Shown here: positions 1 through 64,000 of the stretch, in pieces | Numbering within the stretch: the stretch's first letter is position 1 | How the letters are laid out: the number at the start of each line of letters is the position of its first letter | Source of the DNA: Psilocybe cubensis | Taxonomy: Eukaryota | Direction: 5' to 3' | Assembly (NCBI GenBank): GCA_017499595.2 | Contig: CM039004.1 | Span: 2,666,001-2,730,000 of the forward strand | Length of the DNA: 64,000 bases | The notes under the pieces: generated by a model | Database searches by the model: none | What the model was told of the DNA's origin: nothing | What the model saw: only the letters and a program-made list of their open reading frames with translations | Program-made: the position numbers and the translations under genes

Positions 1-911
1 TGTCGCATGAGAGCGGACTTGGCTTTGGGCTCAGTACGCCCGGCGGACAAGGAGGATTTGGAGTGACAGAGGAGGAGAGCGGGGCCTGGGAGAGTCCTGA
101 GATTCGCGCGAGTATGGAGCGGGCGCGTGCGAGGGTGTTGGCTGCGCGCCGGGGTGGGGGTGGTGTATAGGTGTGAGGGATATGTGTAGGATAGAAGGAA
201 GAAAGGATCGGCGGCAGCGTCCACCACACCACAACATTCTACGCCGCGCTCAGAGTTCAAAGCGCGGTCAAAGTCATAGGCATCACCACCCGGTCTCCCC
301 TCTCGCCATGACTGGCAATGCTACACATTGGTCTTTGGTTTTGCGTAGATGCACTTGGGTATTGCTGGATGATAGAGTGCGACATGCACGCATTTGTATG
401 TGTATATCCTACCAATGATCACACCACGCGCTTTCAGAGGCAGAGGTGTGGAAATGTAGGAGCAGGGTAGGAAGAAGAGTATGAGGTGCGGTTACAGATA
501 GAGAAAGGAAAACTTAAAGAAGCGCAATGTTATGTTATGTTTTGTAATCTGCTGTGTGTAAATTAATATTCTTTATTGCTCGAAAAGTCATTTTGAGTAA
601 GATGAAAATAGTTGAAATCTGTGCTTCATTGGATTCTACAAGCTAACATCATACCCTATGCGTTTGGAGAGTCAAATTACAATATTTACGCCGTAGATTG
701 TTTACAAGGATTCACGTCGGCTGTTTTCAGGATCGGGTGCAGTATAGTTTTTGTGGATTTTGGAGGTCAAAGCGAGTGGTTTCCAGGGTCCTGCAGTGAC
801 TAGGGTATTTAAGGCGGTGCTGCTTTGTTCAACCGATGCCGCCGTTTATCCATCGTAAGTATATGGCATTTCTTCTAGGATGCGCTTTACTGATTCAGAC
901 CTCCTACAGAA

Positions 912-2471
912 ATGGCGTGGAATCAACTCGCAGCCGAACTATGGACAATGATTGCAGACGAGTGCGACGAAGACGGAGTCCGTGCACTATGCTCGCCCGA
1001 AATGCCACCGCACATCCGGGACAGCGCTCGCCCAGTTCAGTTCAGAAATCTGAACTTCGCGGCATACAACGTGCTAGACAAACTTGATTTTAACATCGAT
1101 CGATATCAATTTGCAAGATCTCTGGCCATAACTCAAATATTGAGCAATCGAAGGTTTACAGAACTCCCGAAAAGCCCACTTGTACGCCACGTCCGCTCCT
1201 GGAGGTATACAGGATATTTGGTTCATTCACCTCATCCTGGTATATCCAAACGGGAAAAGTTGATCGATTTAACAATGCAATTTCACGTTGACAAGGTGTG
1301 GCCACTGTTCCTAGCAAATCTTCACCTCTACGTTGGATTGACTAGACTTGCATTGCAAAATGTTGTCATTGACGATGTGGCCGTAACGTCTTTCAATGCG
1401 TTGGACAACCTGCAATCTCTTGAAATCACCCACTCTATTATCTCCTGCACAACAATTTTGCGTCCCTTTGACCGTTTAACACATTATACGCAACAAGAGG
1501 CCCGCGGCACCTTCCATGTTGAGTTTATGATGCCAGTGTGCTCTACTCTGACCTATTTGAATGTTGTCATCGGCACAGGTGACTACCGCAAACTGTATTC
1601 CGCTCTGGAGCAGTGCCATGTCCTAGATGCACTTTCAATTTATCTGATCAAAGAACAAGGGAAAGCGTTTGAATGTCCACCACCAGGGGTGGATCTTTCT
1701 ATCACAGCTTGTCCTAATTTATCCGAGTACATTGGACCTGCTTACTATTATGCTGCAGATATCATTCCAGGTCGGCCTTTACACACGATCAAGCTGAACC
1801 GATTACCGTGTAATGCAGAACTTGTCCATCCGGGATGCGTTGAATGGATCAAGGTGCTCTTTACCAGTGGAACGGTGCCCGTGGAACACTTTGACGTTGC
1901 TCAATGGCCGGCGTCTGCACTGTGTGCTGAAGAAACGTTCCCAACGTTGTTTCATAAATTTCCGCATCTAATATCATTGCGAATTGTCATCGAGCCGTTT
2001 GAAGGGACTGGCAACATCGACTTTGGTGACCAATTAGAGGCAGAGAGATGGAACACATATAATTACCTTGTAAGCATATGTTTTTCAGAGTGATTCTTGG
2101 CAAGGTGCATCTCGTTAATATCGTATCAGAACATCCTCCACACTCTCAGTGGACCACTTCCATACAAGATACCACCGACCTTGCGGACCTTGGAACTAGT
2201 CACTGAAGACGAATATGAAAGGCATCCAACTCACACTTTTGACAAGGTCGTAGCGGCACTCAGACACTCTGCAAATTTTACAAATCTGCGAACATTGATT
2301 GTTGGGACTTTGTATTGCTTCCAGAGGTGGACAAGATTGGAATCTGGAATCTGGGACGTCATACATGAAGGAGAATGCTTTAACCTTGACGGAGCGGAGA
2401 GGGAGCACTACAGCGAGTTTGACGACAGCTCGGATAATCATGGAAATGTGACGGAGGAGGAAGATACGTAG
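912..2471 (+). CDS. F-box-like/LRR-type protein, paralogue 1 (2 exons, intron 2070-2129)
   Basis: The N-terminus WNQLAAELWTMIADECDEDGVRAL resembles an F-box, followed by LxxLxL repeats and an acidic tail. A phase-0 GTAAGC..TATCAG intron joins ORFs 912-2093 and 2097-2471 in frame. Two close paralogues lie downstream. Confidence 0.75.
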
Positions 2472-3236
2472 CTACTTCTCAGCTAGTTTGCCATCTGAGC
2501 TGTAATCGGAACCATTGAATATGTCAGATTGAGCGTTCTAACAATAACTTGTATTCCGAGTCAAGAGATTGCGACGAGTTGTAGTTTCGCCTTCAATGGA
2601 TATTGTGGGTGCGAGCAGAATGCACAACATGTACTGATTACATTTTTGGCTGTCTAGAGTCCCGAGGAGAACCAAGCGAAGAATTCCAAGGAATTCAGCA
2701 CCTCAGATGAGAAGACAGTTCAAACTGAAGGGCAGAAGCAAGACAAAAGCAAGGTAGTTTTTGACAACCAAGATTATCGGGAACTGGGTGCACTTTGACT
2801 AGTTAAAGGTGCAGCTTCGAGTTTCAAAGTTAAGCCTACCGGTATTATGCCAAACGACGTGATTCAGACCCGCGGCCACCCGACCTTACTCGCCTTTGTT
2901 CTTGTCACACGACTTTGTTTTAATTTTACACGTCAGTTCGTTGACTTGTGTGTAGCGTTTTTGTCTACGTGACGCCATGGGTACCAAGTGGTACCAGTTA
3001 GCCTATTGTCTGGAAGACCTTTAGCGCATGATATCTCGGTAGTAATCATCATGTCTTTTGTCCGGTTGTTTACAATGACATTGGTCTGCAGATCTGCTCC
3101 ATGGTAACGCCTTTGTCAATGCAAGTCTATTTAACGTGCACTATGCTATGTTCAACCAGCATCGCTGAGTGCAAGTCATCCATTTCATCGTGGGTCTATT
3201 TCACTTTTGGATACATTGTACTAACCTCCTGCACAA

Positions 3237-4818
3237 ATGGGATGGGATCAACTTGCGGCCGAACTATGGACGAAGATTGCGGGCGACTGCGACAAGGATG
3301 GAGTCCGCGCCCTTTGCTCTCCAGAAATGCCACAGCACATCCGGGACAGTGCTCGCCCTGTTCAATTCCGAGATCTGAAATTTAGAGCATACAACATATG
3401 GGACGATTTGGATTTAAGCAATGTCGATTCGAATCAATATCCAAGTTCCCTAATCGAAATGCAGGAACGATCTCGACAAAGGTTTACTGAGCTCCCGCTG
3501 AGCCCAATGGTACGCCATGTCCGTCATTGGCAGTATATAGGGCATTTGCCACCCGAGCAGCCTATGAATCCTGACGTGGACAGCGAGCCTGAGTCGGTCC
3601 AGGAGAACATGAAGAAAACGTTTCTGCGAACGTATGCTGATGCGATGTGGCCACTGTTCAGAGCGTCACTTCCCCGCTACGTCGGATTGACCGAACTTGA
3701 ATTGACAAACGTAGTCATTAACGATGCGACTGTTACGTCTGTGAACACTTTGGGCAACCTGCGAACTCTGAAAATCATCAACTGCATCGTCCCCCGGTTA
3801 ACGGTTTTCTTGCGTCCCTTCGACCATTTAACGGAATATATACAACAAGAAGAGCATACCACCTTCCGCGTTGAGCTTATGATGGCGGTGTGCTCCACCC
3901 TGACCAGTTTGACTATTGGTGCAGGTAAATATCACTGGCGCGAGCTGTACTCTGCTCTGGAGCAATGCCAGGTGCTGCAGGAACTCGTCATCGAATTCTT
4001 CGAAGTCGAGGAGGTAGCCTTTGAAAGGCCGCCGCCAGAAGCACATCTTGCGATCACAGCCTGCCCTCGTTTAAACGACTACACCGGACCCGCCTACTAC
4101 GCTGCAGATATCATTACAGGTCGGCCTGTGCACACAATCAGACTCATACAATTACCCGATGGCGCAGAAGAAGATCCCGAATGCATTGAGTGGATCAGGG
4201 AGCATTTTACAAAGGGAACAGTACCTGTGCTAGTTTTTGATGGTTCGCGATGGCCGGCATATGCGTGTGCTGAAGAGGCATTTCCGACGATATTTCACGA
4301 ATTTCCGGATCTATCGTCGTTGCGGATTGTCATTGAAGCGTTTGTGTTAACGGATGAAGTCAATCTTCGTGACGAAGACGAGAGAGAGAGATACAAGAGG
4401 TGGCATTACCTGGTAAGCCGCGTTAGTTTGGACCACGATGCATTCATTAATGACATCGAATCAGAATATCCTCCATATTCTCAGTGGACCTCTCCCATAC
4501 GAGATACCGCCGACCTTGGAGACCTTGGAGCTAGTCACTGATGTGAATTATAACGAGCACCCAACTCATAATTTTGACGAAGTCGTAGCGGCACTCAGAA
4601 ACTCTGCAAATTTTGCAAATCTGCAAACATTAGTCGTTGGTACTAATGATTGCTTCCAGACGTGGACGAGATTGGAACCTGGAGTCTGGAACGTCGTACA
4701 GGAAGGAGATGGCTTTGACTTTGATGGAGAAGGTAGGGAATACTACAGCGACTCTGAAGACACATCAGATGATCAGGGAAATATAACGGAGGAGGAAGAA
4801 GCGTCTATAGATACTTGA
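3237..4818 (+). CDS. F-box-like/LRR-type protein, paralogue 2 (intron 4413-4464)
   Basis: Shares QLAAELWTKIA, DGVRALCSPEMP and YTGPAYYAADIITGRP with paralogue 1. The intron GTAAGC..ATCAG is at the same position, after WHYL. Confidence 0.75.
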
Positions 4819-5439
4819 CCACTTCCGCGAGTGATGAATCAGAGACTGCAGATTAGCTGAACATGATAGCCAAAGGAGCACCTGGAACATTAAACGTACC
4901 TAAATGTTTGTAGTTTTACGTGTAATCAGAACATTGAAGATATTATCAGTAACACCGGAAAATAAAATGGCCCACTTGAGTATGTCAGGCTGAGGGTGCT
5001 AACCAATGGCCGTCTCAACAACCTTTATTCCGAGTCCAGAAACGAGTTGTAGTCAGTGTTCGAGTCAGCGGAAGCTTCGCCTTGGACGGGCATCGTGGGT
5101 GCGAGTGTGTACAAAGTGTGCTGGATACATAGCCTTTCAATACCTGGAACCCTGGACAGCATCAAGGAAGGGGAATCCAAACGATGGAATTCGGTACATT
5201 AGAGGTCGAAATCAAGAGCAAGTGGCAAGGCGAAAAAAACATGGTGTGCTGTGACATGTTGTGGGCGGATTACATCAGCGCCGTCACGGCCCAGATTATT
5301 AAATCCTCGTCACGCCCTCCTCATCGTTTGTATCGCATTTGACTCTCAACCACCACAATCCTCGATTTTTCCATACTTCCACCACATATACTCACACTCA
5401 AGCATTCCCGCTCTTAATTTCAAACATCGTTTCACAAAG

Positions 5440-8030
5440 TTCCATTTTAGTATCCCGCCCAAGCTAAGTACTTTTACAGGTTGTCTCTAAACCTTACCCG
5501 CCTGAGAGGGTGGGACTCATATCTATTGCCCCTGGCTGGTTACCTTCGCCCTCGTACCCCAACCAAGCTGACTACATGCACAGGTCCTTTCACAGTCGTA
5601 TGAAATCATTTAAAGTCATGTTGACTGGAGGAATTCATAACCCACATGACGCCCCAACTGCTACCTGGTTCCTTTGTTTTTCTGTTTCTTGGCAAGGACT
5701 CTCTGGTGCGCATATATGCGCTGATTCTGGATCTTTTTCGACGTATTGCTCTACGAGTAGGACTGTTTCCATTTGGCTTGACCCAACCCGTTGCACCTTG
5801 CCTATTTTCGGATGCATGGTGAAGAAGATACACGGCTTTGTTTGTGCATATACGCACATATTCTCGCTGCATTGAGGTGTATTTGGCATTTCACTTTCTA
5901 TGCCTGGTTCTTGGTTTTTCATGTTTTCCATTTAAAAGTCTGCGGTTCATAAGAAGCGGGCTATAGCTCTAAACTGCTCTGCATCCCTCGTATATGCGCG
6001 TTTCTGGGAGCTGTTGCTGCTGTCCTTGCGATTTTCCTTATCTTCTGACTTGTATCTTGGGTCTACGTTTTGATGCACTTCCTTCTGAGCTGCGCATACA
6101 TTCTCAGTTATCACTCCTTCCATCATTGACAGTTGGACGATGAGCTTTCATCCCTCCCCAGAGTCTTGATGGTAAACTACTTTCACAGCTCTTCTTTGAC
6201 CTGGCTTGACCGATAACTCATGTTGACATCGACGAACTGTGTGCATAGGAAGCATCAAGTTTCTGGGGAAGGTTTTTGATTTCGTCTCTCGCGTTCCGGG
6301 GGCTACTCGTGGTGACATTTGTCTCAACCCAACCAGCTGAATTTCACTATTCTCGAATGTTTGGAAAGTATATGCTGCTCTGCTTGCGCATATACAAGCA
6401 CGTTTTCGCTGGTTTTCGGGTTCTTTATCTGGCTTTTATGTTTTCCTGATTTTGTTCCTGACATTTGTGGGTTCTCTGCGACTTTCCAGCGCTCTCCGAC
6501 GTGCACATACATGCACTGATCCTTCTATTGGTGCAACTTTCACGCTTCCTCCTCGTGTATCTTTTATTCTCGGCTTGTTCTTCGTCGATTTCAGACACCG
6601 CGCACATATTCTATACATTGCCGCCTTATTCTATACGCTGTGTCTGCAGGCTCACTTGGAACTGATGGCAGTCAAATGTCTTCTCTCTGTACTCTTCCAC
6701 AGCGTCTTGATATTACACTACCTTCACAGTTCCGCGTCTCGGATTGACTGGTGATAAATCATGCTCAAATCGACGGATTGTGTGCATAGGAAGCATCAAG
6801 TCGCTGGGGAAGAATTCAGGGATGTTGCATTTGGATTGACTTTCTGCTCCCAATATTTGATTGTTCTCTTTCAACTTGCCAATTGGCCATTTACTGTTTG
6901 CAGAGTTTGCATCTCAATAAATGCCCATTGTGTCCCCGCCATTGTGGTGGGGTCATTTCAAACCACTGGATCAGGCCTAATTGAAAATAGCTACAGCCAT
7001 ACGTGGTCATAACAAAGGTATGCCGTGTAGACTTTGCTTTATCTCTAATTAACAATGTTATTACCTTTTCTTTACTCACAGCAATCGTGCTCCTCCTTTA
7101 TATCACAGCATCTTGCGTGGCCCCAGATTTTCACTGTTGCTATTAGTAATGCCTTTGTGTTTTTTGAATGCTCTCTCACTTCGCATCACTATGAATAAAC
7201 CCGACGCGTACGTTCAGTTCGTTCCTCGTCGTAATGAAACACTCAGAAAAGGCTTGATCACTTTTGATGTTTTAGTGCTGTTACACGTGGCTCTGTGTAA
7301 ATGTGGCGTAGGTTTGACTGACAGGTGCATATGGCGTATCAAGTGCACAAATATTATCTTGGTTAGACACCAAATTTACGTGAAATTTCGTGTGGACTTG
7401 ATGTTCCGGTGGACCTAGACGAATGCGAATTTTCCTCTCCCGGAAGCTCCTTTATCTCGCTAGAGGACTCGACGACCACCTCCAGTGTAAGCCGGACGAG
7501 TTTTTGAGTACCTCTTTCAATTTGTAATCATGTATACCACGAACCTGACTCGTATCAAAGTTCACTTTTCGCCATATCAAGCAAGTGGTTCCTACCGCAG
7601 ACGTATAACCAGTCGTTATTCAGCTGGTGGTAACCCAATCTCTCCAGTATGTGCAGGAAGGGAAGTTCTGCAGAACCTTTCGGAGCTTGGATTCATTAAC
7701 GTTGAATTGAGCTCTACACCGGCCAGCCAGCTTCAATTTGACTGTTCTGGTTTTGGAAGTTTCGGGGGGTTCTCGCCTGGCATTTGTGCATCCCACGTAT
7801 ATGCGTGTTTCTAGGACCGGTTGCTACTGTCCTTGTGACTTGCCTTTTGTGTTCTGATAATACCTGTGGCTTGGGGCTATGTGTAGATGCTCTGCACTCT
7901 GAGCTGCGGATATACTCAGATTATTACTCCCTCCCTCCGAATTGGCAGTCGAACAATAAGCCTTCGTCATCCTCAGTGTCTTGATGGTAAACTACCTTCC
8001 AAGTTCTGCTTTGACTTGACTTGATTGATG
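5440..8030. repeat. Degenerate non-coding repeat region with ~540-bp units
   Basis: tgtgtgcataggaagcatcaagt..ctggggaag occurs at ~6238 and ~6779. ttgatggtaaactac occurs at ~6166 and ~7981, with a variant at ~6707. gcatat(a/g)(c/t)gc motifs recur. Related sequence is present at ~10540-10598 and 16111-16600. Confidence 0.55.
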
Positions 8031-8476
8031 GTATGCATGTTATTATTTTGGGACAAAGAGAAGAGATACTCTTCCCTAGAAGCAGAGGTCATAGTTTCAT
8101 TGTCTCAGGAAATCTCACAAATTCTCCTCACAAATTCTCACGTTGTTTGCTTACCCGTTCGATTGTTCCTCACTTGTATGTCCTAGTTCTTCTTTACTAT
8201 CAGTCACTGATCTCTAATTTTGAATCAGTCAACTATATATAATTGTGTATTGTCTTTTCCGACTAATTAAAGCTGGGTTGCCAACTATGCTGCCTTGTTA
8301 TATATGTAAGTGATTCGCTTTCAATGACATTGTTCTCCAATTCTGTTAGGGTGACACTTTTGTCTTTTTATATTGGTCAACATGGTATTTAACGAGGCGA
8401 TGTGCGGAGTGCAAGTCATCCGTCCCACTCTGGGTCTGATTTACTGCCATAACATCCTTTATCGACTTCTATATAA

Positions 8477-9986
8477 ATGGCGTGGAATCAACTTGCGGCC
8501 GAACTATGGACCAAGATTGCGGACAATTGTGATAGAGATGGAGTCCGTGCCCTTTGCGCCCCTGAAATTCCCGCGCACATTCGGGACAGTGCTCGTGTCG
8601 TATATTTCAGGCATCTGAGCTTCGGGACATACAACCTTACAGCTGATATTGGCCTTAGCAATGCCAATGAGGATCAATACCGAAGCTCCCTGATTGCATT
8701 GAAGCAAGAACGCTCACGTCAAAGGTTTACCGAGCTTCCGTTGACGCCTTTTGTACGCCACGTTCGTTCTTGGACCTATCATTCAATTTTACCTGGACTT
8801 CGTGCTACTGACGCAGTGGGAATGTACAATGGCACATTGTGGCCGCTGTTCATAGTAAATCTTCCCCGTTATATTGGATTGACAAGACTTGACTTGGAAA
8901 GAGTTGTCATCGACGATGCGGCTGTTGCATCTGTGAATGCGTTGGGGAATCTCAAAGATTTGAAGCTCAACTACGTCCTTGTTACCAGTAGAACCAATGT
9001 GTTGCATGCCCACAACTATTTAACTCGTCTGTTCTACGAGGACGACAGCTACAGTTTCTACCCCAGTTTATTCCTAGGAGTGTGCTCTACCCTTACCATT
9101 TTGGAGCTTGCGGTCACTAAAGATGAGTACCGCAAGCTGTACTCTACTCTGGAACAGTGTCATGTCCTGGAGATACTTTCCATTGACCTGTTGGAGACAG
9201 AAGAGGAACCCTTTGAAAGGCCGCCACTAGAAGAACCTCTTTCCCTCACAGCTTGTCCTGACTTGTCCCAGTACACCGGACCCGCTTACTACGCTGCAGA
9301 CATCATTACAGGTCGACCAGTTCATTCGATCAAGCTTACACAGACACCTGAACACGCAGAACAACATCCCGGATGTATTGACTGGATTAGGGAACATTTT
9401 ACAAAAGGGACGGTGCCTGTGAGAAGCTTCGATATTCCTCGTTGGGATGCGTCTGCATGTGAAGAGACATTTCCGACGCTGTTTATGGAGTTTAAGAATC
9501 TAGAGTCGTTGCGGATTGTTATTGATCCAATCCTTTTGGCTGACGCAGGCAATCATGATGATGAACCAGGGAGATCCGGAAGATACAACGCCTGGCATTA
9601 CCTCGTAAGCGAATTTTTCTCAACAAAGGGTATTTTAATTAACGCCATACCAGAATATCCTCCATCTTCTCAGTGGTCCTCTCCCGTATGAGATTCCATC
9701 GACCTTGCGAGTTTTGGAGCTAGTCACGGAAACTAAATACGAAAGGCACCCGACTCACACTTTCGACCAAGTCGTAACGGCGCTTAGAAACTCTCCCCAA
9801 TTCGCCAATCTGCGAAAGTTAACTGTTGGGACTGAGCAGTGCTTTCAGACGTGGCAGAGATCGGATGCTGGAATATGGGATATGACACAGCGTAAAGTCT
9901 ACGAATTTGACTTTGATGGAGAAGAACTGAGAGAAAGCGATTTTGAGGACGACGTGTACGACGAAGGAAGTGAAATGTATGAATGA
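8477..9986 (+). CDS. F-box-like/LRR-type protein, paralogue 3 (intron 9605-9653)
   Basis: Same motifs and same intron position (GTAAGC..ACCAG). Exon 2 continues NILHLLSGPLPYEIP into ORF 9705-9986. Confidence 0.75.
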
Positions 9987-10598
9987 GGTGGATGAGTGAG
10001 TGAGGCCGCGAGTTGGCGGAAGAGGTCAATACCTGTAACAACAATTAAACGTGATTACCCTGGACTGATTACTTATGCCCTTGTTTACTTCCGTCAGTAT
10101 ATGTTGGCGATTCTGTTCGTTTTTGGACTTAAGGGTACCAGTGTTGATTCTGGCCGCCGCTATATCGCTGGAACTCCTGAAATGACAAAAGACTGTGTGC
10201 ATTGCCTGTATATTTCCCAAAATTTGAAAAGTACTGGGCCAGTGGTAGCTTGGCGGCTGAGATGAAAAGAAGTAAATGGTTGAGAACATCGGAAGGATGA
10301 AAATCGAAAATTGTGTGTCGGTGACAGATAACATCAGCCGTCACGTTCCATAGTCACGCACTCATCGAGGTTTATGTCGCGGTTTGGTCGCGGTTGAACG
10401 TTGACTCTTAACCACCACCGTCTTCCTTTTCCCTTGACTTTTCAAACCAGCAGCACGCTAATTAATGTTTTCCATGTCCTCGCTACTGTTCCAAATTATT
10501 CTGATGCGCCCATTTCTAAAAAACTCATAGGCGCCGAGGCTGGTTAGTTTCGCCTTCCTCCCCGCCCAAGCTAATTATCGTTTACAGGACATCTCTAC

Positions 10599-11015
10599 TG
10601 TGAGATATTCAATACGCAAACGCATCGAGCACTCGGCGCGCGTACGATAGCCCTGCCCAGGGCATCCACAAACCGCCACAAGTATGTACATCTTATTATC
10701 TGTATTATACCTTTTGTTCTGTACATTCTCGGGCGCTTTCGCCACTATTCCATTTCGGTTTCTCAGTTATTCCACTGTATATACTCCGTGTTTCATAGTT
10801 GTTACTATCTATGTACATTAGCTACACGCGCATATAAATGCGCGTGCTTCGTTCTCTCGAACCTCAGTCGTTCTGTTCGAACACGACTGAGGTGAGATTC
10901 TATTATTTGTTTCTTATTTACTTCTCACTTACTTTGTACAAAGCTCGTATTAGGTATTTACTCAATATCAGTCGTTCTGTTCGAACACGACTGAGCTCGT
11001 ATTAGTTTTCTTACA
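10599..11015 (+). repeat. Copia 5' LTR
   Basis: tgtgagatattc...ttttcttaca, repeated at 15694-16110. TATAAA at 10833-10838. Confidence 0.97.
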
Positions 11016-11027
11016 GGTTATGGGCCC
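11016..11027 (+). promoter_or_regulatory. Primer-binding site of the copia/Ty5 type (internal initiator tRNA-Met fragment)
   Basis: GGTTATGGGCCC follows the LTR directly, has no TGG start, and matches the Drosophila copia-type PBS. Confidence 0.8.
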
Positions 11028-11090
11028 CGGCCCCATTGCTTAAACTCAAATTAAAGCCTTACCTCGTGAATTTCTGTACCTACTGTCAAC

Positions 11091-14000
11091 ATGTCTGCTG
11101 TAACCACTACTGCCGTGCTCTCGGACACGCTGCCGTCGTCCATTCCGAAGCTGGATGCTACGGGCGTGAATTGGGCCATCTTCCGGGTCCGTTTCCAGGA
11201 CGCTGTTGAGGCAAAGGGTCTCTGGGACCACTTCGACGGCTCGTCGACACGTCCTGAGGTGTCCGACGTGTCTCCTGCTCCTGTGGTTGCACCTGCGACC
11301 GCCCCCGAAAGCGCGCCTGCCACCTCTGCCGTGGTACAAACAACGCCAAAGCCCTCTGCCGAGGACCTTGCCGCACAGCAGAAGTGGGACAAGGACGAGT
11401 TGTCGGCGAAGTATCTGCTCACGCAGAAGATTCCCGACTCGACGCTAATGCGTGTGCACTCGAAGCGATTCGTCCGCGAGCGCTGGGAGGCTATTGTGGC
11501 CGAGTATACGGAAAAGGGCGCATATGCGCAGACGGATCTTCGAACCCGATTCCTCGAGTCGAAGTGCCCCGACAAGGGCAACGTTCGCGAGTTCCTCGAC
11601 AACCTGCGAGTGAAACGAGAGGAGCTAGCTTCTGTCGGTGTTGATATCGACGAAAAAGATTACCGTTCCGTTATCATTTCGTCCCTCCCCATCAACCTGT
11701 CCAATTTCGCATCTAACCAACTCGCTTCGGCCCGTTTGTTTGCCCCGACAAAGACTCTGTCTCCTGACGTCCTTATTTCTCTCATCTCCGAGGAATTCGA
11801 GCGTCAGAAGACGCAGCGCAGCCGACGCACGGGAAAGTCGAAGGACGATGACAAGGACGAGGCCTTGTCCATGGGTGTTGCGTCGTCGAAAGGCAAACCG
11901 GCCGGAAAATCGACCTCGAAACGCGACTCGAAGCCGCGCGGCGCCTGTTATAACTGTGGCAAGAAGGGGCATTTCAAGCAAAACTGCCCGAAGCCGCTGA
12001 AAGGCGAGAAGTCGAATGACAACTCGGCAGGCAACAAGAAGGCCGGCGACGTACACGCCGTGCTCGAAACGGAGTCTGACAGCGACGGTGTGCATGCTGT
12101 GTTCACGGCGACTGTTTCGGAGGCAGACTCTCTGCCGGATCTCCAGTCTGTGTCGAAGACGGATTCGGAGAGTGAGGGGGAGGCGGATGATGAGGGTGAG
12201 GTCGCGTTGATGGATGGCGATGACTTTTCGGAGGTGGGAAGTGATGCAGGCGACTTTGATGACCCCGCGTGGGACTCTGATGAGTTTGCAGAGCTGTTGG
12301 ATGACGTCGAGGAGGGTGCGCACGCTATAATCGATGAGATTAGTGCGACGTTCGATGCTGCAGCCGCTAATCACGCACCTCGAGTGGAGATCTATGACTC
12401 CGGGTCCACTCGCCACATCTCGCCCTACCGTGAGGACTTCAATACCCTCACGGAAACCTCTCCCCTATCCCTACGTGCTGCGAACAAAGGCGAATTCTGT
12501 GCTACGGGGATTGGATCAATGACTATTGATGTCCCAGACGGGGTAGATGTCAATAAACTGACACTTACCGAGGTCCTTTACTCGCCGGAGGTAGGGTACA
12601 CCCTCATTTCCATCGGACGGCTCGACCAGAATGGCTTTTCAGCCACGTTTGGCAATGGCAAGTGCACCATTACCGGCCCCGAGGGCGAGCGCGTGGGCAG
12701 CATCCCCATCAACTCGAAGGGGATGTATCGCGTGGCACATGAGGCCGACGCAGCCAATGCTGTGGTCGAGCAGATCACGCTCGACCAGTTCCACCGTCGA
12801 ATGGGCCATATTGCGCCCGAAACGGCGAAGCGCCTTGTCGAAAAGGGCTTCGTGACTGGTATTTGTCTTGCCACAGCCTCGAACAACGAGGCCTTCTTTT
12901 GCGAATCGTGCGTCTATGCGAAAGCGACGCGGCGGCCGGTGGCGAAGGAACGAGGTGGTGAGCGAGCGGCGGCGTTTGGCGACGAGATCCATTCAGATCT
13001 GTGGGGACCTGCACCGGTAGAAACGAAGGGTGGTAAGCGCTACTACGTCACGTTTACAGATGACGCTACGCGACTCACCCGATTGTACCTGCTCTGTCTC
13101 AAATCCGACACCTTCGAAGCCTATCGAGAGTACGAGGCTTGGTGCGAGACCCAGTTTGGTGTTCGCATCAAGTGCCTGCACTCAGATAAGGGTGGCGAAT
13201 ATGAAGGGAAGGCATTTGTTGCTCACCTGAAGACCCGAGGCACCATTCAGAAACAGACCGTCCACGACACACCGCAGTTTAACGGCGTCGCGGAACGGCG
13301 TAACCGCACCATCATCGAGCGTGTGCGTGCGCTTCTGCATGCCAGTGGCCTTCCGAAATCATTGTGGGGCGAGGCATGTCGTCACGTCGTCTGGTTATTG
13401 AACCGCACGTCCACGAAGGCGCTCAAGGGTGTGACACCCTACGAGGCTGCATTTGGCAAGAAACCCGACCTCAGCGAGCTGCGCGAGTTCGGCGAAAAGG
13501 TGTGGGTGCGACTGGAGACGGATGCTATGAAGCTGGGCGGGCGGGTGAAGGAGGGATGATGGCTGGGCGTTGACGAGAAATCAAAGGGTGTGAGGGTGTA
13601 CTGGCCGGATAAAAAGACAGTGACGGTGGAGCGTAATGTCTATTATGACAAAACACTCTCGTCAGTCTCTCGTCTCGAGGGGGAGGAATGGGAAATAGTC
13701 GAGGCGAAGACAGACGGACTCACCGACAACCAGGCTGCAAATCAGCCTATCGAAACTCCCGCAGAACCTCAGGTAACCCCTACCGCATCCCAAGCAACAC
13801 CTCGCGTCGAAATCGACCCCGATAACGCCACAGACAGTGCCTCAGAGCCCGAGGCACGTCCAAAACGTGCTCGAAAGCCCACCCGACGCATCCGCGACAT
13901 CCTCGAAGGTGTCGGTGTCGCATCCCATCGCCCGAGTGACCCCAGAATCACCAGGGGCATCACGGTACCCTCCACCGAACCTCCTGCTCCCTCGTCTTCA

Positions 14001-15686
14001 CGATCCGTCGATGTTGAGGGGGAGGATGCATCCCTCCTTGCCGAATACAATGTCGTCGAGTACAACGACGTATATGCACTGGTGGCTGATGTTGCGGAAG
14101 CAGAGGCGCTCGAACCACGGTCGTTGTCGGAGGCGAAAAGGCGCCCCGACTGGTTGCTGTGGAAGGCTGCGATGGATGAGGAAATGGAACTGCTGAAGAA
14201 AGCAGGAACGTGGGAGATTGTTGACGCACCTGAGAACACGAATATTGTCGGTTTGAAATGGGTGTTTCGCGCAAAAAAGGACGCCGCGGGCAATGTCGTA
14301 CGCTACAAGGCGCGTCTCGTCGCGCAAGGCTTCTCCCAGGTGCCGGGTGTCGACTATTTCGACACGTTTGCGCCCGTTTCGCGTCTTGCATCGATCCGGG
14401 CAGTACTTGCTGTTGCTGCCATCAACGACTACGAAATTCAGCAAATTGACATCAAAGGAGCGTACCTGAATGGAGTCCTCAAGTCCGACGAAATCATCTA
14501 CATGCGACAAGCGCCTGGTTACGCTGTCGCACCCTCATCCTCCTCTACCCCGGTCTATCGTCTTCGAAAAGCCCTGTATGGTTTGAAGCAGGCGGGTCGG
14601 CGTTGGTACGAACGGCTCGTCGAGATAATGGTGAAGCACCTCGGCTTCTCGAGGTGCGCGGTCGACCAGGCGGTGTTCGTGAGGAAGGGAGGGCGAGGAG
14701 ACTTGGTCATCGTGTTGGTACACGTTGATGATTGCACAATCGTGGCAACGCGGACTGAGCTCATAGCTGAGTTCAAAATTGCGATTAGTCAGCACGTTGA
14801 TATCACGGATCTAGGCAACATACACTGGCTCTTGGGCATCGAGATCATCCGCGACCGCGCTGCGCGTCGCATCTACCTCTCCCAACGATCGTATATCGAC
14901 TCGATAATTCGTCGATATGGCCTTCAGGACCTCAAGCCCGTTTCCCTGCCTATGGATCCGAACGTACGACTCACATCGACACAATCCCCGACTACCACAG
15001 CTCAATTTGCGAAGATGCGTGATGTCCCGTATCATGAAGCGGTCGGATCGCTCATGTACGCGTCACTCGGTACGCGTCCCGACATTGCCTACGCTGTCCA
15101 GACCGTCTCGCGTTTCTCGACGAACGCCGGCGAACCTCATTGGGAAGCGGTAAAGCGAATTTTTCGCTATCTGAAGGGCACGAAGGATCTCTGGCTGTCA
15201 TATGGAGGACAGCAGAGGGAGTTAGCAGGGTACGCAGATGCGGATGGGAGCATGGCCGAGGATCGGCATGCTATCAGCGGGTACGCTTTTATTTTACACG
15301 GCGGCGCAATCTCCTGGTCGGCGAAGCGACAGGAGATTATTTCACTCTCGACAACCGAATCCGAGTATGTTGCAATTACTCACGCCGCGAAGGAAGGATT
15401 ATGGCTACGATCCCTCCTCAAGGACCTCTTCCCATTGACTCTCGACACCACCGTCTTATTTTCCGATAACCAATCCGCCATTGCGCTCACGAAAGATCAT
15501 CAATATCACGCTCGCACGAAACATATCGACATACGCTTTCATTTCATTCGATGGATCATCGAAAACGGTTCGATTCGCCTTGTCTATTGCCCGACCAACG
15601 ACATGGTCGCTGACGCATTCACGAAGGCGCTTCCGTCGCCCAAAGTCAAGCATTTCGCGGCCGAGCTTGGGCTCGTATCCGTTTGA
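11091..15686 (+). pseudogene. Copia Gag-Pol polyprotein interrupted by one in-frame TGA (13557-13559)
   Basis: Zinc knuckle CYNCGKKGHFKQNC, protease YDSGSTRH, integrase HRRMGH..CESC / HSDLWG / HSDKGGEY / NGVAERRNRT, RT RYKARLVAQGFSQ / LYGLKQAGR / HVDD, RNase H GYADAD / STTESEY / RTKHIDIRFH. ORFs 11091 and 13590 share a frame and are separated only by the TGA. Confidence 0.93.
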
Positions 15687-15693
15687 GGGGGAG

Positions 15694-16110
15694 TGTGAGA
15701 TATTCAATACGCAAACGCATCGAGCACTCGGCGCGCGTACGATAGCCCTGCCCAGGGCATCCACAAACCGCCACAAGTATGTACATCTTATTATCTGTAT
15801 TATACCTTTTGTTCTGTACATTCTCGGGCGCTTTCGCCACTATTCCATTTCGGTTTCTCAGTTATTCCACTGTATATACTCCGTGTTTCATAGTTGTTAC
15901 TATCTATGTACATTAGCTACACGCGCATATAAATGCGCGTGCTTCGTTCTCTCGAACCTCAGTCGTTCTGTTCGAACACGACTGAGGTGAGATTCTATTA
16001 TTTGTTTCTTATTTACTTCTCACTTACTTTGTACAAAGCTCGTATTAGGTATTTACTCAATATCAGTCGTTCTGTTCGAACACGACTGAGCTCGTATTAG
16101 TTTTCTTACA
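15694..16110 (+). repeat. Copia 3' LTR
   Basis: Direct repeat of 10599-11015, preceded by the PPT and followed by TSD TCTAC. Confidence 0.97.
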
Positions 16111-16662
16111 TCTACCTCTACCCGCTCATATAGGACTGTGGACGCTACGGTACTTGGAGAATCTTGGTAACCCATGTGGATGAAATGGAGCCTTGTTTTC
16201 TTGGACTGCTTACGACCTCAGTTGGTCGACTCTCCAGCCATATCGCGTGTGCATATATGCGCGTATTCTCGCTCTTTTCGAGGTTGTTTGATGCTTCTAT
16301 TGTCTTTGAAGTCCATCTGGGGATTTCTTGTGCCATTTCTCTGCACTTTGCCCTCGCGTTGTCTAATTTCAAATGCTTGCAGAGGCTACGCGAGTTTGTA
16401 TGCGCGTTACCCGGCTCTGTGGGCGCATATACTCGCTGATTTTGGATGTATTTACTGTTTTGTCCGCTGCGCTTGGGGTTTGTGGGTCCTAGCTTTTGAT
16501 TTTGCTTGTGGGCTGTGCGTTATGGCTTTGCGACCCTTTTTGTGCGCATATATGCACTATTTTTTGCTCTGCTTACAGCCTTCCAATTGACTCTTTCGGC
16601 CGGCGTGTTTGGCTTTCGAGCTTTTTCAATGGGTAGATGGGGATCTGCATCACTTTACCCTG

Positions 16663-17096
16663 TGTCAGGGTTTCTCCAGTTTCCCCTCTTTATCTTCACA
16701 GAATTATCTTATCCTTTCATTATCTTATCAATTATCTGATTAGATAGTTTATTTCTTTCATCACAGCCTTCTTGCTCCACTTCTTTCTAGTAAATTCTAT
16801 ATGATTCCTAGTCTTACTCATCCTTTTTCTATATGATGTCACTTTTATTCTTTAACCTTCCTTTATGATGTAATGTAGGGAATATTCTAGAATAGCTGTA
16901 GAGTATAAATACTGGACTTGTAGGTAGCTGTAGCTTCAGCTTCAATCTCTTAGGATATCCACTATCATTGGTGTGATCTCTTAGAACCATTGAATCTCTC
17001 TCACTCTCTTATTCTCTCTTTGCTCTCTTACTCTCCCTCTGCTCTCTCTCTCTCTCTCTTGCTTAATCTTTGTTGGTGGCCTTGTCACACTGATTA
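16663..17096 (+). repeat. Gypsy 5' LTR, main part (last 16 bp displaced to 35230-35245)
   Basis: Matches 40719-41152. TATAAATA at 16904-16911, and a (CT)n tract near the end. Confidence 0.96.
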
Positions 17097-17322
17097 CATC
17101 AGCAATACCGGGGCCAAGTAGGTAATGATCCGTAGTGATACGTAATTCTGTAGTGCCCATAGTAACGGTCCCATTTGGGTAACACACACTGATGTACCTG
17201 TAGCTTGGTACCAACGTGACATGGTACTCTGTAGTGATCTGTATTGTAACGCGAGTGCTGTGTAGCGGCGTGTAGCATGCTTACCATGGTCCATACCCCT
17301 CTGTATACAACTGACATACAAA

Positions 17323-17393
17323 TTGTAGCATACTACCACAGATTTGTAGCATGCTACCACAGATTTGTAGCATGCTACCACAGATTTGTAGCA
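17323..17393. repeat. 21-bp tandem repeat (ttgtagcatgctaccacagat), ~3.4 copies, subterminal
   Basis: Directly visible; the core GTAGCATGCTAC is palindromic. Confidence 0.9.
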
Positions 17394-17661
17394 CATCATA
17401 ACACACTGCAAATAGGTACAAAGGCATATATAGTATCCACTTTCATTTGTATAGTGTTGTGTGGCTATTCCTGCAAGTGCCAATATCACACTGAAAACCG
17501 AACCATTTTTGACTAAAATGGGCAATTTTAAAAATAGATAATCTATGTTTGGATCGGACCAAACATGTTTCTATTAGTAGATGCATAACTATTAATACGT
17601 GACGATCTAAATATGGTATCTTCTAATCCACACCCGGCAGCTGCCCCGCTCATTCACCCAA

Positions 17662-20403
17662 CTACCCTTCTGGACCGTAATCTAGTTCCTCCTGTGGGAT
17701 AGAATGGAGAGTCATCCTATAAGGGTTGGGGGGGTTCTTCGTAGGCCTCATAATAGCACTGATTATGGAGATCTAAATGATGCAAAGAAAGAAATGAATA
17801 AAAAAAGATACACACCATCCTTCCTCAGCCACTTCCCTACATAAGCGAGCCAAGCGAGGACCTTGGTTCAAGGTATCCTTCTCTGCCTCTGCTGCAACCA
17901 ACATGCAGGCATCATACCTCAGGGAGTACTCCTCTCCCTTGAATTCAATACCCGAACACGGACCACCTCTTGCAGGGTCAATCCCATCCCTCCACTCCTC
18001 AAGACAGTTGTGGATCTACAGCAAAATGCTTGTTAGCAAGGCAGTGCCAATAGCAGGAGAGAAATCAGAACTACACAACTGGCCACAAGCGCAAATGCTT
18101 TGTGGGGAAGCGATGTCTTGAAGAAATCCGTCTTTGTCTCCAGACCTTTGATGGGGACTGCAACCCCTTTTGTAGGATGGTAGAAGAAGTCCAGACAGAT
18201 CTTCTTCACAAAAGGATGTCCAAATGGGACATCGTGATACTGGAAACAAATCAATGAGTGGTAAGCCAGGTAAAATGGACGGCGAACTCACTCGGGTTTT
18301 GGCAACACCCCGGTGGTATTTACCATTGAGTAGCCAATATGCTACCCTGTCCTTGATGTATTCGATCTCCCCCATCTGATTTTCAAACATATTGGGGTTC
18401 GCGGCGATGACCTCCGACGGGACTTCGAGGCCATACGCATTTTTGACCAGGGGTCTGATCATCGTCTTCAGTCTTCCCCGGAAGGTTGACGCGTAGACAA
18501 ATGCCTAATGAGAACAGACACGTTAGTACGATATCCTTAAAAGAACACGCTAAAAATATACCGTTACGGCGGTATTCCTGTCTAGGAGCGTTTTTTTCTC
18601 TGCAAAGTTATGTAAACCAATTAACTAAAATCACAGAAGACAGAACTTACTATCAGGCAACACTTTATCCGTGTTCATTCTTTCAAACACGGTTACTGCC
18701 ATCTTCACACATCCATCGGCGACTAATAAGTGATTTTCCCGAGTGGGAAAGGGGACCTCCTCTACTACATACAGGCACATCAGTTTGCGTGCAATTTTGA
18801 GCACATCTTTCCAGTAACCAGTAAAGGATGCAACTGAATGCTTGGATACTTCCCTAGCAGAAGAAGTACTGGACTTCTTATGAGCGATGTGTGCCTCACC
18901 AAGCACCTCATCATCGTCAGATGCTTCGTTGTTCTCCCTTGTCAAACCTTGGGATACGGCTCCTTGCGAAACAGCCGCCTTGCGCAATGCCTCAGGGCGA
19001 GGTGGCTTGTTCGCCCGATTACGACGACGGTGTTCTTGAAGAACATCCTCTACTTCCACAACCTATATCAATAATACATTAGCTAGACATTAAATACAGC
19101 AGAGAAATGATTACATGGGGGGAAGGCTGGCGGAGCAATGCCCTTGCTCTCCTCTCCTCTTCATCATCGGAAACTTCATCAACCACTGTCAAACATAGGT
19201 GGTAAGCAAACACGACATAAAGGTGGAGTTAAACCAACGCTGGGCAGCAGGCTCTTCATCATCTTGACCCGCGTCGTCGTAACCTTCATCACCGTCGACA
19301 TATTGGAGAGCTTCTTCATCCCCAATATTCTCTTCATCAATTCCTTGCATGCATTCGTCCCCTGATGCTTCCTCAGATCGCCTTTCACCGTCACTATCCC
19401 CCTCTTCCTCCTCCTCATCTTCCTCCTGCTCTATGCCTTCGTAATCTTGTTGCTCCTCCTCGTCTTGATGGCTGATGCTAGCCTCTTGGTGGGCGTTATA
19501 GGCTGCTGGATGCACTGGCTGTTGTACGGGGGCATGTTGTGTTACAGGATGCACTGGTTGTTGTACGGGGGCATCGTAGTATTGGACAGAATTCTCTGCC
19601 GCAGGGGCAGCGTAACGCTGAACAGGATTTGCTGCGTGTTGTACAGGGCGCGGGACAGGATGTGCTGCATGTTGTACGGGGCGCGGGACAGGATGTGCTG
19701 GCTGTTGTACCGGAGCAGCGGGGCGCTGGATGGGGGCAGTGGGTCTTTGGACAGCATGATCAAGCTCTGAGTGCTCCTGATTTCTCTGAGCTGCACGTTG
19801 GATCTGGACAGGAGGGGGGGCACCCTGAGATTGTCGTGGGCTTGGTTGGACTTGTTGGACATCCCAAGGAGCAACTGAAGGCGTTGGCCTTGGTTGCATT
19901 TGAATAGGGGGACCTACATGCGACACAACGGTAACCTAGACGTGCTTGGAAGATAGCAAATTTAAGATTAGAACAGTAGACTCACCCCATTGCGAGGTTT
20001 CTTCAAGGGAGGCGCCATCTCATTTTCAGGCATGGCGCTAGTATCCACATTGGCGGCCCTTGACTTCCTCTTCCCAGCCTTCTCGAAGTCAATAAAAATG
20101 ATGTTAGATGTTTTCTCCTGCCGAGCATTTACTCCACCAAGACCACGGGTGCTTCGGATAGGATGGCCATTGGGGTCTTTTTAATAAGGAGTTCAGTGAA
20201 TCTCAACAAAGAAAATGCTAGTACAGACCTGCTTCAGGAGCCTGAGGTGGCTCGTTTTCTGCCACGGAGCTCGGACCCTGTTCAACCTCTTGTCCTAGAT
20301 GGATAAAACATTAAGTATGCGGATGTAATGAGGATATATAGATGATACCTTCAACCGTGGCATTGACAACCGCCTTTTTCTTTTTGGATCCTTTAGGTGG
20401 CAT
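17662..20403 (-). CDS. Multi-exon transposon-associated protein, DUF6532-like C-terminus, Q/P-rich and acidic N-terminal half
   Basis: Starts MPPKGSKKKKAV. Exons include ORFs 19189-19926, 18631-19059, 18016-18462 and 18033-18254 (DVPFGHPFVKKICLDFFY..LPHKAFALVASC, then IHNCLEEWRDG). Family assigned from motif memory; ends approximate. Confidence 0.6.
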
Positions 20404-21197
20404 ATTGGGCTGGTTTGACGGTTGTAATGCAGAAATAGAGACAAGGGGTGGTGAATTATGTCAAGCTACGATCCGGAGGTATGCGAAATTAGCATCTTTT
20501 CAAAATTTAAGGCGACGGACATCAGTCAAAAATATATCGTGCCATATAGAAATTACAGGTACTGAAACAGTACCCCTATCTACTACAATATATCACATAT
20601 ACATTATAGTCAGATTCCATGTCCTACTTAGAGTTAAGTAAAGTTACATCTCAGAGGGGAAAAGACTGCACCTATCATGATCGCGGATTATCCTGAGGGT
20701 GCATTAGAATAGGTATTCCCCGACTAATGAGGGATACCCGTAGACGGGCGATTTCGAGCTGGGTTTCAAACAGAAGATCTTCATTGGATTTATATGCTCG
20801 CATAATGTCGTCCATATAACAACGTAGCTCTGCCTGAACTTCTAGACACCTCTGTTCAGTGAGTTGAAATTGGTCAAGAGCCTTTTTAACGGCCTCTATG
20901 CCTTGATTCTAGAGGAAGGTGGATTAAAACATGAAAATAGACCTAAAACGAAGAACTCTGCCTCTTCGGGTATGCTAGGGAGGCGGCGACTTTGAGGTTG
21001 CGAAGCGTTGTTGCTATTGGAATGGTTCATGATAAAGATAGGCAACAATTTGGTGTGGTGGTGGTGGCTTAAGTTCAAGACGATCAACACATTACGAACC
21101 ATTAGCACTGTTGATTGCCGAAATACACTTAAATAGAATGACATAAAACCCGTATATGTCTACAAGTCCGTGTTCGAGATACAAGTAATGCTGCACC

Positions 21198-23557
21198 CTA
21201 CATATTTACAACTTTGACACCACGGGACGGGGGGAAGATTTGAATCAAAGATGTTGTCGGAAAAGTTGGGAATGTATCACCGCGTTTCATACGAGTAACG
21301 GGATATTTATGTACAACGCAAATATCCTTGTCTATTGATCGTATCCTGAATATAATCCCCATTGAATCGCCCTCAAGCGGTGTAACGAAGTCGTCCTTTT
21401 TTACAGGATGAATTGGAAACAACACTGATTTCGGTAATGTCAGTGTACGTCCCAGTAATGCTAGGTGGGCAGTATCGTCGGTAAGGCTGAGAAGTTCCAT
21501 CGCCACTTGATGGTCGCCCTTGGATTTGTCTACGACTTTTAATCGTAATCCTTTCAGCTTATCGTATTTCGTATCTAGCCAGTGAGCGACGGTTGAGGGT
21601 AGTTCTGCGATTTCCACCGCCGAGTGTACAGGTATTGCTGAATACGGATTCCATGCAGGAGACAGAAAACTTGCTACTGTGGACGGCATTGGAGTTGCTC
21701 CACCAGAAGGCCCGGGGTCTTGAGCGGAATTTATATGTTCTCGGTTGCTTGAAACAATGTCAGTAAGCACCTGACAGTCAACGAATCAAGTGAAACCACA
21801 TACTGTATAATTAAATGTGATATTTTAATACGTTCCACCCTCTGGTTACGAGCTTCCAGCTCAACGTCTGCAAAGCCGTCGGGGGTAGTGCTTTTAACGA
21901 TGCCATAGTACCCCTTGAATGTATTATTCCCGACAACGATGACACTCAAACCTATATAGACGTCGTTGTGGTCTCTTTCTCCAAGCTTTGACGAATGACG
22001 CTTTCGCGGGCGAAGAGTAGCATGGGCAGGGGGGACGTAGAATATGACTGTGTGGATGGGCACAATGACCTGAAAAATGTGTTGAACACTACTGAGACAA
22101 AGAGAATGACAGTTCACCTACTTCGCGTTCGTGCTCTGGGGCGATAATACAAACAGATCTTCCATCAAAGTCTGACACCCATCCATGGAGATCTTTGTGA
22201 TCCCCTTCAACGACTTCAACACTATCGCCTATCTGGAAAGCTGCACGTAGATCGTGTAGTGCAACTGCTTGTGTTATACCTTGGGAGGGGATGTGCACTT
22301 CCACCTCAGCGTCAGAAACACTCTTGACCGTTCCAAAAAGACCTAAGTATTCTCCACCAATAATTTTGACTCGATCATATCGTTTCAGTCGAGTCATGGA
22401 GATGGCTTTCGAGGCTTGCGCTAAGGTCTCCGTCGTTACAAATGGACACTCGCGAAATTGCTCCAACTCGGACGATGTTGGGAGGACATTGGAAAGATAT
22501 TTGAGATCGATGGCGTCGAAATCCGTGATAATAAATCCATCCTGGAATATCCTGTCGAGGTGCGATTTCTTGATGTTGTCCGGAGGTCTGGGGATAAGAA
22601 CAACACTTTTCCGACCCTGGAATGTGAACACAAGGCCGGTAGCATTTGCGTAGGTCGTCCAAGCCTTACGCTTTCCAGCAACCTTGACCCACGATTGGTC
22701 TTCAGGGCGTGAGGGTGGGGGATGAGATAGGATCTCCATACATCTCTCCGAGGATAGCCTAACTAAATGTGTCGGATTAAGCTCTCTAACGAGGCAGGCT
22801 AACGTATGCGCATGTTGCATTGATGGCGCCTCGACGTAGATTCTCCCAGGAATTGAGGATTGAGCGAAGACAGACCGGGCAAGGATGATGGGAAATGTAG
22901 GGTTCGTTGACATCTGCATAATTTTGAAAGCGACGGCCTCTTCGTGTCCAACCTATCACTCGTAAGGTGATCAATAAATGCTGACTGAAGACTTATATTA
23001 TTTTTGCGTACCTTGCAACCTATTTCATACATGATATCAGTCGCGGAAGGCATATAATTATTATCACCAAGTCCTCCTGGTTGGGGATTGCCATATTTCT
23101 GTATAAGTTCTCGTGAACTAGATGGCTCTATATCATTGTCAGGACGAATTTTCATGCGTGAAGGCAGAAGCATGGGCAACAAATCGCTCCATTCATCAGC
23201 GTTATCTGTATTTTGCATGGCATGATATAGCCGAGAGTGTGCAACACGTTCCTCATCCTCAGAGAATTCATCGTTATCATTCACTGTATGTCAGAACCCA
23301 TTAGCATCAGTACATATTGAGCAGAATATATGTAAATTATTGGAACATACGTAGTTGGCCCCCTTCATAATCAAGCTCTTCCGAACTTTCATCATCATCG
23401 GAAACCGCTGCTTCAATGTCTATGAAGGGATTAATGTCCTGATTTTTTGAGATCATAATTAAATTTCCCTGAAGTTAGTGATTAGATGGAGGGTTGGATT
23501 AGTACACACTGTGCGGTTGCCTAGGCTGTCAAGTCGTCTGCGTTTATAACTAGACAT
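21198..23557 (-). CDS. Divergent Spt5-like protein (acidic N-terminus, NGN domain, several KOW motifs), multi-exon
   Basis: NPFIDIEAAVSDDDE resembles the Spt5 N-terminal motif. YEIGCKVGHEEAVAFKIM..SVFAQSSIPGRIYVEA resembles NGN. KOW-like motifs: YDRVKIIGGEYLGLFGTV, FQIGDSVEVVEGDHKDLHGWV, IGLSVIVVGNNTFKGYYGIVKS. GGATPMP..SPAWNP may be a CTR remnant. Confidence 0.8.
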
Positions 23558-23661
23558 TGTGGGTCTTAAAGACTGTTAATCGATGTTCATCTCACTTAAT
23601 TTATCATCTTAACTTGTGATAATTTATTTTTAGATACTACACAACCTATTACTATGATAAG

Positions 23662-23806
23662 ACGCTATGATGAACGGAAAGAGAAAACATATGGTGAGAA
23701 ACACGCTATTTCCGGAGCGATTCTTTAGGGAAACCTACCCTAAAGAATCGCTCCGGAAATAGCGTGTTTCCAACTTGATTGTTTTTCTTTCCGTTCGTCA
23801 TAGCGT
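23662..23806. repeat. Long inverted repeat / hairpin
   Basis: Perfect 33-bp stem 23698-23730 / 23738-23770 with the loop AAACCTA, plus an outer imperfect stem acgctatgatgaacggaaag / ctttccgttcgtcatagcgt. Confidence 0.95.
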
Positions 23807-24176
23807 AGTACCCCTCCCCATAGATTTAACATACATTCTAATAAAATAGACATAGACAATACTCTAGACACTCTATAATAGTTTTCGTTCAGTTAAAATT
23901 CATCTAGTTGAAAATTTGAGACACCAGAAAAAAACACACAAAAAAAAGTAAGTACCCAAAGAAATAGAATGCAGGGTGAGACGTTGAAGTTTTGTAGTGC
24001 AAGCCCAGAAGATTTCCCCCGTTGCCCGACTCCAAGCTGAAGAAATTCTGGCGTTTCCCTTCGAAACGCAGGTCGTTCGTCAGACTCTGGAAAACATGTT
24101 GCCAGAGTCGCACCCACTCCGCGTAGGTCTTAATTGGATTGCCATTTATGGTACTAATATCAAGTTTCTGTAGAGG

Positions 24177-27100
24177 ATGGTGGATTTCCTCCGACGATAT
24201 GAGGACTTCACCTTTTTGAATTACGATGTTTCATCATCGAGCATGCGAGCGGCCATCAAGTATAGGCAAAGCTTGGCTGCCCTTCAGAACAGCATCGTAG
24301 AGACACCCTGCGTAACCTCGGCTACATGGGAGCAGGCGGGTAGCTTATTTGCAGCATACCGTCTACTCGATCTCGTAGCGTTGTGGCCAGCAGCCTTTGG
24401 ACCATCGTTGCCGGTGACCGTGCCCCTGAATGAAATACAGGCCAGCACAGGAACTAAGGAAATATTTTCACGGTTCAAGGTATGCGATCATGAAGTCACT
24501 CAATGTTAATTCTTAATTTTCAAACAATTATTGTAGCTTGTAGATGACTTGAAGGACTGGCCGGCAATGCTCTGCTCTGCCAGGAAGCGCATCCTCAGAG
24601 CCGACTCTAAGTCGCACAGAAACATCAACACCCCTTCTATCAGTGACACGCCGTCATCCGCTTTCACCCAGGGCGGGCCCTCGGAATCAACGCTATTACT
24701 CTGTCTGGCGCGTAACCACTTCAAGGGTGTTGTGGGGAAAATAATCGGGAATGTGTACTGCGCCTCGCTACACTACCAAATCTTGTCAGGAATGCGCGGT
24801 ATGAAGGACGATGAACACGTTCTACCAGACATTCCAACGGACACGGCTACTCTTGCAAATCTCTAGTAAGTTTTCTTTCCTCTATTCATTGATACAATCT
24901 GCTCAACATACCCTAGTGCAAGCGGCCATCCTGATGCTGCGTTGTTCCTCTCAGAGGTCACGCCATCTCATTTAAAAATTCCTCTGCATGTCGCCCTTTT
25001 CATATCCCCCATCCTTCTTTTTGTGAATAAATCTTGGTATTCTAAGAAATGTGACCGGGAGCAGCTGCTTAAAGTAGGTGTATCCACATCCTCCCAGTTT
25101 AACTTGGATTAACGCACTCCTTTAGGCCTCAAAAGCGCTCGGTAATTGTCGCCCCCGTGTTCTGCGTGAAGTGGAGATGGAAATTTGGAAAATCATTGCA
25201 GCGCAAAATTGCGACATCCAGTCAGCCTTATATAAACTTGTTATCTCAGACTGCTGGATGGAATGCGAGCGGGTAATTGCACAAGATCCCGCGTTTCACT
25301 TTTTCATATGTGTGTTCTACGTACTGTAACAAAATAACAATTTAAACTAATAATTGGCCAGCGTCAACGAGCAGCGCCGAGGTTACAGCAAATTCTAACC
25401 TAGCAAGGCGCAGCACTGAACCACACGGTAAGTTATAAGCAAAGTCTGCGTCAATTACATGATTTAAATCCGTTTAAAACAGCTCAACTTCAGACCGTTT
25501 CCCATCATGGTGAAAAAACCACCTGTGAAGGGTCCGACGCAGACGCGGAGGGTGACGATGATCACGAAGTGGACACGACAGAAATGGTCAGCATGGGTCA
25601 ACGGGAGAACGGGGACAATACGGTCCCTACCTCAAATATACAGCCTCCGGAAGACACGTCTTCAGTGGCTGGCAAGGATGTCAGCATGGGTCAACAGGAG
25701 AACGGGGACAATACGGTCCCTACCTCAGATATACAGCCTCCGGAAGACACATCTTCGGTGGCTGGCAAGGATGTGCCCACGGACGAGCAACCTGGTTTGC
25801 CGCGGAGTGATGATATTGGATCTGGTCTACTTCAGACTGAGAATACTGGGCCCTCATCTGCAGGGGATTGTGAGATGAACGTCGATCCGGAGCAAGCTGA
25901 TGTCGACCATCAAATGGAGGATGGTCCACATACCAATGGTCCAGAAAATTTGGGAGATGGCGGGGCTGGACAAGGAGCTGAAGGGTCTTCTGACGAGGCA
26001 AATCGTATGTCGGAAGTTCACGAGGGCGAAAAGCAGGGGCAAGACGGAGAACGACCCGACGAGGAGAACCGAATGTCAGAAGATGGTGAGGAGGAAAGGC
26101 CAGACGACAGTTCGTCGGACAATGAGACCGAGAAGCAGGGGCAAGGGGATGTTCCACCAGTCCAGGAGGACAGAATGTCGGTCGATGGAGAGGGGGTAGG
26201 CCCAGAGCAAAACAATGATTCCTCAGACATGGAGAGGAATACATTGGAAGACAGCCAAGGCGAAAAGGAGGGGGAGAACGCACCTCCTGCTCCTCTTATT
26301 TTGAGGATTCCTCCTGTTTCCCAGATAAACAGGAGCAAAAACACCACGGCTGACTCCTCTCAGAAAGGGAAAGGGAAGGGCCGGCAGGGCCTTTCCAAGC
26401 GGCCTCCCAAACGCAAGCCGACGCAGGCTACCGACACATTTGATTCGGACGACGACCTGTGTATTGATGTCGATCTGTACGACAGCAACACCACCCTTGA
26501 TGTCGTCAGCACTCCGGAGAAGGTGTATGGCACCAAAGTTTGGTCCACCTACAACGGTCGTGGCCAACTTAAAAGTTTCTGCGTTGTTGCCCATGTAAGT
26601 CATTCTCGATATTGATTTTTTCGTCATTTATTTATTCTCCAAACAAGAGTCAAGCCGACGTGGATCGTGTTGAAAGGGTTCTGGAATTGGTCGAGAGTGA
26701 CTACGTCGATGGAGTTCCATTGCACATAGCACGTCCCGAAGAATCATGTTTTGCGGTATTCGACCGCAGCACCACGAAATCCATGTATCTGATGGAGTCT
26801 TTCTCTGAAAGGAACGTCGTCCTTATGTCTCCTTCTCAAGAGGAGTCTATTTCAACTTGCTCCGACGAGTTCTACAGCCAGGTACGTCGCCATATGGGTG
26901 ATATGACGAGCACCAGGTCAATCCAAGGTGTGTTTCCTCTTCGATGTTTTGATTTTTCTTTCTGCGTCTCATGCTAATGGCCGTAACAGATATGTCGACC
27001 ATGTCGTCTAACCCCATCGAGAGGATTAAGCGTGGGTCCCTCTCTCAGGTCATGGAAGCAGCGAGGATGAAAGGCAAAAGAGGAAAGATCCTCAATGCCC

Positions 27101-28659
27101 TCGACATCCCTTTACCTCATGCAGGCGCTCACTCTTTTGACTTGAGTACTGAGGCGGCTGCTCTTCGGGCTACATCTGGTAGCTGGAAGTATAGTACCCC
27201 CGTCCCATTTGGTGATATGTCATGGGGACTCGTAGCTACAGAGGGGGCATTTTCAGATATCCATATCGATGCCAATGGTTTCTGTTCCTTCATCCAACCT
27301 CTTCATGGACTGAAGCTGTGGATTATCATGTATCCCAGACGGTTGGATGTTGACCTTTCTTCTGACCGCCGTGTATTTCTGGGAGACAAGCTGGATTACG
27401 GGGAAATGCACCACCAAGACTGGATTTACGAGGCGATTGTTCTCGATAACCAGTCAGAACTGTATGTGATTTTTGAATGTCCTACCCATTTGATTATATT
27501 GACGCTACTTTGAAAAACAGCTTCATGAGACCGAATACTCTACATATGGCGTATTCTATCTCCTCAGTGGTTTGCCGTGGCGGACATTTTTACTCCTCCA
27601 CTTCCTTCGAAGAAACCCTGACAGGAATCATTCACTGTTTTACCGCTGGATACAGGGCAACGAATACGAATCATTCAACGTCCCGATTTTTCCTGCAGCA
27701 AACCATACATTGGTTCTACAAGGTTTTGGTTGAAGGTGACAGCGACCCAGAAGGTATGAGGTTTTTTACCGTTTCCTACAAGATATCTGATTCTTTTCTT
27801 CTATTTTCTCTCAGATTTTTATGAAATGTACCATGTCCCATTCTACAGTACGCAGTCCGGATACTCGAGCTTGATAGCTCTGTGCGTGTGCATGATCTTG
27901 GCAAATGCGCTCGACTACGAGACCTATCGAAATCCCGATCAGATGTTCTCCACCAAGACTTCGGCACAGTTAGACGCATGGATGCGGTGGGATACCAACA
28001 GCCTGAGCGACGAAGAGCGCAAGGCGTGCATCTTTGCCCGTGGCGAAGCCTTGGCTATTCTAGAGTGGCTATGTCATCGCACGAAGTCCATCCACTACAT
28101 GATTGAGACGGACAAAAACAAGGATGCACAAAATATCATGGCGACAGAAAAGTTCCATGAAATGATACTTTGCCGCTATGCCCGTATGATTCTAGCCTAC
28201 GACGCAGAAGCCAAACATAACAACATTGGTGGTGCCCCTTGCTGTACCGACACCAGTTTGCTTTTTGTCCAGCTTCAGGGCGTCTGCAGCGGAGAATTGA
28301 ACAAGGTTATATGTCGCAGTATCGACCAGCTTCCTCGTTCCTCGGTCCCAAAGATGCTCAAGTTACCCGTAATCACTCTCATTGACTGTGATGCCTGTGC
28401 GGATTCCTCAACGCAATTGAGTAGGTGGACCAGTGTCTGCCTTTGGATATTCACTAACCACGTCACAAACTAGGAACTCCCAAGGAGATTCTGGAACTTG
28501 GTACAAGTGTGAGGGATAAACTGTATCTGGATGGCATGAAAGTCAAGCTGGAGAGCACAAATCCGAGTACGTGTGTTCGATTATGCCTTTACGTCGCAAA
28601 TGCTTATCTCTTCATCAGAATCAGAGTCTGTTCCGCCTTCTAAACGACGGCGACTTTGA
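24177..28659 (+). CDS. Multi-exon JmjC-domain (Fe/2-oxoglutarate oxygenase) protein with a long acidic disordered region
   Basis: WGLVATEGAFSDIHIDANGFCSFIQPLHGLKLW and FMRPNTLHMAYSISSVVCRGGHFY give HxD..K..H in JmjC spacing. The last exon ends PPSKRRRL*. Exons are linked by GT..AG introns; the 5' end is uncertain. Confidence 0.75.
25587..25772 (+). repeat. 93-bp in-frame tandem duplication (31 aa)
   Basis: VSMGQ(R/Q)ENGDNTVPTS(N/D)IQPPEDTSSVAGKD occurs twice. Confidence 0.95.
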
Positions 28660-29130
28660 TATTGTACAACACATTGACACACATCTTGATTTACATACAT
28701 GCCATGTTTTATTTAGTACTGAAAGGCGTGTATGTCCTGTAACATAATGACGATTGTTTTATTATCTGTAGTTGTGTGCTGCTCGTATCGCCAGACCAAT
28801 ACGCAAATTCTCGCTGGGATGAAAGCTTCTGGCTTTACTGTAACTGCTGTGCGTTTGAATTTATCATCAAGGTCAATGAAATCAACTAACTTACGTTTGT
28901 TGATGCTTCTTCCACCCACTTCAAAAAATGTGTTAGTGTCTTTGTTCTGGTGCGTATATACAGTAAAGCTCTTCCGAAGCCCTCCTTGGATTGTACTACG
29001 GATTGGTTGAATACTAACCCATGTGAAATTTGTTTGTATTAACGGAGACATAATCAGATAACATTTATAGACCCACTGCACGTTACTGAACATTACATTA
29101 TCAGTTTTTTTTTCGTATCTTCGCTTTTGT

Positions 29131-32100
29131 ATGAGTCGTTGTTTCAACATGGGAAAGGGCAAGGGCAAGAGAACTCAGGAAATCTGTGTGCGTTGTCCTC
29201 GATGCAACAAGCCATTCGCTAAGCATGCAGATGTCCAAAATCACATCAATCAACCAAAATCGGCATGTCGTTTTCAATATGAGAACGTTATGCATTTTCA
29301 GTCCAATCGTTCAAGCTCTACATCTAGATCAGCAACCCCCGTATCTCGAGACCCTTCTCCCGAAATTGGTAATTTTATGGAAGTGGACTATATCGACAAT
29401 TTTCTTGGCGCGTCATCAGAGATGGAAGATGACCCACCCCCCAAGGCATCAAAATACAACTATCCGTACGTGAAGGAGGATTATAACGGGGCTGGAAGAG
29501 CATTTGGAACAGGCCTTACATTCATGGATCAGCTCAAACAGGATCAATTCGAACCCCAGCGGGCGGAAAATTTGTACTATCCTTTTGCCTCGAAAGATGA
29601 ATGGGAGCTCTCCCTGTTCCTACTTCGCTCTGACATGAGCGTAGGAATGCTGAATGATTTTTTGAAACTTGAACTGGTAATTGAGCGTACATTCCCATCA
29701 TTATTTATTTCAGCTGAGTCGATCCCGTATAGATAAAAAAACTCAACTTGTCCTACAAGTCGGCAAAAGATCTACGCAACCGGGCAGAGATCCTTCCCTC
29801 TGGTCCGCAGTGGAAGAGTCAAACGATCATACCAGAAATACCAAGCAAAAATCAGCTAACGCTTTTTTACCGCGATGGATTGGAATGTATCAAGGCGCTT
29901 CTCATCAGTCCCTTGCTCCAAGATAGCATGCACTTTAGCCCATTCAAGCTCTTCGACAAGTGCAACGAGATGATGCGGGTATACACTGAGTGGTTTAGCG
30001 GTGACATTGCGCATTTTATGCAGGTTAGTAGCAATGCCTTTGTCCAAGTTTGACGACAGTATAACAAGGTTCCCAAGGACCAGCTCCCAAAAGGAGCAAC
30101 ACTTGTACCTCCTATTATTTCCACGGATAAAACCAACATTTCCAACATGACCGGAGGCCGTGTCGCCTACCCTGGCCTTATCAGCATTGCCAACATAATG
30201 ATGAACGTTAGAAACAAATCGTCAAATCATTTATTCCTTCTTTTTGTTCTTCTTCCCATACCAAAGTTTCTTCATCGCTCCAAAGCTGTGAATGGGATGA
30301 TGGCAGCACGGCTATATCACCAGTGCATGGACATTGCTCTAGAATCGGTCAAACAAACTGCGAGGGTGGGAACCACCATGGCAGATGCATTGGGGAATAA
30401 TCGTTTCTGCTTTACACCGCTTGCTGCCCTTATCGTTGATACTCCAGAATCTGCTCTGGCGGCTTGCATCGCAGGATCCACATCCTCTGTGACGTTGGCA
30501 CAATACGAGACGTTTGGGGATTCCTTTCGCCACCCTTCCCGAACTGCAGATCATACAATCAACACCATCATGGCCATCAACAATGTTAAGCCCCCTAATC
30601 ATCTCGAACCATATCTAAAAGAAAGCAAAAAGCACCGTCTCAATGGGGTTCACCTACCGTTTTGGAGAGATTGGCCCTTGTCTGATCCTTCTGCATTCCT
30701 TACGCCTGAACCCCTTCATCACTGGCACAAGATGTTCTGGGATCATGATGCAAAATGGTGCATTGCTGCAGTCGGAGGTTCCGAATTGGATTTTCGATTT
30801 TCGATTTTACAGCACCGCACTGGTTTCCGACACTTCAAGGAAGGGATTTCTTCCTTGAAACAAGTGACCGGTAGGGAACATCGGGACGTTCAGCGATACA
30901 TTGTTGCTCTCATTGCAGACACAGTCAGTACACCCTTTATCTTAGCCATCCGGTCTCTGATGGACTTTCGGTATCTCGCACAATCTCAAACAATCTCCGA
31001 GGCAATGTGTCTCAGAATTGAGCAGGCACTGCAAGATTTCCATGCCAATAAACAAGCCATCCTTGACGCGGGAGCACGTCGAGGTAAAAAAAACAACCCA
31101 ATCGATAATTTCTATATTCCAAAACTCGAGTTTTTGCAAAGTGTAGTACACGCAATTAGACTAAATGGATGTGCAATCCAATGGTCTGCAGACACGACAG
31201 AGCATGCACATATCGAGGTGGTCAAAGCCCCTTCCAGTTCCAGCAATAATCAAAGATACGAGCCTCAAGTTTGTCGATACCTTGATCGTCGTGACAAATT
31301 GCGCAATTTCGATTTGTTTACAGCTATACGAGAAATGAGGATTGATTTTCGGGCTATACACTCTGCAACAATTACGGATGAGGAGGAGCAGGAGGAGGGG
31401 GATGAGGGGGAGGAAAACGGCGAGGTTGTGATGGACACAACGTCAGAACTTCTTTCAACAATCATGCCGATGACAACCTTTCAATCAGCAAAGTCCAATC
31501 GCATTGTGGATTACTTCTACAAAGCTAGTCTCTATGAGCGTGGCGTATTGGAAGGCCCAGTCCCCTACAGAACATTTTCTTGCAGCAAAAACGTTGTTGC
31601 CCATTTATCTAGGGATGCTAGTTCCAAAAGATTGCATATCGACGAGGTTGCGAGCATTTTTAAAATTCCCGACCTACGACCAGCAATTGCCGATTATGTG
31701 TCACTCATCAATAAGGAATCAAATCCGAGACAGACCAATTCTCGAGGTTATCACATCAAGGGGATAACTGGCAGGCGTGTTTCTCCTCCCGGTTGTCCGT
31801 TGCCGTATTCAAAACTTGAGGTATGGCATAAGGTCCGTATACAGTCGACTGCGTACCAATACCCTCATGAGATCCTGGAGGCAGTCACACTTAATGCATA
31901 TCCGCCATCTAACAAACATCCTTTTGGATACTTCGATTCAGCAATCATAAACGTGGATGAATCTGAGGAGTGGCCTCGCAGCGGGCTTCAAGGTAGTACT
32001 TCTTTGTGACTTTTTTCCGAACCCCGTTGACCAGCCAATATTGTAGGCCATTCTGTCGTCGACATTCGTATTATTTTTCGCATTGTCGGAGAGACACCCA

Positions 32101-32435
32101 GTACTGTGTCTCCCGATATTACTGGAAGATTTCTCGCATACGTCCAACGTTTTGAGGTTTTAAATCAGCCACAGTCTCTAGGTTCTGCGATCCGTGGACC
32201 TTACCCAGAGCCAATAACCGGCATGTATAAATTAAAACGAAGTCAACGTACAGATAACACCATTATGGGTGGAATTTTACCATTGAATCAAATACGCTCC
32301 CTGGTTGATCTGGTCCCTCAGATGGGCGAGAAGGCAAGGCGAAGCCTTACTACACATAACAGTCATTCCACTAGCACCGAGTTCCGATTAAACAAATATT
32401 TTGACAAAGAACTCTATTTGGCCCTGTCATCATAA
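29131..32435 (+). CDS. Plavaka-family transposase with N-terminal zinc finger (multi-exon)
   Basis: CPRCNKPF..HINQPKSAC, YYPFASKDEWEL, LFYRDGLECI, RVYTEWFSGD, IISTDKTNISNMTGGRVAYP, PLAALIVDTPE, TPEPLHHWHKMFWDH, TGFRHFKEGISSLKQVTGREHR, FYIPKLE, WSADTTEHAHIEVVK, FRLNKYFD. Confidence 0.88.
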
Positions 32436-32475
32436 CATATCCACCTCAGGAAACCCACAAAGTTTTCAATCCCTA

Positions 32476-33010
32476 ATGCACATTGCCACTCAAATTATCA
32501 CCCAACACGCCGGCCTCGTTGTACACAAAGACGACTCGGATCAATATCAACAGCCGCTTCTCACCAGTCCCGCTTTCTCACACTGTATCATCGTCACCTA
32601 CTGCATATCCCTCCATCCATCTCATCTCTGCAGAATCAAGTCGTTCTCGCTCATCTTCCGCTCACCACCGCCCAAACTCCAAAGGATTCTTCCCAGAGTG
32701 CCTCTTCCTCTAAACAAAAATTCGCCTCCAGTCTTGTCGGTCCGTCCTGTCCTCAATTAGCGCCCATCTTGCCGGAGATACTCACTTTATTTTTTCAATT
32801 CCATTGCAGATTAAGCTGTCAGCACCTTATCTGAGATCTGGCGCCCTCAAGACATTCCCTCCCTATTTCTACCCACTGAAGTCCTTTGAGGATTGAGGAC
32901 ATCTGGAAACATACTGCAGACAGCACTATGTTATCTCGAAGCCATTCGTCCCAAGGTTCCCAAAATTTGCAAGAGGAAAGCATTGGCCTCTCTCCCACAA
33001 TCCATACCTG
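32476..33010 (+). pseudogene. Disrupted partial duplicate of the cyclin 5' region
   Basis: About 435-bp offset copy of 33061-33300 with the same intron (32740-32809), an in-frame TAA at 32812 where the second copy has CAA, and a fragment RTSGNILQTALCYLEAIRPKVP. Confidence 0.7.
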
Positions 33011-34119
33011 CCATGCCTCTGTATCATTACCTACTGAATACCCCTCCATCCGTCTCATTTCTGCAGAATCAAGTTGTTCTCACTCATCTATTCCACCCAC
33101 CACTGCGCAAATTCCAAAGGATTCTTCCCAGAGCGCCTCTTCTTCTAAACAAAAATTTTTTTCAAGGCTTGCCGGTCCGTCCTGTCCTCAATTAGCGCCC
33201 ACCTTGCCGGAGATACTCACTTTATTTTTTAAATTCCATTGCAGATCAAGCTGTCAGCACCTTGTCCGAGATCTGGCACCCTCAGGATATTCCTTCCGTG
33301 TTCCTACCCCCCGCCAAAGTAGGGGGTAGCTCTTTTCCTCCTACTCATTCCCGTCCAACTTCCAAGCAGATCTCTTCCGATTTGCAATCCATAGCGTCTC
33401 ATACACATCCAATACATCCACACAACAGTCATCCCTCCGTATCCGGCCATAACCCTTCCCCGACCCTCTTGCTTGCCTCGGGCACCAAATCCGATCAGAT
33501 ATTACCCCTCAAGTCTTTTGTTTATAAAGTCCTTCGCCACTCAAGGACATCTAAAAACGTACTGCAGATAGCACTATGTTATCTAGAATCCATTCGTCCC
33601 AAGGTCCCACAGATTTTGCAAGAGGAAAACATCGGCATTCGCTCTTATGCTCAGCCCAAAAGCAGTATTCAGAAAGCTACCCCAGAAGAGCTGGCGATGG
33701 ATGCTGAGCTTACTGCTCTTGAGAACTCCGGCAAGATCAACATCATCAATAATTTCATTGACAATTCTATGCAAACATTCCGTGTTGCCGATTCTGGTTC
33801 ACAAGATCTGGCTGAATCGTGCATCTATCCACAAGACTCTCTGTCCAGCGTAGATGTGCAGGTCTCAACGGCTCCTCTTTCCACCACCCTTTCTTTGCCA
33901 TCTCCCCTCCTGTGTCCCCGTAGAGCCTTTCTGGCATCCCTCATCCTGGCCTCCAAATTTTCACAAGAAAAGTGTTATTCTAACCGTGCTTGGGCAAGGT
34001 TATCTGGTCTCCCACCTCGTGAAATTAGTCGCTGCGAACGTGCCCTCGCACAAGCCTTGCAATGGCGACTCTGGGTCGGCAAATGCGCCTTTGGTGAGAG
34101 TGCTGCAACTGCCACATAG
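33011..34119 (+). CDS. Pho85-cyclin (PCL-type) family protein or fragment; intron 33175-33244; start codon unclear
   Basis: Cyclin box LKSFVYKVLRHSRTSKNVLQIALCYL and LLCPRRAFLASLILASKFSQEKCYSNRAWARLSGLPPREISRCERALAQALQWRLWVG. No clear in-frame ATG was found upstream of the box. Confidence 0.7.
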
Positions 34120-34363
34120 TCTCAATAAGTTTCAACTTTCACGACCGCGCCATGTAGTACGCATTCTCAATAATCACTCTCTTGCTTGCCACCACTACGC
34201 GCGCTCCTCCCGCATTCAGTTAGATAGGCATCTTCTTAGACTAGCCTAGAAAAATCTATAGAACTTTGTTTTACGTATACAGAACCCCTGAAGAATTTTT
34301 ATACCCGCGAAGTTTGTTTTCAGCTTGAATTCCAACTACGACAAAGTGAGCGTATCACACACC

Positions 34364-34914
34364 ATGCAAATCATCAGCTATGAGGAAATTTTACGAATCG
34401 AAGCAGAAGTATTGGCCCCTACTTTCCCAGATCTAATACATCCTACAACTTTCCCAGAGGCCGCCTCACTTGCTTCTCAAAGACAGCAATACGACTTGGA
34501 AATGGCTCAGTTAGTTGAGCAGACCCAAAAAATGGTCCTTTTGACCGAGAACAGGCTGATACTGGCCATCCTGGCCCTTTTCAACGAAATTAACTGGACC
34601 ACCCTGGACCCAAGGTTACTATCGTTGGCTAAAGCCAAGATTACCGAGGGTGACCAGTGGCTCAAAGCACGAGCCGTGAGTTTTCTGTTTCTTCAAGTTT
34701 CAAGTTGATACTCTTGCTTAAGATAACTAGGAGGAGACACTTCGGGATGCAGACTCAGGCAGCCCCGAGCACATATTGACCCAAGGGATGTCCATTATAG
34801 CCAACGGCCAGATTCATATTCGAACGGTAGAGGTGAGTCACAGTGATAACTACTTTGTTTCTACACTTTCTTAGTAATGGGCAGGATCTCATACGAGAAT
34901 GTCAGGATCATTAA
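34364..34914 (+). CDS. Small hypothetical helical protein (probably 3 exons)
   Basis: ORF from MQIISYEEILR with GTGAGT donors at ~34676 and ~34833 and matching AG acceptors; no recognisable domain. Confidence 0.4.
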
Positions 34915-35247
34915 TAGGGTCAAGATACTACATTGTAAATAGACACTTAATTGCCTTTAAAAATGTACATTTTATTGCTTGATATGATTGAAGAGCTTTA
35001 CTGAGACCAATCACATTGGACATCAAACTCTCCTAAGTCTGGAATCGTACATAGAGATAGCTAGGAAAATCCAAAGCTCGCAGTAGTAATGTTGGAATGC
35101 TACAGAGCTCAACGGAGCATCCCGCCGATGACACATGACGCTATACTGTCTACAGCCCACTTTGATGCTACATCCGGTTGGCAGGACAATACGTTGAGTT
35201 ACCTTCGAAAATCCGGATTTACTGATGTATAGTGTTGCCCTGACAGA

Positions 35248-35258
35248 AGATTGAAGCT
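35248..35258 (+). promoter_or_regulatory. Self-priming PBS (Tf1/sushi type)
   Basis: AGATTGAAGCT is the exact reverse complement of LTR 16938-16948 (AGCTTCAATCT), 34 nt downstream of the TATA start. No TGG tRNA-type PBS is present. Confidence 0.8.
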
Positions 35259-35736
35259 CTCTCAAGACAACTCCACCATCTCTCTTTCAACACCAAACTC
35301 TTCACCTCTTCAACCTCTTCAACACCATTACCTCAACCTTCTTCCTCCACTTCCAACCCACCAACCTCTTCATCAACCTCTCCACCAATCTTCTTACCAA
35401 TCTCTACATCTCCACCAATCTTCAACATCCTCCTCAAGACCTTTCCTCAAGACCTTTGGCTCATCATCTTTCCTACTCTCTGTTGTGTGCTGTGTGTGAA
35501 CTTAGTAGATAGGGATACCAACTGTTGGGGCAGACACAGTCCTACTAGTGTTCTGTTTTTGGTGGTCTAGGAAATATCCAGTAACCCTGTGATCCTAGGT
35601 TTAGAGCCCTGAGTGGTGTGACAACTGGGTATCCAGTAGATAGATATTTTTTTAGAATACTTAGTATAGTTTCAAGGGCACTTTCAGTAGATAGCTTCTC
35701 CCACACACACATCAGAGAGCCTACCTACCCCTACCC

Positions 35737-36840
35737 ATGGACATGGACCCCTCCCAATTGCCTCCCACCACTCCTTCTGTGGAAGAGCTCATGCATCAGG
35801 TCCAGCTCCTTACCCAAGAGTTGAATTTTCTTAGACAGCAGCAGCAGTCATTATCCACTCCACCACACCCTCAGCAACCAGTCAGTCAGTCACCATCACC
35901 ACCACCACCACCTGCTGCTCTAGATATTCACTCTTTCCCTACCCCTCATGTTGCCCCTTCCTGTTCACACTCTGCCATTAAAGTCTCACCTCCAGATCCA
36001 TTTGATGGTTCTATGGAGAAGGCAGAAAACTTCCTCAGTCAGCTTAAATTATATTTCTATGGGAAAGGGATTACAGATGACTTTCAGAAAGTTATTTGTG
36101 CTCTATCTCATATGAAAGGAGGTACTGCTGGGAAGTGGGCATATGAGAAGACTAAAGTAATAGACAATGCTCAGTCCCAAGAAGGTCTTTGGGCTGACTT
36201 TGTTTATGAATTTAGGGAAGTATTTGCAGATCCAGACCCCTCCAACACAGCTAAGCATAAAATGCACATGCTCAAGCAAGGCAGACAGACTGCTGATGAG
36301 TATGTTGCTAGCTTTAGGGCTCTGATCTCAGATACTGGGTATAATGATGCTGCTTTGGTAGACCAATTCAAGGCTGGGCTTAATGAAAATCTCAGGAATG
36401 CAGTCTATTATGTTCCTGACATGCCCAAAACCTTGGATGGATGGATTAAATGGAGTACCAGGCTAGATAGGCAGTGGAGACAGAGTGAGGCCTTTACCAA
36501 GTCTCTTTCCTCCTCCTCTTCTTCTCCCTTCCTTAAAGCCCCAACTCCCAAGGCTATTTCTAAGCCTACTCCAAATCCTCCAGTCTTTTCCAATAGCAGC
36601 TCTAGGACCTTTGGTGCTCAGGCAAAGCAACCAGATGTAGTTCCCATGGAGGTTGACTCTGGATGGAAGTCAGTTAGGCCAATTGTTTGCTTCAAGTGCA
36701 GAAAGCCTGGTCATAAGGCTGTAAACTGCAGGTCATCAGTTAACATCAATGCTATGACCCATGAAGAACTGGCTGACTACTTTGGGAAATTAATCTTGGA
36801 AGGCAAGGAGCAGAAAGATGAGGAAAAGAAAAATTTTTAG
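35737..36840 (+). CDS. gag: Gypsy Gag
   Basis: KVSPPDPFDG, ALSHMKGGTAGKWA, LKQGRQTADEYVASF, VPMEVD, zinc knuckle CFKCRKPGHKAVNC. Confidence 0.93.
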   Translation: MDMDPSQLPPTTPSVEELMHQVQLLTQELNFLRQQQQSLSTPPHPQQPVSQSPSPPPPPAALDIHSFPTPHVAPSCSHSAIKVSPPDPFDGSMEKAENFLSQLKLYFYGKGITDDFQKVICALSHMKGGTAGKWAYEKTKVIDNAQSQEGLWADFVYEFREVFADPDPSNTAKHKMHMLKQGRQTADEYVASFRALISDTGYNDAALVDQFKAGLNENLRNAVYYVPDMPKTLDGWIKWSTRLDRQWRQSEAFTKSLSSSSSSPFLKAPTPKAISKPTPNPPVFSNSSSRTFGAQAKQPDVVPMEVDSGWKSVRPIVCFKCRKPGHKAVNCRSSVNINAMTHEELADYFGKLILEGKEQKDEEKKNF

Positions 36841-39800
36841 AAGCACCATTGGTGAAAGACATGTCCCAATGGAATAGATTTAATGTACTAGAAAATGAAA
36901 TTGACAGACTTGATCCTCAGTCTTCAGATTCTGGTGCAGAAATCATGTCTTCTTCTTCCTCTCTTTCTACCTTCCCTGAAAAGATCTACATCCTCAACCA
37001 TAATCCTAAAACCTCTACCCATTTGTCTGTCATCTTAAAGACAATGGACACAGAGAAAAGGTTATCTGTTGATGCTTTGCTTGATTCTGGAGCTACTGGC
37101 CTCTTTCTGCATTCTGGTTTTGTGAAGTATCATAATCTCAACAGAAGGAAACTTCCTAGAGCCATTCCAGTCTATAATGTTGATGGTACTCTCAACAAGA
37201 GTGGCTCTATCCATGAGGAAGTAGACTTAATTATGGTACACAAAAACCATACAGAAAGGGCCACCTTTGCTGTTTGTGACTTGGGAGACAAATCTGCTAT
37301 CATTGGACATACTTGGCTTTGGCACCATAATCCAGATGTTGATTGGAAGACAGGGGATGTCCAGTTTATTAGATGTCCCTCTGACTGCCAAATGGAAGCC
37401 AAAAGAGCCAGAAGAAAGAGGCAGAGAATAGCTGCAGTCAAAAGGAGGAAACTCCCTCAATTTGATGAAGAAGAAGATGATTCTATTGAAGATTCTTCTG
37501 ATTCTGAGATTGAGCCTGAGGATAGAATTTTTATCTCATACCTTCATCCTCAGAAGCAGTCTATTAATGCTACTTCTACTATGTCTCAAAGATTAGCAGA
37601 AGAGTCTCATCAGCAAGCTGATTCCCTTAAGAAAACCTTTGAAGAAACTGTTCCTAAGCACTATCATCAGTTTAAAGGTGTTTTTTCAAAGGAATCTTTT
37701 GATAGGCTACCAGACAGAAAGCCTTGGGATCATGCTATTGAGCTGAAACCTGGTTCTGAACCTTACAGATCCAAGATTTATCCTCTTTCTCCCAATGAAC
37801 AAAAGGAACTTGATGCCTTTTTAGAGGAAAATCTGAAGTCTGGCAGGATTAGACCCTCCAAGTCACCTATGGCCTCCCCTGTATTCTTTGTCAAGAAGAA
37901 GGATGGATCTCTTAGGCTTGTCCAGGACTATAGGAAACTGAATGAAATGACCATCAAGAACTCCTACCCCCTTCCATTGATTTCTGACATCATCACCAAA
38001 CTCAGCAAAGCCAAATACTTCACCAAACTTGATGTTAGGTGGGGATTTAACAATGTCAGAATCAAAAAGGGAGATGAATGGAAAGCAGCCTTTAGAACCA
38101 ATAGAGGGCTGTTTGAACCATTGGTCATGTTCTTTGGTTTAACCAATAGTCCTGCTACCTTCCAAACTATGATGAATGATATCTTTATTGAGCTCATTGA
38201 TGGAAATGTTGTCATTGTCTACATGGATGACATTTTAATTTTCACTGAGACTCTTGATCATCATAGAGAGGTAGTCAAGCAAGTTCTGCAAATCCTAGAA
38301 CAGAACAAACTCTACCTTAAAGCAGAGAAATGTGAATTTGAAAAGGAAAAGATTGAATATCTTGGACTAATCATTTCACAAGGCAGGATTGAGATGGATC
38401 CTGTCAAGGTAGAGGGAGTTTCTAAATGGCCTGAACCTGAAAATGTCAAGGATGTCCAATCATTCTTGGGATTTGTTAATTTTTATAGAAGGTTCATAGA
38501 GGATTTTGCAGACATTGCTAAGCCCCTTCATGAATTGACAAAGAAAGGAACAGTCTGGAGATGGAGTCTTAGACAGCAGGAAGCCTTTGACCAGTTAAAG
38601 AAGAAAGTCACTTCTTCACCTGTCTTGATTTTCCCTGATGATAACAAGCCATATAAAGTTGAAGCAGACAGTTCAGATTATGCTACTGGGGCTGTTTTAT
38701 CTCAGAAAGGATCAGATGGGAAATGGCATCCTGTAGCCTTTATGTCTAAGAGTCTATCTGAAGTAGAAAGGAATTATGAGATCCATGACAAAGAGATGCT
38801 GGCTATTATCAGAGCACTAGATGAATGGAGACATTATCTTGAAGGAACCCAACATTCCTTTGAGATTTGGACAGACCACAAAAACTTAGAGTACTTTATG
38901 GTTGCCCAAAAGCTCAGCAGAAGGCAAGCCAGATGGTCACTCTTCCTGTCCAGATTTGATTTTACTCTTCATCATAGGCCTGGTAAAAGATCTCTTAAGC
39001 CAGATGCTTTGTCTAGGAGACCAGATCATAAAAAGGGAGAGAATGATAACCAAAATGTAGTTCTCCTCAAACCTTCCTACTTTAAAATCCAGGCTCTCAA
39101 GCAGGGTCATGCTACCATTACTGGTGCAGAAAATGATCTTCTTAAGAAGATTAGAGAAGCTAAGGAGATGGATGAAAAGGTGGTCAAGGCAGTTCAGGAG
39201 CTCAAGAAATCTTCTACCAAGAAGATTGAAGGACAGGAATGGTCAGAAGAACAAGGCCTTATTCTCTACAGGGGGAAGGTGTATGTTCCCAAGGACAAAG
39301 ATCTTAGAAGAAAGATTGTGGAACTGCACCATGATGCCTTCATTGCTGGACATCCAGGGAAATGGAAGACAATTGAGCTAGTCTCTAGGAATTATTGGTG
39401 GCCAGGAATGTCACATTTTATTGCAGCCTATACCAGAGGTTGTGATAGATGCAACAGAACCAAAACCTTTCCAGCCAAACCTCTTGGCCTTTTAATTCCT
39501 ACTGAGATTCCCTCTGATGTCTGGCAATGCATCTCTGTGGACTTTATTATGGGGTTACCAGAATGTCAAGGGTATAATGCCATTATGGTGGTTGTGGATA
39601 GACTTAGTAAAATGATCCACATTATCCCTACTACAGATGAAGTCACTTCTGAAGGGACAGCCAGACTATACAGAGATTATGTCTGGAAACACCATGGCTT
39701 ACCCATTAAAATTCTGTGTGATAGAGGTCCACAGTTTGTCTCAAGGTTTATGAAAGAACTCAACTCAATACTTGGTATCCAGACAGCCTCATCTACAGCC

Positions 39801-40718
39801 TACCATCCCCAAACTGATGGTCAGACTGAAAGAGTTAACCAAGAAATTGAGCAGTATCTTAGACTCTTTATAAACCATAGACAAGATGATTGGGTTGAAT
39901 GGTTAGCTCTAGCTGAATTCTCTTATAACAATAGAGTTCAGGCTTCAACCAGGCAGACACCATTCATGCTCAATAATGGCAGACATCCCAGAATGGGCAC
40001 TGAACCCCTTAGAGATAGTAAAATGGACACTGTGGATACCTTTGTGAAAAATATGGAAGAAGCCAGGAAAGAAGCAGAGTCTGCACTTAGAAAAGCTGCT
40101 GATGATATGGCTAAATTCTATAATAGACACAGAGGTACTCCAACTCAGTACAAAGTTGGGGATTTGGTATGGTTAGATGGCAAGGACCTCAAAACTGATA
40201 GGCCCTCCAAGAAATTGGATGATAAAAGATATGGGCCTTACAAAATTACCAAAGTTATTAGCCCTAATGCCTATGAGCTTAAGCTGCCATCTACCATGAA
40301 AATCCATCCAGTGTTCAATGTGGTTAAACTTCTACCTTATCACTCAGATATTGTAGGAAGAAAGCCTCCTTCTAGACCACCTCCTGTCATTCAAGGAGAA
40401 AATCCTGAGTGGGAAGTTGAATTTATCAAGGACAGCAGACTTTTTAGAAACAAACTTCAATATTTGGTCAAGTGGAAGAACTATCCTAATGAAGAATGCA
40501 CTTGGGAGCCTGCAGAGCATTTGAAAAATGCTTCTAAGGCTATCAAGGACTTCCATGCCAAACATCCTTCAGCACCTAGAAGGATTTCTGCTGTGACCTT
40601 TGATAGACTTTCTTTCACTCCTATTATTAACTTTACTGAACCTCCTCCTCTTCTTAAACCCTCTAAACTAACCCATCCATGTGCACATTGTGGAAAATGT
40701 GCCTTAGAGAGGGGGTGA
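36831..40718 (+). CDS. pol: Gypsy Pol (PR-RT-RH-IN-chromodomain), probably expressed by -1 frameshift
   Basis: ALLDSGAT, FTKLDVRWGFNN, YMDDILIF, EADSSDYATGAVL, NYEIHDKEMLA, GHPG..CDRC, DRGPQF, YHPQTDGQTER, chromodomain WEVEFIKDSR..YLVKWKNY..TWEP. The ORF is uninterrupted and in the -1 frame relative to gag. Confidence 0.95.
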   Translation, partial: KFLEAPLVKDMSQWNRFNVLENEIDRLDPQSSDSGAEIMSSSSSLSTFPEKIYILNHNPKTSTHLSVILKTMDTEKRLSVDALLDSGATGLFLHSGFVKYHNLNRRKLPRAIPVYNVDGTLNKSGSIHEEVDLIMVHKNHTERATFAVCDLGDKSAIIGHTWLWHHNPDVDWKTGDVQFIRCPSDCQMEAKRARRKRQRIAAVKRRKLPQFDEEEDDSIEDSSDSEIEPEDRIFISYLHPQKQSINATSTMSQRLAEESHQQADSLKKTFEETVPKHYHQFKGVFSKESFDRLPDRKPWDHAIELKPGSEPYRSKIYPLSPNEQKELDAFLEENLKSGRIRPSKSPMASPVFFVKKKDGSLRLVQDYRKLNEMTIKNSYPLPLISDIITKLSKAKYFTKLDVRWGFNNVRIKKGDEWKAAFRTNRGLFEPLVMFFGLTNSPATFQTMMNDIFIELIDGNVVIVYMDDILIFTETLDHHREVVKQVLQILEQNKLYLKAEKCEFEKEKIEYLGLIISQGRIEMDPVKVEGVSKWPEPENVKDVQSFLGFVNFYRRFIEDFADIAKPLHELTKKGTVWRWSLRQQEAFDQLKKKVTSSPVLIFPDDNKPYKVEADSSDYATGAVLSQKGSDGKWHPVAFMSKSLSEVERNYEIHDKEMLAIIRALDEWRHYLEGTQHSFEIWTDHKNLEYFMVAQKLSRRQARWSLFLSRFDFTLHHRPGKRSLKPDALSRRPDHKKGENDNQNVVLLKPSYFKIQALKQGHATITGAENDLLKKIREAKEMDEKVVKAVQELKKSSTKKIEGQEWSEEQGLILYRGKVYVPKDKDLRRKIVELHHDAFIAGHPGKWKTIELVSRNYWWPGMSHFIAAYTRGCDRCNRTKTFPAKPLGLLIPTEIPSDVWQCISVDFIMGLPECQGYNAIMVVVDRLSKMIHIIPTTDEVTSEGTARLYRDYVWKHHGLPIKILCDRGPQFVSRFMKELNSILGIQTASSTAYHPQTDGQTERVNQEIEQYLRLFINHRQDDWVEWLALAEFSYNNRVQASTRQTPFMLNNGRHPRMGTEPLRDSKMDTVDTFVKNMEEARKEAESALRKAADDMAKFYNRHRGTPTQYKVGDLVWLDGKDLKTDRPSKKLDDKRYGPYKITKVISPNAYELKLPSTMKIHPVFNVVKLLPYHSDIVGRKPPSRPPPVIQGENPEWEVEFIKDSRLFRNKLQYLVKWKNYPNEECTWEPAEHLKNASKAIKDFHAKHPSAPRRISAVTFDRLSFTPIINFTEPPPLLKPSKLTHPCAHCGKCALERG

Positions 40719-41168
40719 TGTCAGGGTTTCTCCAGTTTCCCCTCTTTATCTTCACAGAATTATCTTATCCTTTCATTATCTTATCAATTATCTGATTAGA
40801 TAGTTTATTTCTTTCATCACAGCCTTCTTGCTCCACTTCTTTCTAGTAAATTCTATATGATTCCTAGTCTTACTCATCCTTTTTCTATATGATGTCACTT
40901 TTATTCTTTAACCTTCCTTTATGATGTAATGTAGGGAATATTCTAGAATAGCTGTAGAGTATAAATACTGGACTTGTAGGTAGCTGTAGCTTCAGCTTCA
41001 ATCTCTTAGGATATCCACTATCATTGGTGTGATCTCTTAGAACCATTGAATCTCTCTCACTCTCTTATTCTCTCTTTGCTCTCTTACTCTCCCTCTGCTC
41101 TCTCTCTCTCTCTCTTGCTTAATCTTTGTTGGTGGCCTTGTCACACTGATTATAGTGTTGCCCTGACA
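40719..41168 (+). repeat. Gypsy 3' LTR (intact)
   Basis: 450 bp, TGTCAGGG...CCCTGACA, followed by TSD CCCTG. Confidence 0.97.
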
Positions 41169-41251
41169 CCCTGCCCACCATCACTTTAGCTTTCGCACTC
41201 GTGGTATCTCTTGTGTCTGGATTATCATTGCATGGTCGATTACCCCTGTCG

Positions 41252-42360
41252 TATGGCTGTCCGTTTGCACATTTAATACCAATCATTAAACTTTTTGTCC
41301 CATACATATAGAGAACAGTTTTATACGATCCCCACTATATATATTAATGTCCCACTCATAGAGAGCTAGTTTCCGAGCATAGAGGAAATCATCCCGATAA
41401 TTGTATTTACAGAATCTTCAACTTTAATGAATGGTACATACATATATACATCTCACCCCTATATATGACATCCCGTACCATACTTTGTAATCCCCTCCCC
41501 ATATATCTAACATTTTTTCCAAAGACATAGAGTTGTCGAGATGACTAATACCCTGCGTGCCGGCACTGCCGAATCCGTGTGGGAATTATATTTGTACCCC
41601 GCTTTGGGGTGGATAGCTACTCCTGAAGCAGCTAGGGGAATACTTTAAGTTCAGATATGCATTAAAAATTTCGAGTTTGATGATGAAACACAAAACCTGT
41701 GCGTATAGCTGACCCTGAGTAGATTGACCACCTATAACCTCAACTTCAGGTGTATTTAACCTTAACCAAACTTAACATATCTGCTACTGGCTGTTATCAC
41801 AGCGCTTGGCTCAGAAAAAACACTCAATAATGCTGTATTTAGCTTACATTATAGCATTCACAATCGGTTAGTATTTGAAACTGTGTCAGTGCTTACTCTG
41901 CCTCTGCCTGTGTCAAGGTGAAAAAACAGCAATGTGCTGTGATTCGTCTGGCTGATTGCCGAGATATGCCGAATTCGCACGAAGGCAAGCTTGCCACGGC
42001 AGGAACGAATGCCGAAAATCACCTGTATTTCTTCGGGACGACGACAGGTAAAATCTAAGATTGCCGGAACCAGTAGATATATGTGGGGGAGGAAAAAATG
42101 TATGAAACGGCATGGGTTTCCTATGTAAGGGATTCTAATATATATATATATGTGGGCTCCAAAACTATATGTATGGTACTCAAAGTTGTACCTAAGGTTG
42201 CAATATACAAATGTGTGGATATGAGATCTTTATGATTGGAAGCCTTTTCTCTATCTTCGGACACCATAAGATATAGTTATTGGAAGACTTAGTCCAAGAC
42301 TTCTAAATATGGGACAAAAAGTTTAATGATTGGTATTAAATGTGCAAACGGACAGCCATA
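41252..42360. mobile_element. Non-autonomous TIR element A (MITE-like, ~1.1 kb)
   Basis: Perfect 53-bp inverted repeats 41252-41304 / 42308-42360 (TAtggctgtccgtttgcacatttaataccaatc...) bounded by TA; no coding capacity recognised. Confidence 0.85.
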
Positions 42361-42368
42361 CAGCCATA

Positions 42369-43804
42369 GTCCGTTTGCACATTTAATACCAATCAATAAA
42401 CTTTTTGTCCCACACATAGAAGTCTCAATTCTACATAATTCCATATACATACTCTGGTGTCCCGGATATAGAGAGAAGGCTTCCGAACATATAAATCCAG
42501 TATCCATACATTCATAGGTTGCACCCTCAGATACAACTTTGAGTACCATACATATAATTTTGGTGCCCACATATACAAATCACAATCCCTTACACAGATA
42601 AAACACTCCATTTTATACATATTTTGTTCCCTTACTTATATCAGAAGGTTGCCTGTATGATTGTTCTTACCCTTCTTCATCCCGAAGATATACAGTCATT
42701 TTCGGCATTCTTTCTATGCCGTGCATGCCTAGACATCGTGAGAATTGGCAAATCTCGGCAAGTGAGAACACAAATTACAGTTCGTTGCCTGTATGCCTGT
42801 CGACACACGCTAACTGAACATTGTAAAGATTCACATTGATCCAAGCAGTAAACATACTTTTGTGTAAGCTCATTACAGAAGTAGTATGTCTTCATAGTCT
42901 GAGACGAGTGCCTTGACCACTCCCAGTCGCTGTGCTATGGTTTAAAAAGGCCTGAAGTTGAGGTTGCAGACAGATTATTGCATTAGAATAGGCTGTATGT
43001 AATCTTATGTTATTTTAATGTATTATTTCATGCCCTTAATGGATTTTATAATCTTGTAATGACCGTCCTATTTTCTTCACATGTAGCAATCCACTACAAG
43101 CGGGACGAAAAATAGAGTTCCCACGCCTCTACGGCAAGGACGGCATGTGTAATATTCATCTGGACAACTCTATAGTCCTTCTCAATTCTAAAAGTTAGAA
43201 AAAAAGTTAGAAATTTATGCATGGCAACAGTTTAGCAACGATCATACTGGGCGTCGAGGACATGCGGTATGACGCCGCCAAGTGTGATCCTGTTCCTGTC
43301 TGAGTTAGAATGAGTCTGAAAGTTGGCAGGCTTTGCCGCCGTGCTTCGGTTGCCATTGACGCGTCCAGACACGCGAATGAGTTGTGCCGCTCGGCATTGG
43401 CATACAACATTTTAAACACCGCTTTGTCTTGTCCATCTAGGCATCACAAAGCCAAGACGCCCAGCGTGATTGTTGCCATGCATAAATTTCTAACTTTTTT
43501 TCTAACTTGTAGAATTGAGTAGGACTTATATCTTCGGACAAAAATTGAGGTACATGCCGAGAGGGTCACAGACTATGGTACCAAATTTTATATGTATGAG
43601 GATCATACCCATATCTGTGCAGCTCCTATTCCAATTGAAGGGCATGCAAGAACAATGACTGGGATAATTTCTTCTATGCTCGGAAATTATCTCTCTATAA
43701 CCGGGACACCAAGGTGTGTAGTTGGGTTCAAGCAAAATTGTTATTTATATGTATGGGGAAAGAAGTTTATACATTGGTATTAAATGTGCAAACGGACAGC
43801 CATA
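42369..43804. mobile_element. Non-autonomous TIR element B, same family as A, opposite orientation
   Basis: Same TIR core at 42369 (5'-truncated) and at 43773-43804. 42369-42600 resembles the reverse complement of ~42120-42352, and 43530-43804 resembles the reverse complement of ~41252-41530. Confidence 0.8.
43174..43526. repeat. Inverted-repeat element (~350 bp) nested in element B
   Basis: agtccttctcaattctaaaagttagaaaaaaagttagaaatttatgcatggcaac versus its near-perfect reverse complement ending at ~43526; inner ctgggcgtc / gacgcccag also pair. Confidence 0.8.
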
Positions 43805-45146
43805 ACGGACAGCCATAGTAGCATAGTCTCGTATCCATCCGCGATCTAATTAGCCCGAAAAGGTGCGAGGACGCCTTTTTATAGCAACCGCGGCACTTGA
43901 CGGGCTTTGAAAGCACAATGGGATTTGACTTGCAGACATCATCACATCAAAATCCGTATATAGATGCTTTGCCGTATGCTCAAGTTCACTCTGATGTCCC
44001 CCCTTCTTCAAGTTGAGAAGTGATTTGCTTGCTATGAATGTCCTGCTTTTTTTCTTCCTGACGAGTGGTGTGGGCGGCATCTGAGAGCACCATGACGCCC
44101 ATACGCATGTGCATACTCCTGTGTGAATTTATGGGTAGTGAGTCTTCCATTGTTCTCTCTTTTGGGACGGCTTTGTGGACGTACCTCGAAGTTGCATCTG
44201 GGTGTATTGCTTGTATCTAATGGAGATGTACTAGGGTCTTGGTGTGCAGTTGGTTCAAAAGCCTATCCCAGTTGGCCGACAATGCACATAAAACAATGCG
44301 CTGAACAAAACTCTCAACTAGTGCTCAAGGCAAATGCCAGTTGCCTTCCCAACCTTGTCTTGACCTTGTATTTTTAACGCAACAAGCGACCTTGTCTGGT
44401 TGTAAATGCACAAAGCACACCTTGTCCAAAAGTTTGCTCGACGACTCGGCTGTATGAAGCGTTTCCAAGGAAAATATTCATGTGGCAGATGGGAAAGTGA
44501 TTTTGTTCGAGTGTTGAATGTCGGAATTTTCAGGAATGCCTTACAAGGCCGAAAAGGCCGGCAAGGCCCGGCTAGCCTTGTGATGCCTCCCAATCTGAGA
44601 GCGTGCCTAAGAAGTAACCGTGATTGACCTTGTAAGGTAGTGGCTTAGAAGTCTATACATGCCTAGCAAGGCGTAGGGAATAAGATTAGATTAAAAGACC
44701 TTGCTAGGTTGGGCTTGATTCAAAGGGCATCTAACAAATTAAAAGGAAGATGAACGCACTGACATAGTTTCCAATTGATTAGTAGTCAACGATTGCTTTC
44801 AGTAGGAATTGTGTTGAAGTCAAACTTTTATGCACTTACCAAGAACCGAACGCCAGACCTTCAAGACAAGACAAACCTACCAATAGCATTGTTACCACTA
44901 GACCAAACCTCCTTTCTTAAATTATAGTGTGGCGTTAATATGACACCACATTTTCTGTGCTTAGTCAACTGATGTAACCGATCGAGTCCAGAGTCGTCTA
45001 CTCGGACTTCAATTTTTTCAGACAATCTCAATCGTGAGGGCCGTACTATGCATTGAAAAGCAAAGAAGTAATCAACCAAACACAGTAGTATGTCCGCCAT
45101 AATGAGATACACCGGAATGCAAAGTAGTCTAAGTACAGCGTGCCTA

Positions 45147-47145
45147 CTATAATGGTGTAATATTAGCACGCTTACTAGAGCGTGTGCTCCGTGTTTTGGC
45201 TACAACAGTTGCGTCAGGCTGCACAGGGGCCAACCCCTTCTTTCGACCACGTTTTGGCTTGATTACTGGTGCTTCAAGTGGAGAAATGCTTGTGGAAGCA
45301 TTAGGAACAGAGACTGTATTGGAAGAAAGGGGAGGGCTTGTCGGAGTCTGAGTCTTCGGAACTGGGAGAAATACTGGGAGTGGAGCATTGACCGTGGTAT
45401 TTGTAACATGGAGTGCAGACTCAAAGGCTGCCGGAGTCGGTTCTAATACCAATGATACATAATGGGCATGAGCTAAACGCGTGGGAATCAAAAGACAAGT
45501 ACCTTCGTCAGTATCAGATCTATCTTCAGTAATATCCTGAGTATTAGATGGCAGGTTCCGAGTGCTTTGTAGTGGCGGCGCAAAGTCTTCTACATCAGAG
45601 TCGGTGTCACGGTCTTCCACATTAACGATAGGACCCGGAATAGAAGTTGTTGAACTAGGAGTTATGGTTGTTTGTCGACTAAAGTTGGCAATCATCTGAT
45701 AAACCGGATGCGGAGATGGACTTGACTCGGAATCCGACATCCTGGAATGGCTTGATGTAAGGATTTCCGTAGGCTGCTGTGTAATAGAAGTAGGAATAAT
45801 GGGTTTTTGGTGTGGAAAGAGAATATTATCCCAATATTTGAACAGTGAAGCGAGTGATGACTGCTGTGTAATGAGATAATGCTTGTACATATCGTGTTGA
45901 GCAAGATAAAGCCTCCCTGTTGTTGGTCCTACACCACTACTGGTAAATTCACGGTCGTCGGATAAGATGTATATAGTCTATATTAGTAGTCAATATCTAG
46001 CACTCAATTTATAATACATGTAATAACAAATACATACCGCTGTTGCAGACGCAGCTATCAAGCCTGGTGTTGTACAATTCATACGACTATCAATATGGGC
46101 GCTTGGACTATCTTCCCGTGTTCGAGGCATAATCTCCGCCTTTAAGGCCGATGGCCCTAGAAGAATGATTCTTGCCGTCTAAACTAGAGTTTTAGCCAGG
46201 TATTATGTATTTTCAGAATTAAATATACTGTACCTTCAAAAGAAAATCACTTTTAAAAAGTCCCAAAGCGTTGTTGGTGTCAGAATCTGCAAATAAAACT
46301 GGGGGAAATGTGTGCGCAGTGTCATTGGGATAAATGAGCTTCCAGATTTCCTTCGTTCCGGTCATCACTTTTACACGGTCCGATGCACCAAGCAATGTTT
46401 GCACAACCGCATGGGAGCTTAGGCCAAAAGACAATGGTGAGGTGAACAGCTCAGATGGAATGTTTGGGAAAATAGAAGGCGCAGAGGTCCGAATCTTATT
46501 TAGTATTGTTGAACGGCCTTCCGACAAGCCTTTAACGAACTATAGAATAAAGATATATGAGCAAGATATCCTAAACTTGGAAAAAAGATATAAAACGCAC
46601 CACATTAACTGCCATCTCCACATTCTCACTGATAATTGAATGGTACTTTGCTGGAAAGCATTCGTACAATTCCGCAATATTGCCAAGCTTGGATGTATTC
46701 TCGTCTTTGTACCGAGCAGATGCATTGTTAGAGCTGAACGAAGGCCTGGGATTTCCAAAGAGTGACTTGGGAACAATAATACGATAGAAAATGAAATGAT
46801 ATTTAGCAAGACGAATAAGGTCCTTTCGGAGAGCTATTTCGGCTGCGCAATCCGATGTGTCAGAGACAGCAGGTCGAACAGCGCCTTTTTTGTTGATCAA
46901 GCGCATTTTCAAACTTGCGTTTTCCTCTTTAAGCTCCCGGACCTTTGATTCCAGATTAAAAATGGTATCTTGCTGGATCCGACACCTCTGTTTCTATTCA
47001 TTAGAATCTAGAAAATGCAAAAATACATTAAAATATTACTTACTTGCTCAAGCTCGGCCAATGTTGCTCCACGGAAAAAAGACGCGCCTGAAATGGATGA
47101 CTCGCCTGCAACGGAGCTTGGAACAATTGACATTGATGAAGACAT
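45147..47145 (-). CDS. Multi-exon transposon-associated hypothetical protein (coiled coil, possibly DUF6698-like core, S/T/P-rich tail, AT-hook-like KRGRKK)
   Basis: Starts MSSSMSIVPSS. Exons include ORFs 46571-46912, 46219-46527 (FPPVLF..LFKSDFLLK), IILLGPSAL..TTPGLIAASATA and 45147-45890. Family call is tentative. Confidence 0.55.
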
Positions 47146-47416
47146 GACCAAAGAGTTGTACCAGAGAGGATATGAGTTAGAATATCAGTGCTGCTACTCA
47201 GAAAGAAGAAATTTTGTGTCTTTTAAACAGAAAAGTGAGCCGCACCCTTTCCTCATGTTAAGCGCCGTGCTATAGCCTTGATATAACATCATTTTCCCAC
47301 TATGTAAAGGATCAAGCTGAAAATTTAATATAACGTGTACAAAACACAAAAATAGAGCACTATGCATGCTTGATTACACTCTTTATTGTATTCTGTTTAA
47401 TATGTAACAACACTAG

Positions 47417-50400
47417 TTATAATAAAACATGTGTAGTTAATTTTATTGATTTTAACCGCCACCACATGTCCGGATCAAGTGAATCCATAACAATAAACTC
47501 GTTTGCATCATTTCCAAAGTCTGGAATCAGAAGGCCACCGCGTACTATACTACGTACGTCAATAATTGCAGAGTTTGTTCGCCTTCGGGCTCGTACTCGG
47601 AGAAACTCTAAATCTTTATCACGCCTACGTGCCAAATTTGTGCGCTGATCAACCGGTTCATCAAGTGGCAGAATAAGAGCAAGCGGCCACTCTGTTTTGT
47701 CATCTAATGACACAATAAACATGAACAGAAGTTGTGCAAAGCAGTACTTCTGATGATCAAGTGCCAAAAGGACGTAATCATTTCGTGGCCGCTTGTGGAA
47801 ACTTTTGCTAACTCGAACCATATCTCTTTGAGCCGACCAATCAATTTCCGACTGATAATGAATTCTTGCAAGCTCAAATGGTGTAATCTGTTACACAAGT
47901 AAGTTTTGACATGAAAAATAAATAATGCTTAAATTGTTCTTGTAACTCTTACCTTATGATTGGCTTTTAATCGGATAGTACTTCCAGAAGCTGCTGCAAG
48001 GTATTTTCCTGTTTTAATCCGGAAGCGTTCAAATGCCATGTTCTCTTTGAATTGTTTTTCCACATCGGCAAATGTGATTATTGCTTGAAGTGACCCAATT
48101 GAAATGTGACTTTGAGCTCTTTTCTCATTACTTGATCCTGTTAAATGTCAATTTAATAACATTATACATGTACAAACAAATAGACCGTTACCCAATGAAT
48201 TTCCAAGATTGGAAACTTGTGGTGTAGATATAAGTGATTCTTCGCCGTCCTCTTTGGGCATGTCAAGATCATCAATAGCATTGATATCCATGCGAATAAT
48301 CATTGCAATAAGATCATCGTGGTTCATTTTTAATATCTGTTAGAAGCAAATTTACTAGATCAGACAAATAATATTGTACACATGAATTAAAGCACATTCC
48401 TGTGGCGCCACATCTTTGAAATTGGTGTGAAAGCGGTACCAGAGCTTAAGCAAGCCATGTGCCTTTTCATTGGGTTTAGTATTAGAGTTCCGAGTTGCAC
48501 CTTTTGCAACAATATCTTGAATCATATGGACATGTGAATGGATTTTAGGAAAATTCCAATTTTTGTCTGGATGGAGTTGAATATATTCCTGGAAATTTTA
48601 TTGTTGAGAGAATTAATTGGGTCTACATATGAATTGGAGAATGCCTTACCTCAAGAATAGAACAGAACTTTGCAAGTTCTTTTTGTAACCCATGTAATGT
48701 TGTACTGCTATGAATAATCAAAGATGAATACATATCCAATTCTACAAAGCTTCGCATAAGCTTGAGCAGACAATATCCACGGTCTGACTTCTCTAGAACA
48801 TTATGAGATGCATAACAAATGATCTAGAAATCACAGATATATTATATTCACAATTAGTGTCTAAAAAATGCATGTGTACCTTTGCTATATCTTCATATTT
48901 TGTTCCATCTGCAAATTCTCCTGTCTTAATTATAGATGCAAAGTGATTAAGACCACTCCATCGAGGAATTTGATCAAATCTATAAAAGCATAAACCTTAT
49001 TATTACTTATCCATCAAGAGGTTATATTATCAATGCTTACTGATTGTCAATAATCTCAGCATCTTTCCTTCCAGAGCTATCAATAATAGCCTTAAATTCT
49101 GACCATAAATGATCAGAAAATAGTCCACCATGGTATGCATGTAGTCGATCCCAGGAAAGAGCTTTATATACATCACTCCCATTCATCATCCAAAATACAT
49201 TCTGTAGGAAATATTAATCAAGAATAATGACATATATAATGCACTATACCTCTACATTTCGTAATCCATATTCTTTTAAATAATTCTCCTTATCTTTAGC
49301 TGTAAAATTTTGTGCCTCTGTATATATGTGTTTCATTTCTGCTGATGTTCGATAAGGGTATACCGTGGTAAGATTTGATAAATTTTCCTTTGGAACCAAG
49401 CATACAGGACACGGAAAGTTGCTTGTAGCACCACGGGTTAGGGCCATAACACATCTATAAAATAGGCGCCCAACAGTTTCATTTACTATAACAATTATAT
49501 TGAAGTAAACTATTACTTACTGCTCTTCATAATCCGCTGATAAAATCAAAATAAAGAAGAATAGCCACCGGACAATGTTGTCTGCACACTGTGCATAGTA
49601 TCCTGTTGTGGCATATTCTTGAACGGACTTAAGAATTTCGTGGAATCCTTTGTGCCAAACAATACGCTTGAAGTTTACAAAAATTTTCTTTCCTGACTCG
49701 CCAGCATCTTCATCAACCTAGAAATCCATATTTGGAGTTTAATACTAAAAAAATTTATAACATTTAGAATGCTTACAATAGGCAGCCATCCAACTAGGAT
49801 TCCCCCACCAATACCATCACTGTTTCGAAGATTTGCTGGAAGATTTGCACAGCGAGCAAGCACTGGATATGCCTTTGCAGTACCAAAGGTGGATAGCCGA
49901 GTTTTGTCTGCATATAGGATAATAAAAAATGGTAATGCACCATTGGGAAGAAGGTTCTAAAGCAGAGTAGGATGATAAGTATTCTACATTTGTAAAAAGA
50001 AAAATATATACATCTACCTGGATGCTCCACCATTCATTTGCAGTCCATGGTTCTCCAATCAACCGGTCTCGTTTACCGTCATTTTGTTTATAATGCCTTT
50101 CAGCAATCCAATGAAACTGTGAAAGTAGAGAAGGATTCTGAAGAAGACTATTGCACCACTCAATTAGTGGCCGGATATACACTTCATACCCAATTTCATC
50201 ATTTTGGTATGGTACAAGATATTCCTTTTTCTGGAACTGTACTCCATAGTATTAGTTAGTACAACTACAAAATAGAAAAAATATTACGCACTCCAGTTGA
50301 ACGGTAGCTACGAGCAAGCTCCCAGGTCTTCTCAAGCTCTGATACACTGTCAATTGTAAACTGCTCTGGCTTTTCTTTGATTCTGTCAATAAGGGTTAAT

Positions 50401-51078
50401 AAAATCTGCTTTTGCTGCCTATTCATATGTGAGCTAAGTGCAAGTTCTGCCACTTCGAAGTCAAGACGTGTCCTAAATGGATGCCACGGGTTGGTACTGG
50501 TAGAATGGGGTGTTGGTGACGTTTGATAGGAATTTGGATTATATTGGTGTGTAGGAATGAATTTTGGTGGCATATTTGCACTTGGATGAAATTCAATGCA
50601 GATTTGATGTGGAAGCGGTGGGGGCAAATGATTATTTGAAATTTCATCAAGCATTTGAAGTATAGAGGATTGATTTGTGACTGGCTCAATTGAATCTTCC
50701 GGCTCCATTGAAAGGGAAATATGATGACCATTTAGAGAATCCTGTGTCTCCATTTGAGCCATATCTATAGCAGAATAAGAAGCGGTTGTAGAATCCTCAT
50801 TTGGTATAGCTGGAGAGTGGCTAATAGCAGCATTTAAAATTGATGTATAATGTAGAGAGTCTGTATGAGTTTTGAATGGTAAATGTCAATAATTAGATTA
50901 TACACTATGACATACTATTTTCATAAACCCTATTTGCAAAATCTCCAAAAGCATTCTGTGCATCCAGACTTGGTGTTTTGCCACTACATGATCGGATATG
51001 TTGAGCAATGCCTTGGATGCTAAACATCTTGTTGCATATTGGGCACAATTGGTCCTTTGGCTGGCGGCGGTTAGCCAT
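47417..51078 (-). CDS. Second, divergent Plavaka-like transposase (many introns)
   Basis: CPICNKMF..HIRSC finger, PWHPFRTRLDFEVAEL, IGEPWTANEWWSIQ, IILYADKTRLSTFGTAKAYPV, ILSADYEEQ, FPCPVCLVP, SWDRLHAYHGGLF, PRWSGLNHF, WNFPKIH, TKPNEKAHG, IDVRSIVRGGLLIPD. Confidence 0.8.
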
Positions 51079-52339
51079 GTCTTTGAAAGTAAAGAAGATA
51101 TCAGAAAGAGGAGCAGATAAAGAATTAAATATGATCCAACTGCTTTTATACTATTTTACCAGCATCTAATATAGAGTGTGCTGGAGATTATTCGTCTCAT
51201 AGGCCCTAGTTTCATCATTCTGCTGCGCTACATCACTAAGCTACCATAATCAGTTCATCAATTTAGTCTGCCAGAACATGTATTCTAGTAACCATCTATC
51301 AAAATATGTCATAGTATCCAGCACAAAGGTCTTTAAGAGGTTAAAGATTCTCATTGTTGATGATTAAGGCAGTACTACCATAGTTGTACAGTGCAATATG
51401 CATGCAACATACAACAATCAACACCGAGTTACAATGCATCAACTTATGAGATATCAGTCAAATCATTCTTTCCCATGTATCATGTTCAAAATTAGTCTCT
51501 CTTCGTGTGGAATTACTGATTATCCACCGTACCCTAGATTATTTACCTTTGTAGATAGCATGTGCTACATAAACAGTTACTTTGGTGAAGACGTAGACGA
51601 TGTATGTGATTTTCTTCTAAGTCCACTGTGTCGCGTGATCCATGTGACATTCTTCTCACGGCCGTGACCCTTTGCTTACTTGTGCTCTATGGCGCACAAA
51701 CTGCAGGGATATTGACACAGCACTAAAAGTACATAAAATAAAGTGTAAATGATCCACAATGACGTAGAAAATTGTCCAATTTGATATATCTATACTGACC
51801 ATCCCTTGAATGCCTGACAACTTTGCACTTGCTGTGTATGTGTGTGACGTTAGTCACAGTCAAGTTGTAAGGCCTCGTATGGTTGTAATATGGATCAACT
51901 TCAACTTCAGTAGGTTTCTTACGGTAGCTTGTACATTTAGCACTCACATTTTCTCAAAATAAATACGCATTTGGTCCTCTAAATACATTCTATAAATCAT
52001 TTTCATTTGCCCCTCTTTACAAGTGAGTGACACATGACTTCTATATTTATCTAATCCAACGCAAGGCAAAAGTCGGCATTCTAAGAGAGCCGAATCACAT
52101 TAGAAGCCAAATTTTGGCCTAATCTAGGCCCCATCATTGTAAGGCTATCCCGAAATTTCCGACAAATGGGCGAGATTGTTTGAACTTGCCGGAATAGGCA
52201 ATCAATAACCCTCGAGAACAAACAGAAACAAACCGCACTACTCCCGAAGTGTGTATGCTCTGCTGACCTTCTTCGCTCTTCCTCAAATTCTCTCGTCCGA
52301 TTCTTCGTTTCTCAGTCCTTTTTCCTTCTTTCTTGACGG

Positions 52340-54139
52340 ATGCCTCATTTTCTGGCGAAAGAGAGTCGAACCCTACCTCCACTTCTACGTCTTCCAGATG
52401 AAATCCTAGAAGAGATTGTCTCTGAGCTCGATCTGCACAGGGATTTGGTGTCTTTCGGCCTCGCATCGCGGATATGCGCTGACCTGGTCTTTCCTCAGCA
52501 TACGCAGTACCGGATACTGCGAATGCGTCATTCGTCTCCTAACATCTGGGCTCACCTCGCTCGACGGGCTGATCTCGCTCGTAACGTGAGAGAAGTGCAT
52601 ATCTGCGAGCGGTCAAATCATTATGCTGCCGATCACTATCCCACCGCCCTACTTGACAAGCAGCTGGACGGAAATCTGGATAATGCGGAGGAAAGCGTCA
52701 GGATACGTAACCTTTGCAAGGCGCTTGGTCATATGCGCCGTCTGAGAACCTTTACTTGGTCATGGATGCACGTCCCAGGCCAACCACGACCTACCTCTCA
52801 CCCCGCCCACGAGAATGCGATTCTTGCGATCGTCTCCCAATTACCTCAACTAGAGCACATCAGCCTCCAGGGGAGATTTGCTATGCATGCGTTGGCTGCT
52901 CACATAGACACCAAAGGCATGACATATCCCGTATGTGTTTTTATTCGATAATAATTCCTGGAACTAATAAACCTCTTTGTCAGGGATGGAGACTGAACAA
53001 TTTGCGGTCATTGTCTTTGGCTGGTGATACCTGGGCAAAACTGGGAAATTCCAGGCACATTTTCAACCTCTTGACGAAATCTCCCAATCTTGAGGTATGA
53101 GCTCACAGAAACATTCTCATTATGATACCTGTCCTGATTTGGCGCATACACTAGTATCTGGAAGTTCCACTCGAGTTTCATCACCTAGCAGATTGTCATC
53201 TACCTAGGCTGAAGCACCTTAAGCTGGTGTTGCAAGGAGGTGGAAACCTGGCGACCCTTGACCATTCGCGAACTGTCTTCCTGAAAAATCACCCTTCAAT
53301 CGAAGTTCTTGATTGGTCGCCTATTGGAAATCCTGCAATACCCTATGATTCACTTCCTAATCTACGGTCTCTTCGCTCCAACAAACAATTCATCAAGGCC
53401 CTTAATGATCCTGACTTTAGTTCTAAAGCCGCATTGCTGATGACTCCTCCATCAACTCCGGTCACCGCTACCACCAACATCCCATCTGAGCCAGTACCTG
53501 AGCGACCCGTCATCACCCGAAATATTGAAAATCTTGATATTTATGCTCTGGATGCGCAGATGCTTTTGGATCTTAAGTGTATTGACCGAGCAGCCCTACG
53601 AAGAGTCAATATCCATTTCTTCAACGATATATCTATCCTTCACGAGGTTGCGGAAGCCTTTCCTAATATTGAATGGCTTTCTCTTCCAGTCAGTCACCAC
53701 CCCACAGACGCTCAATACCCGGTTCCTGTGACTAGGGTTAGTTTCTTACCTAATTCTTCATGACGTCATCTAATTAACATTCCCTGTGCAGGAAGAATGG
53801 TTAGACATTCTACCTCGCTTTGCCAAACTCCGAGTATTCCGTGGGGTTGGTCTTTGGAGCTGCGTCAAGTACGACAAGGCTTCGATGCATGAACTGATTA
53901 AAGACCTTGTTCAAATATGCCCTCACCTTCGTGTATTGGACCGCTTGGACAAATATAACAACCTTGATAACTTTAAGGAGATTGTTATCACACGGGACGG
54001 CGAAGACGGCGAAATAGTGAACTATTCTATCAAACCCAAGCCATCCAGGTAACTTAGAATCTGGCAAGCATCAAAATCCATGCTGATTTTTCTTGTGTCC
54101 AGAAATTCTTTCGATGTTATGGATGGAATGTTTGACTAA
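52340..54139 (+). CDS. F-box/LRR protein (multi-exon host gene)
   Basis: LLRLPDEILEEIVSELDLHRDLVSFGLASRICADLV is an F-box, followed by LRR-like exons (52984, 53155, 53227, 53792); ends NSFDVMDGMFD*. Confidence 0.8.
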
Positions 54140-56458
54140 CAAACACTGCCAAACGCAACGTTTTTACGACAGTTTTACGACACCATCTATGACCCTACTC
54201 TATGATTGACCCTAGTCCACCAGGAGTGGCGACTGCACCTTCCGCGGTTCGATTTCGCTTTCCCGCACACAATGGGCTCTCTGGGCCCTTCTACAATACC
54301 TCACCTTCCTTCCATCGAGATTTGACCTCGCTCCTAATGAGGGACCCTCCATTGCTTTCGGTATGTATATCATTGTACATCATTTTGCTGTGAAAATTGC
54401 TACGCTGTGTAATAGCATCCTCCACTGATTTGAGGATTGCTTGTACTTTATACGGACTAATGTGGCAATATATGTCGTGTCCTTAACTTTCTATCATAAC
54501 CTTTAGTTCAACGGAAACCGGAGAACGAACGACAACGAAGACTCGAAATTCGAACAGCAACCTATCGAGCTGATGAAGAACAAGCTGATACAAGAGTCAA
54601 GCAACACTTAGAATCGCTAACTTGAGATATTCGACTTTCGGCGGCGTCAACTGGTATTTTTCCTCCGCTTTCTCAACAGCCTCCTCTCCCGTCGTATTCC
54701 GCAACGAGTGCTACAGATCTTTTGAGTTGGTTACTGCATCTATCGTTTTCTAGAAGCTGTCTTGTTACTATATTGACAAGTTCTAATAATCTCCATCGAC
54801 TTAGTATGGTATCTATTTCAACCACCATCAAGCGCAAATAATCCGGAATCCGTTTGTCTGGATATGGCAGATTTCATCGCCGACCGACGTCGCATTCATG
54901 TTTCAATCAGAGCTTCAACAGTCTTCTTTTCGGTTGCGTTAATCCAGTATTGCTTGCATATTGAGCTGATATGTCTCAAAGGTCCTCGGTGTAGCATGCA
55001 ATATATGCATCATGCTCGGCAAATTCTCGAGGTCCCTCTAGGCGATCGATGCCCGCCGTCTTGGGCACTGATGAGATATTAATTTGTCAGTCTTTGGTGG
55101 ATTTCAGCCTTTGTAAGTGCGAGACTTGATTCCTTTTAACATCACCTATATGGGTTATCTCTGCCTACTATTTTGGACTATCTGAGCCATAAGAGACGGT
55201 TTGTTTTTTAGCCATCGGCGGAGGAAGCACTATATCGCTGCACATCGTACACACGAAGGAATCGCTATCTGCTCAGCATCTTCAAGGCACAGTGAATCCG
55301 TCGGCCCTGGCCTGGCGATCAATTCTTATTCCGGGGCGCGATCACAACACTCCGCTTGTTTTAATTTTGGAAGGTTTTGCGACGTTGCCTAAATTTTCGG
55401 TCCCGCAGCTCTCTGCAGGGTCTTCATTCGAAGTCCAATCCTTCAGCAAAATCGCAATTATGTCGCTCAATGTGATGCGGGCATGCCTTTCAGAGCTTTG
55501 CGATCGGGTGACCATGATTAATACAATCAGCAGATAAACGATAAACGATAAACGGCTGCTCAAATTCCACAGGGGTAACGAGCTCCTGAGACGTATTGAT
55601 CCAATTGTAGCTGCTTTGACTTTTTGGCTTTGATAGCTTATATTTTGAACACCTCGCTTCCGAAGTTGGTCCCCAAGGTTGTGTGAAGGGTTGTTTACGA
55701 TGACCGAGTTGCCTCCGTTCGTCGTCAAGTCTTCAAATGTGTATATTGGCGACTAATTTGTTGCGAGTTCTCCAATAATCACATTAGTCCTGGAGTGTAA
55801 GCGCTGAAAGTCAAATTTTCAGGCACGAATTGCAAAGTGCCTTCCCTACTGTGAGAAGGTGATGATTTCGAAATATTGATTCCTATCGGCGGTTCAGCTC
55901 AGCATTTTGGACTTGACCTTCATCTTTGTCAGCACAACCAAGGGCTAACTTTTGACGTTCATTTTCTCTTTCGGAATTTCGAAGATGCCTCTGGGTCTGC
56001 TGTATGCCACCGTTTTGCAAACTATTATGATGAGTGGCTATGAATGTTTCTCTTCATATATCCAGTTTCGTACAGGTATGGTCCTTCCGAGTACACTCTC
56101 TGGATCGACTGCCAGTCTGGAATCCCGACGGTGATCCTCTGGTTCCGCATGCATGGTCGGAGCCTCATCGCACTAAATTTTCGAAGAAATCGCTCAGCTT
56201 TGCATGATGGATGAAGAATCGCTTTCGATACGAGACGAGGAGACGCCACGAGGGTAGCAAGGAAGCGTCTCCTGGTCGCTTGGCGCACTCCAAAGAGTGT
56301 TTGCCTGTTTCACTGTTTCTTTGAGCGAGCAAGGCCACTCTTCGCCATACTTTGCTCTTGGGTCTGCTTTGAATGTCTGTCTTTTGATTTTGTTCTCGTT
56401 CTTTGCTTTAAGCTACCACCATCACCAATGGTCGCTCTGCACAATATTTTACATTTCA

Positions 56459-57724
56459 ATGCGTTTTTTTCTTGCCTATGCTGTTATTTCCGTCTCAGTG
56501 GCTTTCGGAGCAGTTGCAAATGACCAACAGGATACCGCAGTCGGATTATTTCCTTTTTGTGTGAACGGACGCGAACACTGCTTAGAGGTCCTTTCTGCAA
56601 ACGCCACGGCTCCATCGAGAACGGTACCTTTTGGAAGAAAGGCGAGGTTAAGCAATGCTCTTCTACACACGTACACCAAGGCAAATAGAGCTTCAGGTAA
56701 GATTTTTTCCGTGTAGGATCAATCCACATTATTAGCCATGATGTGACGTAATTCCAGATTTTCAGCGTAGACAAACAAGTGCTTCAGGGATTCCACAGGT
56801 TGAGCGAACGGGAGTTGTACAGGTATTCGACGACTCGAATGAATCTATTGGCTATGTTTCCGTGACTACTGAAGACGGCGCTATATATCGTGTTGATTCC
56901 GCCCTGATGAACGCCGCAATCGTGACTGTGTCTTCACAGGCGACCTCGGCGAGTGGAACTGGGTTACGAGTCAGCGTCACTGTAAGTATCAGTTAAGACT
57001 TTTTGGAAATAATTCTGACTCATATACTGCTTTCTTGAACCAAAGGGAAGTGATATCAGCGCGCGGTATCCTCTTCTTGGCCTTGTTCAAGGGCGTGATA
57101 ATGTCGATGCAAATATTGGGTTTGGATCATACCAGTAAGAAACTTCATTTGCTAACAGTTTTCTCCACTAAATACGATTGCTCTATCAGTTATCTCTATT
57201 TAGCAGGCGTTGCACTTCCAGGAAGTGAGTGTCTGACAGTATGTTGCCCTTACCTAAACAAAAATTAATAGCGCTTCAATGAATGTAGCTTCGCCCCAAG
57301 ACTCCCCCACAATCATTGATAATTCTTATAATGACGCGACCGAATTAAGTCTGGCTGCTGAGACGGATTTGGTGAGTTAAATAGAAGACTTTTCCATAAT
57401 TTGCCTTTTAGTGTGACACCGAATGCCATTCTGTGTAGTGGGAGATTAATTTCAGTACAGGTACAATGACAACGACATGGGTCAATACGAATGGAAGTTA
57501 GTGTTTTCATCTCGATCTAAATTTCATTGACGTCAACTTTTATTTTCTAGCGCCCGAGAATACTGTTTTGTTTGTTCAGGATGGTATCATTTATGCAGGG
57601 GGTGATATGGACGCGTTTGCCAATGAGTATAGTGGATCTTCAGTGACAGGCATCGTAAGTTCTTTCTATTCTTACTTGTATAATTTGTCTAAAACTATGA
57701 TAGACCTTAAAATTTGTATTCTGA
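56459..57724 (+). CDS. Putative secreted protein, unknown function (multi-exon)
   Basis: Signal-peptide-like MRFFLAYAVISVSVAFGAVA. Short exons read YPLLGLVQGRDNVDANIGFGSY, YLYLAGV, VWEINFSTGTMTTTWVNTNG, IYAGGDMDAF, TLKFVF*. Confidence 0.6.
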
Positions 57725-58152
57725 GACTGGCTACCTTGTCTGGGCCCCTCAAAATCCAGGGGTAACTTGGGCTGGCAATGGGCCGCTTGCCTGTTGTGTA
57801 CACATCGTTTATTCTATCCTAATGATACTGTTTTGTCATGAGAATTATGGGGATTTTTACCTTAGAAAAATCTTATCTTGATTGGTTATGAGTTCGAAAG
57901 TCCAGGAGATGATAAAAGGACGCGAAGATTGGTGGAAGACAGAAACGATCATTCTATAAATGACCGACAGTCACGGCTATAATGACCGAAAACGGCAAGG
58001 GGCAGGCTGGTTCATCGGCCACTGACTTGGCTCTCATTCTGCACTCATTTCCAATCTCCCATACCTCTAACGGAATTATCGATTTCACATATTGACCGAA
58101 ATATCTGCTGAACTTGTCTTTGACGCATTTCTAACGGAAGCGCCGTTTCACC

Positions 58153-61100
58153 ATGGCTACAATTTCGACGGCTCTCCGACATTTCAAAGAACCTACTAAA
58201 GAACAACTAACCCAGATATTCTTTTCTTTACCACCACTGGATTCTGAGAAAGATGGAGAGAAAAGCGGACAGGACTCAAAGATGGATATAAATGCTGTGC
58301 TTAGTCTTGGAGAGGCAGAGGATTCCTATGTGAGTGATGATGCAGATTTCGAGAAATAAGGGATTGGAGCTTGTCTGATTATACATTGCACATGGAGCAC
58401 AGGCTGGAAAGCTGCACATCATGCCACCGTATCTGGCATTCTCTTCCCTCGATAAAAAGTCCGTACGATTTACTATACCCCTATCAACAATTCGGCGGGT
58501 GGAACGTCTCAATGCGCGCGCCGGTGTTTACGCATTGAGCTTGCTAACATGGCATGGAATGAAGATCGTCAGTCTACACGCGTCTCTTTCGCAAATTTGG
58601 TGCTGATTCGATAATTGGTATGATTATAAGATCGTTCAATTGACGTCCCTGCGCCCAACAGCAGACTTGTTCTGTTCTCTACTCCGAGATGCCCTGAAAG
58701 TCGAGCTACAACGAGGGCAAATGAAGCTTGTCAAAACCTTTGTCAAGACATGTTACTCTGAAGTTCTTATATCAGATAACTCAAACGCCGCCGACAACGA
58801 ACGAGAGGATGGCAGCTTGATCGCAGATTCTGCAGATGGCAGTAACCCGGATGTTAGTTATCATGGAGGACTCGGGTTGAAATTTAAATTTCCTGGAGAC
58901 CCAAAAAAGTGAGTCCATATAGAATATATATACATTCTCGTCTCTGAAAACGAAAAGGCTACGAGAAGCCTCGAAAATCAAGCTATGGACCACCTACCTG
59001 CGGAGTGAGTGGCTGTTCCTATCAGGACCCTCTTGCGTCTAAAGCTTCGACAGACCATGGACGCAACCTAACTCTTCTCCGATACCCTCAATGCACGCGG
59101 CTTGTACAAGTCGGTCTGCCGAATCGTCTGCGTGGTGAAATGTGGGAAACGCTGTCAGGCTCAATTTTTCTGCGGTTCTCAAATCCTGGGTATTATGAAC
59201 GTCTACTAGAAGAGAATAAAGGCACAACGAATACGAGCACGGACGATATTGAGAAAGATCTACATAGGAGTCTTCCTGAATATGCTGGTTATCAGTCAGA
59301 AGAAGGAATTAATTCTCTGCGTCGTGTTCTACGGGCATACTCGTATATGAATCCCGAGCTAGGTTATTGCCAGGTAATGAAACCCACGACGTATCTCCTT
59401 TTAAAACTGAATATTGTTTGACAGGCGATGAACATTCTTGCTGCAGCTATTTTGATGTGAATTTTCAAGTTCTCTTTCTGACGATTGTGTACTTATTCAC
59501 TGGCATGTAGTTATATGTCAGAAGAGCAGGCATTTTGGTTGCTAGAAGTACTGTGCGGGAGATTACTTCCTGGATATTATGCGTGCGTGCCATTTTTCCA
59601 AATGTGGTGATGAATCTAAGTTTTACCTGTAGCCCCTCAATGCACGGGACACTACTCGACCAACGTGTTTTTGAATCACTGGTTCAGAAGTATCTTCCTA
59701 TTATCCATGATCATTTCACACTGGTCGACGTTCAGCTATCAGTCGCATCTCTACCCTGGTTCCTGAGCTTGTGCGCGATGACTGTATTTTAAGAAAATTG
59801 GTTTTTTTAACTTTTACCTGCAGATATATCAACAGCATGCCCATGGTGTTTGCCTTCCGCATCGTCGACTGTTTCCTATGTATGGGTCCGAAAGTGTTGT
59901 TCCAAGTTGGGTAGGTTTCAATTTCCCGCGTCCCTTGACATCAACTGACTCAAATGATAGGCTAGGTTCGCTCGAAATCTACTTGGTCATTTTTATGCCT
60001 GACAATTTTACACAGCTATCCTAAAGATAAATGGAGAACAACTTTTGCAAATTCAGGACGATGGAGGTTTCTTAAAGTATGTTCACCTCAAGTAGAACAA
60101 TGTTGAAACACTGATCCGTTGTTTTGAAGCTTGATGAGGGACTACTTCGCATCCTTGGGCGATTCGGCACACCCCAATTCTACGGACCCTCGTGCACGCG
60201 CAATCACGGTTTTCCAAGAGCTTCTTCTCGTGTCATTCAGAGAATTCTCTGTCATTACAGAAGATATTATCCTGTCCGAGCGGAGACGGTTTAGAGGCGA
60301 GATCATCCACAGCATTGAGGCGTTTTCAAAGCGCGGGGCCATCCGTAATCTTCGTAGCCTTGGAAGGTTCAACAAAGAACAAGCTGGCTTGATATATGAT
60401 GCGCTGTATAAAGCTATGTGTATCATTCCACCTCCACCTGCTGCCGCCCCGCCTCCTACATTGTTCACTACTGCCACTGGAGAGGGTCATGAAGACAAAC
60501 CTGAAACGAGAATCGGTCTGCGAACTTTCAGACAATTCCTCAGCGAGATAGCGTCTTGGGCCCGAGATGAGAAGATTGTTATGAATGGCTTCCAAGTACG
60601 TGTCTCATTCACCTTTCCACATCACAAATTAGCTGACACTTCCGTAGCAACGTATCGACCGTGAGGTTGCGGAACACGAGTTCATCGATAGACTGTTTTA
60701 CTTCTGGGATGTTGGATGTCATGGAGCGCTATCTTTCCAGGTATATGCTTATGCACTTGACGTGTAAAGTTCATTCTGATCTTGCTTGAGTAGGACCTTG
60801 TATCTGGATTAGACGGGGTTATGTTCAACGACTTGATGGATAATATCGAATGGTTCTTTAATCTGCACGACAAGAACAAAGATGGTTATCTGACCAAGGA
60901 TGAAGTGTTGACGCTATCAGAATCCTTTTTGGTCAGTGTTTTGTTCGTCGCCACTGATGTTTGCGCTTACCTTAGGTATAGTTCATTTTCCGATATGAAG
61001 TTGGAGATGCATACCTAGGAGCCGTAAGTCGATTTATGACGAACGCATTTGAATACGGGGACGCCCTGCTCCCTCGTCCCCAATCGTCAAACGCTGAAGG

Positions 61101-62118
61101 CGAAAGCGGTGATGCCGAACCTTCTTCACCACCCCCAATAGCCTCCAATCAACCATATCTGAATTTAGCCACGTCAGCATCTCTTTTTTGAAAAAAAAAT
61201 ATTGTTCTACTGCTGATGTCTCCGTTTTCGCTTCAGGTTCCGTATGGTTGTGCTTGCTGACGAAGTGCTGGAGTCATTTTTCGAGACAGATCTTTCAGAA
61301 TCCTTCAAACTTCACCCTCTGCCGGAGATGGAACTCCCCACAACTCAGAGCGGATTGCTGGGCGATCTGTGGTCATCTATCGCCACCGACACTAATAGAA
61401 AAATGTTCAACATGTTCACTGATGAAATTGGAAAGACAATTGGCAAACACCAGGTATGCATACTTTCTTTTTCGAGTTTAGCTTTGAATGAATAATTATA
61501 TCTTTTCATCAGGTCGTAAATAAGCCTTCGATCGGACGATATACCCAATTGGAGGAGCCGAAAGCCCGCGAGTCGCTACTTACACCGATGTTGCGCAAGT
61601 CGTTATCGAAAGCCAGTATGTCAGGTACGACACTCGCGTCGACAAATTCAGAAAAACAGGCATCTTCGTCGACGTTGTCTGTCAATACCACTTTGGAACC
61701 GGCCCAGTCCAAGTCGCTGCCTAGTGTCCCTGATAGTGGGAGCCTTTCTGCAATGCCCATGCTGCAAGCAGTCAACGCAGCGGCACTCATGGAACGTACC
61801 CATTTCGCCATCGATGATGCCAAGGACGATGATGAAGATGAGGATGATGAAGATGATCTAGAGGGTCACGACCACGATGACCAGGTTATGGACGAGGTGA
61901 ATTATCTACATCAGTTTCAACTTATTTGGTCGACTGATTGTGGTTTCTTTCTTCTTCCTCCAGGTTGATGCGTTTTTGGAGGCGCACGACTCGGGCTTGA
62001 CTGATGCTGACAAAGCGGTGGCGAATGGTAAGCTTGGGCTCTGGTTAGACCATGCATCGTACAATTTCATTGATCCACCATCGTTCTAGACCTTTTGCAC
62101 GCCGAACCTCTGAAGTAG
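58153..62118 (+). CDS. GYP2: Rab GTPase-activating protein, TBC + EF-hand (Gyp2/Mdr1-like)
   Basis: [98 protein letters not shown] hand [14 protein letters not shown]; many canonical introns. Confidence 0.88.
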
Positions 62119-62347
62119 GATGCTTATGCCCCTGTGGTGTTGGCATCGACACCCAGGAGCCTTGACCCATTGATATCAAGTTGATATATGATTTTTTGCT
62201 GTCCTGGCTGGAACATCTACACCATCGCAATGCAATCCAAGAGAGAAAACTTTATGTACATTTAGTAATACATTTTGGGTATCAACAACGGACAATTATA
62301 GTAGACTGACAGCGATCCTCAAGACAAAGTAGATTGGATTGTAAGAA

Positions 62348-63884
<1,537 letters not shown>

Positions 63885-64000
63885 ATTAAATGTTCTGGTG
63901 ATTAGAATACAGATTGTATTGATAGTAGTCGATGTCGATAACTTTTCGAGTACTCGGGAGTCAACAAAGGCCAAGATCGAGTATGGTCGTGGTCACGGGG

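Follow-up and report, generated by a model that had tools for sequence, protein, structure and literature searches.

The retrotransposon and the layout of its LTRs

The window, i.e. the whole 64,000-nucleotide stretch of Psilocybe cubensis DNA that was analysed, was found to contain a Ty1/copia LTR retrotransposon with the following features.

10599–16110, forward strand: Ty1/copia LTR retrotransposon
10594–10598 and 16111–16115, forward strand: target-site duplication TCTAC (5 nt) flanking both LTRs
10599–11015, forward strand: 5' LTR, 417 nt, TG..CA, 100% identical to 15694–16110
11016–11028, forward strand: primer-binding site of the GGTTATG(G/A)GCCC type, a motif common to relatives
11091–15686, forward strand: gag-protease-integrase-reverse transcriptase frame with one in-frame TGA at 13557–13559
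15685–15693, forward strand: polypurine tract adjoining the 3' LTR
15694–16110, forward strand: 3' LTR, 417 nt, TG..CA, with parts as in the 5' LTR

The order of the domains predicted by Pfam in the coding frame (Retrotran_gag_2, zf-CCHC, Pol_BBD, gag_pre-integrs, rve, SH3_retrovirus and RVT_2), together with the identical TG..CA LTRs, the short target-site duplication, the primer-binding site and the polypurine tract, places the element among the Ty1/copia elements (Pseudoviridae). Although its LTRs are 100% identical, the polyprotein is not open, the TGA at 13557–13559 lying in the C-terminal part of the integrase, and because of this stop the young copy in the window is probably non-autonomous.

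The primer-binding-site motif is located 60–70 nt ahead of gag in most relatives. Drosophila copia primes from the anticodon stem-loop of initiator tRNA, and this LTR-adjoining motif looks like the complement of such a stem-loop. Ty5 has been described as priming from the initiator tRNA anticodon stem-loop (PMC5371799). Neither the window nor 16 long loci yielded a tRNA gene for comparison with the motif. It should also be noted that the motif contains an ATG, common to the motif of the relatives, which opens a 7-codon upstream frame (11020–11043 in the window) before gag.

The 5' LTR was divided into the parts below, the exons and introns being predicted from the sequence.

10825–10846, forward strand: 22-nt palindrome found by inverted-repeat search, with TATAAA (10833–10838) at its centre, presumed core promoter
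10862–10867, forward strand: CCTCAG, with the presumed start site at A 10866
10864–10891, forward strand: E1, putative first leader exon, 28 nt, a near-palindromic hairpin
10887–10892, forward strand: CTGAGG, complement of CCTCAG, covering the last bases of E1 plus the initial G of intron 1
10892–10943, forward strand: predicted intron 1, 52 nt, GTGAGA..CTCAC..AAG, with CTCAC 15 nt before the AAG end
10944–10953, forward strand: E2, putative 10-nt micro-exon ending in TAG
10954–10967, forward strand: AT-rich spacer, 14 nt, beginning with GT, candidate poly(A) signal and 5' portion of putative intron 2
10954–11005, forward strand: putative intron 2 (spacer and E1'E2'), 52 nt, GT..AG
10968–11005, forward strand: E1'E2', exact spliced copy of E1 and E2, proposed working R and 3' part of putative intron 2
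11006–11015, forward strand: U5 tail, 10 nt
15959–16110, forward strand, the same parts in the 3' LTR: E1 15959–15986, intron 1 15987–16038, E2 16039–16048, spacer 16049–16062, E1'E2' 16063–16100, U5 16101–16110

A scripted string test found 10968–11005 to be an exact match to E1 and E2 joined, with a 52-nt GT..AG piece precisely missing. The start-site-like motif (10862–10867) and this U5-adjoining repeat lie 104 nt apart and match only after the 52 nt are removed. The 28-mer of E1 occurs four times in the window compared with 0.00 expected from 100 shuffles, which excludes a chance origin of the repeat, and the boundary of the deletion, as read from the sequence, can slide over three positions only, one of which gives GT..AG. 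The missing piece (10892–10943) also has the sequence characters of a spliceosomal intron, namely GT..AG ends, a branch-point-like CTNAY and a length in the usual range for introns of Agaricomycetes. The coordinates proposed in a first-pass annotation for TATAAA, E1, the GT..AG piece, E2, the second piece and the joined copy were all confirmed by this sequence check, as was its claim of the same structure in the 3' LTR (15959–16100), the two LTRs being 100% identical. Its placing of the start of E1 at 10864 agrees with the exact match in the window, but the relatives put the common left boundary of the copy at the A of CCTC/AG, which is 10866 in the window. Judging from this comparison, the two extra matching bases at 10864–10865 may be due to chance.

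The element was present in 11 public sequencing runs, none of which is recorded as RNA, and four of these were compared over 10450–15693. A contig of run X10 was found to hold the 3' end of another copy in a different flank, with a complete ungapped 417-nt LTR carrying two substitutions, both upstream of E1. In the raw DNA reads of run X13, where the depth over the LTR is about 80–90, no joint inside 10864–11015 was detected at a 5% threshold. Since the X10 LTR is ungapped and no such joint occurs in X13, the LTR structure is kept in other copies. Contigs of X10 and X11 that extend from the interior of the element across an entire unspliced LTR and on into the flank resemble DNA or read-through and are uninformative on splicing.

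Eighteen X13 reads showed a different U3 with its own TATA region, joined to the same sequence from 10848 on; by eye, this TATA region apparently has flanks similar to the palindrome at 10825–10846. The X13 reads also differed from the window copy over 10450–15693 by C>T at 206 places and G>A at 197, with each other type at 5–66, a bias suggestive of a RIP-like process or of deamination in methylated repeats.

Other repeats were observed in the window. A 434-nt direct repeat, 100% identical, is present at 16663–17096 and 40719–41152, 24 kb apart, the latter copy being the 3' LTR of a Ty3/gypsy chromovirus (gag 35737–36840; pol with chromodomain 36849–40718). Between the two lie a Spt5-like KOW gene fragment (22089–22919, minus strand) and a Plavaka transposase ORF (30147–32009), and the region is a recombined or nested arrangement. 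Three diverged direct copies (66–81% identity) of a roughly 1.5-kb unit at about 900–2420, 3226–4754 and 8466–9943 probably represent a tandem gene family spanning 900–9950. Two tandem 93-nt units, 96% identical, were found at 25587–25772 inside an ORF without a Pfam match (25569–26615).

Conservation of the layout among related elements

Relatives of the 822-aa gag-integrase part were found at up to 60% identity, with the named ones all belonging to Agaricomycetes (Cyclocybe, Agrocybe, Pisolithus and others). When 24 aligned proteins were used as query, 80 metagenome loci were retrieved, whose gag-protease-integrase proteins are 37–60% identical to that of the window, while a scan of viral contigs with the 822-aa part gave no relative. 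The LTR layout was searched for on both strands with a script requiring a GT..AG gap of 40–75 nt whose flanking bases (12 + 8) recur contiguously within 120 nt with at most two mismatches. This resulted in 44 matching LTRs in 35 loci plus the window and in no match in 498 kb of shuffled sequence. Six loci were added by eye, namely L053 and L066 (mismatches or an indel), L021 (contig end) and L011, L014 and L050 (cut inside intron 1), bringing the layout to 41 of the 80 loci. Matches with two mismatches in L025, L037, L043, L044, L047, L061 and L062 were rejected by eye as repeat-array or non-LTR-end sequence, and a perfect minus-strand match in L079 was left unannotated. The set of 37 representative elements omits two truncated LTR copies (L008 position 1 and L073 position 5290).

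The first-pass annotation had called for a survey of other basidiomycete copia LTRs for the same architecture with unrelated sequence and co-varying copies, and had held that a duplication unique to the window copy, with non-conserved GT/AG, would speak against its reading. The survey was positive (41/80 loci, with 24 sequence clusters) and the duplication is not confined to the window copy.

Among the 42 loci holding the gag start and at least 260 nt upstream of it, the layout was present in 29. The other 13 comprise six with a TATA box near a different hairpin, the chimeric-looking L031, three with other LTR ends (L033, L035, L037), two in which E1 is followed directly by U5 (L055, L056) and L049, which reads E1-intron 1-E2-U5. 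A tree was constructed from the protease-integrase part with 68 rows, 13 too-short loci being omitted, with SH-aLRT support and the root assumed on L055/L056. This tree placed the layout on most branches and the 18 rows with other LTR ends in one nested clade (support 93). The topology fits an old origin of the layout with at least one loss, the polarity depending on the assumed root. With that root, the nested clade has evidently persisted without the layout, which counts against the strand-transfer model proposed below.

The LTR ends of L020, L022, L024, L025, L026, L029, L030, L051, L062 and L065, which form a nested clade, have no leader intron or duplicate. They show a TATATA-type box with a GAAT(A/C)NA word within about 10 nt after it, then another kind of hairpin and a U5 rich in T, the primer-binding site being unchanged. 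Their arrangement may derive from the spacer and E1' of the complete layout. L055 and L056, which have identical upstream regions and are the most distant relatives (39% identity), show TATA, CCTCAG, an E1-like hairpin ending in CTGAG, U5 and the primer-binding site. Being without intron or second copy, they represent either the ancestral state or a collapsed form.

Across the representative elements E1 measures 22–36 nt and ends in CTGAG in 34/37, while intron 1 measures 46–59 nt and has CTNAY 5–30 nt before its 3' end in all 37. Its 3' ends are TAG in 30, CAG in four and AAG in three, with GT[GA]AG at the 5' end in 25/37. The finding of GT..AG at intron 1 in 37/37 is itself circular, GT and AG having been search criteria. 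A scan free of preset boundaries also returned GT..AG for the sites adjoining the primer-binding site. A second scan of this kind was noisy, with 24 GT-AG events and 51 others, most of the latter falling, as placed by coordinates and not by reading their sequences, in repeat-array loci and three being off-by-one duplicates of true sites.

E2 is 10–26 nt long in these elements and U5 about 7–58 nt. The junction of E2 and spacer reads AG/GT in 37/37, which lay outside the search criterion and is hence non-circular, and E2' also ends in AG. This supports a second intron-like piece, or at least a conserved donor at this place, although as donors the sequences at putative intron 2 are weak (GTA.., GTGAAT). 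The spacer measures 7–19 nt with a mean A+T of 0.78 and contains AATA or ATATA in 30/37. It is a candidate poly(A) signal on account of its A+T richness and of these short motifs, which are likely to occur there by chance.

The start of E1 carries CCTCAG in 35/36 elements, and CTGAGG is present in 33/36. The E1' copy starts at the A of CCTC/AG in 22/37 and 1–4 bases upstream in 15/37, never downstream. A TATA-like box under a strict motif lies 30–36 nt upstream of CCTC/AG in 22/35, with most of the remaining 13 showing, by eye, weaker A/T-rich words at the same place. So sharply defined a left boundary, placed at an initiator-like site, would be expected if strong-stop cDNA had ended there on reaching the transcript's 5' terminus.

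Concerted change of the exons and their spliced copy

Comparison of E1E2 with E1'E2' of the same element showed 52 mismatches over 1950 nt (97.3% identity), with 20 of 44 LTRs perfect, a median identity of 0.98 and a minimum of 0.88. Between elements, the median identity was 0.63 for E1, 0.53 for E2 and 0.60 for E1E2, and the E1E2 sequences fell into 24 clusters at 80% identity. The close relatives L002 and L003 differ in E2, as do L013 and L076, and E2' tracks E2 in each of them. Transitions account for 47 of the 52 within-element mismatches, the same bias as that seen in the X13 reads. L063 combines a perfect 5' LTR with a diverged 3' LTR in which three mismatches separate E1E2 from E1'E2'; because of this pattern the within-element mismatches look like decay after insertion, for which an excess of transitions is also expected.

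This suggests that the spliced exon sequence keeps being written into the downstream copy. As a simpler alternative, the first-pass annotation had named a one-off capture, in which a single aberrant strand transfer joined spliced-leader cDNA behind an unspliced R, to be inherited passively and without a role. For a single copy this would be the simplest origin, and the two LTRs of the window alone cannot exclude it. However, a passive relic would decay independently, whereas the 24 clusters keep their copies 88–100% alike yet differ by about 40% among themselves (97.3% within against 0.60 between). Direct repeats are also loss-prone in reverse transcription, yet the layout persists across proteins 37–60% identical. 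A one-off event should not give such a pattern, and this alternative is rejected as exceedingly unlikely.

The likeness of the copies could also be due to selection with no reverse transcription of spliced RNA, if E1 and E1', and E2 and E2', bind the same factor or pair together. E1 is near-palindromic and able to pair with E1' (minimum free energy −51.7 kcal/mol, z −4.3), as this would require, but E2 is non-palindromic and matches E2' equally well. The junction is, moreover, exactly the spliced junction in every family, and base-for-base identity across loops and linkers rarely comes from selection alone, making this explanation very unlikely. Gene conversion at the DNA level, or repeated independent duplication between copies, scarcely deserves credence. 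Conversion between short repeats is known in general and no result obtained here supports it; in each family the converted stretch would need to end precisely where the intron borders lie, beside an E2 of 10–26 nt. The precise absence of intron 1 from the downstream copy points instead to an RNA intermediate and, since it recurs in all families, is indirect evidence that intron 1 is removed by splicing.

It is also conceivable, if improbable, that two start sites are used. The replicated RNA would then start at E1' (10968) with E1'E2' as R, and E1-intron 1-E2 would be the first exon pair of a separate, translated mRNA situated in U3. Once spliced, such mRNAs would have the same sequence as RNA begun at E1', and their occasional reverse transcription would be enough to hold the copies together. 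BARE, a copia element of plants, uses distinct RNA pools for translation and replication (PMC3735527), TATATA is present in some spacers, and rare homogenisation would suffice for 97% identity. The spacer of 7–19 nt abuts E1', however, such that a TATA within it would be too close for a start at the first base of E1', and the spacer in the window has no TATA. The left boundary of the copy coincides in every family with the upstream CCTC/AG motif, which is explained by a strong-stop end and not by a second promoter.

A separate observation concerns L005 (4358–4516), where E1 and E1' have identical stems while their 5-nt loops are reverse complements of each other. E1' is thereby the exact reverse complement of E1, a hairpin 'flip' which suggests snap-back or strand switch in reverse transcription.

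Spliced strong-stop cDNA as a proposed means of keeping leader introns

From the sequence patterns above, it is considered probable that the leader introns in both LTRs are kept through strand transfer of spliced strong-stop cDNA onto the embedded spliced copy. R would be present twice in each LTR, as E1-intron 1-E2 at the transcription start (about 10864–10866) and as the pre-spliced E1'E2' about 100 nt downstream. In the 5' leader, removal of intron 1 (10892–10943) and intron 2 (10954–11005) would give E1.E2.U5-PBS, with removal of intron 2 also taking the candidate poly(A) signal of the spacer out of the leader. At the 3' LTR the transcript would be cleaved within or just after E1'E2', with intron 1 staying unspliced. 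Minus-strand strong-stop cDNA of the spliced leader could then anneal to E1'E2' at the 3' end of the RNA and be extended through the spacer, E2, intron 1, E1 and U3. The new LTR would thus take the part from U3 to spacer from the 3' LTR of the parent and E1'E2'-U5 from the spliced 5' leader, both introns being inherited and E1'E2' overwritten by spliced E1.E2.

Concerted change is what the strong-stop model of the first-pass annotation predicts, and that model is supported by the survey and the co-variation. Its wording that the introns are regenerated 'each cycle' is stronger than the data require; the copies would also stay alike if spliced leaders often served as templates. An unspliced leader would likewise rebuild the LTR, via a long ordinary R, so that the model needs spliced leaders to be common templates and not the sole ones. 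In terms of chemistry the spliced copy is, by the same token, not strictly required.

A fuller reading, in which the terminal redundancy is itself made by splicing, appears about as likely to be right as wrong. U3 would then be 10599–10967 and R 10968–11005, the latter matching the transcript's 5' end only once both introns have been taken out. Splicing would be built into retrotransposition, the introns, as enhancers of expression, kept for good and the poly(A) signal of the leader removed, with a CCTCAG/CTGAGG stem retaining intron 1 at the 3' end.

It should be noted that strand transfer of this kind depends on a template whose 3' LTR still contains intron 1, for which none of the present results gives a reason. 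As to the proposed stem, the CCTC pairing partner of GAGG would be transcribed only in the 3' LTR, where the complete stem would hide the intron 1 donor. Single-sequence folds gave a stem-loop in 37/37 E1 sequences, mostly with the first bases pairing near the 3' end, with z below −2 in 15/37 only. When RNAalifold was applied to 36 E1 stretches, the invariant 6-bp outer stem was all that it returned, with misalignment of the inner stems, and as all six pairs are invariant the CCTCAG/CTGAGG stem gives no covariation support. In local folds the unpaired fraction of the donor was 0.52 versus 0.24 at the 3' end (31/36 elements, p 1.7e-6), a difference obtained almost by construction, and in longer-context folds no difference between the ends was detected (0.22 versus 0.20, p 0.24).

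A tandem form without intron 1 (E1E2-spacer-E1'E2') was seen at none of 62 primer-binding-site-like sites, and so either templates seldom lose intron 1 from their 3' LTR by splicing or the resulting progeny fail to spread. L012 was found to be its sister L023 minus exactly the spacer+E1'E2' unit, and L049 is likewise without that unit. Such LTRs would be a predicted by-product of transfer from spliced leaders, and they would arise equally from deletion between repeats in reverse transcription.

As the replication of retroelements goes through processed RNA, loss of introns is expected of them, and the disappearance of an engineered intron is the standard marker of retrotransposition; introns engineered into Tto1 are lost in the cDNA and serve as a marker of reverse transcription (PMC3061985). 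Ordinary Ty1/copia elements and Tto1 share with the present element the superfamily, the U3-R-U5 logic and a first strand transfer by terminal redundancy (PMC3061985). In contrast to Tto1, two LTR-internal introns appear here to have been kept across a whole clade whose proteins have diverged to 37–60% identity.

Full-text literature searches returned no account of an LTR that holds both an intron and the corresponding spliced copy, and the copia element in the window shows an LTR of new design. A likeness to its putative splice site is found in foamy virus, where R contains a splice donor upstream of the poly(A) signal, the 5' poly(A) site is suppressed through binding of U1 and a different RNA fold at the 3' end has been proposed to allow cleavage (PMC3694450). 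In both, a 5' splice site, putative in the present element, is located within the LTR, after the start and before a known or candidate poly(A) signal which is, or here would be, ignored at the 5' end and used at the 3' end. In foamy virus, as described there, the acceptors are situated beyond the LTR at a distance downstream, R is contiguous and the packaged RNA is unspliced, whereas the present element, known by its sequence, has both putative introns wholly inside the LTR and a built-in pre-spliced copy of the exons.

In synthetic split-intron retroviral vectors, LTR duplication yields a functional intron in the progeny provirus (Ismail et al., 2000, as summarised in PMC3182074). These vectors are engineered and pair a donor in the 3' LTR with an acceptor outside it, and the summary mentions no embedded spliced copy or renewal over several cycles. 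A 2026 maize preprint (10.64898/2026.05.08.723830) reports spliced LTR-contained transcripts as, to its authors' knowledge, the first evidence of introns in LTRs. Those introns have a mean length of 1303 bp and belong to non-coding RNAs contained in LTRs, and the accessible portion of the preprint connects them with neither strand transfer nor a spliced copy. In BARE, also copia-type, the translated and replicated RNAs differ and splicing is involved, but this splicing affects coding sequence and the pools are set apart by their start site and capping, with no LTR intron or spliced copy mentioned in the passages concerned (PMC3735527).

An intron is reported to be needed for efficient transgene expression in Ganoderma (PMC7017817) and Armillaria (PMC4935854), and by analogy expression in an intron-requiring host is a plausible benefit of the leader introns. 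The co-varying spliced copy can be regarded as a sequence record of the reverse transcription of spliced leaders. If the proposed cycle is true, it would be a natural answer to the combined problem of having introns, silencing the poly(A) signal of the 5' LTR and defining R, and would offer a design principle for intron-bearing retro-vectors. For the annotation of LTR retrotransposons, it would mean that 'R' is not always one contiguous block.

Follow-up and report, generated by a model that had tools for sequence, protein, structure and literature searches.

What is the 18-kb stretch that splits the long terminal repeat (LTR) of a gypsy retroelement in Psilocybe cubensis, and does it move as one unit? 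We analyzed a window of 64,000 nucleotides (contig CM039004.1, positions 2,666,001 to 2,730,000), and all positions given here count from its first letter. With a probability of about 0.9, the stretch is an autonomous member of the PlavakaB lineage of DNA transposons (CMCT/EnSpm-like DDE) that moves as one unit of 18.1 kb and has been amplified recently. The CMCT clade consists of EnSpm, Mirage, Chapaev, Transib and Plavaka. The features of the locus are listed in Table 1.

Table 1. Features of the transposon and of the retroelement into which it was inserted (window positions; TSD, target-site duplication; TIR, terminal inverted repeat)
Feature	Position	Strand	Basis or remark
Host Ty3/gypsy chromovirus	16663..41168	+	self-BLAST; Pfam Ty3_capsid, RVT_1, RNase H, integrase, chromo
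Host 5′ LTR (split by the insert)	16663-17096 and 35230-35245	+	
Host gag	35695-36840	+	
Host pol	36822-40718	+	
Host 3′ LTR	40719-41168	+	
Host gypsy 5-bp TSD, CCCTG	16658-62 and 41169-73		
TA TSD, left copy	17095..17096	.	empty-site comparison; read joint with 2-letter overlap
TA TSD, right copy	35228..35229	.	empty-site comparison; read joint
Complete PlavakaB-type DNA transposon, 18,131 bp	17097..35227	+	empty-site comparison; read loose ends at both termini; even ~16x depth
5′ TIR, CATCAGCAATACCGG	17097..17111	+	sequence reading; motif search
3′ TIR, inward reading CATCAGTAAATCCGG	35213..35227	-	sequence reading; terminus conserved in related loci
5′ subterminal TGTAGC(AT) repeats	17199..17393	+	include a 21-bp x 3.4 tandem array at 17323-17393
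DUF6532-like gene ORFs, predicted	17776..19062	-	PF20149
248-aa ORF, Pro/Gln-rich and acidic	19192..19935	-	translation
Spt5-like accessory gene, NGN and several KOW domains	21201..23290	-	multi-exon
145-bp palindrome, 69-nt arms, 87%	23662..23806	.	between the divergent Spt5-like and JmjC-like genes
Large accessory gene, about 1,300 aa, putatively JmjC-like	23988..28640	+	multi-exon
Plavaka transposase gene	29149..32432	+	Pfam; GT..AG introns; homolog; exon conservation
Transposase exons	29149-29676, 29733-30023, 30060-about 31.9 kb, conserved last exon within 32031-32432	+	
PHO80-like cyclin ORF, 307 aa, predicted	33196..34116	+	Pfam sub-threshold; feature search

The intact 3′ LTR of the host retroelement shows the site as it was before the insertion. 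Compared with it, the 5′ LTR contains an insert of 18,131 bp (17097-35227) together with a duplicated TA. The junctions in the 5′ LTR read ...ctgatTA/CATCAGCAATACCGG...CCGGATTTACTGATG/TAtagtgttgccctgaca, and the intact 3′ LTR reads ...ctgatTAtagtgttgccctgaca, with a single TA at 41151-41152. The element begins with CATCAG and ends with CTGATG (CATCAG…CTGATG), and its 15-nt TIRs match at 12 of the 15 positions. The degenerate 15-mer CATCAGYAAWWCCGG has only two matches in the window, which are the two element ends (0.06 expected; 1 of 100 shuffles reached two). In addition, the two host LTRs are identical at 450 of 450 positions, the insert excepted: self-BLAST gave 100% over 434 bp between 16663-17096 and 40719-41152, and the last 16 nt (35230-35245 and 41153-41168) are the same by reading. 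Since its LTRs are identical, the gypsy insertion is very young, and the Plavaka element entered the 5′ LTR after it. Thus, the TA duplication, the ends and the order of the two insertions are as a sequence-only reading of this DNA had proposed.

Base-exact boundaries had been claimed as well, and raw reads located them at the same letters. In two independent raw-read runs, 217 and 199 reads had a loose end exactly at 17097, and 214 and 230 reads had one exactly at 35227. The agreement of the flanks at these loose ends was just 0.41-0.42, which indicates many different flanks around the copies of the element. Furthermore, 939 and 912 reads and one 955-nt contig contained the joint 17094->35228, which skips 18,133 letters and has two letters that fit both sides; these reads represent LTRs elsewhere that lack the insert. 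Of the 3′-end reads expected, more than half part from the element directly at 35227, so TA does not flank most of the other copies, and two X6 contigs continue through the TA and part from the window at 35230. TA is not a fixed target of the element, and its duplication was measured at the 17095/35228 insertion alone. The sequence-only reading had predicted paired ends about 18 kb apart and flanked by TA at unrelated loci, with empty sites elsewhere. In the public reads the ends adjoin many different flanks, and the empty joints are those of other LTR copies.

The abundance of the element was estimated from read depth. In X13, the depth was 193-308 per direction in every bin of 17445-34786, and that of the flank at 16132-16202 was 31-36 in total, which corresponds to about 16 times the single-copy depth. 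In X6, the contig depths were 178.6 for the element and 10.8 for the flank contig (about 16.5x). Moreover, in two raw-read runs the depth stayed even at about 16x across all 26 bins that lie within the element. The X6 contigs showed 0-4 differences from the window in 0.6-6.4 kb, and just 98 sites over the whole 20-kb stretch were variable in at least 10% of the X13 reads. Independent isolates thus have, per haploid-genome depth, about 16 full-length copies that are nearly identical, and this points to a very recent amplification of the family. The recent activity that had been read from the sequence fits such a family, and the element is probably active at present. The copy in the window has at least 8 private substitutions relative to nearly all reads, one of which (30468) lies within a transposase exon, so this copy is only putatively competent for transposition. 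Deleted copies also occur in the read sets (29411->30786, 22-27 reads), and loose ends at 23728/23730 in the palindrome (agreement 0.98) showed that the structure varies there among copies. In addition, the joints 33025->16663 and 17096->33021 revealed the same gypsy family inside other Plavaka copies, and together they point to a 5-bp TSD. Both the gypsy and the Plavaka families have been recently mobile.

Plavaka transposons (Pfam PF18759) are reportedly those of Iyer et al. 2014. The assignment of the present element to them was confirmed by this profile (length 325, gathering cut-off 26.3 bits), which matched two adjacent exons above the cut-off: profile positions 103-325 with E 5.1e-64 and 217 bits, and positions 1-99 with E 1.1e-16 and 61.4 bits. 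PF20722 also matched the transposase (E 3.8e-45). The protein combines PF18759 and DUF6830 without interruption and has an N-terminal zinc finger (CxxC...HxxxH). A three-exon model gives 922 aa with no stop and 97% identity to the annotated protein P0002; we propose that the full transposase has roughly 1,000 aa. Its gene makes up 16-18% of the element, which is under the one fifth estimated earlier. An in-frame TGA at 30051-53 was considered as a nonsense mutation and rejected, because it lies inside a GT..AG intron of 36 or 45 nt at 30024 that is spliced out in the annotated homolog. A further intron, of 60 nt, may lie at about 30207-30266. C(2)C and H(3-4)H are the motifs that the text of PMC12730594 gives for the CMCT clade. 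When the letters of the 922-aa model were scanned for plain patterns, CxxC appeared at residues 13-19 only and HHWH at 493, and no Hx3-4H was seen.

The transposase exons are conserved in 15-23 of 28 related metagenomic loci. The last transposase exon is present in 15 of the related loci, 11 of which have termini of the CATCAGNAA... type 0.3-3.3 kb downstream of this exon. In an alignment of seven loci, CTGATG is invariant and the similarity ends directly after it. A search for the 5′ terminus in the related metagenomic loci found none, and the exact 31-mer of the element's 5′ end had 0 matches in the metagenome contigs. When the 28 loci were searched for CATCA-type TIR pairs with TSDs, the matches were mostly CATCATCAT coding-repeat noise, with similar counts in the controls. 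One candidate element, in locus L012 (1202-9408, TSD AG), was rejected, since genes for V-ATPase subunit d and ubiquitin lie inside it.

Besides the transposase, the element carries several other genes, so the description of a large, cargo-carrying transposon was accurate at 18,131 bp. One of them is the Spt5-like gene at 21.2-23.3 kb. It matched KOW2_Spt5 (1.2e-13), KOW (9.5e-8) and Spt5-NGN (7.8e-5) in Pfam, its next exon matched KOW5_SPT5 (1.9e-6), and 14 PDB Spt5 sequences were matched (best E 2.3e-10). The NGN domain is followed by KOW domains, which is the arrangement of Spt5/NusG proteins. A search of the Spt5-like exon against longer proteins gave no match. In L002 and L003, soil-metagenome contigs of a second lineage whose transposase is about 53% identical, the transposase is likewise preceded by a Spt5-like ORF at a distance of 2.3-2.4 kb.

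The large accessory protein consists of a conserved N-terminal region, an acidic disordered middle and a C-terminal region with HID...GLKLW...H, which we take to be a putative JmjC-like motif; in P0002, H838 and D840 would be the candidate residues of a metal site. Annotated proteins are 96-99% identical to it, and the paralog P0005 is 55-62% identical. In one feature search, clusters named JmjC scored 0.93 with this protein. Searches of Pfam and PDB sequences gave no match to it, P0002 and P0005 matched no oxygenase family in Pfam at E up to 10, and a PDB profile search with a two-row alignment of the 608-aa JmjC-like region gave 0 matches at E up to 10. AlphaFold2 with the same alignment produced an unusable model of this region (pLDDT 32.5). 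The C-terminal region of P0005 retrieved only itself and P0002. A 403-aa acidic ORF, mostly disordered and thus a poor query, matched two Psilocybe proteins only among 1.84 billion representatives.

The remaining ORFs gave weaker matches. The ORF at 18019-18504 (minus strand) matched PF20149 with E 7.2e-5 and 23.2 bits, just under the cut-off of 24, and a literature search for "DUF6532" found just a domain-count listing. The cyclin ORF had sub-threshold matches to Cyclin_N (E 1.5e-3) and Cyclin (E 3e-3), and a feature search gave 0.93 to PF08613 clusters with 200 of 256 features in common. The 248-aa ORF had no Pfam match.

Two other explanations bear on the element as a whole. The true ends might be ACATCAG...CTGATGT, inserted bluntly with no target duplication, and the empty site ctgattatagtg formally fits this parsing. 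However, the reads of other copies stop at 17097 and 35227 and not one base farther out, the base following CTGATG varies in related loci (G, T, A), and PlavakaB elements are published with 2-3-bp TSDs in the text of PMC12730594. Owing to the read breakpoints and the published family termini, the parsing as TA plus CATCAG is favored, and a blunt insertion is very improbable. The 18 kb could also be a composite, in which a smaller Plavaka core owes its extra length in the window copy to nested insertions or an assembly join. Such a size is unusual among cut-and-paste elements, and there are internal repeats (a 435-bp direct repeat at 32583-33309 and the palindrome). Nevertheless, the depth is uniform through the whole interior, a third run yielded contigs that are collinear with the window with 0-4 differences, the terminal motif occurs at two window positions only, and no retroelement or second transposase domain is present among the 115 ORFs of at least 60 aa. 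We thus regard a composite as extremely improbable and a single mobile unit of 18.1 kb as the preferred reading.

The role of the accessory genes is less clear-cut. They could well be inert passengers, chance captures of host gene fragments like those of Pack-MULEs or CACTA elements, and we give this somewhat less than an even chance. In its favor, 13 accessory-protein queries found 0 relatives in the flanks of the 28 related transposase loci; KOW, JmjC, cyclin and DUF6532 had no match among 137 flank ORFs, one lineage excepted; the HxD motif is lost in P0005; and the cyclin and DUF6532 matches lie under the Pfam thresholds. On the other hand, all copies retain the entire 18 kb at even depth, and the accessory ORFs are long and open. 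Furthermore, the N- and C-terminal regions of the large accessory gene are conserved relative to its paralog and the middle is not, which is the pattern expected under selection, and the Spt5-like ORF recurs upstream of the transposase in the second lineage. A further idea is that the PlavakaB lineage has its own transcription and chromatin toolkit (a Spt5-like NGN/KOW elongation factor, a JmjC-like oxygenase and a PHO80-like cyclin), with whose help an element of 18 kb would be transcribed along its length or evade silencing by heterochromatin. The Spt5-like gene would then count as a recurrent PlavakaB partner, because it also stands beside the 53%-identical transposase in the soil-metagenome contigs. 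This idea is tentative and, in our judgment, rather unlikely. A literature search found no work that joins Spt5, DNA transposons and accessory genes.

For the autonomous PlavakaB transposon that we prefer, the following mechanism can be proposed. The transposase, with its N-terminal zinc finger, Plavaka catalytic core and DUF6830, would recognize the imperfect 15-nt TIRs (CATCAG...) and the subterminal TGTAGC repeats. Seven of the eight forward TGTAGC copies lie in the first 300 bp of the element and two of the six reverse copies in the last 130 bp; judged by this placement, the repeats are putative transposase-binding sites. The transposase would excise the element and re-insert it by a staggered cut, presumably of 2 bp, and such a cut would have duplicated TA in the 5′ LTR of the freshly inserted gypsy element. 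The whole 18.1 kb, with five or six other genes, would be transposed as a single unit. By analogy, the Spt5-like, putative JmjC-like, PHO80-like cyclin and DUF6532 proteins may aid transcription of the element or evasion of chromatin silencing, and this role would resemble that of the TET/JBP genes in other PlavakaB families and of the red-algal Plavaka accessory genes.

In the main text of Kojima 2025 (Biology 14:1741, PMC12730594), the PlavakaB families of Agaricomycotina have 5′-CATCA..TGATG-3′ termini and TSDs of 2 or 3 bp. The Psilocybe element shares with them the Plavaka transposase, these termini (with which the read breakpoints agree), an Agaricales host and a 2-bp TSD, TA, seen at one insertion only. 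It also has the 5′-CA..TG-3′ termini and the 2-5 bp TSD of the CMCT clade. Unlike those families, it contains no Pfam-detectable TET/JBP gene (no Tet_JBP match among the 115 ORFs of at least 60 aa), although a PE-type protein with HxE would escape Pfam. According to the same main text, PE-type TET/JBP proteins of Agaricales are undetectable except by structure-based methods, and the published TET+ families have HxE, whereas the sole 2OG-oxygenase-like candidate of the element has HxD. The Spt5-like, JmjC-like, cyclin-like and DUF6532 ORFs are absent from that main text, to which the comparison is confined, and as a set these accessory genes may be new.

The red alga Bostrychia moritziana, as described in the available text of bioRxiv 10.1101/2025.02.11.637652, has Plavaka elements of 17.4-19.1 kb with three accessory genes. 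They resemble the present element in size class (18.1 kb here), in the combination of a transposase with accessory genes of predicted chromatin- or DNA-modifying roles, and in inverted or tandem repeats adjoining an accessory gene. However, the algal genes encode a DNA methylase with SET, a ParB-like protein with a 2OG-oxygenase and one unknown protein, domains that are not among the 115 ORFs, and the algal copies are mostly degenerate, whereas those of Psilocybe are near-identical. With EnSpm/CACTA the element shares the DDE transposase clade, CA..TG termini, short imperfect TIRs, subterminal repeats and a large size with a second gene, but it has CATCA instead of CACTA, a TSD of 2 bp instead of the canonical 3 bp, and a match to the Plavaka and not the EnSpm model. 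MarorPlavaka of Marasmius oreades, in the available text of PMC8290104 and PMC9674265, is likewise an agaric Plavaka curated by PF18759, with TIR motifs characterized in 2021 (PMC8290104); no Plavaka transposition was seen in the pedigree studied there. For Psilocybe cubensis, no transposable-element literature on Plavaka was found by titles and the beginnings of abstracts.

The sequence-only reading was not aware of good descriptions of Plavaka ends, TSDs and full size. This premise is not supported, as the available text of PMC12730594 (termini and TSDs), PMC8290104 (TIR motifs) and bioRxiv 10.1101/2025.02.11.637652 (sizes) describes them. Plavaka ends and TSDs were thus not first established here, and the element is a new, recently active representative of the already described PlavakaB type. 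Its value lies in a base-exact complete PlavakaB element with the pre-insertion allele in the same window, and in reads showing that all 18 kb belong to the mobile unit of a just-amplified family. Since many published Plavaka copies are degenerate, it is a good natural system for studies of Plavaka transposition. It is also useful for Psilocybe genome annotation, in which copies are mis-annotated as fused hypothetical proteins; in P0002, for example, the accessory gene and the transposase are annotated as one fused protein of 1,973 aa. If the toolkit idea were true, the transposon would have in its Spt5-like gene a Spt5 paralog of its own, comparable in concept to the plant silencing factor SPT5L but serving the parasite. 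More generally, the accessory genes, if functional, would lengthen the list of host-factor mimics carried by DNA transposons.

The junctions of the element could be read directly from the sequence. On the left, the 5′ LTR ends in ...cacactgatTA and is followed by CATCAGCAATACCGG; on the right, CCGGATTTACTGATG is followed by TAtagtgttgccctgaca; and the intact 3′ LTR reads ...cacactgatTAtagtgttgccctgaca. Comparison of the junctions with this LTR defined the insert and showed that TA is present twice. The element ends are inverted repeats matching at 12 of 15 positions, and the degenerate terminal 15-mer has two sites in the window, which are exactly the two element ends. The junctions, TA duplication, and 12/15 ends that the sequence-only reading had described were thus reproduced. 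In addition, the final 16 nt of the gypsy LTR are identical in both LTRs by direct reading; the LTR termini are TGTCAGGG...CCCTGACA, and the retroelement has its own 5-bp duplication, CCCTG. The name gypsy was correct, because ORFs for Ty3 capsid, RT, RNase H, integrase, and chromodomain stand in gypsy order.

Features of the window around and within the Plavaka insertion
Feature	Position	Strand	Basis or description
Homologous segments	900-9950		three segments, ~1.2-1.6 kb, 66-81% identity; starts near 900, 3225, 8465
Ty1/copia element	10599-16110		complete; two 417-bp LTRs, 100% identical; gag, integrase, RVT_2 ORFs
gypsy LTR pair	16663-17096 = 40719-41152		434 bp at 100% (self-BLAST)
Plavaka insert	17097-35227		18,131 bp
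Spt5-like gene	21.2-23.3 kb	minus	PDB Spt5 chains, E 2.3e-10
Large accessory gene	~24.0-28.6 kb, upstream of transposase		annotated homologs
Upstream transposase ORF	29733-30050		Pfam Plavaka profile positions 1-99
Main transposase ORF	30054-32006		Pfam Plavaka, E 5.1e-64, profile 103-325; also DUF6830
Last transposase exon	32031-32432		kept directly after transposase in 15/28 related metagenomic loci
Cyclin-like ORF	33196-34116		Pfam E 3e-3; feature search 0.93 to PF08613 clusters
Inverted-repeat stretch	41246-43812		2.5 kb between 278-nt inverted repeats (71%); nested, nearly perfect 54-57-nt inverted repeats

The Ty1/copia element has identical LTRs and is separated from the downstream gypsy element by only 550 bp; very young insertions are therefore clustered in this region. 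Just past the gypsy 3′ LTR, the inverted-repeat stretch is possibly a further TIR or fold-back element, and the homologous segments at the start of the window resemble a small family of tandem genes.

The main ORF and the ORF directly upstream of it together bear out the Plavaka identity through the Pfam profile. The stop that separates them falls within a short GT..AG intron, and a three-exon model from ATG 29149 encodes 922 aa with no stop. This product shares 97% identity with the transposase half of the database protein P0002 (1,973 aa). The ORF that follows was assigned as the last exon because of its conservation after the transposase in related loci. The transposase gene occupies 16-18% of the element, in agreement with the earlier estimate of under a fifth. 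The public annotation of P0002, whose 90% cluster has 39 members, merges two genes of another copy, the large accessory gene and the transposase gene, into a single 'hypothetical protein'. The family of the window element is systematically mis-annotated.

Metagenome contigs were scanned with the main transposase exon, and 28 loci were found at 38-61% identity. The last exon was included in 15 of these loci, and 11 of the 15 have, 0.3-3.3 kb downstream, a sequence that takes the form CATCAGNAA.. when read inward. When seven related 3′ ends were aligned, CTGATG was invariant and similarity stopped immediately after it. Because related loci share the same end and this invariant motif, CATCAG is confirmed as the family terminus. 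A search for the 5′ ends of the related metagenomic elements found none. At one locus (L012:1202-9408), the 3′ end CATCAGCAAAACCGG is 14/15 identical to the window 5′ TIR and pairs with an upstream CATCAGCAA, AG flanking both; the intervening sequence, however, contains ORFs for V-ATPase subunit d and ubiquitin, so either this 5′ end is false or host genes have been captured.

The public runs with at least 95% of the sampled words of the element were nine, from three studies. Raw Illumina reads from the runs X13 and X14, together with the contig sets X6 and X10, were mapped over 16111-36110. The match ended exactly at 17097 in 217 reads of one raw run and 199 of the other; at 35227 the counts were 214 and 230. 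The unmatched parts beyond these positions agreed with each other at only 0.41-0.42; therefore, both element ends adjoin many different sequences. In X13, depth inside the element was 193-308 per read direction and even in every bin, against 31-36 in total at the flank 16132-16202; in X6, the element contig had 178.6 and the flank contig 10.8. The element/flank ratio is ~16 in both, and the repeated unit is the entire 18 kb, cargo included. Furthermore, the element copies are nearly identical: X6 contigs, 0.6-6.4 kb long, show 0-4 letter differences from the window.

Reads passing directly from 17094 to 35228 (18,133 skipped, 2 letters fitting either side) numbered 939 and 912, and one 955-nt X10 contig has the same joint. 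These joints stem from the many LTR copies without the insert and so confirm the empty-site sequence; they are no evidence of polymorphism at the window locus. X10, which is labelled as another organism, contains element pieces at 3-8x that are identical to the window and the empty LTR at 13.8x; this looks like minor same-species admixture in the sample rather than a shared element.

Reads also joined 33025 to 16663 and 17096 to 33021, the second with 16 LTR-end letters between the sides. These joints are those of a gypsy copy that inserted in a different Plavaka copy and produced a 5-bp duplication. From this reverse nesting, it follows that the gypsy and Plavaka families were mobile in the same period. 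LTR ends of the gypsy family are also joined to internal Plavaka positions 22474, 17621, and 34075 in other copies. In addition, 22-27 reads joined 29411 to 30786. This is an internal deletion of 1,374 bp, which takes out part of the transposase and marks at least one defective copy. Defective copies were also seen at 30401-30460, where a 58-bp segment is swapped for 3 letters in 7-19 reads. Variant places in X13 over the mapped span were mostly transitions (81 of 98; C>T 30, G>A 23, T>C 17, A>G 11), a pattern that could come from deamination of methylated cytosines in repeats. At the centre of a 145-bp palindrome (23662-23806), ~40% of X13 reads (219 of ~500) leave the window sequence, the two ends of the departing sequence are mutually reverse complement (agreement 0.98), and X6 contigs likewise end there. 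Either a longer hairpin or fold-back insert is present in many copies, or the window copy lost such sequence.

Among 115 element ORFs of at least 60 aa, the only Pfam families besides the transposase were Spt5-type NGN/KOW and, both sub-threshold, DUF6532 and a cyclin; TET/JBP gave no Pfam match in this set. The cyclin-like ORF probably encodes a PHO80-like cyclin domain. The large accessory gene has annotated Psilocybe cubensis proteins at 96-99% identity, which place the source organism, and one paralog at 55-62%. The C-terminal region of its protein contains HID...GLKLW...H, which we take to be a JmjC-like pattern, and it adjoins JmjC clusters in a language-model feature search (score 0.93). 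Pfam, PDB profile search, and structure prediction gave nothing usable for this region, and its JmjC-like nature is a lead. Moreover, TGTAGC subterminal repeats are clustered at both element ends in inverted orientation, a feature shared with CACTA-type elements.

At two metagenomic loci (L002 and L003, the latter identical to L004), an ORF with 90% identity between its two copies lies upstream of the transposase, at a distance of 2.3-2.4 kb. It matched Spt5 chains (E 2.9e-6), KOW and Spt5_N sub-threshold, and aligned weakly but collinearly with the window Spt5-like protein over the NGN and KOW parts. Among 137 flank ORFs of 21 loci, KOW occurred only in these ORFs, and apart from them, no accessory-protein relatives were detectable in the flanks of the 28 loci.

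Plavaka families have been reconstructed from Agaricomycotina and split into PlavakaA, with TGT..ACA termini and a 2-bp TSD, and PlavakaB, with CATCA..TGATG termini and a TSD of 2 or 3 bp (Kojima 2025, PMC12730594). By its two structural features, termini and TSD, the window element agrees with PlavakaB. Plavaka TIR motifs in Marasmius were already characterised (Hiltunen et al. 2021, PMC8290104), and a preprint describes red alga Plavaka elements of 17.4-19.1 kb with three accessory genes. Since ends, TSD, and size were already described in these three sources, the premise that they were undescribed is outdated. Thus, the identity and youth of the element stood, and its novelty did not. A narrow literature check found no paper joining Spt5, a DNA transposon, and an accessory gene. 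The window element is a recently amplified Plavaka member of a type already described; its accessory-gene set may be new, particularly an Spt5-like gene seen with two PlavakaB lineages.

Follow-up and report, generated by a model that had tools for sequence, protein, structure and literature searches.

An 18.1-kb PlavakaB transposon of Psilocybe cubensis with a fixed set of accessory genes, including a divergent Spt5-like and JmjC-like pair

The window (the whole stretch of 64,000 nucleotides analyzed here) contains a complete copy of a young, autonomous, cut-and-paste PlavakaB transposon of Psilocybe cubensis or a very close relative. The element moves as an 18.1-kb unit, exists in near-identical full-length copies and carries a fixed accessory gene set, within which an Spt5-like and a JmjC-like gene are predicted to be transcribed in opposite directions out of a common 0.5-kb region holding a hairpin. 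We regard this structural account as a whole (the PlavakaB unit, its copies, its accessory genes and the divergent pair) as nearly certain. The accessory genes may help the element stay active; that they would do so by counteracting silencing, so that the element keeps being transcribed, is a tentative reading of their predicted products, held with somewhat less than even confidence.

Boundaries of the element within a Ty3-type retrotransposon

The element interrupts the 5' LTR of a Ty3-type retrotransposon, and the features delimiting both are listed below.

17097..35227, plus strand: complete PlavakaB DNA transposon, 18,131 bp, termini 5'-CATCAG..CTGATG-3'
17095..17096: left TA target-site duplication (TSD), from the sister-LTR comparison and a read joint
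35228..35229: right TA TSD, from the sister-LTR comparison and reads
17097..17393, plus strand: left imperfect terminal inverted repeat (TIR; CATCAGCAATACCGG) and subterminal TGTAGC repeats
35099..35227, plus strand: right TIR and subterminal GCTACA repeats (35099, 35167)
16663..41168, plus strand: host Ty3-type LTR retrotransposon, gag at 35695-36837 and pol at 36822-40715
16663-17096 and 35230-35245: 5' LTR of the Ty3 host, split by the Plavaka insertion
40719-41168: 3' LTR of the Ty3 host, intact
16658-16662 and 41169-41173: CCCTG TSD of the Ty3 host

The assignment of the host to Ty3 is supported by Pfam matches to Ty3 capsid, gag and zinc-knuckle domains, and its ORFs are present. Its LTR ends, read with flanks, are TGTCAGGG..CCCTGACA, and the 434-bp LTR repeat shows 100% identity between the sister LTRs. 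The intact 3' LTR presents the empty site, ..GATTA|TAGTGTTGCCCTGACA, and the 5' LTR the occupied one, in which ..GATTA is followed by the Plavaka element and TATAGTGTTGCCCTGACA. The ends of the element were set on the basis of the TA duplication and this empty site in a 100%-identical sister LTR. A read joint from 17094 to 35228 omits 18,133 bases, and a Plavaka-free junction that omits precisely the element was found in 999 reads (sequencing run X13) and in contigs of two further runs, X11 and X12. The ends also match the rule for PlavakaB termini and TSD given in section 3.2.2 of PMC12730594.

The initial annotation had placed TIRs at 17662 and 34914; no inverted repeats are found there, and the real ends lie 565 bp and 313 bp further out, respectively. 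Comparison of 17097-18400 with 34200-35700 by blastn (word size 7) returned a best match of only 12 nt (E 0.19). In forward orientation, seven of the eight TGTAGC copies in the element fall at 17199-17387, within the first 300 bp, where a 21-bp unit occurs three times; in reverse orientation, two of six fall in the last 130 bp.

Copy number and uniformity of the cargo

With both directions summed, each of the 28 bins between 17141 and 35088 had a read depth of 439-608, compared with about 20-37 at flank positions 16510-16647, which suggests roughly 16 full-length copies of the Plavaka element. At 17097, 217 reads have a free end, and at 35227, 214 do; these ends lead into diverse flanks, and there are therefore many insertion sites. 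Because depth is even across the element, all or nearly all copies carry the whole cargo. Gene order is identical at 11 annotated loci, and the consecutive annotations JR316_0004105 to JR316_0004109 comprise the Spt5-like gene (two halves), the JmjC-like gene (two pieces) and the transposase; amongst annotated proteins, 11 span the JmjC core exon and six join the transposase to the cyclin-like exon. The accessory genes are real, co-mobilized and conserved cargo, and the earlier view that they belong to one mobile element is borne out by the clean TA duplication, the empty sister-LTR site and the many other insertion sites.

A recent burst would be expected to leave uniform cargo in copies that are at least 99% alike, and such uniformity alone is no evidence of selection. 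The genes could be passive cargo, captured once from the host by an ancestral element in the style of Pack-CACTA or Pack-MULE and conferring no benefit, with their conservation reflecting that burst. Since 68,677 of the 86,259 placed reads (80%) are at least 99% alike, uniformity within the genome carries little information on this point, which leaves room for such a capture. The rarity of internal deletion derivatives (at most 27 reads per joint amongst the joints listed, at a depth of about 500-600) speaks against it, as does the fact that the genes are full-length, multi-exon and open. Taking into account the gene-family evidence given below, we consider passive carriage improbable.

The transposase and the accessory genes

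The genes and associated repeats within the element are as follows.

17773..20033, minus strand: DUF6532-like gene, Met at 20033, P/Q-rich and acidic stretches, domain in the last three exons; the model is approximate
21201..23557, minus strand: Spt5-like gene with acidic N-terminus, NGN, KOW domains and conserved C-terminal domain; exons at about 23557-23510, 23453-23352, 23284-23009, 22952-22119, 22108-21803 and 21806-21201
23662..23806: hairpin, arms 23662-23730 and 23738-23806, 69 nt, 87% complementary, 7-nt loop
24096..28659, plus strand: JmjC-like gene, about 1,300 aa, at least 9 exons; HxD (HIDANG) and GxK in exon 26980-27468, second His (NTLHMAYS) and GGHF in exon 27522-27752
29149..32378, plus strand: Plavaka transposase gene with N-terminal zinc finger, PF18759 and DUF6830
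32583-32874 and 33019-33309, plus strand: two direct repeats of about 291 bp, 87% identical, 5' of the cyclin-like exon
33196..34119, plus strand: cyclin-like (PHO80/Pcl-type) main exon, Pfam matches below cut-off (E 1.5e-3 and 3e-3)
34322-34675 and 34731-34832, plus strand: small two-exon ORF, about 151 aa

All six genes had been called on these strands in the initial annotation, and each call was upheld. The transposase matches PF18759 (E 5e-64 and 1e-16) and DUF6830 (E 4e-45). Three colinear exons of the DUF6532-like gene (18504->17773) match PF20149 positions 55-101, 113-158 and 158-188 at 23.2, 17.0 and 14.6 bits, each under the 24-bit cut-off. Besides its weak Pfam matches, the cyclin-like exon has PF08613 cyclin clusters as its 15 best protein-language-model matches (score 0.93, 202 of 256 features), and its annotated paralogs carry the name 'G1/S-specific cyclin pas1'; this hints at a PHO80-like cyclin. 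The small ORF corresponds to residues 2511-2661 of P0175 at 100% identity and has no Pfam match and no recognizable family. No Tet_JBP match was obtained in the window ORFs scanned.

For the Spt5-like gene, Pfam reported NGN (23.0 bits, cut-off 22.4), KOW (32 bits) and KOW2_Spt5 (51.1 bits), and the exons are supported by tblastn of P0156, P0005, P0155 and P0011. Foldseek searches with an AF2 model (pLDDT 83) placed Spt5 chains at all of ranks 1-24 (E 1e-14 to 2e-8). As judged from its sequence, the protein is a shortened Spt5 paralog that has NGN and KOW domains and lacks the C-terminal repeat region (CTR): Pfam detected no C-terminal repeats, KOW1_SPT5 or KOWx, and no KOW4 above cut-off, all of which canonical Spt5 has. 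By eye, the C-terminus also shows no GW/WG repeat tract, the feature that in KTF1 recruits Argonaute. The family comprises 379 cluster representatives at E <= 1e-3 and is distant from host Spt5, with E-values no better than 1.6e-9 and 1.7e-8 for canonical Spt5 (P0117, P0142) and of 1e-46 to 1e-20 for family members; both its size and its distance argue against passive cargo. So does the dN/dS of 0.28-0.64 (at dS 0.05-0.35) for the main exon amongst 12 metagenome loci. Cargo differing randomly between copies and evolving neutrally, the outcome named initially as contrary to a function, is at odds with these ratios, the even depth and the 11 loci of identical gene order.

The JmjC-like gene has no Pfam JmjC match, and no PHD, CXXC or F-box domains were found in its protein. 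Its best PDB sequence matches are PHF2 (E 0.4), ceKDM7A (profile, E 0.042) and KDM2A, with catalytic residues aligned, and the fold matches listed are JmjC/FIH-type 2OG oxygenases with no TET amongst them. The HxD..K..H motif is retained in seven of the eight aligned homologs, from Psilocybe, Infundibulicybe, Galerina and Termitomyces, at an overall identity of 23-27%. Retention across four genera is a further argument against passive cargo; in one sister subfamily (P0004, P0182 and P0183, 53-62% identity), H, D and K are gone, and this dead motif would suit such cargo. The protein is predicted to be a divergent oxygenase nearest KDM2/KDM7, with an intact metal- and 2OG-binding motif.

The minus-strand and plus-strand genes point away from a region at about 23.6-24.1 kb, in agreement with the arrangement around ~23.7 kb described earlier, and the long hairpin noted between them was confirmed by its 69-nt arms and by folding. 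Its folding energy as single-stranded DNA is -68.4 kcal/mol (z = -18.8), and none of 200 shuffles was equally stable. It is variable: 221 reads depart from the window sequence at 23730 into one common alternative (agreement 0.98), and a sizeable share of the copies have a different hairpin.

In a metagenome contig (L020), a JmjC-like gene, alignable in three colinear segments at 23-37% identity, lies head-to-head with an Spt5-like gene. Given this identity, the association of the two genes is old, and the pair weighs against passive cargo. The expected co-occurrence of JmjC and Spt5-like genes held in part: amongst three distinct loci that offer 4 kb or more of sequence upstream of the Spt5-like gene, the JmjC-like neighbor is present in L020 and absent from L002 (=L005) and L019. 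The two genes could also be a host gene pair, or an independent selfish module, that simply resides inside the Psilocybe transposon family and has a host-directed function, e.g., regulation of development or defense against other repeats. In line with this, no transposase was found in the other long Spt5-like loci examined, and Spt5-like genes elsewhere have other neighbors, all weak matches: Tet_JBP in the fused gene model P0010 of Agrocybe chaxingu (29.3 bits, cut-off 34.9), RTC4-like in P0024 and P0031 (below cut-off) and an adjoining OTT_1508-deaminase in L005 (E 1e-4, below cut-off). We nevertheless regard a host pair or separate module as quite improbable, as the pair here lies inside a TSD-bounded element, the even depth implies few or no copies outside it, and the multi-copy, fast-evolving pattern is typical of mobile-element genes. 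L020 moreover bears an apparent 106-bp CATCAG..CTGATG mini-element with TA on both sides, and Plavaka-type elements are therefore present in that genome too.

Possible roles of the cargo and comparison with known systems

Under the anti-silencing reading, the accessory proteins would target the chromatin and the transcription of the element that encodes them, and expression would persist despite host repeat silencing. The JmjC enzyme would strip repressive histone-lysine methylation. Through the cyclin, a host CDK would be switched on, which would phosphorylate the transcription machinery or set the time of transposition. As RNA polymerase II elongates across the element, the Spt5 paralog would either become part of the complex or compete there, a role likened to that of specialized NusG paralogs such as RfaH, which serve foreign operons in bacteria and protect these horizontally acquired operons from silencing. 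Epigenetic genes are reported from other transposons as well: fungal Plavaka and KDZ elements carry TET/JBP (PMC12730594), and red-algal Plavaka of 17-19 kb carry genes for a SET/6mA-methylase and a ParB-2OG oxygenase (bioRxiv 10.1101/2025.02.11.637652). In fission yeast, Spt5 CTR length and phosphorylation are described as counteracting heterochromatin (PMC10659198), and a CTR-less paralog could for this reason favor silencing instead. Signs of function in the cargo (the retained JmjC motif, the Spt5-like dN/dS and the open frames) and the age of the pair speak for the anti-silencing reading; the dead motif of the sister subfamily, the variable hairpin, the loci at which the pair is absent and the sub-threshold Pfam matches of the cyclin-like and DUF6532-like genes speak against it.

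It is also conceivable, and in our judgment rather unlikely, that the accessory genes serve the transposon other than by anti-silencing, or restrain it. They could function in TnpA-like end recognition and transpososome assembly, in the choice of target chromatin or in cyclin-coupled cell-cycle or developmental timing, or the CTR-less Spt5 paralog could slow or terminate transcription or feed a small-RNA pathway, like SPT5L/KTF1 of plants and Spt5m of ciliates. CACTA-type elements normally require a second protein that binds subterminal repeats. The subterminal TGTAGC repeats are present as for such a TnpA-type binder, the cyclin hints at cell-cycle control, the Spt5 paralog has no C-terminal repeat (CTD) match, and silencing-pathway Spt5 paralogs have been reported (Paramecium Spt5m, PMC5416832; KTF1-Pol V, bioRxiv 10.1101/2023.04.30.538882). 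However, a histone-demethylase-type enzyme with conserved catalytic residues would be ill-suited to a purely mechanical role in transposition, the Spt5-like C-terminus lacks, by eye, a KTF1-like tract, and the literature cited interprets epigenetic cargo on transposons as counter-silencing.

The CpG decay of the copies likewise favors a role other than anti-silencing. As initially described, the element is CpG-rich with largely open frames: CpG observed/expected is 0.81 (0.84-0.90 in the outer flanks), and frames are open wherever annotated paralogs align, with stops only in intron gaps. The Ty3 host has no CpG whatsoever, and a CpG-less Ty3 element beside a CpG-keeping Plavaka element is consistent with strong CpG-directed pressure on repeats here. 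Variant places among copies in X13 (n=103) included 31 C>T and 34 G>A, and when 14 differences separating the window copy from the others were examined, ten had T/A in the window and C/G in most reads, eight of these ten at CpG. That between-copy differences are mainly CpG transitions suggests that copies do get methylated, and because they are mostly methylation-type transitions, the copies are evidently exposed to CpG decay.

RfaH, SPT5L/KTF1 and Spt5m resemble the Spt5 paralog here in being second, shortened NGN-KOW proteins beside a housekeeping Spt5/NusG, and they serve a subset of transcription units; none is known from a eukaryotic transposon. KTF1 and Spt5m are described as promoting repeat silencing or elimination, the opposite of the effect proposed here. 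Histone demethylases of the KDM2/KDM7 type (JHDM1, PHF2/PHF8/KIAA1718) are the best sequence and fold matches of the JmjC-like protein, and HxD, GxK, the second His and GGHF align; it differs from them in a core identity of only 16-23% (Foldseek alignments) with no Pfam JmjC match, in unrelated N- and C-terminal domains and in being multi-copy and transposon-borne. VANC of the Arabidopsis VANDAL (MuDR) elements binds specific DNA sequences and triggers loss of DNA methylation; its anti-silencing function is demonstrated. Both VANDAL and the present element are DNA transposons encoding a factor shown or proposed to undo their own epigenetic silencing, whereas another mechanism, by histone demethylation and control of elongation, would be expected here, where the function is proposed.

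Amongst Plavaka elements, the comparator is Agaricomycotina PlavakaB, including the TET/JBP families of Agaricus bisporus and Gymnopus confluens (Kojima 2025, PMC12730594). As described there, these resemble the present element in their PF18759 and DUF6830 transposase, CATCA..TGATG termini, TSD of 2 bp and Agaricales host, and they too have, next to the transposase, a gene for a 2OG/Fe(II) oxygenase. The oxygenase here is instead JmjC-like (histone-demethylase type), and the Spt5-like, cyclin-like and DUF6532 genes find no mention in the passages of that paper compared here, sections 3.2.2-3.2.3 included. TET/JBP is given as the sole accessory gene known from basidiomycete Plavaka in a preprint on red-algal Plavaka with PAG1-3 (bioRxiv 10.1101/2025.02.11.637652). 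The red-algal elements it describes are similar in size (17.4-19.1 kb, against 18.1 kb here), carry several conserved chromatin- or DNA-modification accessory genes, including a 2OG oxygenase, and have inverted repeats adjoining an accessory gene. Their genes encode a 6mA-methylase/SET protein and a ParB-2OG oxygenase, in contrast to the Spt5-like, JmjC, cyclin and DUF6532 genes found here in a host of another kingdom, and the authors of that preprint propose that the red-algal accessory genes confer a proliferation advantage.

Ends, copy number and integrity of the PlavakaB element

Self-comparison of the window revealed two pairs of direct repeats that are 100% identical, 10599-11015 with 15694-16110 and 16663-17096 with 40719-41152. 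The latter two are the LTRs of one retrotransposon of the Ty3 type. The LTR match of the 5' copy breaks off at 17096, and the motif CATCAG starts directly after it, at 17097. At the right end, CTGATG extends to 35227; the next bases are TA and TAGTGTTGCCCTGACA, the latter constituting the final 16 bases of the intact 3' LTR, where it directly follows ..GATTA. The interruption of the LTR at 17096 and its resumption after the TA to the right of 35227 thus define an element of 18,131 bp inserted in the 5' LTR with a TA target duplication, for which the intact 3' LTR, lacking the insertion, serves as a built-in empty site (GATTA/TAGTG). The TA is present on both flanks of the element, and the joint seen in sequencing reads, 18,133 bases, corresponds to 18,131 + 2 bases.

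The termini are of the 5'-CATCA..TGATG-3' type, and loose read ends fall at exactly 17097 and 35227. The transposase is of the Plavaka type, with Pfam matches to PF18759 (E 5.1e-64 and 1.1e-16) and DUF6830 (E 3.8e-45). Section 3.2.2 of Kojima (PMC12730594) gives CATCA..TGATG termini and a target duplication of 2-3 bp for PlavakaB, and the element is like PlavakaB, as described there, in transposase type, termini and duplication size. The initial annotation had placed terminal inverted repeats at 17662 and 34914, but an inverted repeat was found at neither place; these boundaries were the exception, as the rest of its observation was borne out. The true terminal inverted repeat is short and imperfect (CATCAG.AA..CCGG), with subterminal TGTAGC repeats located inward of it: seven of the eight forward copies lie within 17199-17387, and two of the six reverse copies are at 35099 and 35167. 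Even if its cargo were inert, the element, with its exactly known ends, would still serve as a reference copy for the giant Plavaka of fungi. Besides a DUF6532-like gene and a small ORF, the cargo comprises the genes listed here.

Cargo genes of the element and the evidence used for their assignment
23557 to 21201, minus strand: Spt5-like gene (Pfam NGN and KOW above cut-offs; AlphaFold model; Foldseek)
24096-28659, plus strand: JmjC-like gene (PDB sequence and profile matches; Atlas cluster; UniRef names; motif conservation)
33196-34119, plus strand: cyclin-like gene (sub-threshold Pfam matches; Atlas clusters; paralog names)

Raw whole-genome reads of sequencing run X13 were aligned to positions 16500-35700 of the window. 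The element is omitted in 999 of these reads, which bridge 17094 to 35228 and leave out 18,133 bases, and the identical joint was observed in contigs of runs X11 and X12. Beyond the loose read ends (217 at 17097 and 214 at 35227) the continuation is diverse (agreement 0.42), indicating that the element is present at many different sites. Depth, with both read directions summed, was 439-608 in all 28 bins from 17141 to 35088, compared with approximately 20-37 at the flank 16510-16647; this ratio corresponds to about 16 copies, with cargo and transposase equally abundant. Internal joints, among those listed, were supported by at most 27 reads each, so deletion derivatives are rare. Identity to the window was at least 99% in 68,677 of the 86,259 aligned X13 reads, and the burst of element copies is recent. 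Short contigs from runs X10-X12, which carry three other organism labels, were 99-100% identical across the element (listed pieces of 208-687 bp) and derive either from other species or from the same fungus.

In protein searches, the window was matched by Psilocybe cubensis proteins that are 96-100% identical, and 19 of these were mapped onto it. The JmjC core exon is covered by 11 annotated proteins. Several gene models fuse neighbours, including P0175 (2,670 aa), which joins the JmjC-like gene, the transposase, the cyclin-like gene and the small ORF; the transposase is linked to the cyclin-like exon in six models. The consecutive loci JR316_0004105 to 0004109 encode, in order, the Spt5-like protein (in two halves), the JmjC-like protein (in two pieces) and the transposase, and on another contig the accession numbers of an Spt5-like and a JmjC-like protein differ by two. 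The open frames reported in the initial annotation were confirmed, as every aligned exon of the window copy is open and stops are confined to intron gaps. Altogether, the cargo genes are genuine, are mobilised together and are conserved as a set, and the PlavakaB element that carries them is active.

Assignment of the cargo genes

The identification of the Spt5-like gene was upheld by Pfam matches above cut-off to NGN (23.0 and 24.0 bits; cut-off 22.4), KOW (32 bits) and KOW2_Spt5 (51.1 bits), in the order NGN followed by KOW domains. An AlphaFold model built from 22 homologs had a mean pLDDT of 83, and the best 24 Foldseek matches of this model in the PDB were all Spt5 chains of Pol II elongation complexes (E 1e-14 to 2e-8). 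That this gene could be the housekeeping Spt5 was ruled out by its weak match to the canonical proteins and by the absence of canonical domains above cut-off. The canonical Spt5 proteins P0117 and P0142 matched at E 1.6e-9 and 1.7e-8, respectively, and carry KOW1_SPT5, KOWx and KOW4, together with the C-terminal repeat (CTD) in P0117. For P0156, the Spt5-like protein of the element, Pfam detected no KOW1_SPT5, KOWx or CTD, and KOW4 scored below cut-off (18.7 bits vs 27). At E <= 1e-3 the Spt5-like family included 379 cluster representatives, a number that fell to 92 at <= 1e-10 and to 10 at <= 1e-30, and a search for longer relatives of the Spt5-like exon returned none. Across 12 metagenome loci, the main exon gave dN/dS values of 0.28-0.64 for pairs with dS of 0.05-0.35, which points to purifying selection of moderate strength, a usual finding for proteins of mobile elements.

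Neither JmjC (PF02373) nor Cupin_8 was matched above gathering score by Pfam in the window exons or in the annotated proteins P0175, P0184, P0185 and P0187. In the PDB sequence search, the sole matches of the JmjC-like protein were to PHF2 (E 0.4-0.5), and a profile of eight homologs had its best match to ceKDM7A (E 0.042), with KDM2A at E 0.27-0.59. The HxD, GxK, second His and GGHF motifs aligned with those of PHF2, ceKDM7A and KDM2A; we take HxD/E...H to be the metal triad and the Lys of GxK to be the 2OG-binding residue. HxD..K..H is retained in seven of the eight aligned homologs (Psilocybe, Infundibulicybe, Galerina and Termitomyces) at an overall identity of 23-27%, and the H, D and K of the motif are lost in a sister subfamily of P. 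cubensis represented by P0004. The best Atlas cluster was 'JmjC domain-containing protein' of Basidiomycota (score 0.93, 194/256 features), and the Galerina homologs carry the UniRef name JmjC. The structure model was poor (mean pLDDT 39, core blocks 52-80), and its listed Foldseek matches were PHF8, KDM7A, KDM2A, PHF2 and JMJD6, at E 2e-4 to 6e-3 and with low TM-scores; all of those listed belong to the JmjC/FIH-type 2OG oxygenases, with no TET protein among them. The possibility that the gene encodes a distant PE-type TET/JBP protein, in the sense of Kojima, was rejected because the sequence and profile matches and the listed fold matches were to JmjC/FIH-type 2OG oxygenases, with no TET; the scanned window ORFs also contained no Tet_JBP match. 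The product of the JmjC-like gene is therefore a predicted JmjC oxygenase, on which the lines of evidence other than Pfam agree.

For the putative cyclin, the evidence is weaker than for the Spt5-like and JmjC-like genes. A PHO80-like cyclin box above gathering score was not reached on the exon, where PF08613 scored 18.4 bits (cut-off 21) and PF00134 18.7 bits (cut-off 23); no cyclin Pfam match was listed in the fused models P0175 and P0176, and no PDB sequence match was obtained. The best 15 Atlas feature matches were PF08613 clusters (score 0.93, 202/256 features), and paralogs are annotated at source as 'G1/S-specific cyclin pas1'. Between the transposase and the cyclin-like exon, at 32583-33309, lie direct repeats of approximately 291 bp that are 87% identical; this pair overlaps what is likely the first of the exons of the cyclin-like gene. 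DUF6532 (PF20149) was matched by three colinear exons over profile positions 55-188, with none of the three scores (23.2, 17.0 and 14.6 bits) reaching the cut-off of 24 bits. For the small ORF, no family was found.

The long hairpin noted in the initial annotation is real in the window, where it occupies 23662-23806 between the divergent start codons at 23557 and 24096, but a considerable share of the copies have other sequence at this place. At 23730, which is precisely the hairpin apex, 221 X13 reads and one X10 contig depart from the window, passing through the 7-nt loop in inverted orientation into sequence missing from the window; the 221 reads share one common other sequence. The palindrome is thus polymorphic among copies.

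CpG content and neighbouring repeats

The CpG observed/expected ratio of the element, 0.81, is similar to that of the outer flanks (0.84-0.90). The host Ty3 element contains no CpG in 5,941 + 434 bp, although the expected number for the internal part of 5,941 bp is approximately 253. Because this element is entirely without CpG, a strong CpG-linked pressure on repeats in the P. cubensis genome is suggested. The Plavaka copies are not exempt from CpG-linked changes. Among the X13 variant places, 65 of 103 were C>T or G>A, and the window copy had T/A where most reads had C/G in 10 of the 14 differences examined, eight of these 10 being at CpG. Two sequencing runs presumed to be RNA contained almost none of the sequence words of 21000-29000, and no RNA run was listed as containing this region. 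The initial annotation had proposed an anti-silencing system, and some facts are awkward for such a role. A putative function in anti-silencing or in promoting transcription is, tentatively, the most likely one for the cargo, although we would stop short of calling it probable.

The Ty3 element (16663-17096 plus 35230-41168) is apparently an active, completely CpG-free retroelement with LTRs 100% identical. Capsid, gag and zinc-knuckle Pfam matches of this element lie at 35695-36840, and the frames of gag (381 aa) and pol (1,298 aa) are both open. Read depth was approximately 2,400 in the bin with the 5' LTR and 1,320 at the start of the internal part, vs about 30 for single-copy sequence, and suggests tens of Ty3 copies. 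A literature search for a CpG-free active retroelement of this kind found nothing. The second LTR retrotransposon in the window, at 10599-16110, has 417-bp LTRs that are 100% identical and the opposite composition (GC 0.54, CpG observed/expected 1.27). Immediately to the right of the Ty3 element, nested inverted repeats occupy 41246-43812, in which 41956-42761 forms a 76% palindrome and the segment 41246-41404 has its inverted counterpart at 43652-43812; these may represent a foldback-type or non-autonomous element.

The Spt5-like/JmjC-like association and known systems

A scan of metagenome contigs with a six-sequence alignment yielded 20 loci with Spt5-like genes. In L020, a contig of 5.2 kb, the Spt5-like NGN exon (4985-5248) faces, 5' end to 5' end, a gene on the opposite strand. 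Up to the contig end, three colinear stretches of the JmjC-like protein are matched by this gene, with identities of 23-37%. The two genes are separated by an inverted repeat (3257-3412) whose 48-nt arms are 98% complementary. This repeat can be read as a mini-element of 106 bp that ends in CATCAG..CTGATG and has TA flanks, inserted at a palindrome centre (GGCT-TA before it, TA-AGCC after it); if it is such a mini-element, Plavaka-type elements would also occur in that genome. Upstream sequence of at least 4 kb is present in three distinct loci (L002, identical with L005; L019; and L020), of which only L020 has a JmjC-like partner, and no JmjC or Plavaka match was found beside the Spt5-like genes of L002, L004, L005, L006, L011 and L019. 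Neighbouring ORFs were blank in Pfam in 19 of 20 cases (the exception being Helitron_like_N in L019) and in 74 of 75 (the exception being a weak deaminase), and PDB searches with two neighbour ORFs of these loci gave nothing meaningful. In L005, with the same sequence in L002, a gene at 304-2854 on the minus strand diverges from another Spt5-like gene and matches an OTT_1508-like deaminase (E 1e-4, 22.6 bits, below the 27-bit cut-off). Judged by this sequence match, it is possible that a further Spt5-like gene is paired here with a nucleic-acid-modifying enzyme. Fused models of Agrocybe chaxingu place an Spt5-like region beside a weak Tet_JBP (P0010) or RTC4-like (P0024) match, both below cut-off, and P0031 likewise has an RTC4-like match below cut-off beside its Spt5-like region.

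The head-to-head Spt5-like/JmjC-like pair might constitute a mobile module for counter-silencing that is of ancient origin in the transposons of mushrooms, a reading that we regard as unlikely when taken as a whole, with all of the following steps. Like the RfaH-type NusG paralogs, of which it would be the eukaryotic equivalent, the element-encoded Spt5 paralog would capture or reprogram RNA polymerase II on the element; the JmjC-like protein, as a dedicated histone demethylase, would remove repressive marks; and the cyclin would bring in a CDK of the host. In that case, the Spt5-like family at large would serve transposons as a general accessory factor, paired in each element with varying DNA- or histone-modifying enzymes, with JmjC and possibly TET/JBP or a deaminase as its partners across elements. 

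The CpG-free Ty3 element beside the Plavaka seems to follow a strategy opposite to that of the Plavaka. The means by which DNA transposons evade heterochromatin are a long-standing question, and this escape is directly testable here, since the element is young, intact and multi-copy, resides in a cultivable mushroom and lies beside a CpG-free retrotransposon.

To our knowledge, transposons seldom carry epigenetic tools of their own, and only a small number of those that do have been characterised well. Such tools include VANC in plants, TET/JBP in fungi, and SET and 2OG-oxygenase genes in algae and oomycetes, with VANDAL/VANC as the demonstrated case of anti-silencing. Neither a transposon-borne Spt5 paralog nor a JmjC gene in a fungal transposon was found in the literature searched, with Iyer et al. 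2014 and the consensus sequences of PMC12730594 lying outside this search; DUF6532 was only named there in a list with Plavaka and KDZ domains. An Spt5 paralog on a transposon would be the first one found in that literature, Spt5 being a universal elongation factor. In the parts of two sources consulted (PMC12730594; bioRxiv 10.1101/2025.02.11.637652), TET/JBP is the only accessory gene known for fungal Plavaka. Whereas TET/JBP-carrying transposons have the TET/JBP gene inside, none was found in the scanned ORFs of the window, where the sole oxygenase is JmjC-like. The red-algal Plavaka of 17-19 kb, as described in the consulted part of bioRxiv 10.1101/2025.02.11.637652, have three accessory genes, with 6mA-methylase/SET and ParB/2OG-oxygenase domains. 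To these, the element described here would add two kinds of cargo, an Spt5 paralog and a JmjC enzyme of the histone-demethylase type.

Follow-up and report, generated by a model that had tools for sequence, protein, structure and literature searches.

Results

Organization of the element and of its surroundings

The window, that is, the whole 64,000-nt stretch of Psilocybe cubensis DNA analysed here, contains, on the plus strand, a Ty3/gypsy chromovirus that we assign to the Tf1/sushi type. Its two parts (16663-17096 and 35230-41168) add up to 6,373 nt and are bordered on both sides by a 5-bp target-site duplication, CCCTG (16658-16662 on the left, 41169-41173 on the right). The 5′ LTR is divided: its first 434 nt, which start with TG, lie at 16663-17096, and its final 16 nt, which end with CA, at 35230-35245. 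Once joined, these are identical to the 3′ LTR (40719-41168, TG...CA) at all 450 positions. Within the 3′ LTR, TATAAATA occupies 40960-40967; R is predicted to start at 40994, 27 nt past the TATA box. A putative self-priming primer-binding site (35248-35258) is an exact 11-nt complement of LTR positions 40994-41004. In the minimum free energy fold of the RNA expected from the presumed transcription start, nucleotides 1-11 pair with this site (z -3.4).

The gag frame (35737-36840) is open over 381 aa, from 35695 with a first ATG at 35737, and matches the Ty3_capsid, Retrotrans_gag and zf-CCHC domains, as expected of a Ty3 capsid-like protein with a CCHC knuckle. It overlaps the pol frame at 36822-36840, and a slippery heptamer, A_AAT_TTT (36831-36837, gag frame), sits immediately 5′ of the gag stop; this is the predicted site of a -1 frameshift into pol. 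The pol frame (36822-40718, 1,298 aa) is also open and displays, in this order, RVT_1 (aa 357-518), RT_RNaseH (606-712), Integrase_H2C2 (825-882) and rve (902-996), with a Tf2-type SH3 domain at aa 1113-1174. No Pfam protease match was obtained, and the protease is represented by a D-S-G motif only (pol aa 88-90), invariant in 21 sequences. C-terminal of the integrase lies a chromodomain (40410-40559, pol aa 1197-1246; PF00385, E 2.5e-15), whose three cage positions are all aromatic (W, W, Y) and whose best PDB matches are the chromodomains of CDY1, CDYL, SUV39H1 and HP1 (best E 2e-12). It thus resembles readers of H3K9me, and binding to this mark is predicted from the sequence. A polypurine tract (40706-40718) abuts the 3′ LTR.

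The open ORFs, expected motifs, matching LTRs and chromodomain described in a first-pass annotation of this DNA were all recovered. That annotation had also called the element intact, which holds for its coding parts but not for the copy as a whole, because an 18.1-kb insertion splits the 5′ LTR and parts it from the primer-binding site.

This nested insertion (17097-35229) is foreign to the element. Its ends read CATCAG...CTGATG, with a TA duplication, and it encodes a Plavaka transposase ORF (30054-32009) and, on the minus strand, an Spt5-like ORF (22089-22952); long terminal inverted repeats were looked for at its ends and not found. This Plavaka insertion bears CpG and is younger than the gypsy copy that hosts it. 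A copia element, with 417-nt LTRs that are 100% identical, is located 553 nt upstream and contains 510 CpG. Older repeats at 47001-52000 show the marks of CpG decay, with a CpG observed/expected ratio (o/e) of 0.57 and a TG+CA o/e of 1.30.

Absence of CpG from the whole element

The first-pass annotation had claimed that about 6.4 kb were devoid of CpG where a couple of hundred would be expected, and that the neighbouring copia and Plavaka were CpG-rich. The counts agree. The element contains no CpG at all, vs 266.7 expected from its own composition and 298 at the CpG frequency that prevails elsewhere in the window, and the o/e is 0 for the element, 1.24-1.27 for the copia and 0.81 for the nested insertion. 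In 2,000 mononucleotide shuffles of the element the mean CpG number was 266.6 and the minimum 221. Segment 35230-41168 (5,939 nt, GC 41.4%) has no CG vs 253.6 expected, and segment 16663-17096 none vs 12.7. The count is zero separately in the LTR, the leader, gag and pol. For the 450-nt LTR 13.7 CG were expected, and the promoter LTR is thus without maintenance-methylation sites. Moreover, every 2-, 3- or 4-mer that is absent from the element contains CG.

The whole window holds 2,695 CG (o/e 0.83). Its two longest CG-free runs, from 35214 to 41194 (5,980 nt) and from 16617 to 17109 (492 nt), cover the two parts of the element, and the third is of 262 nt; for comparison, the longest run free of GC is 203 nt. 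The element has a GC content of 41% and the surroundings one of 45.5%, with a CpG o/e of 0.90.

Codon usage and substitution pattern

All 93 arginine codons of the element are AGA or AGG and none is CGN, as the first reading had proposed. NCG codons are likewise absent, and no codon ending in C is followed by one starting with G, vs 22.2 + 68.1 (about 90) such junctions expected: a codon that precedes one starting with G ends in T, A or G, never in C. The TG+CA o/e is 1.17 in the element and 1.14 in the rest of the window. At the 3,374 aligned sites where 19 intact relatives have a CpG, the element has AG in 23%, TG in 18%, AA in 10% and CA in 9%. This replacement spectrum points to a long, selection-filtered replacement and not to a fresh C-to-T sweep. 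At the protein level, no clear footprint of CpG decay was found: of 21 columns in which the sister clade conserves arginine, 14 are still arginine in the element and the others are scattered.

Copies in independent reads

In the raw Illumina reads of run X19, the body of the element is covered at about 1,500x, the LTR at about 3,240x and the flanks at 0-600x. Of 86,945 aligned reads, 49,772 are at least 99% alike, and 751 cross the LTR-leader junction uninterrupted. If a single-copy depth of about 36x is assumed, the reads indicate some 30-40 copies that are nearly identical and have this junction unbroken. These reads bear on the case of CpG-rich sister copies, which the first-pass annotation had considered: since most reads are at least 99% alike at about 1,500x, the sister copies cannot be CpG-rich.

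The element or part of it is present in 16 of the 22 listed runs, and at least half of its 31-mers occur in the Logan contigs of 11 runs, from 8 studies. The runs with near-identical sequence carry at least 8 different coded organism labels, which may stand for one species. Run X14 gave 6 contigs at 99-100% identity; it is presumed to be RNA by guess and was not counted as evidence of expression. As for close kin, the evidence for the CpG-free state consists of short pieces from run X13, which belong to a relative 83-87% identical to the element. The 40 differences listed for it (of 995 rows, X13 only) create no CpG, where 3.8 would be expected (P ~0.014); one loose end of 30 nt from this run does carry a CG.

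Comparison with relatives

A metagenome scan and two IMG/VR scans provided 98 relatives with DNA, at 35-60% aa identity. None of them is CpG-free, and their CpG o/e extends from 0.14 to 1.22, through every grade of depletion. None of the 59 relatives with an o/e of 0.67 or less has an ORF longer than 739 aa, all having a broken pol, vs 17 of the 39 with an o/e of 0.69 or more that keep at least 1,000 aa. Compared with these 98, the element of the window is alone in combining an o/e of 0 with an intact pol. That the only intact CpG-less member stands against 59 broken CpG-poor relatives suggests a property of the lineage, not the decay of a single copy. The element's own clade (26 tree rows, 70-84% aa identity) is represented by proteins only. 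The nearest named relatives are from Psilocybe cf. subviscida (84% aa identity) and, further off, Lyophyllum, both Agaricales. In a blastn comparison of the element with all loci, the best identity was 69%.

Discussion

The total lack of CpG in this element is real and striking, and represents an extreme new form of a known kind of feature. Per-copy hypermutation or RIP-like decay was rejected: the ORFs are open, the TG+CA o/e is close to that of the rest of the window (1.17 vs 1.14) and most reads are at least 99% alike. The proposal of the first reading, that a lineage was purged of CpG while remaining functional, is sustained by the AGR-only arginines, the open ORFs, the near-identical reads at about 1,500x and the X13 differences that create no CpG. 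Judged from sequence, CpG loss is thus supported as a trait of the lineage that is compatible with function.

Our best reading of this trait is an escape from CG methylation. CpG would have been removed from the promoter, the leader, gag and pol across the entire lineage by routes that could be tolerated, arginines moving to AGA or AGG, NCG codons being shunned and C being kept from before G-starting codons. In basidiomycetes 5mC is made by DNMT1 and DNMT5, nearly confined to CG and concentrated on transposons; a preference for CG methylation via these two enzymes, preferentially in TEs, is described for Basidiomycota (PMC7862722). As this 5mC is near-exclusively in CG, an element without CpG would offer no substrate for CG methylation, premeiotic repeat methylation or methyl-CpG deamination. 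The chromodomain is predicted to guide new copies to heterochromatin marked by H3K9 methylation, the compartment with the densest CG methylation, where a CpG-free element could reside unmethylated and unmutated, a situation that fits the recent burst. We infer that the element is probably unmethylated, escapes silencing and targets heterochromatin, and that selection may have acted beyond mutation alone. On balance, we lean slightly towards the view that the lineage shed every CpG with its functions kept and thereby escaped CG methylation and mutation in heterochromatin. A stronger version, in which the loss of CG from the whole sequence confers complete immunity to CG-specific defence, integration takes place in heterochromatin and this immunity enabled the recent burst, is one that we hold tentatively, as somewhat short of probable.

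Could the same state have been reached without any benefit? Long methylation, methyl-CpG decay and purifying selection might have led to a mutational equilibrium, the CpG-free sequence being a passive scar and control being exerted by H3K9 methylation or RNAi. Relatives that span CpG o/e values from 0.14 to 1.22 speak for this, as do the old repeats of the window, CpG-poor with an excess of TG+CA, and the over-mutation of CpG in the TEs of Agaricomycotina, ascribed to methyl-C deamination (PMC3318451). However, in a rough model, about 900 TG+CA sites of the element each lie one transition away from CpG, and a count of 0 requires CpG loss at about 100-300 times the rate of ordinary transitions. 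This far exceeds the excess of CpG loss in mammals, which is of 10-50 fold. Moreover, that all 59 CpG-poor relatives are broken suggests that passive decay usually kills copies, and the adjoining copia retains an o/e of 1.27. We therefore consider such an equilibrium unlikely. The same copia, being equally young, implies that elements of this genome can be active without being CpG-free. Together with the young Plavaka it shows that CpG-bearing elements have been active recently in this genome, and indicates that CG-directed pressure there is not overwhelming.

The pressure could also bear on RNA or cDNA. ZAP acts on CpG-rich viral RNA in vertebrates, and by analogy a host factor might sense or deaminate CpG in the RNA or cDNA of retroelements. 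Since the genomic RNA contains all parts, including U3, depletion over the whole element would fit, and the CpG retained by the DNA transposon Plavaka would be accounted for. But the copia, RNA-borne and equally young, shows an excess of CpG; no fungal factor of that kind surfaced in our literature searching, and we know of no fungal CpG sensor or CpG-sensing factor acting on RNA, so that we regard this explanation as quite improbable. Equally small, in our estimation, is the chance that the CpG-free state was formed in a host with a stronger CG-directed defence and arrived recently by horizontal transfer. The burst is very young, the runs with near-identical sequence bear 8 or more coded organism labels, and the element differs from its surroundings in GC content (41% vs 45.5%) and CpG o/e (0 vs 0.90). 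However, the labels may stand for one species, the closest kin are in Psilocybe cf. subviscida (84% aa) and then Lyophyllum, Agaricales as vertical descent predicts, and a transfer would relocate the question without answering it. Finally, methylated motifs can produce systematic long-read errors, and an assembly or base-calling artefact at methylated CpG might be suspected, but nothing in its favour was found. Independent Illumina reads mostly match at 99% or more, at least half of the 31-mers are found in Logan contigs of 11 runs, and no error process yields open ORFs with synonymous AGR recoding; the probability of an artefact is negligible and we rule it out.

The escape from CG methylation that we favour has partial parallels. 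Vertebrate retroviruses and RNA viruses avoid CpG genome-wide with their coding intact, but there the avoidance is incomplete, and the sensor known for it works at the level of RNA. In Arabidopsis thaliana, the promoter of ONSEN (ATCOPIA78) is reported to be without symmetric maintenance-methylation sites, which its authors interpret as a route round epigenetic silencing (PMC3907296). ONSEN differs in being a plant copia for which the claim, as made in that paper, concerns the LTR promoter, CHH methylation still acting, whereas the present element is CG-free over the whole 6.4 kb, coding regions included, in a fungus whose methylation context is almost exclusively CG. Transposon lineages of Microbotryum (Hood et al. 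2005, cited by Horns et al. 2012, PMC3318451) are depleted of the hypermutated trinucleotide where a hit alters the protein, and this paucity is discussed as a counter-adaptation. That case, known here through the citing paper, involves TCG, a RIP-like mutation and the Pucciniomycotina, and a paucity rather than a full absence. CG deficiency is also tied to transposons in basidiomycetes, where CG-deficient populations of them occur (Clutterbuck 2017, cited by PMC11451569); the copies are described there as hypermutated and immobilised, the pattern of our 59 broken relatives and unlike our intact family, although the original work may report similar cases. In full-text literature searching, which reached Clutterbuck 2017 and Hood 2005 via citing papers, no fungal transposon described as both intact and CpG-free came to light.

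CpG depletion in transposons is commonly taken for a methylation scar on dead copies; here it is extreme in a coding-intact family of tens of copies. If the family is truly unmethylated, an element can rid itself entirely of the dinucleotide that a genome defence targets and still keep its function. Should the immunity reading be true, this would be the first whole-element, zero-target escape of a transposon from DNA methylation, and a natural reagent on what, if anything, silences the repeats that CG methylation cannot touch. The zero-CpG gypsy and the equally young, CpG-rich copia lie next to each other and provide a natural control. With this pair, the contributions that CG methylation, H3K9 methylation and RNAi each make to the silencing of Agaricomycetes repeats could be told apart, and the share of methyl-CpG mutation in transposon death could be gauged.

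In its organization, the element resembles Tf1 of Schizosaccharomyces pombe, MAGGY and the sushi group: gag is followed by PR, RT, RNase H, INT and the chromodomain. It also has a Tf2-type SH3 domain and, two bases past the LTR, the 11-nt complement predicted to serve in self-priming. Tf1 self-primes using its first 11 nt, and the chromodomain of MAGGY reads H3K9me. To our knowledge, a CpG-free composition has not been reported for Tf1, MAGGY or sushi elements. Unlike in these, gag and pol of the present element occupy different frames and a -1 slippery site is present.

Results

A chromovirus without CpG

The first-pass annotation had described a retrotransposon (window 16663-17096 + 35230-41168, 6,373 nt), a Ty3/gypsy chromovirus probably of the Tf1/sushi type, as apparently devoid of CpG, and the counts bear this out: neither 35230-41168 (5,939 nt, GC 41.4%) nor 16663-17096 holds a single CG, against 253.6 and 12.7 expected, respectively. 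For the complete element, its base composition predicts 266.7 CpG and the CpG rate of the remaining 57.6 kb predicts 298; the lowest count in 2,000 shuffles was 221. Its two parts are spanned by the window's two longest stretches free of CG (35214->41194, 5,980 nt; 16617->17109, 492 nt), the next being 262 nt; for GC, the mirror dinucleotide, the longest such stretch measures 203 nt. Every 2-, 3- and 4-mer absent from the element contains CG, and therefore no other word is avoided. As also proposed, arginine in the coding parts is encoded by AGA/AGG alone (93 of 93 codons). The codons TCG, CCG, ACG and GCG never occur, and no C-ending codon precedes a G-starting one (0 vs 90.3 expected); third-position C before non-G codons stands at 25%.

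The element is flanked on either side by the 5-bp target duplication CCCTG, and its two LTRs (TG...CA) are identical at 450/450 positions. The 3' LTR (450 nt) occupies 40719-41168, and the 5' LTR is in two pieces (16663-17096 + 35230-35245), between which lies a nested insertion of 18,133 nt (17097-35229). The word "intact", used earlier, suits the coding parts, which are complete, but not the whole copy: the 18.1-kb insertion parts R-U5 from the primer-binding site, and the window copy is therefore probably no longer mobile. The 381-aa gag frame, whose first ATG is at 35737, matches Ty3-capsid, Retrotrans_gag and CCHC. The 1,298-aa pol contains RT and RNase H, the zinc and core domains of integrase, a Tf2-type SH3 domain and a C-terminal chromodomain; its protease motif, D-S-G, is shared by all of 21 aligned relatives. 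The two frames overlap by 19 nt in a -1 relation, with a heptamer of canonical type, A_AAT_TTT, immediately 5' of the gag stop, and a purine tract lies directly 5' of the 3' LTR. The 11 nt starting two bases past the 5' LTR are the exact complement of LTR positions 40994-41004, which begin 27 nt past a TATAAATA box; when the predicted R-U5-leader RNA, with a putative transcript start, is folded at minimum energy, nt 1-11 pair with this site (z = -3.4). This would be the self-priming arrangement of Tf1. The chromodomain aligns with those of CDY1, CDYL, SUV39H1 and HP1 (best E 2e-12), and its three cage positions visible in the alignment are W, W and Y.

A uniform, multi-copy family

The element or part of it is present in 16 of 22 listed public runs, and at least half of its 31-mers in 11 runs from 8 studies. 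Four runs were mapped onto window 34001-46000, depth being summed over both directions. For X19, one of these public runs (raw Illumina), depth was about 1,300-1,700x over the element body, about 3,240x over the LTR, about 590x over the Plavaka end (the last 1.2 kb of the nested insertion), and 310-880x, then 54x, 12x and 0x along the downstream flank. If the genome is ~45 Mb, in line with contig sets of 41-47 M letters under this label, X19 with its 1,631.7 M letters gives ~36x as an assumed single-copy depth, and the family would comprise very roughly 30-40 copy-equivalents. Moreover, 751 X19 reads link 41150 to 35228, an uninterrupted LTR-leader junction absent from the window copy. A CpG-normal sister copy would differ from the element at >200 sites (>3.4%). 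Since reads at least 99% alike dominate (49,772 of the 86,945 mapped), sister copies cannot as a rule be rich in CpG.

At window 35896, in the proline-rich N-terminal part of gag, X19 reads carry an extra CACCAC (559/1,843) or an extra CACCACCAC (210/1,843), a length polymorphism among family copies. No X19 read falls in 44801-46000, depth dropping from 54x to 12x just before; the strain sequenced under this label differs there from the window's source.

In X13, another public run, contigs 83-87% identical to the element reach depths of about 3,300-9,000 (window 36400-41200); this related family is hugely abundant, alongside low-depth near-identical pieces. The 40 differences listed, out of 995 rows, create no CpG, where random changes of the same kinds would give about 3.8 (P about 0.014, for these 40 only). 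One loose end of 30 nt contains a CG.

Relatives

The protein relatives of pol number in the thousands, the best being 84-70% identical; the cluster of the best match includes at least six full-length Psilocybe cf. subviscida proteins, and Lyophyllum shimeji and Phellinidium relatives follow at about 55%. From this order of closest relatives, the host is very probably an Agaricales fungus. A FastTree phylogeny was built on 124 rows, namely the window, 90 loci and 33 proteins; L092-L098, one locus covering too few columns, the even-numbered proteins and most of the later ones were left out. In it, the window pol belongs to a clade of 26 rows, with support 98, whose other members are all protein sequences.

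DNA was compared for 98 more distant relatives (35-60% amino acid identity). Their CpG observed/expected ratio (o/e) ranges from 0.14 to 1.22, none is CpG-free, and the longest CG-free run in the 91 loci examined is 1,335 nt. No ORF exceeds 739 aa in the 59 relatives with o/e <=0.67, whereas 17 of the 39 with o/e >=0.69 have one of at least 1,000 aa, these lengths being somewhat lowered by contigs shorter than an element. Low CpG in this group normally denotes a decayed copy; set against these 98, only the window element combines an o/e of 0 with complete frames. The 1,335-nt stretch takes in the end of pol and continues past it in locus L007 (5696-7031), which otherwise bears CpG (o/e 0.5), and CG-free stretches of 570-950 nt occur in L018, L017, L014, L016 and L008. 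The loci L081-L098 are fungal Ty3/gypsy elements that IMG/VR lists among viral contigs, most of them 5.2-7.4 kb long, about one element length, and P0081, labelled as a Pyrinomonadaceae bacterium MAG protein, is probably eukaryotic contamination.

Discussion

Transposon lineages of Microbotryum are short of TCG at sites whose mutation would be nonsynonymous (Hood 2005, cited in PMC3318451), the CG deficiency of basidiomycete transposable elements has been ascribed to hypermutation in copies that are immobilised (Clutterbuck 2017, cited in PMC11451569), and active gypsy elements persist under RIP-like mutation (Horns et al. 2017, PMC5381629). In full-text literature searches we found no report of a multi-copy fungal retrotransposon that is whole, intact in its coding parts and devoid of CpG; an earlier one may exist. 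We rate the element as an extreme form of target-site depletion as transposon counter-defence, itself already known.

How was CpG lost? TG+CA stands at o/e 1.17 within the element vs 1.14 in the remaining window, and a surplus of the size to be expected from ~267 recent C->T changes was not found in the element. At 3,374 aligned CpG sites of 19 intact relatives, the window has AG (23%), TG (18%), AA (10%), CA (9%) and CT (8%). AG reflects the CGR->AGR route of arginine, via a C->A transversion, the sole synonymous exit from CGN, and in third positions preceding G-codons C is replaced by both T and A. The missing TG+CA surplus, the prominent AG route and the two-way replacement of third-position C together bear the mark of a prolonged turnover, filtered by selection, within a lineage that kept evolving. 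A passive mutational equilibrium seems to us an improbable origin of the CpG-free state. The ~900 TG/CA sites of the element each lie one transition from a new CpG, and by this rough argument zero CpG requires either removal at ~100-300x the rate of ordinary transitions or that copies gaining CpG are selected against.

Basidiomycota methylate mainly CG, through DNMT1 and DNMT5, with transposons as preferred targets (PMC7862722). For a chromovirus targeting H3K9me chromatin, exposure to this machinery would be at its greatest, and one without CG could undergo neither CG methylation nor methyl-CpG mutation; such freedom would fit a young, uniform and numerous family. We lean, with reserve, towards escape from CG methylation, the element being presumably unmethylated, unsilenced and selected. 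Window 47001-52000 (CpG o/e 0.57, TG+CA o/e 1.30, GC 37%) looks like old CpG-decayed repeat DNA, a decay expected from CG methylation; this AT-rich segment has short ORFs only, none with a Pfam match.

The neighbours complicate this reading. A copia element 553 nt upstream (10599-16110) has 510 CpG, an o/e of 1.27 and a GC content of 54% vs 45% for the window. Given its 417-nt LTRs, 100% identical, and its TCTAC duplication, it is by these marks as young as the CpG-free gypsy, with the opposite composition. One in-frame TGA (13557-13559) lies between its gag-integrase and RT parts. The nested insertion (17097-35229; TA duplication, CATCAG...CTGATG ends inverted over 6 nt only, CpG o/e 0.81) contains a Plavaka transposase with DUF6830 (30054-32009) and a minus-strand Spt5-like NGN/KOW ORF (22089-22952); its X19 depth of about 590x suggests many copies. 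It entered after the gypsy copy, whose LTRs stay identical. The young copia and this later insertion mean that CpG-bearing elements also move in this genome, and the pressure must therefore be specific to the gypsy lineage, through the chromatin it targets, its history or a factor acting on RNA or cDNA, unless the copia is a newcomer. Restriction of CpG at the RNA or cDNA level we consider quite unlikely as the explanation, and we give equally little credence to a CpG-free composition imported through horizontal transfer. An artefact as the cause of zero CpG is refuted, virtually beyond doubt, by the AGR recoding, the 31-mers recovered in multiple runs and the raw Illumina reads at least 99% alike.
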